The notes below the pieces were generated by a model. It saw nothing but the letters and a program-made list of their open reading frames with translations, was not told the origin of the DNA and did not search any database. DNA of 64,000 nucleotides from Styela clava (Eukaryota), in assembly GCF_964204865.1 (NCBI RefSeq), contig NC_135250.1, forward strand, positions 11,284,001 through 11,348,000. The letters are read 5' to 3'. Of the stretch, positions 1 through 64,000 are shown one piece after another. The translations under genes were made by a program, and so were the position numbers. How positions within the stretch are numbered: the stretch's first letter is position 1; each line of letters starts with the position of its first letter.

Positions 1-3000
1 CATATTCCCATTTCACTTCTGGTGCTGGGCGTCCATGAATTAATCCGCTGAGTTTGATGGATTTCCCAGCTTTGACAGAAACGTATTGCCCTACTTCCGC
101 ATTCAAATCAATCTCAGGAGGAATTAAGATGTCTTTAGGACGGCAAGGCTCCGTTAGATTTATCGCATCACCAATACCAGCAGAGTTAACAGCTGACACT
201 CTAATATTATATTCCCGATCTTCTAAGCCAGTCAATGTGTACTGATTTCCTGGAACACCTTGCTGTGTTGTACACATTATCCAACTCAAATCAGTCTCAG
301 ATTCTTCGGTCTCTGAATTATCAGGAAGTATTTCAACCACGTACCCAGTTACCTGTGAATTATTTAAAGACAGTTTATATATTTTTTCGTTCTAGATTCA
401 CACAACAATATAAAAGTTAATATATTTCATATAATACCAAACTTACTTCCGAGCCACCATCATATTGTGGCGGTGACCATTTTATGCTAATAGTAGAGCA
501 AGTTGTATCGATTACTTTAAGAGACTTTGGTTCATCTGGTTCATAAATTGGATCCATTACTTTAACCATGTCAGAAGGCTCGCTCGATTTACTTTTGCCT
601 TCAGAGTTTTCAGCAAAAACCTAATAAAAATGATGTATTAAGTTTCATTCCAAGAAATTCTCACTGTATCATTTTATTACAACTACTAACCTGAAATTCA
701 TATTCCTGTCCCTCTCGTAGTCCAGATACCCTGAAACGACTTTCACAGATTTGCATTGATGTAACACGCATCCACCTCGTTGACTGCTTTTCTTTCTTTT
801 CTAGCAAATAGTTTGTGACATCAGAGCCCCCAGTTTCTCGTGGTGGTTGCCACACAAGCAGAAGACCATTTTTAGTTATATCAGATACTTCTGGTTTACC
901 AGGAGCCCTAGGAACAGTAAATGGATTGATTGTAGTGATTGGCCTAGTTTCAGTCACATCTCCCAGACCCAGTTTGGACTCTGCTCTCACTCTGCAAATA
1001 CAATAAAAGAATATTAGTTTTGAAATATTCACAGAACAAAAACAGTATTTGTAATGTTCAAATATCTTTACCGGAATATGTACTCATTGTCTTTGACCAG
1101 ATGACCAATTTGAATAAAACGAGAGGTTAAATCGGTGCTTATTTGTGTCCAATTAACTCTGCTTGATTCTCTTTTCTCCACAACATAGTTTGTAATTTCG
1201 CTGCCACCATCTCCTGCTGGAGTGTCCCAGGTTAAAGTACATTGATTAGCTGTAATATCCTCCACTGTTAGATAGCGTACAGCAGATGGTACATCCATCA
1301 CCCTGACTTTTACAGACATAGTTCTTTCTCCAGCATCATTACGTAGATGTAAGTTGTACTGACCTGGGATAAAAAACATCGATTTGTCTTGAATATTTCA
1401 AAGATGTGTGCATGCATGCAATGCGATTCACAATGTATATTTGAAATTATAAAATCTTTTCAAACCACTCACCACTATCATGCCTTGTGCTATCACCAAT
1501 AGCAACTGATGTACAAGTTTCCCCTTTAACAATCTTGATTCTTTTTGAAGCCCCCAATTCACCACCAGATTCTTTTGACCATGTAATCACTGGTTGTGGT
1601 TTTCCATATATCCTGACAGAAAATTTAATGGTGTCACCAGCCTTGACAACCATGACATCTGTGAGGCTTTGGTCATATTCTATTGATGGCGGCTCAAGCT
1701 CATTTTTACAAAGTACTGGGCATGTTGGTTCACTTGGTTCAGATATAGTGCCTGAAATGGGTGAGAAATATATTTTAAAATATGAAATTAATGAATGATA
1801 ACACATATTAAAAAATATATGAGTTACCTATTGCATTCTTTGCACTGACTCTAAACTCGTATTGCTTGTTTTCAATCAAGCCATCCACTTTGTAAAATGT
1901 TTCAACAACATTACAGAAATTACATCTTAGCCATCGCCCATCTGGCAATTCGAATTTTTCTATGATATAACCGGTAATGCTGCTTCCTCCATCATATTCA
2001 GGTTTGTTCCAAGTCAAAGCTACATAGTCGCTGCCAACACGTTCCACTTCCATCTCCTCTGGTTGATCAATTGGATCGGAGCAAAGCACAGAGTCAGACA
2101 CACGACTTGCACGACCAATACCAGCATCGTTAACCGCATATACTCTGAATTCATATTCTAATCCTTGCTCAAGCCCGGTAGCTTTGAATGCAGTGTCAGT
2201 AATAGTCACTCTGCTGGATTTCTGAATAATAAATATTCTCAAATTAATTTTACATATTACAACAAAGAGTACTACAAAACAATTTCGTCTAGCCATAATG
2301 AATGTAATACCAGTAATAGTCAATTTGCTAGATTTGCTAATGTCAAATGAATTTTACATTTTGAACAAAGAACATTACGAAAGAATAGTCATTTATCCCT
2401 ACTCTTATACCTTCCACAAAATGGAGTTCTTGTCTTTATGTTCTACTTGATATCCAATAATGGCAGATCCACCATCATTGACAGGTTCGTTCCACTTAAT
2501 TGTAGCAGAATATTTTGTGAATTTAGCTATCACAGGCTGACCAGGTGGTCCAGGTATTTTGAATGAATGTTTCGCAGTAACTGAATTTGAAGTCAAAGCA
2601 GGTCCAACTCCAAATCTATTTCTTGCTCTGATTCGGAATATGTATTCATTACCTTCAGTGAGCATAGTGGACTTGACTGTTGCATAAATGCATTCAGAAC
2701 ACACATTTGTCCATACCTGTAAATATCAAAAGTGTCAGTCTGCAAATTTGAGCCAATTTTAATTATATTCAAAATAAAAAAAATCAACCTACCGTGCTTA
2801 TAGCCTCTCGTTTTTCAACAATATATCCTGATATCATGCAGCCTCCTGTGTTTACTGGTGGATCCCATGAAATTTTGATAGAATTAGATTGGACACAATC
2901 AAACCGCACAGGGCCAACAGGTGCTCCAGGTTTGTCATACACAACAACTTCCACTGAGGTTTCTGCAGCACCTGAAGAGTTGGTCGCTGTAAGTTGGTAC

Positions 3001-4499
3001 TCGCCAGCATCATCGGCAATACAATCTGAATGAATAAGTTGAAAAAATGAAACTGATATCTTGTTTTCTATTTGAAATTAATTGAGTCTATATTGTAACA
3101 AACCTTTTATGATTATCATTGAATATTCGCTCGTGGTCTCAACAGAAGCACGACTGGTCAATGTCATCTCCTGTCCACCCTTACTCCACAACATATCTGG
3201 AAATGGTAGTCCAGTTACATGAACTTTTATCTTTGCCTCTTTACCTTTTTTGACATAGCAACACAAAGATTTTTGACCATGAAGTTGAAACCGCGGCACC
3301 TTCACCTGAAAATACATATCAAATGTAGAATACCTTATATCAAAATTATTCTTTCATCATTTGTTCAATAAGATTACCTCTTCTTTTGTGAGGACAGGCT
3401 GCAACATTTCACATGCATCACCAAGACCATTAAAATTTAGAGCTTTGACTCTGAAATAATACTCTCGTCCTTCAGCGAGTCTCTTCACTGTGCCATAATT
3501 TTCTTTGACTTGTGATGCTTGTTTCCATTGATCACTACCAGATTCCCTGAACTCTATCAAATAGCCAGTGATTTTATTTCCACCATCAGAGTGTGGCTTG
3601 GACCAGCTAAGTGATATGGATTTTGTTGTAGTTTCCGTAACAATCAATTTGCCTGGTTGACTTGGAACTTCTGACACACTTATAGCATGCTTTGTTGTAC
3701 ATGGAGAACTGGTGCCATACTCATTCTTGGCCATAACACGGAAATAATAGCTTAATCCTTCGTTTAAGTTCAGAACCTGAAATATGAAAAAGAAATAATT
3801 TAATTTGGGCAGTTCTAAACACAAATTTTGTTAATAGATTTTTTTTTTCTTACCTTGAATTGGTTTTTTGTACAAGTAGTAGATACAGTCACCCAAGCCT
3901 TTTTCGTGGTTTCTTTTCTTTCAATGATGTAGTTCGTAATAATGCTTCCACCATCACTTTCTGGAATGTCCCACGTCAAAACCACGGAATCTTTAGTTAT
4001 ATTATTATTGCTAAGATTCATGGGAGTGGAAGGGCAGTCTAATATAACAATGTTAATTTCAGCTTTCTTTGTTCCAGCACTGTTTTCCAGGGTTAAAGAG
4101 TACTTTGACGTATCATACCTGTAAAATGTATTTGCACAATTGAATTTAAAGCAATAATTATAGTCATGAATTTATTTTTTTCCTTTTTGACATACCTAGA
4201 AGCAGCATCAATAAAGAATATTGATTTGCAGCCGATTGTCTCAACATGAACTCCTTCAGGTAAAGACAAGCCATCTTTGAGCCAGGTGACAGATGGGAAT
4301 GGATTTCCATGACATACGGCAGATATTTTGACAGTTTCACCAGCCTTGACCTGAAAAATTATACAGCAATGTGTAATTTTGTTGAATGCTATGTTACCTA
4401 TGTTGAAGAAACGTAGTAAAAATTATAGTAGAACAAAAAATAATCGCAGCTACCTTTAATGATTGACGAATGTTGACATCAATATCAAAATCCGGTGGT
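1..4499 (-). CDS. ttn: Titin C-zone 11-domain super-repeat 4 (~4499-131) plus first Ig of repeat 5 (~130-1)
   Basis: Spliced order Ig(LPPDFDIDV)-Fn-Fn-Ig(VKVPRFQL)-Fn-Fn-Fn-Ig(EPPSIEYD)-Fn-Fn-Fn, then Ig IPPEIDLNAEVGQYVSVKAG at the window edge. Confidence 0.88.
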
Positions 4500-7400
4500 A
4501 ATAGGACATCTTCAGCAGAAACTTTGCTTGGTATTAGTGCAGGCTCACCAAGTCCAGCTTCATTTATTCCAGTGACCCTAATAACAAAATAGCATGATCT
4601 ATTTACAAAGCTCAAGTTTTCTTAGTCTTGATAAACCTTCCAAGAACAAGCTGGATAAAAGTGACTTGGTTATATTTGTACCTGAATTTATAGAACACAT
4701 TCTCCTTTAAGCCGCAAATTGTGAAAAAACACTCAGAGTTTCCAGTTTGGCATTTAACCCAGCAATTCTCCTCTTCAACATCATCTTGATCTGGTTCAAG
4801 ACTGGCATATTCTATAAGGTATTCTCGGACATCTTGATCATCTTCAATGGGTTTACCCCAAACTAAACTTATTGTGTTTTTCGTTGTATCTATGACTCTA
4901 GGATCTTGTGGTGGGCCTATATTGAATTTTAGCAGTGTTTAAAAAGTATTTTATTGCACAAATTACAATTTTTAAAAAATAATGAAAGATTGGATAACCT
5001 GGAGGATATATTTGATCACATATTTTCGCAAACATTGATATTTCTGATGGTTCACTTTGCCCAGCTGCATTTTCTGCAATAACTCTGAATTGTTGTTCTG
5101 AGCCCTCGCATAGATCACATACATCAAATCTATTCTCAAGAATATTTTTGGAAATTGTGATCCATCCAAATCCTCTTCTGCAAAGTGAAAGATACATATA
5201 AATACCAGGGGCAAGGGTATATGATTATTTTTAAAGTTCTGTACCAGTGCTTACTTTTCGTGGCATTGAAGAACATAATTAGTGATAGAAGATCCACCAT
5301 CAGTACTTGGAACTTGCCATGATACCATGCAAGAATTGCTTGAAATGCACGAGATCTCAACATCAACAGGTGCACCAGGTACTGTAAATGAATTTTCTGC
5401 CTTGAAAGCCTCAGAATTAGCAGGATCACTTTGGCCATATCCGTTAACTGCCATGACTCTCAATTCATATTCATTGTATTCAATCAAGTTGGAAACTTTT
5501 ACTGAAGTTGATTTTACCTATAAACAATAAAATATTCTTCAATGTGTTCATTAAATGGTTATTATACAAACATCGGCTAGTTACTTACTTCAGATGAAAC
5601 TAGAGACCATGCTAATTTGCCAACTTCCCGTTTCTGCAGAATATAATGAGTGACATCATCACCACCATTGTTCTTTGGTGCAGACCAACTGATTGTTGCC
5701 ATATTTGCTGAAACATCAGATACAACGATGCATCCAGGTGCCTGAGGTCTGTCAAGAACTTTAACTTCAACACAAGCCGTTCTTGTCCCTCCAGAATTGG
5801 AAACTTTGATGACATACTTTCCAGAATCTGAAATTCTTGAATTTCTTATTTGAACAGAGCTTTGCAAAATCGAAGACGTTATGCTCAAGTTGTTGTCTTC
5901 TTTGAGCCTAGTTTCATCTTTAATCCATGTGATATTAGGTTGAGGTCTGCCAGCAATGAAAGCCTCCAACTTAATACTGTCGCCAGCTTTTACACTAAGA
6001 CCGCCTTGCATGATTGGATCAAATTCAACCCTTGGTAGAATACATTCATCCTGACACATAATCGGTTCAGATTCCTCAGAAAAGTCTGATATTGATCCTG
6101 CAGCATTCTTTGCAGAGATTCTTTGTGAAAAAAAAGATTGCAATATATCAATCAACATTCTTGATAATTTAACTACTCAATCCCCATTCATAAATTCATA
6201 CGCTACCTGAATACATATTCAGACTTTTCCAATAGACTATCAATAGTATAGGTTCTTTCAAGAACATTACTAAAATTGCATTTCACCCATCTTCCAGCTG
6301 GAAGCTCTCTTCTTTCGATGATATAACCTGAAATCAAAAATCAACTTCAATCATGCAACAGTCTAATAAATAAAACAATAAATAAACAAAAACAATGAAT
6401 TAAATTTTAATATAGGTAGGTTAACACTTTATTTACCAGTAATTTTGGATCCACCATCGTACTCAGGCTTATCCCATTGAATTGTGATTGCATTCCGGGA
6501 TACTTCCACAGACTCTGGTTGACCTGGTGATTCAATACTATCGCAGCACAGAACTGGTTCAGAAGGTCGACTAAATTTACCTATTCCTGCCAAGTTTTCT
6601 GCACAAACCCTGAACATATACTCCAGACTCTCAGTGAGGCCAATGATCTGTTAAAAAAAAAACTCAGATTTATTCATTCCGTATTCTCCAAAATCTAACA
6701 ATTTTATGTTGTTTGAAAATCATCCGCAATTACCTTGACAGTGTTTGTCTTGATTGAGCTACGCATTGCTGGAGCCCAGAGAGAAGCATTACGATCTTTC
6801 TTTTCGACATGATAGGCAAATACTTTTGAACCTTGATGCAAATAAATAACACAGATTAGATAAATTGATAATAAAATTGAAGACTGGACTAGAAAAACTA
6901 CATACCACCATCATTTGTTGGTTCTTGCCACTCCAACTCTACAGAGTCCCTGTTGCATTTTGAAACTTCAGGCTCAGCAGGCGCTCCTGGTCTATTGAAT
7001 GGATATTTGACAAGGACAGTTTTGGAAACGAGAGGCTCTGAGCGCCCAAATCTGTTTTCAGCAAGCACTCTAAACATGTATACTTGACCACAAGAAAGCC
7101 TGGTAACCTGCAAAAGATTTATTTTACTAATTGTGAAAAGATGAAATAAAGAAAGGGACCGGCAGAATCAAAAATATAAAAAAAATGGTTTATTAATTAA
7201 TGTAGCCTTGTTTCATGTACAGATGTTGAAGCACTTTATAAAAAAAAGTATATATTCAAGAGCCCTACTTTCAATGTCGTCCTGGCCACAGATCCAGAAA
7301 CTTCCATCCACTGGTCACTTCCTTTCTCACACTTTTGCACAATATAATTATTGATTTGAGCTGCACCATCATGAGATGGAGGTTTCCAGTTGAGAGTGAG

Positions 7401-10400
7401 AGAATCCACACCAATATTAGAAAACTCAATATCCCTCGGTGCACTGGGACAGTCAAATATAATAACCTAAACAAAGAAAAAATTGGTTTATTTTGTGAAA
7501 TAAATTTTACTTAAAACCAAATAACAGAAAGAATTCCCAAGTATAACCTTGACAGGAATGGTTTTCGATCCAACATCATTTGTCACTACAACTTCATAAA
7601 TTCCAGCATCTTCACGCAAGCATTCGTTGATATTGAGAATTGTTTCAGTCTCGCTTGTTTTAGAATTTATTCTGTTTGTTTCCCTCATAACTTCACCTTT
7701 TATCATCCATTGAGCTTTTGGAATGGGCTTACCTACAATGCAAAAGTTATATTCATTACAAAGCTGTTTTAGTTCCAAGCAATAGAGTTATTAGTCATAT
7801 AACATACCAAGTATAGGAAGCTTCACATTTATATCAGTTCCAGCCTTGGCAGACACCGACCCCATGTATAAAGCATGTGAATCTACGCTAGGCCTGTACA
7901 TATTGTCTTTAGCTGTGACTGGATGCAAGGTCTGTGTTGCTTCACCAGTTCCAACAGCATTCTTTGCTTTAACACGGAAGTTGTAGGATGCACCCTCGTT
8001 CAAATCCTTGACTGTAGCACTGAGAAACGGAAAAAAGTTTAAAAAAATTGAAAAACAGATTAAAAAACAGATAAGCTATAACTGTATACAACAAATGCTT
8101 TATATACCTGAAATTTCCCGTTGACAGTTTGGAAATCCAACTATCCACCCCATCGCGCTGTAATTCAATGATGTAGGTGATGATTGGGCTCCCACCATCA
8201 CTATCTGGTTTTGTCCACGACAAAGATGCAGTTGTCTTCGTTGTTTCAACCACTTCAATTGACATTGGAGCATTTGGTACCTAGGAGTACTTGTGTTATA
8301 ATTTTGTTTCAAATAACTAAACATATTTTGACAAAATGACAAAACGAACCTCTGAAATTCTCACAGGTTTCTTGGTTTCAGATGCTTCTCCAATGCCAAA
8401 CTTGTTCTCCGCCATGATTCTGAAGAAGTATTCCTCTCCTTGCATGAGACCAGTCACTTTAAACGATTCTCTGATAACATCCGTTGCTACAGTATACCAA
8501 GCTTTACGTGCGGCTGACTTCTTTTCAACAATGTAATTTGATATATTCGCACCACCATCTAAGAGTGGTGGATTCCACTGGAGGAATGCTGTATTTTTTG
8601 TAACAGCTGTTATACACAAATCATCCACCAGTCCCGGACAATCCAGTACTTTCACATTTATAGATACCTCCTTCTTTCCTGCTATATTTTCTAGCGTAAG
8701 ACTGTATTTTCCACTGTCCTCTCTAATGCAGTCCTTGATGATGAGTAGAGTATACGAGGAATTACTCTCAATGCTGCATCTGTTTTGGGGTAAACCCTCA
8801 TCCTTGCTCCAGGTTGATACAGGTGTAGGTCGGCCTTTTATAGCAACGAACAATCTTATAGAACCTCCAGCTGAAACTGCGAGAGTTCGACGTAAATCGG
8901 CATCTAAATCGAAGGCTGGTTCTTCAATAATATCAACAGCCTTAACTGGATCAGAATCTGGGCTAGGCTCCGATTTTTCAGTACAGTTGAACGCAACAAT
9001 GCGGAATGTATACAAAATATCAGGTTTCAAATCTGTGACATTGTACTGAGATTTTGTGATCTTCTCTTTGGTTTCAAGAATTGTGTATTCATTTTCATTT
9101 TCTGATATTTCAATAGCATACTCAGTTATTGGTGATCCCCCATCATATGAAGGCTTCGGCCATGATAGTAACACGCTTGAGCTGGTGGTGTTCATTACTA
9201 TAGGTTGTCCGGGAGCTTCTGGTTCATCTAAATAAATTTTAAGATGAAAGTTGATTATTATAACCCATTGATCAATTTATCAAGTTAAAATATATTAAAT
9301 TCACATTCAACTTACCAACAGGGTCCATAGCCTTTACCAATTTTGTGGGTTCACTTGCAGGTCCAACTCCAGCTTTATTTTCAGCTGCTACCCTGAATTC
9401 GTATTCATGATTCTCGGCCAACCCAGATACACAATATGTACAGCCCTGTACCACGTTCCGACTACATCTGTAAAATAAAGACAATAATGAGTGATCGTCC
9501 CTATTGTTTTTAAACATTTGTATCATCATTTTAACATACCTAATCCATTTTGATCCAGACCTTGTTCGTCTTTCAATATGATAGCCAATAATGATATCAT
9601 TTCCAGTAGCAGCAAGTTCTTCCCATTCAAGCATTAAACTGTTTTTCGTGATATCAGAAACAGCAGGTTGACTCGGCATACCAGGTAATGCTAAAAATTA
9701 TTAATTATTGTTATTGTATATTTAAACCCCACATTGCATGAAAAGAATATAATTAATCCATAATACTTACTGAATGGATTTTCTGCGATAACTGGTTTTG
9801 AATCTAGTGGCTTTCCGATTCCATACTTGTTCCGTGCAGATACTCTAAATATATACTGAATTCCCACAGTCATTCTTGAACAATTGTATTCACATTTCGA
9901 AGATTCTCCAACCTAAATTTTATATATTATAAATTACCAAATGACAGAAAAGTATCACACCCAATTTCAAATCAAATTGTATTTCACCATTGTCCAAAGT
10001 AGTCTACTGGCTTCACGCTTTTCAATGATGTAATTAGTGATTGGACATGATCCGGTATTCTTTGGTTCACTCCACTGTAATTTGCAGCTGACTGGTGAAA
10101 CATTGCTTACTTTAATAGGCCCTGTGACTTTGCCTGGTTTGTCTGAAACAAATTAAAATGAAGTGAATTTGACTTACAATATATCCCTGAAAAAGCAAAA
10201 TTTCTCAAGTTATTCAGAGCCATAGTAAAAATGACATGACTATCAGTAGTATCATTATCAGTAGTTTATTTTTACACATTCCGAAAATACACATTGTACA
10301 AATAGGATAAAAAAAAAGAAAAAATGCATTTCAGTGTGAAAGGAGATGTGATAAACCCGTAATGAGCAGCGTCACCTATAAGGAAGTCTAACATTAAATT

Positions 10401-13400
10401 TAACTAAGGAAAAAAAAAGTTTAACATTAAATACTAAACGAGGGAAATAAAATACATTCAGGCGACCCGAATATCAGAGTCTCGTTCATAACAAAGAAGA
10501 CAAGCGACTCCAGTCAAGACAGCCGGGGTGACCATGTCAACCGCCTTTTATTAGATAATAAATGAGCTGAGCAACCTCGTTTGCCAGCTGCAGTACAGGC
10601 CATCGTTTTTTGGGGGCAGTTCCTAATTCGGAAGACATTAGCAAAAAATATTATTGGAATCAAGTTCCGAAAGCGGCTTTTAATCTACACTCATGGAAAT
10701 CTACAGTGGCATGGTGACTGGGTGCTGAAGGCACAACAAAACAAAGGTAAACATAATTCTATTGAATACTAGATTATGGGCTGTTGAATTATATGATGAA
10801 CTAAGGCCATTTCAGTGTCAATATAATTAGATGTACCAAATGCAATGATATGTGATGGTGGAGGACACCATAACTAATTAGTAATTACTTGCAATGATGA
10901 AAAAAAATTCAGCAATTGCCCACTCTCACACAATCATCCCACACACACAAGTCTTAGGCTGAAATATCTATTTGTTTTATTGCTCTAAAATATAGAGCAC
11001 AATTAATCTAAATGAGAGGTAAGTGGACAAAGTATATTTGTGCTCCAAAGTATACATACCCAGTACATTGACTTTGCAAGTTGCTGTCTGGTTCCCATAA
11101 TGATTTGAAACTGTTATGGTATATTCTCCAGAGAGATCTCGCTTGATATCTTTTACAGTCAAAGTTGCATGTGTTGCATTTCTATCCATTTTGAAATCAT
11201 CATTGGATTTGATGTCTTTGCCAACATGACACCAGTACACTAAAAATTGAATAATATTTGTAAAGAAAAGTATGACAAAACAATTGAATTGACTAAATGT
11301 GATGTGACCACAATACCTTTAGGCACAGGCTTTCCACTGACGGCTGCTTGGATTTGTACATCTTCACCAGCTCGAACAGTGAAGCCATTTACCAATGTGG
11401 ATTCAAGAGCCACATTCGGAGGTTCTAAAAATATAAACAGTTATTTATGAAAGAAACAAACATACACATGAGTTAATAATATGACCATTGGACATACCAT
11501 ATTCCTCTTGGCAAATAATTTCTTCTGTGGGCTCGGAGGGTGAAGAAATACATCCTGCGGAGTTCTTGGCTTTTATTCTGAACACATACCTTCCACCAGG
11601 ATTCAGATTACACACCTGTTTGTACAATTGAATTACAATGTTAAATTTTAATTTCTTAACCAGTTTGTAATAACAAGAGCAACTAACTAAGTGCTTACAA
11701 TACCTTATAGTCTGTATCGGAAATATTTGCAACATTGATTTTTGTCCATAATTTGGAAGGAAGGGTTTGCATTTCAATGTCGTATCCAAGGATTTTATGA
11801 CCACCATCAAATTCTGGCTCTTCCCACCTCAAACTAACGGTTGTATCGGTGCATTCAAATGCAACAGCATCACATGGAGAATCTGAATTTATAATATTAT
11901 TTAAACCAATCAATTTTGCAACAACAAACAACTAAGCTCAAAGAAATGTCTTACCAATTGGATCTAGAGCAAAGATACCATCCGTGGGAGGTGATGGCTG
12001 CGATCTACCTGCTTTGTTGCAAGCACTGATTCTATATTGATATTCCAAACCTTCTGACAGTCCTTCAACAAGGTAATCTGAATACAACAAAATATTATTT
12101 GAAATTGCAGAAAAAATCAATAGTCATCAAAAACGTTCACACAATGTTTTACCATTGCTAGTAGTATCAGATACAGTTTTCCATACTACAGAGTTTCGTT
12201 CTTTCATCTCTACAATGTATCTTGTAACTGTAGATCCTCCATCTCTTCTTGGAGGATTCCAGCTGACCATCATAGATTTTCTACCCACTGAGGAAACAGT
12301 AGGTGGCGCTGGAGCATACGGTACATCTGTAAAAACAGAATCGAAATTATATCTTGCAACTTGGAAGCATTTTATAACTACAAAGCTTTTAAGGATTTGT
12401 AATACTTACTAAATGGATACTTTGCAATGATGGCCTGTGACATCACTGGTGAGCTGATACCAAATCTATTTTCAGCCATTACACGAAACTTGTATTCATT
12501 TCCTTCTATCAGTCCAGTTGCTTTACAGCTGGTGTTTGAGACAGATGATGACACTAGATTCCAGGTTCCAACAGTCATGTCAAATTTTTCAACAACATAA
12601 TTTGTGATGTCGGAACCTGCATGATTATGGGAAAATATGTAGAAAATGTTTTTAAAAAGTTTCCTAATTGTTTGTAAATATGTTCTCAGTTAGTAGTTAT
12701 ACCTCCACAATTTTTTGGTGCCATCCATGACAACACAGCAGTCTCTGAAGTAATATCTGATATTTGAAGTTGTCCATGAGGTATACCGGGCTTGCCAACA
12801 ACAACCATTTTTATTGCAGAAATTTTCTTTCCAGCATCATTCTCAGCAGTTATGATATACTTTCCTGTAAATTAAGAATGCATTTAAAAATACATTTTGT
12901 TGCTGAAATCTTAATTTATACAATTCAGGAGTTAGTTTCCTTACAGCACAACAAAAATGATTTGACAGTTCCATATCAATCTAGTACATCTTGACTTCAG
13001 TTTTCAATAAAATGATTGATGAAAGTATGATGAAAATGTAGTCTTATACCTGCATCTGACTTAAGAACTTCTTTGATAACCAAAGTGGTTGAGATTTTCG
13101 TAGTTGTTGTGGAAACACGTTCATCGACAACCAAGTCATCATCACCTTTAGCCCAGGTCACTTCCGGTAGTGGAGAAGCAGACATAGGTATTCTCATTTT
13201 TATTGGTACGCCTTCACGAGCTGTGAAGATCAGATTGGGAAAGCCACTCAAATCAAATGTAGGTTCGATCATCTGAAAAAATATTTACAAATATATTACT
13301 ATTACAAATAACATTTACTCAGTAACATCTTAGTGAAATCTCTCAAAATACTCACTTGATCACAAGCAGTAAATGTTTTTTCTCTAGGTGATCCAAGTCC

Positions 13401-16400
13401 AGCTTCATTCTGTGCAGACACTCTAACACTGTACTCTTTATCTTGGGATAAACCAGTGATCTTTGGAAAAAAAAAAACGGTTATTATTAACATTCCATTC
13501 CCAACATCTCCGGGAGAATCTTCAAAATATATCTATAATCTCATACTAACCTTGTGAGACAGTGATTTTGTGATCACAATGTCTTCAAATTCATCAGAAT
13601 CTTCATCACAAAGCTGAACCAAATATCCAGTTATTCGACTTCCCCCATCATAGATTGGCTTTTCCCATGCAACAATAGCGCTCTTTGCCATCACATTAGC
13701 AATTTCAAATCTGAAAACTTGACCAGGTTCTTTAGTGACTTTAATTGCATCTTGAGTTTCTGTTGGTACACCAACACCATATTTGTTCTGAGCCATCACT
13801 CTGAAGACATACCTCTTCCCAGTTTCAAGTTTGGGAACAGTCCAAGATGGTACTTTACATTTTGTGGTAACTGTGGACCAAGCTCTTCTTTCCTCTTCTC
13901 TTTTTTCAATAACATAATTTGTTATCTCAGATCCTCCATCATTGAGTGGTTCTTCCCATTCAAGGGAAATCGATTCCAGTGTAATATCTTTTACTCTTAT
14001 AGGACCAGGCTCTCCAGGGGAATCCAAAACAAGAACAGAAATTGTAGTAGATTTTCGACCACTGCTATTGTCCAACGATACCATGTATTTATCTAAATAT
14101 TATTACAAAGTGTATTTGTTAGTATAAGTCTATGCAATGTTTGGGAGTCTTTATAATATTCAAGAAAAAGCAGACAATAAAAAAATACCTGTGTCATCTC
14201 TGTTACAATTTGGAATCATTAGAACAGAGTCCCAATCAGATGATTTAATTTCAGTGCGATTAATCATTAAATCAGCACCCATTCTTGACCAACAAGTACG
14301 AGGTACAGGACGGCCATTTATTCCAACTTTAAGTTTAATGGTGCTACCAGCTTTTACAACAACATCACTCTTGAAATCTTCATCCAAATTGAACTTCGGC
14401 GACTCTGAAATTAAGATAACAATGAATGAATCAATTGTCATAGATAGTTCACACTTTTTGTACCATGACGAAGTAAAAAATAAATTACCTATATATCTAT
14501 TTCTCATACAGAAAAGATAAAATCCCCAAAAAACAATAAACCACACCTTTAATATCCTTGGGAACAACGGCATCTGGTATATTGCATGGTTCGGATTCTC
14601 CAACCGAATTAACAGCCTTTACTCTAAGGAAATACTTCTTTGCTTCAACAAGACAAGTGGCTGTGAATCTAGTGGATGAACAAGAGCCTATTTTATAAAA
14701 CTGATCAGGCTTATCACCATCGGACAATTCAACGGCGTATGATGTTATTTCACTTCCTCCATTTTCAGTAGGTTTGTCCCAAGCAAGGTCAACAGTGCTG
14801 CTTGTGGTGTCGACTACTTTTGCTGATAGTGGACAGCTTGGTGCAACTAAAAATAAATCGATAAGAAGTGTGTTTAGATAATGAATGTAGATAAATAGTA
14901 TACAACTCATAATACATACATGTAGGATCTTTGGACACTTTAGGTACAGATGGATGACTGGGTTCACCAAGTCCTGCTAAATTTTCAGCAATCACTCTGA
15001 ATTCATATTCAAGTCCTTCAGAAAGACCAGTAACAATCATGGTCAATTCAAACGTTGATTTCCTACAGAAAAATTGGTGTGTTAATAAAAATATAATTTT
15101 TTTCATAGGCTGAATATGGACACTTGTATAACACATTTTCATAAATTTCCCTAAATGTATATGGTTATTTTCACATTACCTGTTAATTTTGCTCCAGTGT
15201 GTGGAATTAGTTTCTTTTTTCTCAAGATAATATCCAGTCACAGGTTTGCCTCCATCGTTTACCGGAGGTTTCCAAACAATCACCATTCTTTCTTTAGTTG
15301 CACTCGATATAATTGGTGCTTCTGGTGCACAAGGTACAGCTGAAATACAAAGAAATGATATTTAATCAAATAAAGGAGTTTACAAATTAAGACAATAGAA
15401 TGATTAATAGAATAGCACTTACTATAAGGATTCTTTGCTTCAACTGGATTGCTTACAAATCCTGCTCCAACACCATATTTGTTTTCTGCAGAAATTCGGA
15501 ATATATATTCATGTGTTGCAACTAATCCTCCTATTGTGATTTCATTTGACAATACATTTCCACTGACAACAATCCATGTTGGGCGTGATGTTTCTCTCCT
15601 AGAAAATTTAATTGATGCATTTTCATAAATGAAGACGGAATAAGATGGGATTTACATATTAATCGCGCAGGATAAGCGTTAGCACGGCTTAATCATATGG
15701 CAAACCATGATGTGTCACATCGCCAAAAAAAAGCTATCTGCGTTAGGCATATAAAGATCGTCTTACTTTTCAACAACATAATTAGAAACACTGGCTCCAC
15801 CATCATCTGTGGGACAGTTCCAAGACAAAGTTAATCTGTCTGCCATCACATTTGAAAATGTGCAAGGTCCTTGAGGAATTCCAGGCACATCAAGAACTTT
15901 GCATTTTACAGAAATGGAAGCAACACCAGAAGAATTTTCAGCAGTGACATCATAGATTCCGCCATCATTTCTCCTACAAAATCTGTGATGGATAAATGAA
16001 AAATTGAAAAAGTATTCAAAACATGAAATTCTAGATTTTTTCAACTACTTTTTCACCTTTTTGACTACTTGTTTTACCCCTTTGATCAGTTTTTTTACCT
16101 TTTTATTAATGTGGTTCTTGATCCGCTTGTATCAACTTGAATTGCTCCATCAGAGGTTGATTTGATAGTTTCACCACATATACTCCATCTCACTGTTGGT
16201 TTAGGTTTACCTTGCAGAAAGGCATCAATACCTAGATCTTGTCCTGATCGTACTTCAATGCCATTTGCACATGATGAATCCAACACTATAGCTGGTGCAA
16301 CTGTTGTTAAGATAGTTTTGTTTAAAAATTATTCATTAAAAATTATCAATAATATCTGAGAAATGATAGGTGGTAATTGGTATAACAAACTTGCCTAGTT

Positions 16401-19400
16401 CTTGTTTTATCAATATTGGCTCCGTAGGCTCTGATGGTTTCGATGTCACAACAGCAGTTTTAGCCAATACTCTGAAGCAATATTGCTCATCTTTATGTAG
16501 ATTCAAAAGAGTAACACTCGTTTCCACATTTCTGACAAAAAAAAAGGAGCGATTTAAAATATACAATTTTCAAAGCATTTTTAATTAGGCATACAGTTTA
16601 TTCAGTCTTACCTCGTTGTAACAAGCCTTGACCATTTACTATCCGGAAGTTTCTGCTTTTCAATGATGTATCCAAGAAGTTTAGCACCACCATCACTTCT
16701 TGGAGCAGTCCATTTTAGTTCTACGGTAGAATTTGATACATCAACAACTTCTGGTTTCCCAGGAGAATCTAAATTAAACAAAAAAATATGAATGGTATTT
16801 TTAAATAAGTTGATTCGGTATTGTATTAATGTATATTCATACAAAAGAATGTACGTACATACATAGCTTAACCATGACATCTAATTTAGTATATCTGATC
16901 GACCTAATTTAGCAGTGACCAACACCCAGATCTGTGGCATACGTGCATTTAGGGTTAGTGATGAAAATAACTTTTCAACAATCATGTAGGCGATTTCAGA
17001 TTTTTTACTCACCACATTGATCTCTAGCTACTGCAGCTTCAGTTGGTTGGCAGAACGGTCCAACACCAGCAGAATTACTGGCTTGAACTCTGAACTGATA
17101 TTCAGTTCCTTCAAGAAGACCGCCATCAACTAGCTCCCGTCGTTTTACGAGATTCTTGAAACAATAAAATAAGGTTTAAATAGTTGGTCAATTCTCATCT
17201 CACACTATATAAATTCTTGTGAATTCATAATTGATAAATATACATTTAATTCTCACCCTATTGATTCTTGTCCAAATCAGACTGCTAGCCTCTTTTCGCT
17301 CAACATTGTATCCTCTTACTGGATTTCCTCCATCTGTCACCGGAACTTCCCAAAGTAATGTGACAGCTTCTTTACCAACCTTTGCGATCCTCAATTGAGT
17401 AGGTACTCCCGGAGGGTCTAGATTTAAGTTTAATATCAATTATCCGAACAAATTAAAAGACAAAAATTTATTTTCTTTGTACTTACCGAATGGGTGTGTT
17501 GCTTTCACTGTTGAAGATGACAAATATTCACTTGATCCGTATTTGTTCTCCGCTCGAATTCGAAAAACATATTCACCGTTCTTATTTAAGTCAGTGACTC
17601 TCAGCTTTTCTCTGGAGATTTTGTTATTGATAACCTAAAAGTTGGTGACAAACATTGAGGAAAAGAAAAGGTAACAATCAAAATATAATTACAAAAACAA
17701 AAATATGTAAACAAACTTTAAATCCAGGATGTCCAATTTCAGACATTTCCACAACATAGTTTGAAATAGAAAGGCCACCATCATCTTCAGGAGCCTTCCA
17801 TACTATTGTTACTGTATCAACACTAATATCTTGAAATTCAACAGGTCCAACAGGTGTTGATGGTTGTGCTAGAGAATATCAAATTTATAATGATAGTATC
17901 TTTCGAGCATGGCTTCACAAAATAAAAACGAGGGCAAAAAATATTACTTACCTAGTACTTCTACTTTCACTTTTGACTGCACTTTACCATGTTGGTTTTC
18001 GACTCTGAGAATATATTCACCAGTATCTTTTCTTTTCGGTTTTTTCAAAGTCAGGCTATTCATGTTTTTGGTTTTTTGAATAATTATCTTTTCACTTTCT
18101 TGCAATGCCTCGTCATCTTTCATCCAGTATGAGGTTGGCTCAGGTTTTCCATGAATATGACCCTCAATCTTCAACCGTTCACCGCAGCGTACTTTGAGCT
18201 CTTTTGGTAATTTTATTACTGGACATTCTGAATTAGATACAAAAAGGTTAGAAAATGTCTTGCAGCCTGTCAAATATTTATTTTTTTTGCATGAAAAACT
18301 GTTGACTCACCAGCAGGTTCCTTTACTTCAATGAAGTCAGTTTCTCTGCCTGCACCAACACATTCTTCATTCTTTACTTTGATGCAAAATTGGTATTCTG
18401 TATCACTCGTAAGGTTAACAACAGTGACCCTGGGTTCAGCAACAGTTCTGAATTCGACCCAATCGGACATTTCCTCACTCTGTATAATATGACATACAAT
18501 TAAATATTATGGTGACAGCTCATATCCATAATAAAATATTTTCAGTAAGGATATAAAACCTGATATAACACAATGTATCCAGTAATTTTGCCACCACCAG
18601 TTCTTTCAGGTGGAGACCACATAAGGGAAACAGATGATTTGGTGATTTCAGTAATTCTCAATTTGTTTACTGCTCCTGGTTCCCCTGTGAAAATTTCAAT
18701 AAAATGACTAACTGTAAGTTCATGACAGTCCATTTCATATGTAGATAAGATGCTTACCAATAGGCTGGCGAGCTCGTACAGGTCTCACAGTCGCACATGA
18801 TGGTCCAGTCCCACACTTATTTTCAGCCATTACACGAAAATAGTATTCCTTGCCTTCAATAAGTTTTGGTACTCTGCAAGTATTGAAGAATTGGTCGAGG
18901 TAAATTTATTGATCACCACCAACAGATTAGGACAGAAATGTTTTGGGCCTCACAGTACAAGTATTACCACCAAAAATTGAAATAAAAATTTGACAATTAA
19001 GGTAGGTAAATATACCTGAATGACGTAGCTTCACAGGTTACTGATGCATTTGACCATGTTTTCATATCAGATTCCTTTTTTTCAATGATGTAATTGAAGA
19101 CTTCCGAACCACCATCATTATCAGTTGGTTCCCATTGAAGCAGAGCTGATACGGCATTAACATCTTTTACGGTTATATTTGTAACTGGTCCAGGAGTGTC
19201 TGTTTGTATAATTAAGATTAGATTTATTAGTATGTTTCATAGCGGTTAAAATTTAAATCTATTTGTAAAATAACTTCACCTAGTACTCTGACATCAACAC
19301 TGGCAATTTTAGTTCCTTTTGGATTGCTGATGGTTAGCATGTATTTGCCAGAGTCATAGCGGTTGGTGTTCTTGACTACCATTGTTGTTACACCTTTTGT

Positions 19401-22400
19401 AACGTCAACATTCGCACGGCGAGAAAGTGTAGATCCCTTAAACGCAAGTATAAAATATTGAACAATAAAAATGATGCCAGAAGCGTCAGTCACAAATGAA
19501 ATTTACCTCTTTTATCCATTTGATTGCAGGTTCAGGTCGACCTTTTACAGTGGCTGACAAATGAAGAGGCAATCCAGCTTTCAATTCAATAACCTCTTCA
19601 GCAAATTTAGCATCGAGTATAATCTCTGGTTCTTCTAAGATATCTGCTGGTTTTACTGTTCCAGGAACTTGTGCTGGGGTGCCGACTCCAACATTACTAA
19701 AAGCTGAAATCCTGAAGTTGTATGCCAATTGTGGACTGAGGTTGCTTATGAGTGCATTAGTATTTCGCAATGGGCCGATTCCAGTGTTACACTTTTTCCA
19801 TTCATTAAGTCCATCAATGCAAGATTCTACAATGTAACCTAAGATCCTTGAGCCTCTATTAGATACTGGAACATCCCAGGCAAGTTTGACAGTATTTCTA
19901 GAAGCAAAATATAAAAATGTCATTAAATTATACAATTTTATATTTAATTCAGGATTGTGCAACCTGCAGGCCGTTGGCCAATGCAGCTCACAAAGAAAAA
20001 GCTGAAAAAGCATGAGACTTGCAGAAAGGTGCCAATTTTAAACAGCATGCAGCACAGTTTTAGCTGGTACGCGAGCATAATCTCAATCCCTTTGCATTGC
20101 AAAGCCAATACCAGAGTCAAATTTATTATCTATGCCCATGATGTCACTATGTGCTAACAGGCAGTTCGTGCACAGCCAACAAATATTTTTGTGCCTTCAA
20201 CCACTAGAAAGCCTATGTTAAATAAAGATTCAACCTGCGATTTCACCCAATTATTTGTATCAGGCCCTCCTGTATAAAAGGTTGCACACCCCTGTTGTTA
20301 AGTCTTACTTACTTTGTTGTATCAAGTACTTTTGGATTTAGTGGCTCAGTTGGAACAACAATCGGATCTTTTGCTAGTATAGGTTTGGATGCTTCACTGG
20401 GTTTTCCCTTGCCAATCTTATTTTCAGCAACAACTCGAAATTGATATTCATAACCTTGTGATAATCCTTCAACTTTAATTCTAAAACAATAGAAGCATAT
20501 TAATCCACGATAATAGGTAAGTGCTGCCAGTGCTGATAGAAAGAGTAAACAAAATATTACTCTGTATTGACGATTGCTTTAGTGTTACAAGATGACCATG
20601 TTCCAGCGGACTTTTCACGTTTTTCAATATAATATCCAACAATATCACATCCACCACTGTTTTCTGGTTGACACCAACAAAGTTCTGCCATATTGTTTCC
20701 AATCTTAGTTATTTCTGGTGGTGAAGATCGGCCAGGAACATCTTGGGAGAAAAAGTGAAGAATAGAAATTAATTTTGAACAATAACATTTCAATATGAAC
20801 TTGTTTAGCCTATTAATAAAATTCGCACATCTTACCGAATGGGCTTTTTGCTAACACATGTTCAGAACATAGAGGCTTTCCAGTTCCGAACTTGTTTTGA
20901 GCGCTTACACGGAACATGTATTGATTGCCTTCCAGCAGTCGTGGAACATTATAAGTGCATTCTGCCACAGAGTTGGTAACGATGGACCATACCTGAAAAG
21001 CATGGTAGATTGTAAACCTGAGTACCGGTATAAATTTTGCTGCACAAATTTTTTTTACTTCCGAGTTCTTAACTGAAAGTGGAGAAAGTTTTAGTAAAAA
21101 GAATTGTCTTTAGCCATCAAATTCTTGAAGCACTCAGAGACATAACATAATAGGTTTGTCTTGAACAAAATTTAAGTTTAATCAGGTTGCAACGCTACAA
21201 TTGAAACAGCTAGGTGAAAGGGTAATTTCCAAATAGGATAGATTTCAGGAAGATGTTTCCATACAAATTTGGTTGACAATCCAAAATCTTCACAAAGTAT
21301 GAATAAAAATCAATGATTAATTCGTGAAATATTCAAGGATCGTTTTGGTAGGACGTAGGGTAGGGAAGACAATTCAGATTGATAACTCCATTGTAATATT
21401 TATAAAATTAACAATTCAAAAATTACCATCTTTCCAGTTTCACATTTCTCTACCATGTAATTTGTTATAGCAGATCCACCATCATCCCCAGGAGTCTCCC
21501 ATGAAATAGTGCAGCGATCATGCTTGACAGCAACAATGTTTACTTTGTTTTTACAAATACCAGGTTTATCTGTAACACAGATAAGATATGATATAATATA
21601 AATATATATAGATAAGATGGAAGATATGAAGTACAAAATCATGGCAATGCCTTTGAAGAAAAGTTACATTTACTTACCTTGGACAATAATTTTGACTGTA
21701 GTCTGGAAAAGTCCTACAGAGTTTGTTGCAGTCAAAACATACTCGCCACAATCCTCCCTTTTACAATTTTGGATAATCAGTTGGGAAGTGTCATCACCCC
21801 ATTTAACACAGGTTCTTGCTTCATCCATTGTTTTGTCACCAGCACGAGACCATGTTGCATCAGGAGTTGGTTGACCACGAACTATTGCATTAATAATTAT
21901 ATCTTCGGAGGCTTTTGCTATAATTTCACCATTCTCCATTGATGTGATGATTTTTATTGAAGGATCCACCAAATTTTCACATGCTTCTACATACTCCTTA
22001 ATGACAGTAGGTTGACTCAAGCCTGCCTTGTTTCTTGCCATTACACCAAGCCGATATTCCACATTTTCTTCAAGATTGTCAATGCTAAATAAAGTTGTAG
22101 AAGATAAAGATAAATCACTTTAAACAGATACTCTTGCTTAGCTACTGTAGATCCATTCAAAAAAAAAATTAAGCGATACTTACGTAAATTTACAATCTAA
22201 TGCATTTGTAGTGAATTCTTTCCATTCCTTGGTACCTCGCTTCATCAAAACCACTTGATAACCAGAGATTTTACTGCCACCATCATTTTCAGGTTTTGTC
22301 CAAGCCAAAGTAATACAAGAGGGTGTGGTTGTTATAACATGAACATCTTTTGGTGACTGAGGTTTCTGGAGATTTCAACAAATTTTTATGATGATAATGG

Positions 22401-25400
22401 TAGATTCTATTTTTAGCGTTTATTTAAGGAAAGTTTGGAGAATGTGACCATACAACCATATATAATGGCAAAACTTCCAAACAACTCAATCCTAAATATT
22501 GATTCTAACAGGATTCAAAGCTGGAAACAGCTAAATACATTCTGCATTTAGTTGCCGGATATTTTATAACGTATAATTTTGACAACAGTTTACCTGAGCA
22601 GGGTCAGATGCAATAACTGGTGTTGGCATAAAAAATGCTTCTCCAACTCCACAGCGATTTTCTGCTGAAACTTTAAAGTGGTATTCACAGTCTTCGACCA
22701 TCGGAACTTTGATCATCTTTTTTGTTCCTGGAAATTTAAACCTTATTACAGCATATCCATGTGTTTTTATTCTACAAGAAATAGAAATATGTAATGAGAA
22801 ATTACCTCCTGGTCCAACAATAGTCCATCCCAGGGATGCAAATCCAGTCAATGATGGTACTTTCATTTCCAAAATATAATTGTGGATATCAACACCTCCA
22901 TCATCCTTTGGTGGTTCCCAAGAAATGATGCATGATTTTTTGGTGATATAGCTAGCTCTGAGGTTACGGCATACACCAGGTTTATCTGAAGTAAATAATA
23001 TTAGAATTACTACATTGCATTAATTTGATTCAAAATGTTAACCCTTTTTTTGGTTATTATAACTTACCAAGAATGTTAACTTCAACCTTGGCACTGGCAT
23101 CACCCGCTTTATTATTTGCTTTGATGATGTACATTCCAGTATGTTCACGTTGTACATCTTTTATATAAAGCCTGGTGCTAGATTCGTTGCTGTAACAAAA
23201 GCACAATGGGTCGATATTCAAGATATATGCAATACCAAAAAGCAGGTATTTAAATTAATATAATTTTTACCTTGTAATATCAGCTATAGTTTGATCAACT
23301 GCTGCACCTGCTTTCATCCACGTTATACTTGGAATAGGTTTACCCACAATTCTGGCTTTTAGTTTCATGGTCTCGCCAACACGATACTTGACTTTTTCAG
23401 ACATGTAGCCATCCAAGAAAATAGCTGGTTTTTCAACCTGATCTTTTATTACCACACTTTGAGCAATCTCTCTGGGTTCACTTTCACCAATTTCATTTTC
23501 AGCCAAAACACGGAATCTATAACAAATATTCATAGACATTAAGCTCAAGTAAAGCAAAGAAAACATATCGTTATAATTAAGGATTCGGAATAATTTATTT
23601 ATCGATATTCTATATCTTCTCGAAAAGTAAAGCAAAGAAAACATATTGTAATAATTAAGGATTCAGTATAATTTATTTACCGATATTCTATATCTTCTCG
23701 AAGCCCAGGTGCTTTGAAATGACAGTGTGATATAGCAGTTTGATTAACTCTAGCCCATTCTGCCTTTTTCTCTGAAAGATTATTTCCTGAGATTTTGAGA
23801 CATTCAACAAAATATCCAGATATAGGACATCCACCATCTTTTAGAGGAGCTTGCCATGATAATGTAGCAGATATTCGATCATAGTCAACTATCTTAGCAT
23901 TGAGTGGTATTCCAGGTACAGCTGCAGAAATAATTTGAATATTAATACCCTTGAAAGTTTTGACTAGTTCGAAAATATATATGACACTTACATAAAGGCC
24001 TAGATATCTTGACGATTTCAGTTTGCTCAGAACTTTTACCAAATCCAGCAGAGTTTTCAGCTGTCACTCTGAATGCATAGCTACGACCTTCGAAAAGTCC
24101 TTTCACTCGAAGATTGAAACCAAGAATAGGATCATGTGTTACTTTTGCCCAACGTCCACTTTCTTTGTCAAACCTTTCGATGGTGTACCTGTAGACAAAA
24201 ATTACCAAATTTAATAAACTTAAGTTTGCAAAAGTTTGTCAAAAATTACCTTAAACTTACCCTGTAATTGGACTTCCACCATTACTTTCAGGAGCCTTCC
24301 AGTGAACAGAGCATGCAGTCTCGGTGATGTCCATGACTCTAGGTGTTGGGGGAGTTCCAGGGACATCTGCAAAAAATATACTTAAATAAAAACAGAACCA
24401 ACGACATAACATTTTAGCCTTATTATACAAAACTCACCAAAAGCATGTTTAGCTACTTCGGGTGCTGACTCGAGAGCATCACTAAAACCGTGACGATTTT
24501 CAGCCCGTACTCTGAAAAGATATTCTTTGCCTTTTACTAATCGAGGAACACTGCATGTTGTTCTAGTTCCATGTTGGCTAACAATTCTCCAAGTCTGAAA
24601 TGCCAAAATAAAAATGTTTTAGCACCAGTTTAATCAAAGAAACGAGATGAGGTATTTTTAATTGCGTACATTTTTCTCTGTGTCCTTTTTCTCAACAATG
24701 TAGTTCTGAATTTGCATGCCACCATCATCTTTTGGAGGTCGCCAAGATATAATGGCATGGCTAGGAGTCATTTCTTCAATAGTTAGTGGGCCGATTGGTG
24801 GAGATGGTCGATCTGAAACACGATTATTTTGTAAGTAAATATACTACCGATAAATACAATAAATCACTATGAAGAAATAAATAAACTTACCAAGAACTGT
24901 TACATACACACATGCATTTTTCACTCCCGCTTCATTCTTTACAGTTAAAGTGTATTCTTGAGTATCAGTTCTTATCACATCTTTTATTGTGAGAACACTT
25001 GTATGGCCATCATATTCCAGTGTAACATGATCGTTGGATTCCAGCACAGATCCATCTATGGTAGTCCATTGTGCAGATGGTACTGGTAATCCATGAAGAA
25101 TTGCAGGTATTCGAACAGTTGCACCAGCACGAACTGAAATTCAAAATTATAGACTCAAAAAATTTCTCACAACGATACGCTGCCATAGAACCTCACGGCG
25201 ATACACTGCCATAAAACTCGAAAATCACATTGTTACAGTAAAGTTCACCAACAAGCAGAGAAATATCTACGAAATAGTGTTTTTGAAACATATTTACCAG
25301 TGAGTCCTTCCAGCGTCTTCATATTGATCTCAATTGAAGGAGGTGCTAACTTCTGAATAGGAGCTACAGGCATGGTGTAATCAGGGGAGCTCTGACCAAT

Positions 25401-28400
25401 TTCGTTGATGGAGCACACTTTAATTTTGTATAGAACTCCTTCTTTCAAACCTAAGTGAGCATTATAATGCATTTGTTGAAAATTAGAAAGATCGTAAAAT
25501 CTAAAATCTAAAGACTGCAATAACAATATTCTGATGAATATTATTCAATATTGGAAAAGAGCTGTTATAATTACCCTTTACAAGACAATTTGTATCTTGG
25601 ACAATTCCATATGTAATCCACTTCTCCATCTGTTGAGTCTGCTTAAATTTCTCCATTTGTTCAGTTATTTCAGAATATTCCACATTGTAGCCTGATAAAA
25701 ACACATCAAATTAAATATATGATGCAATAGTTTCTTTAACAACTCATTTAAAAAAATCTCGGTGTAAAACCTGTGATGGTTGAGCCTCCATCTCGTACTG
25801 GTTGTTCCCAAGTCACATGTACAGAATCCACATCAACATCCGAAATTTCAAGTTGTTTTGGTGGAGCAGGAGGGTGCATAGGATCCAAGGCAATTATTTC
25901 ATCAGATTCTGTCCAGGGACTGCAACCAAATTGATTTTCTGCACAGATTCTGTAATGTGAAATATACAAAATTTTAATAACTACAAAATTAAAGGTCAAT
26001 TATAGAGTAAGCAAGTGAGAACAATTACCTGAATTTATAATGGTGACCTTCATTTAAATAATTAATAACCATACTGGTCTTTTTGGTAGACACTGAAACA
26101 GTTTTCCATATCTGAGTTTCTGAGCTGTACTTTTCAATTCTGCAAAATAATATTTTTTATCAAAAGAATACTAACCAGACATCTTATGATTGTTTTTAAA
26201 CAAGATTTGTCAACCTACTTGTAGTTAGAAAGAATAACTCCACCAGTATCACATGGTGCATCCCATCTCATGTAACAAAAGTCTGATGAAACTTCAGAGA
26301 TTCTTATGTTCAATGGTGCGGTGGGAACATTAAGCACAGTAACATTTACAGAAATTGCTTTACGTCCAACAGAGCTCTTTGCAACTAATGTATATTTTCC
26401 ACTATCCCCTCGGTTCTGTGAATATTTGAAAAAAAAAATTATACAAATAAAATAGTCTTCACCAAATCTTATCACTAGCAAGTACAGCAAAACAACAAAC
26501 AAAATGACACAACTTACAGAATTCTCCATCACAAGCTGTGCAAGGCCATTTGAAATCTTCAAATCACATTTGCACCTTTCATCTTCAATAGGTTTGTTAT
26601 CCTTTTCCCAGTACACTGAAGGGAAGGGTTTGCCAACCACAATTGCTCTTAGACAAATATTCATGCCGAATTTGACATTTTGCTCTCTTGACATACTTGC
26701 TTCTGGTTGGATCACTGGAGCATCTAAAAATGAACAGAAAAACTTATTTATCTGATTTTGCTCAAACTTAAATACCTTGAAGAATCCAATGTAAATCAAA
26801 CCTACTTGTGTTAACCTTCACAATAACAGAGTTCTTGATTTCAACTGGTTCACTTGATCCTGCTTTGTTAACAGCAGTAACCCGCAATTTATATTCTGTA
26901 TTTGTCTGGAGATCAGTGATTGAGCAGCTTGTCTCTTTTTGTGTATCATTAGTGCATGCTACTTCCCAAGTTTCATGTCCCACCAGAAGTGTCTCAACAA
27001 TATACCCAATAATAGGAGAACCGCCATCATGCCTTGGTGTTGTCCAGCTGATGTCAACAGAAGTTTCATTGTAATCATCAATTACTGGGTTTACGGGAAC
27101 AGTGGGAGGAGATATTGGGTTTGCAGCAAGCACTGATCGTGATGGTGCAGATCTTTTTCCAAAACCAATACTGTTCTCTGCTCGAACACGGAACTCGTAT
27201 TCCTTTCCTTCAATAAGGCCAGTAACATTGTACCGTCGCTCATTGATCAGCTCCTAGTGGGGAAATAGTAAATTAAACATTTTAATAGATGAAAAAGGTT
27301 CTATAATAATATTTCATATTCTGTACAAACCTTAGTTACTCTAACCCATCTCTCTTCACTGAGGTCCCGTTTCTCAACAGCATAGTTGAAAATAACTTTA
27401 CCACCATCATAGGGCTTATTCCATGCAATACTTGCACTATCTTTATGAACCTCCTTCACAATGGGGGCATCTGGAGCACCAGGGACACAATATCTATCTT
27501 TAGCAGCAATAACTGGAGTATCTGCTGAATCAGAGATACCTTGGGCATTCTCGGCCATTACACGGAACACATATTCGCCACCTTCTAATTTGCTTATTCT
27601 AATTTCAGTTTTTTGTAATGTAGAGTTAACAGAATTCCACATCATACGAGAAGCATCTTAAATAAATAATAATAATAATAATTACAACCAATATCACAAT
27701 ACAATTCCACACTCAATACAGTAAAAGCTATTTCCAACATACCTCGTTTCTCTATAACATAATTGGTGATTTCAGTACCGCCGTTATCAGCTGGTGCTTC
27801 CCACGAAAGAATGACATATGACCGAGTGATCTCTTTCACATACAGTCCTCTGGGTGGAGTAGGTTTGTCTGAAGATGCATTTATAGTTATAAGTTCAAAT
27901 AGAAATGTTAAAAAAGAACACATTGATTATTAGAAAAATATATATCAGGTATGAAAAGATACTCACCGACCACCATAAGAAGAACTTTGGCATCTCGTAT
28001 GCCACCAGCATTCTGCACTGTGATTTTGTACAAGCCACTATCAGAACGGACGCCTTTTCTCGATGTGATTATGCTAGATGTTGGTGTATTTTTTATCTAA
28101 ATGAATATTTATACAATTATTTTTGATCAAACGTTTTGATGCACCAACAATTTTAATAATTACAACATACACTAAATCTTCCTTCATCTGATGGAACCAG
28201 TGCTCCTGATCTCTCCCAAGTGACTTTAGGTCTAGGGCGACCAGTTATCTTGGCAAATATCATGTATGGTTCGCCAACTCTGACAATAATTTTTTCACGA
28301 GCCTCCAATTGTAATGTGGGTGGTTCTGAAAGCAATGCAATTTATCAAGATGTTTAATCACTAGTAGATATAAAAGAAAACTACGAAAAAAACTTCTTAC

Positions 28401-31400
28401 CAATAACGTCACGACACACAACAGGCCTGCTTGGTATAGAAGGTGGTCCACTGCCTCTCTCGTTCTTTGCGATGACTCTGAATTCATAGTTATCACCTTC
28501 ATTGAATCCAGTAATAGTGAATTTTGTCTCACGAACCATCTTCTCAGTTGCTGATAAATAGCGATCTTGCCCAAGAAGACGTTTTTCAATGAAATATTCC
28601 GAAATTTCCAAGCCACCATCGAATACGGGAGGCTTCCACTCAAGAGTTACAGAATCTTTTGTGACATCAGACACACGAATTTCCTCTGGTCGGCCAGGAG
28701 TTGCTGGTAAGATTATCGAATATTAAATGTCACGTGCTGAACAGTTACAGAAAAATATTTGATCAGTTAATGATAAATAATTACTTACACACTGGGTCCC
28801 TTGCAGTCACAGGAAGGCTGGATTCCAAAGTTGGGCCAACACCAATGATATTTTCAGCAGATACGCGAAACATATACGATTCATTTTCGATCAAGCTCTT
28901 TAAAAAAACAAATATGTTTTAATATAAACCAAGATCAGTATATTGAAAAGTCAGATGAGCATCAAAACCTACCCTCACAACTGCTGTAGTTCTGGTTACC
29001 ACCATGGGAACACGTGTCCAAGATCTCCTAGAAGATTCACGCTTTTCAATAACATAATTTGTGATTGTGCATCCACCATCATCTTCTGGTGCCTCCCAAG
29101 ACAATGTAACGGTGTGTTTGGTTATATCAGATTGTGAGAGTGGACCAATGCAAGGACCAGCAATATCTGTGACCAAATTTCAACATGTTGAAAGCAGTAT
29201 ATAACAAAATATTTGTGTTGCAACAGAAAAATTTAGTTTGAAAGACATACCTTGTATAGAGACGTCAACTTGACATTGAGATTCACCAGCTGGATTTACT
29301 ACTTTTAATACATAACAGCCAGTGTGGCGGCGTTGACAATTTCTGATTACAACAGTTCTGCTTGAGTCATGCAGCCTTGCTTCTTCAGGCAATTGTTCAT
29401 CTAGAAAATACAAATCAGATAAGTCTGAAAATCTAAACAAGCATAAGATTAATATGATCTTCAATCAATATTTACCATCTTTTTTCCAGAGAATATATGG
29501 ATCTGGTTTGCCATCAATTACAGCATTCAGGCGTATAGTCTCTCCAGCACGAGCCAGAATTTTATTTTTCTTGATAGTAGAGTCAAAGTTTGCAACTGGA
29601 GCTTCTGTTAACACAAGAACGCAAGGCGATTTTTTTTTACAGATACTAAATTATATATTTAGACCATTCCAAATGATAAGATTTACCATGCTTATCTCCA
29701 ACTACAACAATTTCTGGTATAAGTCCAGGCAGCCCTCTACCAGCATCATTAATAGCAGAAACTCTGAAGCTGTATCTTCCACCTTCCTTTAATTCCCCTG
29801 CTACAAAACTTGTTGAACGAAGTTCATGGCCAGTGATTTTCAACCAATCTTCATCATCTGCAAAATAGAAAAATATGGTATTTTTGTGCCAGTAAATGGA
29901 TTATTTTCATAAGCAATGTATATTGCAGATATTGTATAAACTTACCTTCATCTTTCCTTTCCACTACATATCCTTTAATTCTTGAGCCACCATCACTATC
30001 AGGTACATTCCATGCTAGAGATACTGTAGTTTTTGTGGTGTTTGTGACGATGGGCTTTGGGGAACCAGGACAGTCTATTTGGTTAGCAGCAATGACAGGA
30101 CTGCTTACTAAACTGAAGTCTCCTTGCCCAGCCTCATTTATCGCTGCAACTCTGAAAACATATTCTTGTCCTTCTTGCAAGCAGCCTGCCCTAAATTGAG
30201 TACCCATAATCTTTTCAGTAGTCACTTTTCTCCAATTTCTGTTAAGGCGAGACCTTTTTTCAAGAGCATATGACGTGATTACAGATCCACCATCATTTTC
30301 TGGAGCATTCCAGTATACCGTTACGGCATCACGAGTAACACCTTTTACACTAGGCTTATCTGGTCTCTCCGGTCGTTCGCATGGATTTTTAGCTAGAACC
30401 GGATCTGTTTCAAGCCAAGTGCTGCATCCATGTTGATTAATAGATCTATTTATAAAAATATCACAGTAAGTTCAAGACCTGGAAACAAATAAATCTGAGA
30501 CAATCATGCACAAAAAAATACCTTATTCGATAGATATATTCTTTTCCAGACATTAGCTCAGTATCTGTAATAGCCAAGTCCTTAGGACAGGCCACAGGAT
30601 GCCAACTATCTCTGTCAATTTCTCTTTTTTCCACAGCATAATATTTGATGCGGCTACCACCATCATCTTGGACTGGGTTCCAAAAGAAGGCAATAGTGGA
30701 AGATGACACTTTTGTGAATTCAAAAGGTTTGCTTGGTGGGCCAGGTTTACCTATGATAGAAATATTGGGTTTAAATTAACTGTTATGAAAAAATTGGGTT
30801 CAAATTAACTGGTATTACAAGTAATTTCACAGACAATTTCAAGCCCACTCACCAATAACATTGACTTTTATAGACTTCGATACCTTTCCGGCAATATTTT
30901 TTGCAGTGACAATGTATAATCCTGTGTCAGACCGGACAGCCTTGGTTTTTCTGAGATGCGTCTCTGATGATGTAATTGTTAGCAAAATTCTGCATTAGAT
31001 TAGAAGAAATAATCAAAAACTCATAATCAAATATTAATTACTATTAACAGCCACAATACTATAATTAATGTATAAAATACCTTTCCGACTTTTTGATCTC
31101 TTGTTCAAAATATTGCCAAGTTATCACTGGTTTTGGAAATCCCACAAATTTGGCAGAGATTTCAACATCACAACCAAATTCAAACTCATAAAATTCCACA
31201 GCTTCAATTACTGGAAAAACTGGAAAATAATTTTATAAGTATAATATAAAAATTAAAATTATGACTATGAATATAATATAATATTTCAGTTCATCCTACC
31301 AATATCATCTTTGCATTCTACAGGTCCAACTTTATTGGACGGAGGACTTGAACCGACGTCATTGACTGCCAAAACACGAAACTCTGGTTGTTCGTTCTTG

Positions 31401-34400
31401 CTGATACCTTTAATTGTGTATTCAGTGCTGGAAACATCTTCTTTGTTGCATCTAACAAAAAAAAAATAGATGAAATTAATATTTTAATGATATCAGTTGT
31501 ATTAAATATGTTGAATAGTTTTCAAACCTGTTCCAGATCTCCTCTCCTTCAGTACCCTTTCCAAGTTTTTGTATCAAGTATGTTTTGAGAGGTAGGTTAC
31601 CATAAGATTTTGATTCGACCCATTTGAGAGAAACTGTTGTGGCAGTGAGCGATATAACTTTCAGCAAAGTTGGAGCATCCGGAGTTGTAACCGGATCAGC
31701 AATAAGTGTAGGTTTACTACTGACAATGTAAGGTCCCTGGCCTGTTGCATTGACTGCACACACACGAAATTCATATTCATATCCATGCAGTAAATCACTA
31801 ACTACACACTCGGTGATAGAAAGAGCAGATTCAACCTGAAAATTTTGAATTTGCATGTTAAACGTCTTTGCTGCTTTCATCTAATTCTATAATCGACACT
31901 TACTTTTGTCCATGTGGTTGCATCTCCTCTGCGCTTTTCAACAATGTATTTTTGAATTCTTGAGCCACCATTATTTCCAGGTTCTTTCCAATGCAATGTG
32001 GCTGATCTGCTTGTCACATGTGAAATATCCATATTTTCTGGCTGCCCCGGTGTATCAATGACTTGGACTTTGCATGATGTAAATCTGGAACCACCAGAGT
32101 TTTGGCAAACAATGGTGTATGTTCCACTATGGTTGCGATTGCAGTTATGAATTTGGACAAAATAATCCCCACCCTTATTGCGTTCTTGCAAACAATCTCC
32201 TGGTATATTTTCTTTATCATCTTTTTTCCATTGAACCTATAAAATCATATCATAATATTACAAAAATGAAAAAAATAGGAGAAAATCGCACATTTTTTAA
32301 ACTTACACTTGGTTGTGGACATCCAGATACATTGGCAACAAGTTTAATTGTTGTACCAGCTCTCACTTCCAGGATATTTCTCAGACCAGTATTCATACAA
32401 ATTGATGGAGGTTCTGAATTTTAAAAGTAGCATTTATTAGAATTAATTCAGAATTCCAGATTAAAAATCTCTAATAAATCTAAAATTTACCAATAATGTC
32501 TCTGGCTTGTGTGTTCCTTGAAGGCATTGATGGAATACCTGCACCCAGTACATTACAAGCTGTAATTCTAAATTGATATCTGTAACCAGTTTGAAGATTA
32601 GGGACTACGACTTTGGTTGTATTGATCATTGAGGACTCTCCCAGTATGATCTTCACCCAATCCATTTCAACCTGTTAATTAGGAAAATTTGGTTAAATAT
32701 ATTCTCTATTAACACATACAAGTGGTTTTATGAATATAATCAATAATCTGATTTACCTCATCACATCTTTCCAAATAATATCCAGTAATTTCAGATCCAC
32801 CATCAAATTTTGGAGGGAACCAGGTCAGAGACATGCTTGTTGCAGAAACATCAGTGATCTTTGGGGCAAAGGGTTGGCCAGGTGGATAGATTGGATTCTG
32901 TGCTATATAACTGTCAGAGTCTTCACTTTTAGGTCCCACACCTGCCTTGTTGACTGCACTTACTCTGAAGCGATACTCAATACCAGCATCAAGTTGGTTG
33001 ATCTAATAAAAATGTAAAGCCATATACAAATATACAAGTAGGTAGCATGCTATATTTAATTAAATAGAATCTAAACTTCTACAAACCTTATATGAGCATT
33101 TCTTTGTATTTCCAACTATAGGTGAGCGTGTCACTTTCCTCCATCTAGCTGTATCGCTGTCTCTAACTTCTAACCAATACCCTTCGATTACGGCACCACC
33201 ATCCTTCTTCGGTGTTTGCCACGAAATTAGCATTGAAGACTTTGTTATTTCTGATGCAATTGGTTTACCCGGACTATCAGGTGTTTCTAAATTCAAACAA
33301 TCAGTTGAAGTATTTTACAAGTTTTCAAACCTATAATTACATTTCATTACAATCTTACCATATGGATTTTTAGCTACAGCAGATGGAGATTCAGTAAAAG
33401 CACCAACACCAATTCGGTTTTCAGCAGCAACTCTGAAATGGTACTCAACTCCAAAAGTTAGTTTCTTGACCCTAAATAGAGAACGAAATCAGTTATTCCA
33501 TTGCTCGCATTTGGGAAGACCTTGTAATATTAACGATGATTTACCTGAATTTTGTCTCTATCACAGCATTGGTAAGTGGAATCCAGTTTCTATTTTTTCC
33601 TTCACGCTTTTCAACAACATAATTAAACAACTCCGCCCCACCATTGTCGACTGGTGGGTCCCACTGGACAACAAGGTTTTCGGATGTGACCTTAGTCAAC
33701 CTGACATTTTGAGGAGCAGCCGGTACATCTAAAAAGCGAAAGTATTAATGATATATTTCAACTAATATAAAAACTGAGGGCTATCATTTCCATAGGTGTT
33801 ATACCATATACAGTTACAATGCTTCTGACAGTCTTGGTTCCCAAATAGTTGGTTGCTGTTATGTGATAAATTCCATCATCTTGTCTGGCACATTTTGGTA
33901 TGAATATTGTAGCCTCTTTGCCTAAAATAAGAAATACAATTTATAAATAACTGTTAAAACCTTTTTAATATACTTCAACTGTAATATTTTCATTTTTAGA
34001 TGACTAACCATTTCTCACAATCTTCATGTGGTCGCTCTCTTTCTCAAGAATGGTATTCTTGTCTTTCACCCATTTTACTTCTGGTTCTGGTACCCCATGA
34101 ACTACTGCTGGAAGATGAATGCAATCACCAGCACGAACTTGAAGTGTCTTATTTGCACCAATATCTAATGTGACATCAGGTGAAGCTGTTCCAAACAAAA
34201 TGGCAGAGTTATAGAGTTGCCTAAAATAGCAAAGTTGAAGTGCAATTTATGAATTCTTATGCTCAAACTGAACTTAATGCTTCAATTCAGTGACCAGATT
34301 ACTTGATTTCTGCCTTCATTAATAAAATCAAAAAATCAGAAAATGAAAATTTGAAAAGTGAATAAATTCCAAAAGACCGCATACCTGCTGGCTCAAGAGC

Positions 34401-37400
34401 TTCTGTTGGTAGCGTGAAAGCAGGATTACTTTCTCCAATGTTATTTACAGCCTTGACTCTAATGACATACTTCATACCAGTAAGGAGCTCTTCGACCTTG
34501 AATCCAGTCTTCTCAATGAGCCGGCTACATAATTAAAAAAATTATGTATTTCAAGTCCAAAACATGGCATATTCAACAAAATCTCTCCATTACTCAAACA
34601 TTTCTACCTACCTATTGCATGGAGTCCATTCTTTGTGACCTAGCTGCTGTTTATCTACCATGTAGCCTTTTATGGCAGAACCACCATTCGTCCTGGATGC
34701 ATTCCACTTTACCAAAAGATAAGTGTTCTTTTTTTCTACAACTCTCAAGTACTCTGGACGACTAGGTACATCTGTCAAGCAGAATATTTTTTATACAATA
34801 TGTAATTAATATTCAATAGTTATAAGGTTATCAAATAAACCATACCTAATGGATCTTCGCAAAGCACTGGAGGACACTCGACCCAAGGTCCTTTTCCAAC
34901 ATCATTTTCAGCACATATTCGAAAAGCATAAGTACAGCCCACAACAACATTGCTTGCTTCAACTTCAAACTGCAAAGATAAAGTCAGTATCAGTGGTCTT
35001 ATTGGAAAAATCCTTCTTCGTTCAATCTATGCAAGGTTACTCTATATTTCTATAAAAACCATATACAGTGATGAGTCACTAAGTTAAATATAACCGATTA
35101 GTATTTTATACCTTCTCTGTGTCCTTGACTGCTAGCCATGCTTTCATTGATGTGTCACGTTTTTCAATGAAGTATCTTGTAATAAGCAGTCCTCCATCAT
35201 CAGATGGTACTCTCCATGACAATGCAACAGATGATTTTGTAATAGCTCCAGTTTCGAATTCCTGAGAAACACAAATCGATTTAAGCACAATAATTCATAT
35301 TCACAAATTTTTAAAATTTAGTAAAAAAGTTACCTTGACAGGTCCTGGGACATCAAGTACATTCACCAGACAAGTAGTAGTCTTGGTTCCACAGACATTC
35401 TTAGCGGTTACTGTATATTGGCCCCAATCTGAACGTTGGCACTTTTGAATTCTCAATAATGAACCTGTAAGATAAATGTTATCATTTGAACAGTTTCCCC
35501 CTCTTATCTACCGCAATTCAATAAATACAAATCATTGACTTGCCTTTTTCGGAATTTACAACTTCAACATGAGATGGTAGAGATTCAGAATCCTTTTGCC
35601 ACGATATTTCAGGTGCAGGTCTTCCAGTAACATTGGCCATAATTTCGATCATTTTACCACTATGAACTGTAAGACCATCAGCAACCCCCGCAGCCAGATC
35701 AATGTGTGGGAGATCTGGAAAGCAAATATGCAACACATAAATAAAAGATAAATCATAGTGATAATGATATTTTATTTACTGGGCTTACCAATTTTTTCTT
35801 TAACAGTAACTTCTATTTCAGCAGGTTTGCTTTCACCAGCTCTGTTGACAGCTTTCACTCTAAAATTACATACTTGGCCTTCTTCTAATGAGGTAATAGT
35901 ACAGCTTAATGCTGTTATCTTCTTTTCAAAGCACTGTTGCCATGACCCATCTTCAAGCTGCCTTTCTACTTCATAGAAGATGCGTGAATCACCCCCAGAA
36001 TAACTTGGTAATTCCCATTTGAGAGTTACAGAATTGTTGGTGACATCAGTTACTTTTAGGTGACATGGAGGAGCAGGGACACTAGCTGGATCTTGACAAG
36101 TGAAAAAATCACTTTCAGGGCTGAAGTTTCCGAGACCGGCTGCATTTTCTGCACAGACTCTGAACCGGTATGATGAATCCTCATAAAGGCCAGTGATAAC
36201 CTGAAGGTAATGAATATCACATGCTTGAAAAGTTGCTACTTATCTCAAAAAATTAATTTCAAAATTTTTTTTTACTTGATATTCATTTGTTCTTATCAGG
36301 TCACGAACAACTCTTGTCCACTTTCCAGTTTCAATATCTTTTCTTTCCAAATGATACCCGAGTATAGAGCTTCCTCCATCATTAGGTTCATTCCAGTTTA
36401 CGAACATAGCTTTACGTGTAACATCTACAACATTTGGCTTTTCTGGTGCACCTGGTTCATCTGCAAAGGAATTTTCTCAAGTAATATATATTCATTTTGC
36501 CACACTTTGCCTTTCATATATACCAGTAAGCAAGTTTATTTACCAAATGCCATTTTTGCCACATAAGGCTCAGATTCCAGCCATGGTCCAACTCCAAGCT
36601 TGTTTTCTGCAGCTACTCTAAAAATGTATTCTGTTCCTGTCACAAGTTTTTGTGCTCGCCACCTTGTACATGATATTGTCGCGGACAGTGTAGACCAATT
36701 CTGAAAGATATAATCAGATTATTTAGTTATATAAATATAGTATATCAAATTATTTTTATCGAGTAATCAAGAACCTTCTTGTTTGATTCTCTGACTTCCA
36801 CAACATAATTGAGTATTTCAAAGCCTCCATTGTCAGCAGGTGGCTTCCAGTAAATGGTCACTGCCTCTTTGGTGGAATCTTCAAAAGTCCATGGAATAGA
36901 ACAAATATCTGGAACATCTGAAAAGACAAAAAGTTATGAATATTAAACCAGTAAGTAGTGACAGTAATTAGTAACTTTGCTGTTCCGTGAAACACTGAAA
37001 AATACTAACCAGTCACAAAAACTTCGACAGACGCAGTGGCACGACCTTGTTCATTTTCGAGACAAATAAAGTATTTCCCTTTATCAGCTCTTGTGCATGG
37101 TCCAAGATGAAGTTCAACTGTGTCGTCAGTTGTCTAATAACAAACAAAGTCGGTGTTATTATTTGAATAAGGTATCATATACTGAACAATTCAAAGTTAC
37201 TAACTTTCAATATTCTTGTTGGTGTGCAAACAACATCAGTTTCTTCTTTGTCATATTGCACCCATCTTATTGAAGGCTTCGGAACACCAGAATATGTTGC
37301 AGTTAATGTGAGTTCTGCACCTCCACGAACTTCTATACCTTTCTTCAAATGAGAAGCAAAGTGAACGGTTGGGGCAGCTATAAAGAAAAAATAGTAGGTA

Positions 37401-40400
37401 ATGAATCTGATAAAATCTGATAAAATCATCAACTTAAGATCGTATAAATGATACAAACCTATAGGATCCTTAGCTGCTATTGGAGGAAGTTGTGCAGGTT
37501 CACCTACACCTGCTTTATTCTTTGCATAGACTCTGTATTCATACTCTAGTTCTGGCGTCAGATTTTCAACAGTGTATTCAGTGTTAGGATAGTTATCAAT
37601 GTCTCTGATCCAATTCGATCCGTCTTTTTCAGTGAAATCCACACAATATCCAGTAATAATGCTTCCACCATCATGAAGTGGTTTCCGCCAAGAAAGAGAT
37701 AATGTTTTGGATGTTGGTTCGCTGTATCTCAATTCTATTGGTGCAGAAGGTGGAGCTACAGGATTCATTGCTGTGACAGACTCTTTGAGCACCGCTGGAG
37801 ATCCACAACCAACTTTGTTGTATGCAGTAACCCTCAAGTTGTAAGTCTGGTTACGAATTAAGCCATCAACTTTCCAAGTAGTTTTATCTGTGTTATGTGT
37901 TGCAATTTTCCAGGTTCGACGTCCAACTTCTCGTCTGAATAAATTCCAATCATATTATACAACAAATATGAATGAACAAAAAAAATATGGGTTCAATTTC
38001 AATTATTATGCTTACTTTTCAACAGAATAATACATGATAGCACTTCCACCATCGTCTGTCGGGGCTTTCCATGACAGCACACATGATTCATTACATATAT
38101 CACTGACGATAGGTTCTTCTGGTTCACCTGGACGATCTAGTACAAAAAATTCATAATTTTCAGAATTTAATATTATAAATAACTTATAGATAACATATTA
38201 TTAACAGATTCTTACCAATCACTACCACATTACAAGTCTTCAAAATGGTTTCTATTTTGTTCTCGAGAATAATTGAGTATTTTCCACCATCATTTTTTGT
38301 TACCATAGGTATGAATAAAGATGAGACATAACCAGTTACGGAAGTCTGGAAAAAAATTGCGTTATTTAAATACCCAGTAAAATTAATTCATTTACCGAAT
38401 GAAATTCCAACTTACAATTGCATTAGATGCCAGAGCTTTGTCATTAAGATGCCAAGAAATAGCGGGTGTTGGTTTTCCTGTAAATGGAACCTTCAGTCGC
38501 AACTTCTCTCCAGCAATTAGAATGATATTCTCATCAAGAATTGTGCAGGTTGGTGCACCTAGAACATGAGTCAATGATTGGTATCTTGAATGCATTTCAA
38601 GTACCGGTAGTTTAAAATAAATAAAACTAATACTCACAATCAGGATGGTCAACTGAAATCTCTTCAGTTGCCTCACTTGCTTTGCCTAGTCCAGCAGAAT
38701 TGTAAGCACAGACCCTAAAATTATATGAGCGTCCTTGACGAAGACCAGTTATCTGTAACAAAATTGAAAATTATTAATTTGATGAAAGGTTTCAAAAATT
38801 CACTTAATTATTCAAAAATCACAAGTTGTCTTATAATTACCTCCCCTAACGGTTCGGAGAAAGGCACCACATTGCAACGTATCCACTCTTCTCCTCCAGC
38901 CAGACAACGTTCGACATAGTATCCCAAGATATCATCTCCACCATTGAGAGATGGTATACACCATTTAAGAGTAACAGATGATATGCTTGTTGTCACCATT
39001 GTAACATTAGTAGGTTGGCCAGGTGGTACTGAAATAAAAAGGAAAATTGTTGTCAATTTTCTGTGGATTTTCTAATAACAACTAATTTATACTTTCTGTA
39101 ATTAAAAACTGATGTGTACTCACATATAGGATCTCTGACTATAAAATTCAGTGTTGGTTCACTTGGTTCTCCAGAACCCGCTTCATTTATGGCAATAATT
39201 CTGAACTGAACTTCAGCGAATGGCTCGATTTTTTCGCACTGAAAAAAAAATTGAGATCTATGAAGCAATGTTCGAATTATATTTATTTATACATATACAT
39301 GAAAACATTCAACTACCTTGTATTTACATGTTGCATCGTTTGTCCGCTCTACCTCAACCCATTGCTGTTGTCCTGAGACATTTTTCTTCTCAATACTGTA
39401 ACAAGCTATATCAGCTCCACCATCAAAGACTGGTTCACGCCAAACTAAATCAACATCATAACGAGATACACTGGTCGTTCTAAGTGATCTGGGTTTTCCT
39501 GGAACACCTACAATTACATAAAAAAAGAATTATTTTAATGTTACAAGAAATAGAAAAAAACATTGTGTATTGAAAAATATACTTACTGTACAAGCAAGCA
39601 GCTGTCACAGCTTTGCACTGATTCCATTCACTTTGCCCAATTGCGTTTACAGCAGCTACTCTGTACTCGAAAGAAGAGCCCTCCTTCAGATTATTTTCGG
39701 TGTATTCAGTAGATTCAATAAATACAACATCTTGCCAATTTTGTCTTCGCTGTTCTCTTTTTTGCAAAACATATCCTGTTATGCCACAGCCGCCATCATG
39801 ATCAGGCATCATCCACTGAAGTGTGACTGACGTTTTGGTGGTTCCGGCACTTTTAAGTTCTCTTGGGGAATCTGGTGCAGTTACTTTAGGCTTGCAAGTC
39901 ACAGTATCAGATTCTTCACTTGTGATAGATTGACCAGCTTTGTTGACAGCATAAACCCTGAAATTGGAAATATTATCGTTAGAGCAAATGCTGCAGAGGA
40001 AGTAGTTCCAAGAGAATAGAAGATCACAACACTTCTTACTTGAAGCTGTATTCATATTTCTTTGGTATTAGATCAACAACTTCATGTTCATTAGTCTTAA
40101 CATTAGCTTCCCAAGTAATAAAATCTTCTTTCCATTCATTGGCACCAACATCACGTTTTTTCAACAAAATGACATAATGTGAAACAGGGCATCCACCATC
40201 CAATTCGGGTTCACTCCAGAATAGTTTACAGCTAGTTTTGTTTATCTAAAAATACAAAAAATACAATTAAAAATCAAATTCTATCAAGCATTTATTAACT
40301 CTTATTGGGATAAAAACTTACCTCAAGAAGAGATGGTTTTCCAGGTCGGCTCGGTGGCTCAATAGGACTGATGGCCATCACCGGCTCACTTGGTTCACTT

Positions 40401-43400
40401 GCTTTACTAATTCCAGCAATGTTTTCTGCAAGGACTCTGCATGCAAGAATAAATGAAGAATATACATTGTTACATAAACCAACCTTTTCCCTATACCAAA
40501 AATGGGAACGTGAATGCTGAGAATAATTACCTGAAATAATATTCCTTGTCTTTCTGAAGACCATCAACATGATAGGAAAATGTTTCAGCATCCAGTGCTT
40601 CATTATTCAATCTTATCCAGCTACCGTCAGATCCTGCTCTCATTTCAACATAATACCCACTTACAACCTTTCCACCATCTGAACGAGGTTCATGCCACAT
40701 AACAGTCATAGAGTTTTCGGTGACGTCACAAACGTCAGTCGCATCTGGAGGGCATGGTGCACTAAACGGATCTTTTGCTACTACACCGGTGGTAGAAGCA
40801 GGCTCACCAATGCCATATTTGTTTACAGCAGAAACCTGAATTTCAAGTATAAAAAGATTTAAACCCAAATAGAATTATGAATGTACAGAAACATGGCTGT
40901 AAACTATCAAGAATCTGAGCCCAGTTCATATATACCCCAAAAGTTAATTGCAAGGTGGTTTTAACACCCAATACTTACTCCAAACTCATATTCACGGCCA
41001 TCGAAAAGTTCAGTTGCCTCGTATTTGAAGACATCAGACTTAACATCCGAATTAATTTTAGTCCATTTTTTACGTCCAAGTTCTCTACGTAGCATTACAT
41101 AGCCATTGATGTCTGCACCGCCATCATCTTCCGGAGCAATCCAACTAAAGCTACAGGTTTTTGCAGTTACGTCTTCCACATCTGTAAACAAGTTTATTTT
41201 TTTATGCATCTGATTATACAAGAATGACGAAAAATCTTATAGTATGTTACCTATGCTCAATGGTGGACCAGGTTTATCAAGAACTTCCACTTTACATTGA
41301 GTGGAGACTTTTCCATGTTCATTTTGTGCTATGACTGAATAATCACCTCTGTCATCACGAGTGGTCTAAAAAATGTTGCATGGTTAAACACTGTTAGAAC
41401 TACAGCATAAAAAAACGCTAAAAGCTAACTAACCTTTAGAATTCTAAGTATTGAACCAGTTTCAGTTGGGTCAACAACTAGTTGCTGGTCAGGAATGACT
41501 GGTACATTGTTACATGTCCATCTGATGACTGGGGCCGGCCGTCCAGTCACCTTTGCAACAATGTCAACAGGTTCACCAGCTCTTACAGTTATTCCCTCTC
41601 CAGCCCCATACTCAAGAACAACAGTAGGTAAAGCTGTAAATACAAGTTAAAAATTGTGGTGAAATGATCTCAAGAAAATACTACAACAATTGAAATATTA
41701 AAGTTTTAGTGTGTTAACCTTTTTCGTCCTGCACAAGGATGTATTCAGTTGGTTCTGAAGCCTCACCAGATCCTTCTTTGTTAACAGCACGAACCCTAAA
41801 CTGCCAGTTCATATCAGTCTCCAAATCTTTGACAACAGTTTTTGTTTTAGGTCCATCAGTAGAATGATCGAACTCATATTCATCATCATCTTCAGTTCTT
41901 ACCTCGATGATGTAATCTATAAAAACGTTAGTGGGTGTGTATAATATTACCGTTTTAATTTTATAAAATCAGTTGAAAAAAAACACTCACGGATGATCTT
42001 TGCCCCTCCATCAGATTCCGGTGATATCCAAGACAAAGTGACGGAATCCATTTTAACATTCGAACAAACAAGATTTGTTGGAGCATTCGGTGGTTCAATA
42101 GCATCCTCAGCAGTAATAGGTTGAGACAATTCAGAATAAGGTCCTTTACCATAAGCAGTAGTAGCACAAACACGAAAAACGTAAGTTTTGCCTTTTCGGA
42201 GATCAGTTACACTGCATTCTTCAACAACTGATTCTGTGACCTTATTAACAAAGCACAAAACAATTATTATTTGTGAAACAATAATGTTAATAGAAAGTGC
42301 TGAAACGTCAACTTACTTTAGTCCATGCTTTTCTATCGTTTTCTCGCTTTTCAACAATATAAGCAGTGATAGGTGAACCGCCATTATCAGAAGGCGCCTC
42401 CCACGATAGGTAAGAGGAAGAAGCAGTTACTTCACTGGTTCTCACATTAAACACTTGACTGGGCTTGCCTGAAAATACATGAAATATTCAGCATCCATGA
42501 AAAAGAAACAAAAAAGTCGAGATTTATTAAATACAACTTACCATATACAGACACTGTTAAGTGGCATACAGCTTCACCTTCTGGATTCTGAAGTACAAGT
42601 TTATAGTCACCAGCATCGACTGTTCTTGCGCTTGATTTGATTCTTAACAAAGCATATGTAGATCCAGATTCCAATTCCGTTCTATCATCTCTTTTGAGAA
42701 CTTTTTCATCTCTAGATCTAATCCACGCAACAGTTGGAACAGGAGCTCCAAATATTGGCACACGAATGTGAATAGTTTCTTGCTCAACGACAGTGATATG
42801 ACGCTTTGTCTCATCTAGGCTGAAACTTGGTGCAACTATAAAAATGCATAACAGAGTTAATCAAATTGTTCGATGTATAGCCATGATAAAGAGACATAAG
42901 TATATTTATAAACCTGATAAGTCTTGTGCTGTCACGGGTGGAGTTTCATCACTGGATTTTCCAATTCCTGCTTTGTTTTGAGCTTTAACACGAAATGAGT
43001 AAGTCTGGCCTTCTGTCAAGTCTACAATGGCATGTTTTGTAATCGTAGGTCCCGTAATACGAGCTACAGTTCTCCATAGAGCTTTATCGGCAGATACCTC
43101 ACACTCTTCAACCATATAGCCAGTAACTGCAGAACCACCATCGCTAACAGGGAAAGACCATGAAATATCGATACTGGATTTTGTCGGATTCTCACACACA
43201 ACTTTTATTGGAGCAGAAGGAACATCTGTAAAAAGTAATTTCAATCTCGAATCTGGAATTCAACAACAAATACGATATCTGTATTCTATATTGAGAGAAA
43301 TCAGAAAAACAGTCAGCAATTCAAATTCAAAAATTTTATAGTGGGAAATAACTTGCCGATTGCATCTTCAACGAGAATTAATGTCGTAGGTTCACTATGT

Positions 43401-46400
43401 TTTCCGTTTCCAGCTTTATTGAAAGCTAATACCCGGAAATAGTATTGGCGGCCTTCGACAACATCTGGTTGACATACTCTAACTTCATTTTCGCCAGCTT
43501 CAGTTCTTACGCATTGAGTCCAACTAGAAACATAAAATTAACATTTTTAAATTAAGATTGTTTTATAGTTGTGTCACTGTTTCACTAAACTTACATTGAA
43601 TCCATTTTTCCTCTCATTTCAACAATGTAACCTAGGATTTCTTCACCACCATCAAATTCCGGTTTGATCCAGTTTAGAGTAACATGATCACATCTTATTT
43701 CGATAGCTTTAAGAAATTTAGGTTCTTCTGGTGGACCTGTAAATAGTTTTAAATCAGTGGCACATCAACAATGAAAATGCAATGGATGTATTTCACTAAG
43801 TTATACTCACCATATTGTGGTTTCACCAGAATAGGATTCACCAGTTGTACGGGTTGAGATAACCCAACCCTATTCTCACATGAAACGCGAAAAAGGTAAC
43901 TGCTACCTTCAATCAACTTATTGACCTAAAAATTAAAATATAATCACTCATTTGATTAAATTGTCATCTTATTGAGGTCTCACAAAAGTCAGAAAACTTA
44001 CAGTTATTTCAGTGTCTTCAACATCATCAGATACACTTTGCCACATTTTCCTTTTGATATCTCTTTTTTCTACCAAAAACTTGGTGATCGGGCTTCCACC
44101 ATCTTCTTCAGGTTCTGACCATATCAGTGATACGCTTGATGAAGTCACTTCAGTGACAGTGAGATGGATCGGAGATGATGGCTTACCTGAAAAGTGATTC
44201 AGTAGTAAAACAGGACTATTTCTACCAAATTTAGATTTGAACGGCAAATAAGAAGTATTTCTTACCAATCACTAACAAGTCAAATTTAGCATGTGATTTT
44301 CCATGCTTATTGGTTGCAGCAATTTGATATTTTCCAGAATCTGAACGCATTGGCTTACAAAACATAACTTTAAGTTGTTCATGCTCTATTTCCAAATATT
44401 CATCATCCATTGGCAGTAGTTGGTCTCCAACCTCCTATAAAATCAAAGTTGAAACAGAGTATGGGAAAAGTTTATTAATGTAATCACCTCATTCAGCATT
44501 CCCACAAACCTTATACAATTGATATTTTGGTCTGGGTATTCCTTTGCATTGGACAGGGATGATGATGCCTCCACCAGTATGAGCGGTCACATTGTCATCA
44601 GGTACGAAAAGTGATGGTGCAATTGCCAAATCAATTATTGCTTTTGTATAAGCATTTTGTGTTCGAGATTTTACAACATACTTCCCTCTATCTTCAGTGT
44701 TGAAGTCGAGGATTTCCAGAATGTGCTTTTTGCCCTAATAAAAAAAGAAATAAATTGTAATATGTTTTAAACTCATAATGCAATGTGTTTAATTCATACA
44801 CAGCCTTTCGAATGAGACATTCACCCAACCAACTTGTGTACAGGTTTTCTGACATAGTTATATAGTTAAGTTTTTAAAATTTTACCCCATCAGAAATCCT
44901 TATGGTTTTTCTACGGTCTTCTTTGATGCGGTCTCCATCGAAACTCCATAAGATATCATTTGAAGGCTTGTTGAGTTCGCAAGTAAGAAAAACTTTTGAT
45001 CCAGGTTGGAAACTGCAGTCATATAGTTTCTTCACAAACCTTAGTGGAGCACTTGTTATTCTAAGTTTTGTTGAGCATTCATCATCACCAAGACGACAGG
45101 TATAGATTTTCTGTGAATAGGAATATCAAATAGTTTAAAAAAAATTTTCATTATTCATTTCCTAATCTGTATACCGTAATTCATCTGCCAAGTATTCGTT
45201 CATACCTCATCACAACCAATTCTCACATCGTCAATAACAAGACTGCGAAGTTTTCCAGATGCAATTGCTTGAATTCTTTCACTGCCTCTGCCAAACAACA
45301 ATGCCTTTCCATCAGCCAGCCATTGTACATCACCGCCTAGGGTTGAGATTTCAACAGTAAGCACAACACGGCTTACTTCTTCAGCATCAGTACTATTACG
45401 GAGGCGTTTCGTAAATATAGGTAGAGCTTCTGACACGAGCAACTTCGCTTGATATTTGCTGTCCATAATCTAAAAAAATTAAATTAATTATGCAACTGTG
45501 TTCAAACGCTTTTGCCTTAATTTTTATGTGTGAATTACCTGTGCACCTATGACAGAATAGTCATCTTTTAGAGTGCAATGTTTCAGCTCAAGTGAATACT
45601 TCTTGCCTTCATTTATCATAACAACGAAATCGCTTGCACTGAGTTCCTCGCCATTCTTTGTCCATGTGATCTGAAAGTTATATATTTTTTAATAAAAGGT
45701 TATTCAAGCAACCTATACAATGTGAAATATATATATACATACGCACCTTAGCTCCAGCTTTGTTGGAGGTGCATTTGAAAATGGCAGATTGATTCTCACG
45801 AACATTTGCATCTTTTGGACCAACATCAATAGCAACTGGAACAACTTCCAGCAAAGCACAGGTTCTCTGATCAGCACAAACTACTTCAATCTTTCCATTG
45901 TCTACCAACTCAGCTGGCATAATTTTCAAAATACGATCTTTATCGTTAGATGTAATATGGAATCGTTTATCACTGGTGATTTCAACTCCATTGAGTAACC
46001 ATGAGACTGGATATATTGCTTTGCTGACTTTACATTGAAACTGTATTTCATCACCAGCACAGCACCAAATATCTTCAATTTTTGATGTAAACCCAGGTGG
46101 AAATTCTGTGCCACAAAAAATGTAAATATTTAAATAAAATAAAAAAAATAAAAAAAATAAAAAAAAAATAAAAAAAAAATAAATATTATTCAAACATAAA
46201 AATGAATCAAATAAAGATAATTCAAACATTTACCTTTCACTGTAAGAAATGCGGATGTTTCAGTCTTTTCTCCAATTACTTTATTTGTGTATTTGTTGGC
46301 TTGAATCAGTTGAACGTCATCTAGTAGAAGACGACGAATAACACCATCAGCAACAATGATGATCTTGTCTGTCTCTTCAAACAATTTACCATTACAGAGC

Positions 46401-49400
46401 CATTCAACCTGAGAAATTATTGAACGTTAATAATATCGACTAATCCCTCTCATACGAACGAAGTAATACGAAGTCATAAACAAACATAAAACAATTGACA
46501 ATTACCTCTACATTAGGCCTAGAAACTTCACATTCCAAAATAATGTTGTCAAACTCTGTGCAAACTATATCTTGTAGAGGTGTGGCATAGAAAGCTGGTG
46601 GCCAATCAACCCAGAGTTTAGCTGTGGTTTCCACATCACCCACTTGACAGGTAACAATAGCTCTGTAATAAGCATATTTTCATGGTTAGTCGTACAAAAA
46701 TTAAACTGAAATTATATTTTATTTACATTGGTGCGTAATACTAACCTGTCTACTTCAGTACAATCTTTGATTGTTAAGGATCTTGTTTTATAATCGTCAG
46801 TTATGACATATCTTCCAGTTGAAGACATCTCGACTTTGTTCTCACCAACAAACCATAGCACTTGCTGGTCCCGTGGTGATACAACGCAGGAAAGGAAAGC
46901 AGTCCCCATATGAGGGACTGATAAATCTTTTAAAGGTTGTAGAACTGCAATTGGTGCTTCTGCAAAATCACACACATATTGATGTTACATGAAACCAAAA
47001 ATAAATCTTGAATTAAAAACCTGAATACAATAAATACCTTCAACAGTCATAGATGCTTCAGTCTTTGCAAATCGAGCGGTGACAGAATACAAACCAGCAT
47101 TACTCATGGCTACAAAAGGGATAGTCAAAGTTCTTTTGTTTCCTTCAGCAGAACTTATGACATCCTTGCCAATTGGAAAAGTTTGACCATTAAGTCGCCA
47201 TTGAACTGGCACATCTTCTGACAGAATACATTCAAGTGCAACGGAATCTTTCTCAAATACTTCAGTGGCATTCAGTGGCTGAACAAACTTGATGCCATCT
47301 ATATACATTAGAAAAAAATCCATAAGTAAGAGCCTAAAAAGAAATCAGTAATCTAGTGTGAAAAAAGTTACCTTTAACTGTGATTTTTCCTGTAGACTTT
47401 TCATTTCCAGACTTACAAGTGTAAGATCCTTTGTCACTTTTAGTAATGTCTTTTACAACAAGTGATTGAGATTTTCCAGAAATGACAAACTCATACTTGC
47501 CACTTTGTTCATTCAATTCCTTGTTTTCTTTGAACCATTTTACGCTCCCAGAATTCCTATTTTTAAAAATATTTTGACATAGCTTAACAAGCTTTAATTT
47601 AGATAATATAATATACAAATACATAAATTATTTGGAGTGGTAACAATAACTTTAATTCTAGGCAAGATTTCTTGTCACTTACACCCAAGTGATAAGATGG
47701 CATAATCACTATTGTAAAGCAATTTGATACAACCTTAATAAAGAGCATTTCTTGTTAGTAGTACCCGTTTCAATGTTATAGGATGCGAGAGATTAAAAAC
47801 GAAGTTATTCGTATAAAACATACTTGTTCATGCCGCAAGTTAACGTAGCGGAAGGCTGTCCCTCTTCTGCAATAATATCAGAAATTTGTTGAACAATCTT
47901 TGCTGGCTTCTGTTTGATGCTCAACTTAGCAGAAGAAGAAACTTTTCGAACGTGACATTCAATTTTTCCTTCATCTCTGACCTGTGGAATCAATGTTAAA
48001 TTTTTATTTAATCGAATGCTTTATTGTTCATGCAAATTTGTAAATCATTTTCTACCAATGCTTACCGTACAGTTCTTGACTAAAAGTTGTAACTTTTTCC
48101 CATTATGTGTCATTTGATATTTTTCAGACTGTTTGATGATTTTGTCATATTGGATCCATTCAGCATCAACCTCTTTAGATGTATTAATTTCACATGACAA
48201 GCATGCATCTTCACCTTCTTGAAATGACACAGCTTTCAGTGGTTTTGTGAAAGTAATTCCAATTTCTAAAAAAATAATTAAGTTGTTATGAATGAAGCAT
48301 ACTTTCACAACAATGCAAAATACGATCAATGAAATGAACAAGTACAACATTTATTACCTTTCACAACAAGTTTTGTCGACGTCTTGCTATCAACACCATC
48401 ACATGTCCAATCTGTGTTGTCTGCCATAGTGGTCTTGAAAATCACTAAACGCCGCAGAACACCTTCACTTTCAATCTTATACCTACAAATAATGAGGTTC
48501 ATTAGAGATGTGTCAGAATTTGGTTTAGCAAAGCATTAAACTGCTATAGCTTACTTTTCTCCATCAGAAAGTTTATCATTTTCTCTATACCATGTTACAA
48601 TTGCATTTGGTCGACTAACTTCACATTCCAATGCTACTTTGTCCATTTCTTCACATGTTTTAGTTTTGAGTGGCTTGGAAAAGTGCACTGGCGGTTCTGA
48701 AAAATATGTGAAAATATTTCAGTTTTGTTCACTATTCTAACTAAAACCAATGTCGACATACCTATTACGGTCAATCTGGAAGTTGACTCTGCAGTTTTAG
48801 AAGAAAATCTGATGACAGAGGTGTCTGATAATTGGCAGTTATGCATCTTCAATGTGTGTCGCCTGCCTTCTTCCAAAATTTCAATGAAATTTCCCCTTTT
48901 GAGCTTAACATCATCTAATGAAAATGAAGTAATAAATTGAAAAAACAATTCTACATATAGATTTTTCAGTGCATGAAAATCATTTTATAGCAATACCTTT
49001 ATACCAGAAGTGAGGTATGTTGTCATAATTTGTTTCGACAACAAATTCAGCAGTGTTCTTTTCAATTACTGTAGTATCACTCATTGGTTTGACAATTTCA
49101 ACAGTGTATTCTGAACAGAATTATCATTCATTAATTAAAGTAATAGAAATAGCACAGTCTTTAATATAACAAAACTAACCTTCAACAGATAATAGAGCAC
49201 TAGACTTCTCCTCCTCAGCGTGAGCTGAAATAGTAGCAGTGTCATCATCCAAATCGACACTATGAATAACCATCCAGTGTTTATCTCCATCACTCCCAAA
49301 ATCAACATTTTTGGTCCTGCTCATTTTGGCACCATTTTTGAACCATGAAACCTCGACGTCTTTGTGTGAAAGAACTATTTCAAATCGAGCTTCATCTCGT

Positions 49401-52400
49401 TCAATCACTTTAGTTTCTTTCAATGATTGGATGAATTTTATTTCTCGAGCTGTGGAAGAAATTATACAATTTTGGCTTTTTTTAACAAAAACATAAAAGA
49501 TAATAAAACTAAATCATATTAAAAGATATTCGCTTTGTTTTCTAAATAAACAAAAGTCGATGGGATGGTTGAACATGTATATCATACTAAGTACTTGATT
49601 TTTTGAGTTTATACATACGTGCAACAGTCAGTTTTCCATAGGTCCTCACATCATCAGCATCACAGATATATTTTTTCTCATCTTCAAATGTGCATTTGTG
49701 CAATATTAATGAACGTTTGCAACCCTCTGCTACGATAGTATGCTTTTCTGAAGCCTGGATTAAAGTACGGCCTTTGTACCAACGTACTTGAGCAGATTTT
49801 CTCGATACCTTGAAAATATTCAACAAATCAGTTTTAACATTAAAACAAATGTTGCAATAAATCAATTATTAATCTCACCTCGCATTCCAACTTTGCGTCC
49901 GATGTTTCTTCAACGATCACATCTTTTAGACCGCATACAAACTCAACAGGAGGCTCAAGAACTTCTAGGCGTGCAATAGATGAAGCACTTCCTGCTTTTA
50001 TCTCAACTCGACCTGACTGTTGAGCAGTTAGATGGCTCAATACAAGCCTATGTTTGCGTCCAATTGATTTAATTCTGCAAGAAAATTTGGGCGAATTATC
50101 ATATTGAACTTCTAAGAATGACAGCATTACGAGTAGTATAGATAGCAGAACAATTACAAGTTATCAGAGTATGATCCTGAATGCTTTCAGTAATAGAGCA
50201 TTGAAACAGATCGAATGCTGTTAGCACAACCTATCTTACTAAATAGATAGTATACTTATAATTTTAGTGCACTTATTCCACTTACAAGACATTTTCGGAG
50301 ACTTTCAGAAGAGTATCATTCAGAAACCAATTAACATTAACTTCATTGTGAGAGACCTCGCATTCGAAAGAAGCAGTCCCATCTTCTGGCACTTCAATTT
50401 CTCGCAATTCCTGACGAATTTTGATGCCACGTTCTGAAAAAAAAAGTAAAAACGACACTTGTATATACTCAAAATTACAGCGCAATTATCGATGAAATAA
50501 ACCATACCATCAATGCTCAGGTTGCATCTGGTTTCCACTTTTTCACACTTGCATGAATAAAGACCTGCATCCTGTTCAGTAACTTTAGTTATAACTAAAC
50601 GACGCCATTTTCCTTCAGTAATGATTTCAGCATGTTCTGAAGACTTCATTTCAGCACCGTTTTTGTACCATGTCACTTTTCCAGACTGCTTACTGAGCTC
50701 ACAAGATAATTCAGCAACATCCAGTTCCGTAACACTGGTGTCTTGAAGCTTTTTGGTGAAACGAATGCCTGATTCTACAAAAGAAATGATTGTGAATAAT
50801 GAAGAACCAGATCAATATGACAACAACAAAAAATAACTTGTTCAAACATACCATTTACAGTAATATTTGCCGTGGTTTTCATGCCAATTGCAGCAAAATA
50901 ATATGTTCCGGCATCATCAACAGTGATATCATGTAGTATGAGCGATTGTTTTGTGCCTTCAGTTCGAATTTTGATAGACTCTGATCTGGTTAGCTTTTGA
51001 TCATTACAATACCAGGAACCTATGTATAAAGAATGAAGAAAATTGTTGCAGAAGTTTGTATATTTTGCTTAAAGACACAGAAAAATCGTAACATACCATG
51101 AACATTTGGCACACTCAAAACACATGATAAAGTAACAGTGCTGCCTTCATCAAATATTCCATCTTCCAGCTTATCTAAAATTTCTATCTCAGATGAGTCA
51201 ACAATTAGAGATGTAGAATCCTGAAAATTGAGTCCATTGATAAATCGCATTAGAGTATTAAAACTTATGAAGTTCACTAAATTAGAACAAGCACAAACCT
51301 TCAAACCACAATCAGTTTCAATTGAAATTGCGCCAGCATCTTCAAGCGTAACATCAGTAAGAGTCAAAGTATGCTCACGCCCATTTTTTGAAATTTTTAT
51401 GACATTGCTGTTTTTCAACTTTGCACCTTGTTTGTACCATGTAATATTGACATCTTTATGGGACAATATGCAATGAAAAGTGGCCTCTCCACCTTCGCAA
51501 GTGCGTACTTCTTGAAGACTTGATTCCACTTTTGCTGAAAGTACATAATTTTTTATTATTATTCGAATGCAAACACATCATTAGACTTTCAAGATAAATA
51601 CTTTCAACTTCCTTACCTGCAGAATCAATTGGCACACATTTGTATGTCGATTGATCATCTGGTGATATATAGTTCACAATCAGAGAACGCTTACAACCAT
51701 ACGACTCCAATCTATACTTTTCACTTTCGCGAATTTCAACAGTGTCATTCCTGTGTTTCAAGAGAATTTTGAAATTGTTTCAGTTTTGTTTTTAGAACAG
51801 ATCGTAACAAACCAGAATAGCTATATATCATTAAGATCACTTGTGGCAGCAAGCTTAGCATCTTCAACCACAGGATTTGAACCTGTGACACTGAGCATGT
51901 CAACGTCCCACATCAATCAAACTCGTAAACCCAGGAAAAGTAATGCGCATATTCACATCACATATATCACTATATACTGACCATTTGACAATCGTTACCA
52001 CAAATAACCACAAGCAGAGTTTAAAATGGAAATAATAAATGAAGATGAGAAATAGAATTCGAATTAATTATCACTGGTCTTTGCAACAGAAGAATGGCTC
52101 ATGAAACAATGCGAAATTGTCTTTTTTATTGTACAAATGAATGCATACTTGAGCCATTTGACTTGAATGTCTTCCCTTTCAACTTCATAATCAAATTTTA
52201 AACTTTTTGGCACTTTTGTATCCTTAGCGACAGTCAGTTTTGCTTCACCAGTTCCAATAACTTTGTCTTTGCAAGACTCATCATCAGACTCTGATCTGAT
52301 CAAATCTGCCACTGAAGAATCAATGACTTCATACTTTATCACACCAGCCTGAGAAACTCGCAGGTTGTGAAGTTTGAGAGTGTGTACATTTCTGAGGAAA

Positions 52401-55400
52401 GAAAGATGGATTATATTTTTAAAAGACATTTTAGACGAAATAATACTGTTAAGTTTAAATTGATAAAAAATAAATCACCCTTGCTGGCTTATTTGGACAT
52501 TTTCTCCATTTTCCAATTTTTTTCCATCAAGATACCAGATGAGCGTGGTTGAATCACGTTGAGTTACCACTTCAAATGAAGCAGCACCACCAACATTCAC
52601 CGACTTATCTTGGATTCCATCTGAATAGATAATAAAATAATACATATAAAATTGTACCGTAATTATGAAACAATAACAAGTACTTGAACCTAATATATCG
52701 ATGCCATAATTTCCTTGATTTAAATGAGGAATCAAGAATATTTTTTTTTATTACAACAGACCCACCTTTGACAATCAATAATCCTGTTGTGGAACTTTGA
52801 CCGGATATACAAGTATACTCTGAAGAATCTTCACTGTTTGTTCTTTTGACAATCAGGGATCGTTTTCTTCCGTCTTCAATCAACTTGTATCTGTGATAAA
52901 AATATACAATTATTCGATTTCAATGCAAATTACTGATTCCAATTTTAAAAAGTATTAGGTAATTTCGATAATCACATACTTGTCAGTTGCATTCTTTAAA
53001 TCAATTGGTTCTCCATCCTTGTACCACGTGACTCTAGCGTTGACATCTTTAACTTCACATTCAAAGATTACAGTCTCCATTTCAGTACAAGTATAGGTTT
53101 CCAAACATGCAGAAAATGCTTCTGTGTTTTCAATATCCAACTGAGCAACTTTTTCATAATTTAGTTCTTGCAATTTGTCCAAATCATCTAAATTTGAGCA
53201 ATTCAATGATTATAAAAATGTTATTCATGATAAAATTTATTTCAAAAATTATTTTAATACTGCATGTCCATACTATGCAACTTGTAACAACATTCACATA
53301 CCTGCAACACGTAGTCTTGCTGTAGATGAATAAGGTCCAGCAACAATCCTATAGCGAGATGCATCGCTGAGATCCACATTCGAAATCTTCAGTCGATAGA
53401 TGTCTCCATCTTGAATTATTTCGAATCTTTCACTGGGTGTGACCTTGCGATTTCCTTTGTACCTGAAAAAGTAACATAATAAGCTTTAAATTTTTTTGAA
53501 AAAAGGGCTTATTGACTTGATTATAGATTCTTCAAATTATACTACTTACCAATTCACTTCGATTTCTGGTACAAACATCTTTAGTTCGGCTAAAAACTCA
53601 ATATCAGTGCCTTGTAAAGCATTGATACTTTCAAGACCTCTAATCTCTTTGACGGGTTCAGTAACAGACAAGTTTCTCTGCATAAAACTAAGCAAATCAC
53701 CGGCATCTGAAGCATCTTGACAAACGGCAGCTAACAATTCTTCATCTTCGATCTGAAAATTCATCATTGGTAATGATTATACTTATTAAGTGTGCCCATA
53801 ATAAATTCACATAAGTTATATGTGTGCACATAATAAATTCACATAGGCTATTTAAGTGTACACATAATAAATAAATTCACATAAGATTATATTTATTAAA
53901 TGTGCACATAATAAATTCGCATAGATTGAATTAACTAAGAGTGCACGTATTAAATTTAAATAGATCATATTTAATAAGTCTTAACATAATCAATTCACAT
54001 TTCAATTTGTCAAAAAAAGTCATTATGATATTGGCTTACCTCTTGGCTTTCCTGATATCTTGACAAAGTAGGTTTCAAGTCCTTAAGATTGTAATATCTA
54101 GCATATTTTTCGTATTCTTTCGGATCAACTTCTCTTAACAATTCCATGATTTCTGCAATATCTTCACATTTCACACCTGGTTTGTCATTCGCTGATACTC
54201 TGAAAAACCATATATATTTATTATTTTCACATTGAATGCAAACCAAATGGTATGCTCAAAAAATAAAACATACTTTCTAAGTTGTTCCGGCTCAAATTTC
54301 TCCTTAACTACATGTTCTGTAACTGTGACTTGGAAAGATGAATCAACTTCCCCATGTTTGTTTGATGCTACACATCTGTAAGAAGATAATGTTATATTTT
54401 ATGCAATTTCATCATATTTGGTGAAAGAGTAAAATCAGCACAGATTTCATGCAGGAGACGATAGATTTTAACCAAGTTTACTTGCCTCGCACACAGTCTC
54501 AAGTAAAAAAACTGGTAAAAAAACGCAATTTCTAATCTTCTTCCTTCTAAAAATATACCTGTATAAACCAGTGTCTGGGACATCTAGGTTTGTAACTTTC
54601 AATGTATAAGTATGGGCTTCCTTGTTGTGAGACATTTTAAAACGTCCATATCCGTTAATCTTCATCCACTTTCCTTTCGTCCAATGAACAGTTGGTTCTG
54701 GGTTTCCGAAAACTTTTGCAGTAAACACTGCAGTGTCACCTAAGAAGAGATTCCCATAAGATAATACACGTATTTGTAGATTTTCTTATAAAACAACAAT
54801 ATTATTTGTTCATGATATAGACAGCACTGAAATTATGTGCCCAGATAACTGATGTTCCAAAAGTCAATTACTAGATATTTTGAAGATTCGACTACATACC
54901 AGTAATTTTTGCCTGATCTTTGGGTTTTCGGACAAAAACAGGCAATGTAGCATTCGGATCTACTTCCATGTCATCGCAGGCATCTTCGGATTCACTGGAA
55001 GATCCACGTCGGTCGTCTATGAAAAGTGTGAAGAGAAATTAGAAGCAAATAACATTTAGGATACAGTTATATGAACTCTTCTACTTTTGGGGAATAATTG
55101 AAAACAATAATGGTATGAAAAGTCATGACCTCAAGCACTGCATCGAATTAACATAAAAGAAACAAATATCGCTACACTGTTATTTATATTTCCAGTTTTC
55201 GGCCTTTTGAATTTAGAAAATTTTACATTGGTCCAGGCAATATTTTTACCATAAGAATTTTCGTAAATTGGATTTTTTGTATATAAGGCCTTTCGTACGT
55301 AGAGTTTATACTGTATATGTACAGGAATACATGAAGAACATCATGCGGTTGCAAGAGTTTGCCCATATTCTTGCTCCCATCTTCCGTGGGGTTCGAACCC

Positions 55401-56080
55401 ACAAACTTACGTAAAGTGCTCGTACTTGAAGGTAGGCACAATATACAAACCTTCAAATAATGAAAATGAACAATGCCATCTCGGCGGTGTTTCGATCGGC
55501 ATGTAATTTTGAAACACGGGATGCAACTAGTTCGTTAACAACTTACATTTTGACAAACAGACGCGGCACTTCGTCTCTCCGTTTTCATTGTCTGCAAAGC
55601 AAACGTATTCTCCGTAATCGCCCTCACGGACACGGGACACTGTAAGGACGTACTCGTCTTTCTCCTGATCCTGGTATATAGTAATACGCCCATCTTCTTT
55701 CATTGGTTTACCCTAATCAGAAATTGGAAATAATTAATCATAAACCACGAATGTTATTGCCAAGCTGATGCAAAAACATCAGCGTTGGGTCTCAGAATTG
55801 CTTTCCTTCCAGATAAATAATTTTAGTGTTTTGCAAACCTGTTTCAGCCAGATAACCTGCGGTTTCGGACTTCCGGTGATACGACTGCTAAATTTGATTG
55901 TTCCTCCGAGTTTAGCGCTTCTTCCTCGGGGCTTCTCTACGAATTCTGGGGCAACTCCTGTTTGATCATATTAACATACAATTAGACAAATGACTACGTC
56001 AACTATACAATTTAGTAAAAGCTGACTTAGTTGTTGAAATAAAGTTAACCTTTAACTTCGGTAGATGAAGCTGGATCCAT
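1..56080 (-). CDS. ttn: Titin/connectin-like giant muscle protein (multi-exon; 3' part outside window)
   Basis: Nearly all minus-strand ORFs are Ig-I-set or Fn3 fragments (W..P..DGG..IT.Y.VEKR, Y.FRV.A.N..G, G.P.P.V.W.K, D.G.Y) bounded by GT/GC-AG sites that join in frame. The N2A module and the Ig-Fn2-Ig-Fn3 / Ig-Fn2-Ig-Fn3-Ig-Fn3 super-repeats are diagnostic of chordate titin. Confidence 0.95.
4500..8925 (-). CDS. ttn: Titin C-zone 11-domain super-repeat 3
   Basis: Ig(EEPAFDLDADLRRTL)-Fn2-Ig(YRPSVDSH)-Fn3-Ig(ILPRVEFD)-Fn3; boundaries approximate. Confidence 0.88.
8926..14405 (-). CDS. ttn: Titin C-zone 11-domain super-repeat 2
   Basis: Ig(ESPKFNLDEDF)-Fn2-Ig(IEPTFDLS)-Fn3-Ig(EPPNVALE)-Fn3; boundaries approximate. 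Confidence 0.88.
10241..10740 (-). mobile_element. Probable retroposon (SINE/LINE 3' end) remnant in the 917-nt intron 10143-11059
   Basis: GC/CpG-richer block inside an AT-rich intron. On the minus strand it ends in AATAAA followed by a short repeated tail (ACTACTGATA twice). The 5' limit is uncertain. Confidence 0.5.
14547..19635 (-). CDS. ttn: Titin C-zone 11-domain super-repeat 1
   Basis: Ig(EEPEIILDAKF)-Fn2-Ig(ECPVIKLP)-Fn3-Ig(VAPAIVLD)-Fn3; boundaries approximate. Confidence 0.88.
16301..16394 (-). other. GC-AG intron
   Basis: CTA G|GCAAGT...ACAG|TT joins KQEL to VAPAIVLD in phase 1. Confidence 0.8.
19636..38558 (-). CDS. ttn: Titin D-zone: six 7-domain super-repeats (Ig-Fn-Fn-Ig-Fn-Fn-Fn)
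   Basis: By manual exon joining, repeats begin at about 38558 (APTCTIL), 35716 (DLPHIDL), 32415 (EPPSICM), 29605 (EAPVANF), 26724 (DAPVIQP) and 23440 (EKPAIFL). Confidence 0.87.
19950..20294. mobile_element. Degenerate hAT-like MITE in a titin intron
   Basis: TIRs CAGGATTGTGCAACCT and AGGTTGCACACCCCTG (14/16 match); no clear TSD; accounts for most of an enlarged intron. Confidence 0.75.
23547..23702. repeat. 78-bp tandem duplication spanning an exon 3' end and its splice donor
   Basis: Copies at 23547-23624 and 23625-23702 differ at about 5 positions. Confidence 0.95.
35465..35543 (-). other. GC-AG intron
   Basis: AAA G|GCAAGT...ACAG|GT joins VNSEK to GSLLRI within an Ig domain. Confidence 0.8.
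38638..44186 (-). CDS. ttn: Titin I/A junction: Fn3x3-Ig-Fn3x2-Ig-Fn3x6
   Basis: The first Fn3 contains EKRDIKRKMW, close to ERRDIKRKTW as I recall it in the first Fn3 of vertebrate titin. Six consecutive Fn3 domains lie at ~41279-38638. Confidence 0.85.
43226..43356 (-). other. GC-AG intron
   Basis: ATC G|GCAAGT...ACAG|AT joins VEDAI to DVPSAP in phase 1. Confidence 0.8.
44266..53187 (-). CDS. ttn: Titin I-band tandem Ig segment (~21 Ig domains, distal-Ig type), no PEVK
   Basis: Repeated F.K.L.D..V.E...A.F.CE.S....V.W.K.G......K..I...G..R.L.I motifs; no Pro/Glu/Val/Lys-rich exon found. Confidence 0.88.
46130..46183. repeat. (A8-10T)n low-complexity intronic tract
   Basis: Read directly. 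Confidence 0.9.
51855..51935 (-). mobile_element. tRNA-derived SINE-like head in a titin intron
   Basis: T-arm/B-box CACAGG-TTCAAAT-CCTGTG (51887-51869) with a degenerate A-box-like GTTTACGAGTTTG upstream; no acceptor stem. Confidence 0.5.
53302..55016 (-). CDS. ttn: Titin N2A-like element: Ig80-like, UN2A helical insertion, Ig81-like
   Basis: Exons 55016-54900, 54739-54559, 54375-54274, 54199-54040, 53752-53550 and 53462-53302 encode FTAKVFGNPEPTVHWTKGKW..GLYRCVASNKHGEVDS..EIMELLREVDPKEYEKYARYY..LLSFMQRNLSVTEPV..PEIEVNWYKG. This matches the vertebrate N2A sequence as I recall it (WTKGKW; DIMELLKNVDPKEYEKYARMY; SFIQQRLSQTEPV). Confidence 0.9.
53785..54000. repeat. Intronic minisatellite, ~5-6 diverged copies of a ~30-40 bp unit
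   Basis: Repeated core GTGCACATAATAAATTCACATA. Confidence 0.85.
55370..55505 (-). mobile_element. tRNA-like T-arm / SINE-like structured element in a titin intron
   Basis: GTGGG-TTCGAAC-CCCAC (55402-55386) plus hairpins TTGAAGGT..ACCTTCAA and ATGCCG..TGGCAT; no complete cloverleaf. Confidence 0.45.
55547..55957 (-). CDS. ttn: N-terminal Ig-I-set domain of the titin-like gene (exons 55957-55839 and 55712-55547)
   Basis: VAPEFVEKPRGRSAKLGGTIKFSSRITGSPKPQVIWLKQ|GKPMKEDGRITIYQDQEKDEYVLTVSRVREGDYGEYVCFADNENGETKCRVCL; canonical splice sites; not listed in the ORF track. Confidence 0.88.
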
Positions 56081-56135
56081 TTCCTCTGAGCTTCTTCTAA
56101 AACTTTCTTAAAACTTTCTGAAAACTTTTTTAAAA
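56050..56135 (-). other. ttn: Putative first coding exon (5'UTR plus MDPASSTEVK)
   Basis: Acceptor TATTTTCAG at 56136, ATG at 56080 with an in-frame TAA 10 codons upstream, and a phase-1 donor at 56049 compatible with the next exon. Confidence 0.7.
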
Positions 56136-57111
56136 CTGAAAATACAATAAATACGGCGTTGGTAGTATTGTACCGTGAATTCTAGAGAACCAGCAATTTG
56201 ATTAGACGAACTTTATAGATGATTAACGCCACGTAACCATGGATTATTTAATAGTTATACATAACAAGAATACACAGAATTGTGACAATTATATAATACA
56301 CGTACCAGAATAACTAAAAATTCTTCAATGTTCTTGGCAACGTTATCTTGATCTTTGCTTGATCTGATTTCGTTTAATCGAACAGTAACTTTGAAAAAAT
56401 AAAATAGTTTGAATATCCTGAAATCACATGGGATGAATTAAAAGCCCACACGAACACGGCGCTATAGATGCATTTTATTTAAATCTACCATAAATGACCA
56501 CCTAAGTGAAATCCAAATACAGCGTTATGTGCCGTGGACGCGTATGTAAAATGGATGCAAAAATATCGTTATTCCCAAATACTTTTGCTGTCAGTAAAGA
56601 CATTCTCTGCTATTTAATGATCGATTGTATTTAATTATTCCCGAGAAGAAAGCTGTGGCCTCCATTTCAGCAATAAAGGCTGCAACAATATATTTATTTA
56701 TTCAATCTTTTTAATGCAAGTTCGGCACGAGATATTCTATTTATGCCGTTTAAATGTTGTTGGGCTTCATATTAGGTTTTGCAATGTCACAAGGTATCGT
56801 CAAATCGACAATGCTTCAAGACCGTATGACCGAAATATTCTAGGATCACGAAATTTTAATCAATCCCAAACGGCATCGTTCCAAGAGCAATTCCTATTAA
56901 AATTAGCGTAAATCTTATTTTGAATCGTGTATATATGCATGAACAAATATTCAAATGATTGCAAATATTACATGTTCAACGAGTTCGAGTATGAGTTTCC
57001 TAAACGAGATTAAATAATTTTTCGGTAATTTTTCGCCGAGTGAGGTCGTTTTTGTCACTAAAACCTCCTAGTTACGACCACATAACAAAATTCTTGAAAA
57101 TCTGTACTCAC

Positions 57112-57142
57112 CTGAAGAGAATATAAAAGGCTTTTTTGTGTG
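57112..57142 (-). other. Candidate non-coding 5' exon or (trans-)splice acceptor region of the titin gene
   Basis: Strong donor CAG|GTGAGT at 57111, preceded by a pyrimidine tract; upstream acceptor-like TTTTCATTTTTCATAACTTAATCATTTAG ending at 57143. Confidence 0.5.
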
Positions 57143-57590
57143 CTAAATGATTAAGTTATGAAAAATGAAAATTAAAGAATTAATATGCATAAAAAATGAA
57201 CAATCGAATAAAATTACAACTCCTCAACAGTCTCGTAAAACCTAAACAGCTATACAACGTAGATTAACCCTCTACCACACAGAGTGTACGAAACTCACTC
57301 GCTAAGCACCGTGTTAGGGTCACAGACTGAACTTAGCGATGTACATGAAAACCCAACTCGGCTACATAACGCTTTCTGGAATATTCCCTTTCGTCCTATC
57401 TATTTACTAATTTAAATGAAACCAGTTTAAAGTTTCATTACGATATTCCACAAACACGGCGAGCTGGCGTATACAACAAATGATACAAAAATCCAAGCCT
57501 CACTCTAATAAATCCTAGTCGTCCTTCATTATTGTCACCTCATAATTGTCAGCGACCTAGACAAGCGAAGCAGTGAAGTAAAATTGCAGA

Positions 57591-57600
57591 ACGTCAGCTG
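57591..57600. promoter_or_regulatory. Overlapping CRE half-site / E-box (ACGTCAGCTG) in the presumed titin promoter
   Basis: Motif read directly. CRE-like plus CAGCTG (MRF) sites are known components of ascidian muscle enhancers, but the motif is short and could be chance. Confidence 0.3.
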
Positions 57601-59841
57601 CTATTTCTATTGAAAGAAGAAAGGTGCCAAATAGTACCTCACTTTGAGCGATTTGATCAACAACGGCAACACATTGCGTAAACATAACCCATTTCACAAT
57701 ACCTACGTATTGAAATACGAATAACACCCAAGCTCGCAAACTGAATCCAAGACGTACGTACAAACTGTACCTGACCGACGATAAACGTCTTGCGTACATT
57801 TCCTAAATCGAAGCTTTCTGTCGATAAAAAGAACACAATAGTCATCTTTATAGTGAATCAATCTATGAACAAATCGAAATTCGCCATTGGCTTTCGAGGC
57901 AGATATTGTTGATATTGCTGCGATACTAGGAATATACTGGACTAAACAATATCGAATCATATACAGCCTCGTTAAAAGTACGCCAATACTATAGCTACAT
58001 TTATAAAATTCCCTTGGCTTCATTTCCATTGGCTACAAAGCTTAGATAATCCATACGTGTCAACTTACTGGGCTTGCTTCCAGATGAGTGCAATAAGTTG
58101 CATGCAGCTTTTTACTAAGTGTAATCATCTCTATTGCTGGACCAATTATTAGGGTTGGATACTTGAAAAACACCAATCAGTCTGAGAACGGACGTCAACG
58201 CTTCCCGACGTTGGGTTTCACGTTAGCGAGGAGCACTGGTGATGGCTGAGGCTATGTAATCGATAATGTTACGGAATCCGATAAACTGTACGAAACCACA
58301 TGCGAAAAGTGAAATTATATGCAGCTTATCCCCCTTTATCATAATTTTCAAAATTGATGGCATGTTGCAAACTTATAAAAATGACTTGATTGCAACGACT
58401 TATCGCCGATGGAATGGAGGTACAATTTACAAGCACCACCGGCACGTTTTGACCATCAGCAGCTGAACTAAAAACGCGTCGTGGTAACCAGTGACTCGGT
58501 TTAGTTAGCAAGACTGTTTCTGTTGTAACAGAAGTTTTCATACCGAGAAATGTGATAATTCGAATTTGATCCCAGTGCATATATATATAAGACTTTTTTA
58601 TATATGTGTACTCACTGTCTATATATGACAGCCCATTACGGAAGAGAATAATTTCTTCAGTAATGGAGACGAATAGCAAATTTGTGATTTTAAAAAAAAT
58701 CGATATCCTAGCTGTCTATTTTATCTGCTCCAAAACAGTTGGTACAATATTATTTTTCATTTACGTATAATGAGAGAAATATTTCAGCCATATTTGATAT
58801 ATATAGATATAAAATTGCACAAAACAGCCAAACAGGAATCAGCTAATCTTACTTTGGATTGAATTCGATGAATTTCCATGCTGTTTAGAGAATGCAATAA
58901 ATTATCGGCGTATTCAAAATGGCGTTTTCAAATAAATTTTGATGAAAATATTTTCTACGATTTTTTACAAGTATGGTTATGCAAGAAAAAATCGCTATGA
59001 TCACACTGGACAGGCACTTTTTCACCGCGTTGATAGAAAAAAATACTTGATGGCTTCTCATAGGAGCGTATTTTGCCCTTTTCCCATCTTTGGATGGGAC
59101 AACGAAACATGGAATTTAGGGACAAAGCGGTAAATTATCGAAGTCAACTTTATTTCTGTAAAACCACCATTATTGAAACCTTTTCTAATAAACCCTGAGT
59201 GAAGCCGCTGAAAGGTGTATGAGACGGAAGCTTTTGATTTCAATATTTTTAATTCTAATAGTTGATAGTTGTAAACAACGCAAGAGCACAAAAACGTGTT
59301 AATTTTTTTTTAAATGCTGTCTTATAGCAATCTCTCATTTCACTAAACCTTAACATAAAAAATCCTGCTTAACATGATGTGTAAATACTAATTTGCATAT
59401 AATCGGCGACTCATTTTACTCGGACCCCATCGCCCCAGACTGGGTGTATGGAGAAACACTCCTCAAGATTCCGTAATGTCACGTGCATTAATTATACTGA
59501 AGACTTCAAGAAGACTTGATAAAGAAGTATATTTTGAAATAAAAACATTAGCATGGCAATAAACCTTAATATCAAAACATCTGAGCAACAATCGATAAAA
59601 TAAACCTAGTATAGATATATATATATAAATTGGAAACAAAAATACTAAAAAATATTCGCTGGATTTTTATTCAGTTTTGCAAATTGGCATTACGGCTGTA
59701 TTTACTAGTTATCGTCTATGCACTACGGGAGGATAAACCAGGAAGTGAATTTTAATGATAATACCTATTTATACCATATTCAAAAAAGGTTACAAAAGGA
59801 ACTGAAAGTAAAAATGGCCAATGTATGATGACATGGACAAC

Positions 59842-60774
59842 CTACATAATGGTTTGTATTGCTTCATTACGTCTATCGTCGTTCGGAAAAACGTGTCTAG
59901 ATGTTGGGTTTTCAATTTTACAGCAAAGCAAACAAGCAAAAATTTTTTCTCTCCAGTCCACAAAGCAAAATATAAGACAGAACATATTTATAAGAGAATT
60001 GATGGATAAAAAATATACTGCAATCTCAGAAAAGACGAGTATTGCTGCTATGTCTGTTAAAACGGCAACAAATGTAGCTATGGCAGATCTTTTCAATAAT
60101 TTTATAAAATGATCAGGTGGTCTTTGATTCTGATGTAGATATTTCACGCTACGTTGGTGCCTGATTAAAGGAATTAGGAAAAGAACCAGCATGGCAATTT
60201 GATTTTCTAGCTGGGTGAATAATAGTACATGTGAAAGAAATTTCCAATTCTTCTCTATGTATGTCAAGCTTACGCAAAACCAAAACATTATAGCGGCAAA
60301 GCCGTATATTAATATAAAACAACCCTGACAGTAACTAAACACTTTAAAACATTTGGACGAAAGTCGTTTCAAAGTCGGCTCTGTAATGAACATTGCTTGG
60401 CGGAACCATAATGCTATGTAAATAATATTCAAGAAACATGTATGGAGAACCATTACGGCGTCACGTAAATTCGCATCGACTATTTCATAACATCTATACA
60501 TGTTCCCTTCTGCATTGAGCAAACAATACATATTCCACACTGTTAAGCACATATTCATGGAAATACCAAATATCCCAACGAGAATGAGAAGACTATTGAT
60601 ACAAAATGATAAATTTCCAGGCTTGATAATATCTTTTATGCTTTGGATATTCGTTTTATATATTCGTTTCTTGATAAAGATCGCTATTTGGCAGATGGTA
60701 AGCTGAATCATAATTGTCGTCGTCATCAAACTGAGGCAGACATCAACTGCGTATATGTAATCGTACCGCAGCAT
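59842..60774 (-). CDS. Intronless orphan 7-transmembrane (GPCR-like) protein, 310 aa
   Basis: Single ORF with seven hydrophobic segments, LWFRQ in the DRY position, a basic third cytoplasmic loop and CLLCCK in the C-tail; paralogue adjacent. Confidence 0.8.
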   Translation of the reverse strand: MLRYDYIYAVDVCLSLMTTTIMIQLTICQIAIFIKKRIYKTNIQSIKDIIKPGNLSFCINSLLILVGIFGISMNMCLTVWNMYCLLNAEGNMYRCYEIVDANLRDAVMVLHTCFLNIIYIALWFRQAMFITEPTLKRLSSKCFKVFSYCQGCFILIYGFAAIMFWFCVSLTYIEKNWKFLSHVLLFTQLENQIAMLVLFLIPLIRHQRSVKYLHQNQRPPDHFIKLLKRSAIATFVAVLTDIAAILVFSEIAVYFLSINSLINMFCLIFCFVDWREKIFACLLCCKIENPTSRHVFPNDDRRNEAIQTIM

Positions 60775-62482
60775 GTTTTTTCAAATTCTTCTCTTAGTTA
60801 TATATAAAACCTGCAACAAAATGCATAGAGAATCTAATCCTAATGTACAGAATTGTCAACACTTTTGGAAAAGCAATTGTTTATTTAGTTTGCGAAAAAA
60901 GATCATTTTTGTTTTGACAATATGCGTTTTCAAAAACGATCCGTCCAAGAACATTCCAACTAAACGATAACATGAAAATTTATCGAAATAGAATCAAATT
61001 CGATGCAATATTTTAGGAAATTTAACAACCAACGATCTGAAGTAATATATTTTTAATTAAGTGCATGAAACAGATTTTATGCACTGATTCTTTTTAAATG
61101 AGATACTGTGACTCGACGGCACTGCATTTGCCGTTTGTCTGCAAGAGTTCGATTTTCTGTAAGTTGTGTGAATCTTCTATGGCTATACAACAACTAAAGT
61201 CGATATCTATCACTATCTATAGGTAGGCCGTCTGGTCATGACAATTCGAACCACGTTTTCTTGTCTGTTACTTTACTTTCTGATTTTAAGTGATTTTCTC
61301 AAGTTTCACGGAGAAATCTCTCGAGAAATTTATTCTAAAAATTTCGGCATTGCTCGTTTTTATTTCAAAGTATTTTCACCGAGAGAAGTTGAACTTGCTT
61401 TCATGGTACCAGACTGCTAATCGCACAGAAGGCCATACTCATCCGTACGTTTAGACCGCCTGGTTGACTTTCCAATCTATCGGGAGAGGTAAACTAAGTA
61501 AATTTTCGCGCATCTAACTATTTTAGCGCAGAGGAATTCCGACAAAACACGCAACTCATTGTTACGATTCCAACTAAATCTGAGTAATGTCGTTGTGTAA
61601 TGAACAGCGCACATTACTTCCTTATTCGTTTTCCTAATACTGTGATGTTCAAATTTACTAAGTAATGATGCATCTGGATGAAAAACCAAATCCATGTTGA
61701 TTCAATTTACGAAGAACAGGTTTTCATGTTATAAAATAAACGTCCATCCCCGTAATCATGCATTATGTTGGAGTTAGCGCCTTCCTGAAATTCAAACTAT
61801 AACTATGGTGGAAATCTACGTCAACTCGATGTAAATGAATCGGTTTACTGCCTCATATCAACATTGACACTATATGTTTTTTTTTTACAAAATTGTTTAT
61901 TTGCTCATTCTGACTCAGATTTACTGGGGACATTATGATATCAAACAATCAAATCGTTTTGCTGTAGGAAAAGCACAGTGAAACGAAAGCAAGGGATGAT
62001 TAAATATTTCTTTATATATATATATATTATATTCACGCTTTTGCCCGAAATGGACAAGATACCCCGGAAATGACCATTTGATCTACTTGTGAAACCGTGA
62101 AATAGCTGGATGAATATTATTAGGAATACAAAATTTCCACAACGCAAATGTTTGAGCAAGAACTACGTCAAGAGAGAATTCAGGGGAAAAATTGGACAGT
62201 ACATGTTAAATTAGGATACATAATAGTAGTATGGAATCGTAGAATATCAAAAAAGTACCAGTACTCATACTGATATCCTAAATTGCAATCCTCTGCACGT
62301 GTTCATTCACCACGAGCGGCTAAATTTGGATACATCGTGATGCGCGAATAAGATATTTCAAGAAGACTTGATAGGAAAGTATATTTTGAAATATAAATAT
62401 TTGTATAACAATGAACTTGACTGCTCAGTACTATCGAAACATCTGAGCAAGTAACAACCAATAGAATATGCATAGTATATAT

Positions 62483-62800
62483 CAGGGCTACTCAACTAGC
62501 GGACCGCGGTCCAAATCCGGACCTTTCGACCATTTAATTTGGACCGCGTCTGCTTATATATTTTGGCAATATAAGTAACGTTATAAAGTTTTAGATGACT
62601 TTGATACGATTTAAATACGCAGCTACCGATGTGCAACATTTGTGTCCATATTTGTGAGCCATTCATTGCTCTTGTATTTAATTTAATATTGCATTTGAAG
62701 TCTCGTTTATTCAAAGAAATAAATTTTCTGTAATGTCCGGACCCCAGTAATTTTGAAGTTTTTTAAACGGACCTTTGGTGAAAATAGTTGAGTAGCCCTG
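62483..62800. mobile_element. hAT-superfamily MITE (318 bp)
   Basis: Perfect 16-bp TIR CAGGGCTACTCAACTA/TAGTTGAGTAGCCCTG, perfect 8-bp TSD GTATATAT (62475-62482, 62801-62808), subterminal GGACC repeats, no transposase ORF. Confidence 0.95.
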
Positions 62801-63270
62801 GTATATATAACAAAAATTGAAAACAAAATACTGAAAAACAATTGTTCGATTTTTATTCAGTTCTAAAAATTGTCTTCAAGACTATTTTACTCAACTAAAA
62901 GTAGATTTAGTTGTGAACATAAACCTAAAATTTTATAAATTTACACGAAACTTTTATTGAGTTTCTATATACACTCTTATGGATATGTTTTCTTTTCCAT
63001 ATAGAATATATAATATAAAAAAAGGTTTGCGAATGCAAAGAAATTTTGTCTCCTAATTTAATACAAAAGGACTAAATATCAACCAATTCTACTTAGAGGC
63101 TTTGGTGAACTGGAGGATAAACCATGAAATGAACTCTCAAGATAATCCTTATATATGCAATATTTATAAAAGGTGTAGGCACTTAAATTACAATAGCCAA
63201 TAAAATTTAAAAAAAAAAACAATGTGTAAGGTATGGAAGTTGCAATTCGATGCATGGTGACTTGGATAAC

Positions 63271-64000
63271 CTACATAATGGTTCGTATTGCTTCATTAAG
63301 TCTATCGTCGTTAAGAGAAACTTGTGCGGAGGTTGCATTTTCATTTTTACAACAAAGCACACAAGGAAAAAGTTTTTCTTCCCAGTCCACAAAGCAAAAT
63401 AGAAGACAGCACATATTTATAAGAGAATTGACGGATAAAAAATAAACTTCAATCTCCGCGAAGATGACAATTGTTGTTATGTCTGTCATAACAGCAACAA
63501 ATGTAGCTATGGTAGATCGTTTCAATAGTTTTATCAAATGATCAGGTGGTCTGTGATTTTGGTGTATATATTTCACGCTACGTTGGTGCCTGATTAAAGG
63601 GATTATGAATAAAAGCAGCGAGGCAATTTGATTTTCGAGCTGGATGAATAATAGGGAATATGAAAGAAATTTCCATTCACTAACTTTGTATGTCTTGCTT
63701 ACGCTAAACAAAAACGTTATGGGGGCAAAGACGTGTATCAATATAAAACAACCCTGACAGTAACTAAACATTTTTAAACATTTGGACGAAAGTCGTTTCA
63801 AAGTCGGCTCTGTAATGAACATTGCTTGGCGAAACCATAATGATATGTAAATACTATTTAGGAAACATATATAGAGAACCGTTAAAGCGTCATAAAAATT
63901 CACATAGACTACTGCATTACATATCGTGTTTCCTTCTGAATGCAGCACACAATATATATTGTGCGCTGAAAAGCAAATATTCATCGATATACCAAGAATT
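63271..64000 (-). CDS. Intronless orphan 7TM (GPCR-like) paralogue, 5' end outside window
   Basis: Collinear with 59842-60774 (same LWFRQAMFITEPTLKRLSSKC, PLIRHQRSVKY and terminal IM-stop). The frame stays open to the window edge (ILGISMNIC vs IFGISMNMC). Confidence 0.8.
   Translation of the reverse strand, partial: ILGISMNICFSAHNIYCVLHSEGNTICNAVVYVNFYDALTVLYICFLNSIYISLWFRQAMFITEPTLKRLSSKCLKMFSYCQGCFILIHVFAPITFLFSVSKTYKVSEWKFLSYSLLFIQLENQIASLLLFIIPLIRHQRSVKYIHQNHRPPDHLIKLLKRSTIATFVAVMTDITTIVIFAEIEVYFLSVNSLINMCCLLFCFVDWEEKLFPCVLCCKNENATSAQVSLNDDRLNEAIRTIM

Follow-up and report, generated by a model that had tools for sequence, protein, structure and literature searches.

The window, as we call the whole stretch of 64,000 nucleotides analyzed here (Styela clava contig NC_135250.1, positions 11,284,001 to 11,348,000), carries on its minus strand the 5′ part of a giant gene. 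Judged by its architecture, this gene is very probably a second, shortened titin paralogue of this styelid sea squirt. The protein nearest to its helix bundle exon is P0001 (S. clava, labeled obscurin-like, 1459 aa, 98% identity), which places the source in a tunicate, an invertebrate chordate, in agreement with the original prediction of an invertebrate titin. When fitted to the window, P0001 gives 27 exons, differs at 10 of 1452 aa, and defines the exon borders; its introns agree with joints in RNA-type contigs from 4/4 runs of two studies (15 of 27 joints are listed, and the RNA status of the runs is predicted). From the 5′ end of the gene onward, the features are as follows.

57112 to 57148, minus strand: first noncoding exon and apparent 5′ end of the transcript, from the ends of RNA-type contigs
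56306 to 56388, minus strand: second noncoding leader exon, spliced in 4/4 runs
56050 to 56135, minus strand: start-codon exon, with the ATG at 56080 and an in-frame stop shortly before it; same start as P0001
55547 to 55957, minus strand: single Ig preceding Ig80, in two exons (Pfam I-set)
54274 to 55016, minus strand: acidic linker (short) and Ig80 orthologue, continuing into the beginning of UN2A (exons 55016-54900, 54739-54559, and 54375-54274)
54040 to 54199, minus strand: UN2A tri-helix bundle exon, with 7NIP as its best PDB match
53550 to 53752, minus strand: UN2A C-terminal segment, linker, and first half of Ig81 with a long BC loop, from the elephant alignment
53302 to 53462, minus strand: second half of Ig81, with human I81 as its best match
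53188 to 53301, minus strand: intron of 114 bases where the Ig82, Ig83, and PEVK exons would be expected and none is present, from the P0001 exon borders
44269 to 53187, minus strand: tandem run of about 21 Igs of distal-I-band type (20 modeled and 1 found in the DNA)
1 to 44268, minus strand: A/I junction and A-band Ig/FN3 super-repeats, from domain modeling; the gene continues beyond the window
Outside the window, minus strand: kinase near 11247300 and gene end at about G000:C1:11242141, from mapping of the kinase and the end

Both of the peptides that had first suggested an N2A element between two Igs were recovered in the minus-strand translation, in exons 54199-54040 (the helix bundle) and 53752-53550, and the spliced Ig80–UN2A–Ig81 module spans 53302–55016. 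The bundle exon has as its best PDB match the human UN2A core (7NIP; E 2.4e-8, 37 bits), with the bundles of MyBP-C ranking behind it (E 0.001-0.08, 17-22 bits); the second UN2A exon alone has no significant PDB match. Residues 325-413 of P0001 match human Ig81 (5JOE, E 4e-17), and the two flanking domains choose elephant Ig80 and Ig81 as best among all of the Igs of the elephant fragment. AlphaFold models the UN2A bundle as three helices with moderate confidence (mean pLDDT 66 and 69), and the top Foldseek match of the predicted bundle is again 7NIP, but a weak one (E 0.52). The original prediction had proposed a tri-helix bundle profile as a check; the window bundle reaches 17.4 bits with Pfam THB (PF18362), below the cut-off of 25, and 7NIP remains its best match in both sequence and fold. 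The order of Ig80, tri-helix UN2A core, C-terminal segment, and Ig81 is that of the N2A region of vertebrate TTN (7NIP, 5JOE, and 7AHS). Only one other close copy of Ig80 exists in the genome, at C16:6189622, within a second titin gene on another contig (C16), and the Ig before Ig80 in the window gene finds its best C16 match in the Ig just before the C16 Ig80 (48% identity). By sequence comparison, then, the window module is a true Ig80-UN2A-Ig81.

The module had been described as strongly conserved. It is recognizable and its order is kept, but identity is modest: against elephant titin (P0004), the window shares 38/90 residues in Ig80, 18/36 in the bundle core, 1/17 in the acidic linker (which is shorter than the vertebrate one), 10/19 in the C-terminal segment plus linker, 38/90 in Ig81, and 6/16 in the BC-loop stretch. 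The corresponding values for fish titin (P0002) against elephant are 64/90, 31/36, 8/22, 8/19, 61/90, and 13/16. The third helix of the window bundle is altered in the alignment. With 22/36 identities to elephant, the C16 bundle core is the less diverged of the two Styela copies and passes the THB cut-off (31.7 bits); that the window holds the more diverged copy would fit relaxed constraint as well. Between the two Styela genes, Ig80-UN2A-Ig81 shows 47/90-48/90 identity, similar to that of the other domains of the window gene. A Ciona savignyi titin (P0041) has the same bundle, closer to C16 (26/34) than to the window (21/34), and a profile search with the bundle returned 62 proteins, comprising vertebrate-type bundles, the C. 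savignyi titin, and unnamed records; among the 20 proteins looked up by name (19 of the 62 and P0001), no record was named as amphioxus or echinoderm. Because the Styela module is a true one and the C. savignyi titin carries the same bundle, the N2A core predates vertebrates.

A scripted gene finder, calibrated with 26 known exons and recovering all 26, gave the models of both titin genes, although it overlooked two Ig domains and split one; the RNA joints back the 5′ 8 kb of the window gene. The DNA covered was the window, a 200-kb flank at either end, and 400 kb of C16. In this model, the window gene spans 98 kb and encodes ~21,400 residues (~2.4 MDa), in the order of one Ig, Ig80, UN2A, Ig81, ~21 Igs, 132 FN3 domains, a kinase, and four M-band Igs. 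All of the Ig (122/122) and FN3 (196/196) ORF matches in the 464-kb region fall inside this gene, with ORFs for seven-helix membrane proteins upstream and unrelated genes downstream. Its A-band consists of an A/I junction, six 7-domain repeats, and eleven 11-domain repeats, ten of them exact and the eleventh with an Ig that is absent from the model yet present in the DNA. This is the pattern of vertebrate titin (repeat units as given in PMC8553726), which is likewise followed by a kinase and M-band Igs. The kinase has the canonical AAK/DFG motifs, unlike the MAK/EFG of the vertebrate titin kinase as described in PMC4042850. The C terminus comprises the kinase, three Igs, an insertion, and a fourth Ig, followed by the stop; the later M-band Igs are absent. 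All 132 FN3 domains and the kinase are thus retained, whereas the Z-disc anchor and PEVK are absent.

The obscurin label of P0001 does not hold: the reading frame of the fragment extends into the A-band and kinase of a titin, and obscurin-like matches have 22-28% identity versus ~50% per domain to the C16 titin. Obscurin is an Ig-only array without titin A-band repeats. An identity as MyBP-C or IGFN1 was also rejected, separate genes of that kind being present elsewhere. The genome-wide Pfam THB search gave five matches, three above the cut-off (on C3, at C1:4.55 Mb, and on C16), with the window below it and the fifth resembling noise; we take the C3 match to be a MyBP-C-like gene and that at C1:4.55 Mb to be an IGFN1/IGSF22-like gene. 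MyBP-C (C1-M-C2) and IGFN1/IGSF22 do carry the same Ig-bundle-Ig cassette near the N terminus of a thick-filament Ig/FN3 protein, and IGFN1-like atlas clusters resemble the window bundle (score of 0.94-0.95). Unlike that of MyBP-C, however, the window bundle is titin-type (37 versus 17-22 bits) and is followed by a whole titin A-band.

The genome contains two giant genes rich in FN3 and a pair of titin-type bundles, and the top fn3 matches (best 150 of 779 candidates) are mostly in the two titin loci. The C16 gene encodes a full-length titin of ~34,000 residues from Z1 in our own gene model: Z1Z2-like domains, of which the first Ig matches the titin Z1Z2 structures 2A38/1YA5, a proximal Ig run, E/K/V/P-rich segments, and N2A, continuing with a 757-residue E/K/V/T-rich segment directly after Ig81, ~25 distal Igs, 132 FN3 domains, the kinase, and the M-band. 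Its A-band is the same ruler of six 7-domain and eleven 11-domain repeats. The exons upstream of C16 titin gave no Pfam match over the cut-off, leaving a CCDC141-like reading unsupported. Of 210 modeled domains of the window gene, 204 are collinear with C16; three A-band domains and the three Igs that follow Ig81 are the exceptions. The two genes at first seemed to differ in the A-band by two absent Igs and one additional Ig, but these differences proved to be gene-model errors. The A-bands share 55% identity on average and the I-bands 49%, and 242 of the 292 aligned introns are common to both genes in position and phase. From these data, we infer that the window gene arose by an old DNA-level partial duplication. 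Two unnamed records (P0037 and P0039) resemble the bundle of the window gene in its third helix. By count, P0037 is closer to the window copy (28/34) than to C16 (18/34), and P0039 is ambiguous (22/34 to the window copy and 23/34 to C16); the short paralogue thus probably occurs in more than one species. In the homologue search (best 120 of 203), no named tunicate titin was found, and vertebrate obscurin/OBSL1 was returned.

Vertebrate titin has Ig82/Ig83 and PEVK downstream of Ig81, and the window gene has neither. It had been noted by eye that Ig82 and Ig83 were not recognizable, and quantification bears this out: human I82/I83 queries (from the 7AHS chain, P0105) score at most 125-126 on the domains of the window gene, no higher than on a fish titin without I82/I83 (142-152) and thus at background, while human I81 reaches 195 on the domain where it would be expected, ahead of the next best at 137. 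The distal Ig run of the window gene is closest to fish distal Ig domains, not to I82/I83. On C16, the best I83 score (163) falls on a domain far behind PEVK and is close to the background of 152; an Ig82/83 pair hidden after PEVK in C16 was rejected, as the 39% match to elephant I82 is equaled by fish distal Ig domains. In contig 1 of run X1, Ig81 is joined to the following exon, and the space available fits the Ig81 exon alone. A 114-base intron follows Ig81, so PEVK is missing internally too; no PEVK-rich minus-strand stretch occurs in the window gene region, and C16 has several.

The Z-disc end is likewise missing. No Ig ORFs occur in the 200 kb upstream of the window gene, Z1Z2 was found only at C16, and the genome holds no second Z2 copy at paralogue level (the best other match has 36 bits versus 64 for the Ig80 paralogue). 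Titin_Z and Telethonin family searches gave no match, but the control searches were likewise silent. A C16 N-terminal match 50 kb upstream of the window gene was a spurious model segment and not an Ig. At the 5′ end of the transcript, contigs of 3/4 runs end at 57135, 57137, and 57148 without loose ends, which is a weak hint without a DNA-run control, and the contig of the fourth run ends in 11 letters of exon 57112..57148. In the spliced leader there is no ATG, and the start-codon frame is interrupted by three stops. The window gene begins one Ig before Ig80; the transcript start is taken from the contig ends, and a rarer, longer transcript may exist. So far as sequence analysis goes, the short form of the gene is real.

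The explanation that we favor as a whole, at somewhat better than even confidence, is that a second titin was cut upstream of N2A and that the module serves as an N-terminal thin-filament tether, probably in unstriated body-wall muscle, and not as a MARP hub. MyBP-C binds the thin filament through its Ig-bundle-Ig end, and N2A at the free end of the window protein would bind it in a like manner. If they work as in vertebrate titin, the A-band repeats would scaffold the thick filaments and set their length, and a protein without Z1Z2 or PEVK could not be a Z-disc-anchored spring. N2A would have been spared by deletions on both sides and would now lie at the tip of the protein; the cut lies just upstream of it and it was kept through ~45% divergence, which would mean that it has a job at the free end. 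The components carry their own uncertainty: whether N2A acts as a MARP-independent tether is, in our estimation, evenly balanced, and the chance that the window gene is expressed in the body wall is about one in two. Ascidian body-wall muscle is described as being without sarcomeres (PMC6589888), and six families of body-wall contractile isoforms are reported as duplicates of paraxial ones (PMC5888912), so that this muscle would be the natural home for a Z-disc-free titin.

A different use of the same protein is suggested by Cronos, which, as described in PMC4720518, is also Z-disc-less and comprises distal Igs, the A-band, and the kinase. The window gene could be its gene-level equivalent in striated sarcomeres of the tail or heart, adding A-band scaffold copies beside full-length titin, with N2A as a passenger or structural cap. 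An A-band ruler identical to that of C16 suits thick filaments of equal length, and the window bundle is the more diverged of the two. However, Cronos begins in the distal I-band, downstream of N2A, and is an internal-promoter isoform of the single TTN gene (PMC4720518), whereas the window gene is distinct from that for full-length titin; it starts upstream of N2A and has an internal PEVK deletion and a shortened M-band. PEVK and several Igs after Ig81 were lost, yet Ig80-UN2A-Ig81 was kept at the identity to C16 given above, and the loss of the later M-band Igs, which are present in C16, argues against normal M-line anchoring. We regard this reading as unlikely.

The original prediction had inferred that the MARP-binding core predates vertebrates. 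The part on age stands, in that the N2A core is older; a MARP hub is a putative reading, with the regions of the CARP interface partly kept. This interface comprises the central helices, the linker to Ig81, and the Ig81 BC loop, according to PMC8305307. All three regions are recognizable in the window and none is intact (18/36, 10/19, and 6/16 versus elephant); the BC loop has the same length as in vertebrates, and the C-terminal segment with its linker is kept as well as in fish (10/19 versus 8/19). The genome also has at least 152 unclassified ankyrin matches (best 150 of 424 candidates scored), among which a tunicate MARP of ANKRD1/2/23 type, cross-linking titin to actin, might be found. 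Against such a partner speak the BC-loop stretch, with 6/16 identities where fish has 13/16, and the changes in the third bundle helix. Three degenerate MARP motifs gave 4, 0, and 4 matches in the genome; the six loci read, with two repeated loci left out, look like other ankyrin families or noncoding DNA, with no MARP-like gene among them. This suggests that MARP may be absent from the genome. A paper on zebrafish MARPs deals with vertebrates alone (PMC6155536). Bundle conservation need not reflect MARP binding in any case, since the bundle is also present in the MyBP-C-like and IGFN1/IGSF22-like genes. The main calpain-3 site (Ig83-PEVK) is absent from the window gene. That the module was kept for binding a tunicate MARP thus seems improbable to us.

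It is far less probable still that the short form is an artefact, with its 5′ half elsewhere (through mis-assembly, a very long intron, or a split gene) or the locus a haplotype copy of C16: the P0001 database model is indeed a mislabeled fragment, 200 kb of upstream DNA was examined, and the contig-end evidence is weak, but ~55% protein identity rules out a haplotype copy, the leader exons with their in-frame stops are spliced in 4/4 runs, no orphan Z2 exists in the genome, PEVK is missing internally as well across a 114-base intron, and unrelated genes lie at both flanks.

The short gene also has parallels among the A-band mini-titins of protostomes. Twitchin and projectin, compared here by description, are likewise separate genes for the C-terminal part of titin (PMC4720518 and PMC12198301, as far as these describe them) and have a kinase that is also canonical (PMC4042850). 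The window gene would have come from a chordate-type titin by duplication, and its likeness to twitchin would then be convergent. It differs from the C16 gene, with its collinear domains and shared introns, in what it has lost. PMC12198301, a 2025 study of connectin evolution, presents urochordate connectin as a protein with a full elastic I-band plus A-band; the parts consulted mention no second gene, and its supplements do not mention Styela. The window gene is without the Z-disc part and the elastic segments. In the titles and abstract openings searched, we found no report of a second ascidian titin or of a tunicate N2A, although Hanashima 2012 (Ciona connectin) may bear on N2A.

That N2A predates vertebrates is a real but modest point. 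The main interest lies in a titin paralogue without Z-disc end or PEVK that begins at N2A, which the original prediction had overlooked. Whether vertebrate N2A contacts actin by itself is contested, as some constructs bind and others do so only with CARP, and PMC8305307 treats it as an open dispute whether the link to thin filaments is direct or needs MARPs. The window gene encodes a naturally occurring titin in which N2A forms the free end, without PEVK or Ig82/83 and with no detected MARP, and the full-length paralogue provides the control; with both in one animal, the dispute could be addressed with two short fragments. More speculatively, and with rather less confidence than we give to the tether, styelid and perhaps all stolidobranch ascidians might possess a dedicated mini-titin for sarcomere-less body-wall muscle, stripped of Z-disc anchor and spring, with a full ruler of vertebrate type, a probably active kinase, and N2A gripping thin filaments without MARP. 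If so, the ancestral job of N2A would be a direct thin-filament link, and twitchin and Cronos would be parallel to it by convergence. The gene also points to a thick-filament ruler like that of vertebrates that works without anchorage at the Z-disc; this would bear on Cronos and on the evolution of unstriated muscle from striated muscle.

The database protein XP_039268744.1, named 'obscurin-like', corresponds to the N-terminal 1,459 residues of the titin paralogue in the window, and the label is therefore misleading. Within this paralogue, the intron separating the two UN2A exons contains, at window 53790-53990, a degenerate AT-rich tandem repeat with a unit of roughly 28 to 33 bases. Two ORFs lie directly upstream of the gene:

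Window 59845-60780, minus strand: intronless ORF of about 310 aa, seven predicted membrane helices.
Window 63274 to just past the window end, minus strand: tandem partner, intronless, about 310 aa, seven predicted membrane helices.

A Pfam search of both ORFs returned zero matches; the two are receptor-like duplicates. A high-copy repeat is found at window 62470-62810: in each of the four runs, contig depth there rose into the hundreds to thousands and loose ends were numerous. Downstream of the gene (G000:C1:11230000-11236000) are neighbors that resemble maspardin (SPG21) and XRCC1.

The full-length titin, on contig C16, has most of its spring-like sequence before N2A, whereas vertebrate titin does not. 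The segments and the gene directly upstream of this titin are as follows:

G000:C16:6212000-6226000: unique segment of 4,200 residues, largely P/E/V/K-rich, upstream of N2A.
G000:C16:6182700-6186200: E/K/V/T-rich segment of 757 residues, after Ig81.
G000:C16:6295000-6330000: multi-exon, helical-repeat-like gene.

The only Pfam signal in the helical-repeat-like gene was a sub-threshold spectrin match; from published synteny, CCDC141 would be expected at this position. In its Z-disc part, at the place where vertebrate titins carry Z-repeats, the C16 titin has a pair of IQ calmodulin-binding motifs (50 bits with Pfam IQ; 7375-7599 of the C16 stretch L073, G000:C16 about 6277500). A search for Z-repeats in the C16 titin with Pfam Titin_Z gave no match, and its control was also silent.

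Two further genes encode an Ig-bundle-Ig cassette like that of titin N2A, their names presumed from the translations:

G000:C3:4045054: MyBP-C-like.
G000:C1:4554094: IGFN1/IGSF22-like.

A W-x-KGKW motif occurs both in titin Ig80 and in the Ig preceding the bundle of the MyBP-C-like gene, which points to a shared origin for the cassette.

Both Styela titins also encode a kinase domain:

G000:C1 about 11247300-11247700: kinase of the window gene, canonical AAK and DFG motifs.
G000:C16 about 6068500: kinase of the C16 titin, canonical AAK and DFG motifs.

In contrast, the vertebrate titin kinase is described in PMC4042850 as a pseudokinase with MAK and EFG. This difference in motifs suggests that inactivation of the titin kinase occurred later than the tunicate-vertebrate split.

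Follow-up and report, generated by a model that had tools for sequence, protein, structure and literature searches.

A probable headless titin paralogue in Styela clava whose reading frame begins one Ig domain before N2A

Titins of ascidians, amphioxus and vertebrates carry their Z-disc and I-band parts 5' of the N2A element, and protostome twitchin and projectin follow a regular Fn3-Fn3-Ig pattern and are not known to contain an N2A element. The common picture of titin is of one molecule reaching from Z-disc to M-band, and its only known headless form, the Cronos isoform, is difficult to separate experimentally from full-length titin. This short form is the product of an internal promoter in the distal I-band of the full-length vertebrate titin gene (Zou et al. 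2015, PMC4720518). The two titin genes of teleosts are neighbours on a single chromosome, and ttnb is described only with a shortened middle-Ig and PEVK part, not with a missing N-terminal part (PMC4720518, PMC12198301).

The window analyzed here is the whole 64,000-nucleotide stretch of Styela clava contig NC_135250.1 (C1) between positions 11,284,001 and 11,348,000, and it probably contains the start of a separate titin gene, a 5'-truncated paralogue under a promoter of its own (Table 1). From N2A to the M-band, the gene resembles vertebrate titin/connectin (TTN) in its Ig80-UN2A-Ig81 element, tandem Igs, 7/11 super-repeats and kinase near the C-terminus. Unlike TTN, it has no N2B, no middle tandem Ig region and no PPAK motif, and Z1Z2, Z-repeats and proximal tandem Igs are without trace in an open reading frame that starts at 56080, one Ig before N2A. 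Because the protein begins one domain before N2A, the Z-disc-anchoring part and the whole proximal spring part are absent. The gene shares this absence with Cronos, as well as the retained A-band part and kinase. In contrast to Cronos, the short form is made here by a separate gene on another chromosome and, since its start lies earlier, before N2A, it retains N2A together with about 18 Igs of the I-band; instead of an internal promoter within a full-length titin gene, the 200 kb upstream hold no titin exons and the long Ig region is found on another contig (C16). The window thus holds, as a gene of its own, a counterpart of the short Cronos titin of vertebrates. Two diverged titin genes per genome are also known from teleosts (ttna/ttnb; PMC4720518, PMC12198301), but the Styela copies are placed on C1 and C16, and one of them is without its whole 5' part. 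Like protostome twitchin and projectin, the gene encodes a thick-filament Ig/Fn3 giant with a kinase on the C-terminal side and no titin-type Z-disc head (A-band correspondence: PMC12198301), from which it differs by its N2A element, by its 7/11 super-repeats and by having no Fn3-Fn3-Ig core.

Table 1. Features of the window gene and its surroundings. Positions are those of the window, except for the kinase (contig coordinates).
Feature	Position	Strand	Basis
5'-most known exon, non-coding	at least 57149..57112	-	RNA contigs; donor GTGAGT at 57111
Second non-coding exon	56388..56306	-	joints 56135->56306 and 56388->57112 in RNA contigs
Start-codon exon, encodes MDPASSTEVK(G)	56135..56050	-	RNA contigs X1, X3, X5; translation
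Further exons	55957..55839, 55712..55547, 55016..54900, 54739..54559, 54375..54274, 54199..54040	-	spliced RNA contigs
Next exon	53752..	-	loose end of contig at 54040 reads into 53752
First Ig (I-set), two exons	55957-55839 + 55712-55547	-	Pfam I-set E 2.6e-6 and 3.6e-8; RNA joints
Acidic/Ser-rich linker exon, enters start of Ig80-like domain	55016..54900	-	sequence; RNA joints
Ig80-like I-set, two exons	54739-54559 + 54375-54274	-	Pfam I-set E 8.2e-10 (54740-54561); RNA joints
UN2A-like tri-helix-bundle (THB) exon	54199..54040	-	Pfam THB sub-threshold; PDB match titin 7NIP
Second UN2A-like part + Ig81-like domain	53752-53550 + 53462-53302	-	BLASTP; Pfam I-set at 53485-53297
Tandem Ig region, about 18 Igs after Ig81 and a short linker	53210..44850	-	own-gene Ig HMM map
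Ig/Fn3 region, runs off window	44270..1	-	domain string; Fn3 and I-set maps
Pkinase, downstream of window	C1:11246853-11247806	-	107.7 and 59.5 bits
Two tandem hydrophobic ORFs (about 311 aa), outside the gene, marking its boundary	59845-60780 + 63274-64206	-	ORF lists

The encoded protein opens with an Ig, a linker, an Ig80-like domain, a UN2A-like three-helix module and an Ig81-like domain; the order of a single Ig followed by Ig80-UN2A-Ig81, as read in the initial annotation, is reproduced by Pfam I-set matches and by titin matches of the N2A exons. For the helix exon, the Pfam THB model itself stays sub-threshold (16.3 bits on 54255-54013, below the cut-off of 25); its best PDB match is titin 7NIP (E 2.4e-8, 36.9 bits), its best named match is the titin of Ciona savignyi, and its identity to the THB exons of C16, C. 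savignyi titin and others amounts to 47-70%. An AlphaFold model of the exon folds into three helices (pLDDT 69). The following two exons are colinear with the mammalian titin UN2A-Ig81 fragment P0012 (BLASTP, E 4e-10 for 53752-53550 and 2e-15 for 53462-53302), whose cluster includes PDB 7AHS. PPAK is matched nowhere in the genome and no PEVK-like exon was seen between Ig81 and the next Ig, with the limitation that the Pfam model would miss divergent PEVK-like sequence. The domain string, obtained with HMMs trained on the domains of this gene, gives the super-repeats of a titin A-band region, first in the 7-domain order I-F-F-I-F-F-F and then in the 11-domain order I-F-F-I-F-F-F-I-F-F-F. The Ser/Thr kinase sits between an Fn3 at 11248033 and an I-set at 11246228, and the protein reaches a size of roughly 190 domains (well over 100) plus this kinase.

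The gene is expressed, and its 5' exons are defined on the minus strand by nine GT-AG joints (CT..AC on the plus strand) in spliced RNA contigs from three runs of two studies (X1 and X3 from P1, X5 from P2), which match the genome at >= 99%. These contigs reproduce every 5' exon of the chain that had been proposed from the letters alone. In contigs of X1 and X5, the second non-coding exon is joined to the exon at 57112, into which X5 runs for 37-38 nt colinear with the genome; the X3 contig has an 11-nt loose end that bears the letters of the same exon. All three contigs end inside 57112-57149, none joins further upstream, and RNA depth above 57200 is nil; the mRNA would thus start at or just above 57149, with the reservation that contigs of this kind drop rare isoforms and cannot define a transcription start. 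A single unspliced RNA contig of low depth at 57809-58005 is unexplained. Translation of 56134-56051 gives FKKVFRKF*ESFRRSSEE-MDPASSTEVK, with an ATG at 56080-56078 and an in-frame TAA at 56110-56108 in the same exon. Because the acceptor in use is 56136, this stop precedes the ATG in the mature mRNA, and the earlier proposal that the frame can be followed upstream only to MDPASSTEVK is upheld. Splicing of far-upstream Ig exons into the acceptor at 55958, which would have contradicted a local beginning, is seen in none of the RNA contigs; the start-codon exon and the two local non-coding exons precede it instead.

The absence of Ig exons between 56.1 and 64 kb, as first noted, extends much further, since neither BLASTP nor the own-gene HMMs, both run with positive controls, detected an Ig or Fn3 exon within 200 kb upstream. 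In the HMM control, the gene's half-Ig exons score 25-33 bits and one first-half exon only 9.9 bits, so that a lone upstream half-Ig exon could be missed. The Titin_Z profile, which has no match anywhere in the genome, says little. Both upstream ORFs first described as unrelated 7TM genes do exist as hydrophobic minus-strand frames without a Pfam family match, and further unrelated upstream genes comprise a ZU5 gene and an LDLa/Fn3 gene. These data bear on a Cronos-like isoform, in which a far-upstream promoter would drive Z-disc and proximal Ig exons, with a giant intron enclosing the 7TM-like ORFs and other genes. An internal promoter of this kind is known in vertebrate titin (PMC4720518), a minor far-upstream isoform could be among the rare variants that contigs lose, and the unspliced contig mentioned above would find a place in this scheme. 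However, such an intron would exceed 200 kb free of Ig and Fn3 exons in a region where introns mostly measure 0.1-0.7 kb, would enclose several unrelated genes, and would contrast with the C16 paralogue, whose colinear upstream Ig exons follow within a few kb; moreover, the 5' UTR is assembled from nearby non-coding exons and has a stop codon in frame. An internal-promoter isoform is therefore improbable, even if it fares best among the alternatives to a stand-alone gene.

The stand-alone reading gains further weight from a second giant titin-type locus at C16:6060120-6284831 (minus strand), identified by Pfam. There, Ig exons (6284831-6189613) are followed by a THB/N2A-like module (6188582), Fn3 domains (6165712-6072927) and Igs down to 6060120, as mapped from Pfam placements and three 3-kb loci, with a kinase search that scored 132 of 926 candidates. 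The Ig exons 5' of the N2A-like module thus span about 96 kb. The first Ig of the window gene has only one other match in the genome, at C16:6191111-6191266 (48% identity), and this Ig directly adjoins the C16 Ig80-like exon on its 5' side. The two loci are colinear exon by exon over the Ig halves, the linker, the Ig80 halves and the THB, the C16 linker counterpart being a Lys/Glu-rich exon in the same position, and close paralogues of the Ig80-like exons are located on C16 in locus L024. As identity between the loci is 47-48%, they are old paralogues and not haplotigs. Judged by this comparison, the head of the window gene is the internal N2A of a titin, apparently exposed by 5' truncation. 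The lack of Ig and Fn3 exons over 200 kb upstream, the second titin on C16 and the exon-by-exon colinearity together therefore indicate a stand-alone paralogue.

Alternatively, one titin might have been split, with C16 as its Z-disc/I-band half and the window gene as its N2A/A-band half, comparable to insect sallimus and projectin. The long Ig region missing here is indeed present on C16, and I-band and A-band functions are divided over two genes in non-chordates (PMC12198301). Yet the part from N2A to the A-band is covered at both loci in identical order, and C16 is not a head-only gene because it includes an N2A-like THB that is followed downstream by 93 kb of Fn3/Ig region, which makes a split very unlikely. 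Of three options put forward in the initial annotation, the headless paralogue is supported by the second locus and its colinear exons; the split titin is disfavoured by an N2A-like module and Fn3 region at both loci, and the internal-promoter isoform by the 200 kb upstream without Ig exons and the stop in the UTR.

It had also been suggested that the gene is an architectural link between titin and the MyBP-C/IGFN1 family. The likeness lies in an Ig, a tri-helix bundle and an Ig near the N-terminus with Ig and Fn3 domains behind them, and it recalls the C1-M-C2 order of MyBP-C; the helix exon also matches the THB of MyBP-C weakly (E 1e-3 to 0.08, 22.4 bits). In the PDB search, titin UN2A is better by 14 bits, and the exons that follow are those colinear with mammalian UN2A-Ig81. 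Whereas the M-domain-type THB of that family is flanked by two Igs and belongs to a protein with about ten Ig/Fn3 domains, the helix here is nearer to titin UN2A and heads a giant with a kinase. MyBP-C-like THB genes are present separately at C3:4045054 and C1:4554094, and these MyBP-C-type THB exons score much higher (54 and 48 bits) while being only 18-23% identical to the helix exon of the window. The proposed link is not sustained by these results. An ancestral or intermediate architecture connecting the two families, rather than a derived truncation, has accordingly little to recommend it: the head corresponds exon by exon to an interior stretch of the C16 titin, and the connectins of ascidians, amphioxus and vertebrates all possess both an I-band and an A-band region (PMC12198301). 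The headless state of the window gene looks derived, not ancestral. Finally, an artefact, be it faulty assembly, a haplotig or a decaying pseudogene derived from the C16 titin, for which the frequency of assembly errors in giant repetitive genes might speak, can practically be dismissed, as the 64-kb window contains no N letters, its exon pieces line up as an ordered series of domains in open frames, spliced RNA from both studies matches at >= 99%, identity to C16 is only 47-48%, and the helix exon P0001 of another sample (70% identical) has the derived motif in common.

In the favored reading, a 5'-truncated copy of a titin of the full-length type, with its relative on C16, would have gained a promoter as well as three new exons at its 5' end. 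The product would comprise ten new residues, one Ig, N2A, about 18 Igs apparently without a PEVK segment, A-band super-repeats and the kinase. Its A-band part would run along the thick filament as in titin, and the short Ig/N2A arm would extend toward the thin filament, where it could be held, if at all, only via N2A partners such as the ankyrin-repeat proteins that tie N2A to actin in vertebrates. N2A is cross-linked to F-actin by Ankrd1, and direct binding of N2A to actin is contested (PMC8553726). Because this arm would have no Z-disc anchor and N2A partners at most, the protein may serve as a thick-filament scaffold and kinase platform and not as a Z-disc-to-M-band spring. Its natural site might be tunicate muscle without Z-discs, such as the adult body wall, or striated muscle, beside the long titin. 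More speculatively, and with considerable doubt, tunicates may have fixed a Z-disc-independent titin gene consisting of N2A, a short Ig arm, an A-band ruler and a kinase for Z-disc-free body-wall and siphon muscle, or one held at the thin filament through N2A partners. If so, it would be a natural experiment that parts the thick-filament and signalling roles of titin from its role as a Z-disc-anchored spring. With an expressed headless titin gene of its own, this close chordate relative of vertebrates lets the short form be addressed genetically by itself, which could show what the A-band, the kinase and N2A do without Z-disc anchorage and could test the anchoring of titin to thin filaments by N2A, a matter contested for vertebrate titin (PMC8553726). 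The working assumption that ascidian connectin is one gene (PMC12198301) is corrected at least for this species, which bears on how I-band and A-band functions were split or joined across phyla. The tunicate nature of the genome shows in cellulose-synthase and GH6 matches that lie adjacent to each other at C9:16177457-16180164, and in the C. savignyi titin as best named match of the helix exon.

Of the interpretations of the minus-strand gene in the window, the one retained is a titin paralogue that stands alone and is truncated at its 5' end. Searches and folding were both performed on single exons. Ig and Fn3 exon pieces fill the minus strand from 56080 to coordinate 1 of the window, beginning with about 20 Igs, which are followed by seven-domain (I-F-F-I-F-F-F) and then eleven-domain (I-F-F-I-F-F-F-I-F-F-F) super-repeats. 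This order matches the 7/11-domain super-repeat pattern of the titin A-band and is unlike the Fn3-Fn3-Ig pattern of twitchin/projectin. Beyond the window, the same strand carries further Ig/Fn3 domains and a protein kinase at C1:11246853-11247806 (C1 being the contig of the window, which spans C1:11284001-11348000), which gives the gene a length of about 95 kb; by domain count, its protein would comprise about 17-20 thousand residues. Runs of six or seven Fn3 domains without any Ig called are found at 41182-38648 and 29173-25368 and represent either a truly irregular super-repeat or Igs missed by the HMM. Pfam searches of the genome (assembly size 377 Mb) returned no PPAK match and no Titin_Z match, the latter being uninformative since every control genome also gave zero.

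Re-reading of 53000-57500 yielded the same exon chain as the initial annotation, and every coding exon in it was confirmed by spliced RNA contigs. In a run search, 26-28% of the words of the window were present in each of five RNA runs, a share that fits exons only. Contigs of three runs from two studies, placed on 54000-59990, contained nine joints with GT..AG ends throughout and thus represent spliced RNA. Run X6, the fourth examined, came from yet another study, contained only 6% of the words and yielded zero contigs on this interval. In addition, the contigs reveal two exons without coding sequence (56388-56306 and 57149-57112, the latter a minimum extent) and set the start of the ATG-bearing exon at 56135. 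Translation of 56134-56051 bears out the in-frame stop that had been proposed ahead of ATG 56080: a TAA lies about eight codons 5', so the reading frame of the mRNA seen in the contigs cannot originate further upstream. All three contigs end within exon 57112-57149, after 11, 26 and 37 nt, and carry no genome-foreign letters at their 5' ends; therefore, neither a further upstream splice nor a spliced leader was seen. Transcription probably starts at about 57.15-57.2 kb, although the contigs are no proof of a start. Between the upstream ORF and the first titin exon, a 196-nt unspliced contig of low depth (57809-58005, run X5 only) overlaps a 108-aa ORF (57703-58029, minus) with no Pfam match.

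Features of the 5' region of the window gene, its upstream neighbors and the second titin-type locus on contig C16
Feature	Position	Strand	Basis
Hydrophobic ORF, about 311 aa	63274-64206	-	no Pfam match
Hydrophobic ORF, about 311 aa	59845-60780	-	no Pfam match
I-set half	55957-55839	-	Pfam
I-set half	55712-55547	-	Pfam
I-set	54740-54561	-	Pfam
THB (tri-helix bundle), weak	54255-54013	-	Pfam 16.3 bits, cut-off 25
I-set	53485-53297	-	Pfam
C16 Ig places, at least eleven	6284831 to 6197088	-	I-set map
C16 THB (N2A-like module), further Igs next	6188582	-	THB search
C16 Fn3 (93-kb Fn3/Ig region)	6165712 to 6072927	-	Fn3 map
C16 last Igs	down to 6060120	-	I-set map

The absence of Ig exons upstream of the gene, as initially described, holds and can be extended to 200 kb. 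This sequence was searched by BLASTP, with every exon piece in the window as query, and with HMMs built on Ig and Fn3 domains of the gene itself. BLASTP detected no titin exon in the 200 kb, its only two matches both being to the repeat-like piece 20157-20297, and the HMMs detected no Ig/Fn3 titin exon there. In a control on the gene's own half-domain exons, the Ig HMM scored 25-33 bits, with one first-half exon at merely 9.9 bits. The piece 20157-20297 (minus) is an intronic ORF piece with two relatives beyond the window's end, one 72 kb upstream of it at 63% identity and the other 178 kb upstream at 46%, and is probably a dispersed repeat. The two hydrophobic ORFs are tandem and paralogous, lie upstream on titin's strand, at a distance of 2.7 kb from its first exon. 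A ZU5-domain ORF follows about 130 kb beyond them, and weak Fn3/LDLa pieces of a different gene lie about 185-195 kb upstream. An internal-promoter isoform of a longer gene is unlikely, since nothing titin-like is present in these 200 kb.

A genome-wide THB search identified four relevant places: the window gene, C3:4045054, C1:4554094 and C16:6188582. The exons at C3:4045054-4045152 (L022) and C1:4554094-4554174 (L023) are strong, Ig-flanked THB exons (54 and 48 bits) of MyBP-C-like sequence, distinct from both titin loci. By the I-set and Fn3 maps, C16:6060120-6284831 (minus; loci L024 and L026) is another giant titin-type locus, mapped through the positions of Pfam matches and three loci of 3 kb each. 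The exons flanking its THB are clearly paralogous to window-gene exons. The second half of the window gene's first Ig has its sole other genome match at C16:6191111-6191266 (48% identity), immediately 5' to the Ig80-like exon of C16, and the surrounding 3-kb locus presents the exon series of the window gene, namely first Ig half, second Ig half, charged linker and Ig80. The window gene is thus colinear with part of the interior of the C16 gene; at the point corresponding to the start of the window gene, about 96 kb of Ig exons precede in C16. The linker before Ig80 is Lys/Glu-rich at C16, and acidic and Ser-rich in the window gene. A haplotig or recent copy of C16 is excluded by the identity of 47-48%. 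Profile searches with CRAL_TRIO_2 and spectrin for a SESTD1/CCDC141-like gene beside the C16 titin gave no match on C16. Ig exons are also dense over about 60 kb at C1:20925203-20986838 (minus), a third such locus, with at least one Fn3 and no THB match; an obscurin-like gene or some other giant muscle gene could account for it.

Among the three origins initially considered, the headless paralogue is favored over both the internal-promoter isoform and a split titin. The latter, with C16 and the window gene as halves, is unlikely because an N2A-like module and an Fn3 region are both present in C16 itself. The titins of ascidians, amphioxus and vertebrates carry, 5' of N2A, parts for the Z-disc and the I-band. 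As in vertebrates, the connectins of ascidians and amphioxus comprise both I-band and A-band regions (PMC12198301). Given titins of this build, the simplest history of the paralogue is a duplication, which would either have taken in only the part from shortly ahead of N2A through the 3' end or have been complete, with later loss of the 5' part. Afterwards, the gene would have recruited a promoter on site and an N-terminus of ten new residues.

The best solved relative of the helix exon (54199-54040) is titin 7NIP (E 2.4e-8, 36.9 bits), with slow and cardiac MyBP-C behind it at 22.4 bits and less. Against 1.84 billion representatives, this exon matched THB-bearing fragments only, all short (968 aa at most) and including a Ciona savignyi protein named titin, which is its best named relative. 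It also matched the mammalian fragment P0012, whose cluster includes the titin PDB entry 7AHS as well as human entries; the mammalian N2A comparison is with this woodrat fragment. The two exons after the helix exon are colinear with P0012 in BLASTP (E 4e-10 and 2e-15), with the exon boundary at the same W|YKG position. The 7NIP match and the colinear P0012 alignments show that the proposed domain order of one Ig followed by Ig80-UN2A-Ig81 was correct. An AlphaFold model of the helix exon from a 13-row alignment contains three helices at moderate confidence (pLDDT 69); Foldseek of this 53-residue model against the PDB gave no match below E 3, the fold being too small to inform. The suggested architectural link to MyBP-C/IGFN1 was rejected as a look-alike, since N2A itself is Ig-THB-Ig and was moved to the N-terminus by the truncation. 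In the helix exon, the derived motif YNLKD.KPTLS is common to the window gene and P0001, a protein fragment from another sample (70% identical), and YGITD(Y/F)R.LL is kept in C16, Ciona and mammalian titins. The motif shared with P0001 hints that the paralogue is present in at least one other organism.

By analogy with titin, the super-repeats and kinase would be expected to bind along the length of the thick filament. The N-terminal arm, composed of N2A and about 18 Igs, apparently with no PEVK, would be unable to reach or bind the Z-disc by the known Z1Z2/Z-repeat route. The body-wall muscle of adult ascidians is not known to have Z-discs and, for this reason, could be a plausible home of the protein. 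In vertebrates, Ankrd1 cross-links N2A to F-actin, while direct N2A-actin binding is disputed (PMC8553726). An Ankrd1-type link from N2A to F-actin would be the sole obvious anchor for the window-gene protein. The vertebrate Cronos isoform demonstrates that a headless titin can be produced and functions (PMC4720518).

Elsewhere in the genome, cellulose-synthase and GH6 matches lie side by side on one strand at C9:16177457-16180164, the signature of the tunicate cellulose synthase. Outside tunicates, no animal is known to have this fused gene. With this signature, and with Ciona titin as the best named relative of the helix exon, the genome is taken to be that of a tunicate. At C10:4.07-4.38 Mb and C5:2.65-4.43 Mb, protein-kinase ORFs of about 300 aa, apparently without introns, form large tandem arrays that make up the bulk of the genome-wide Pkinase list.
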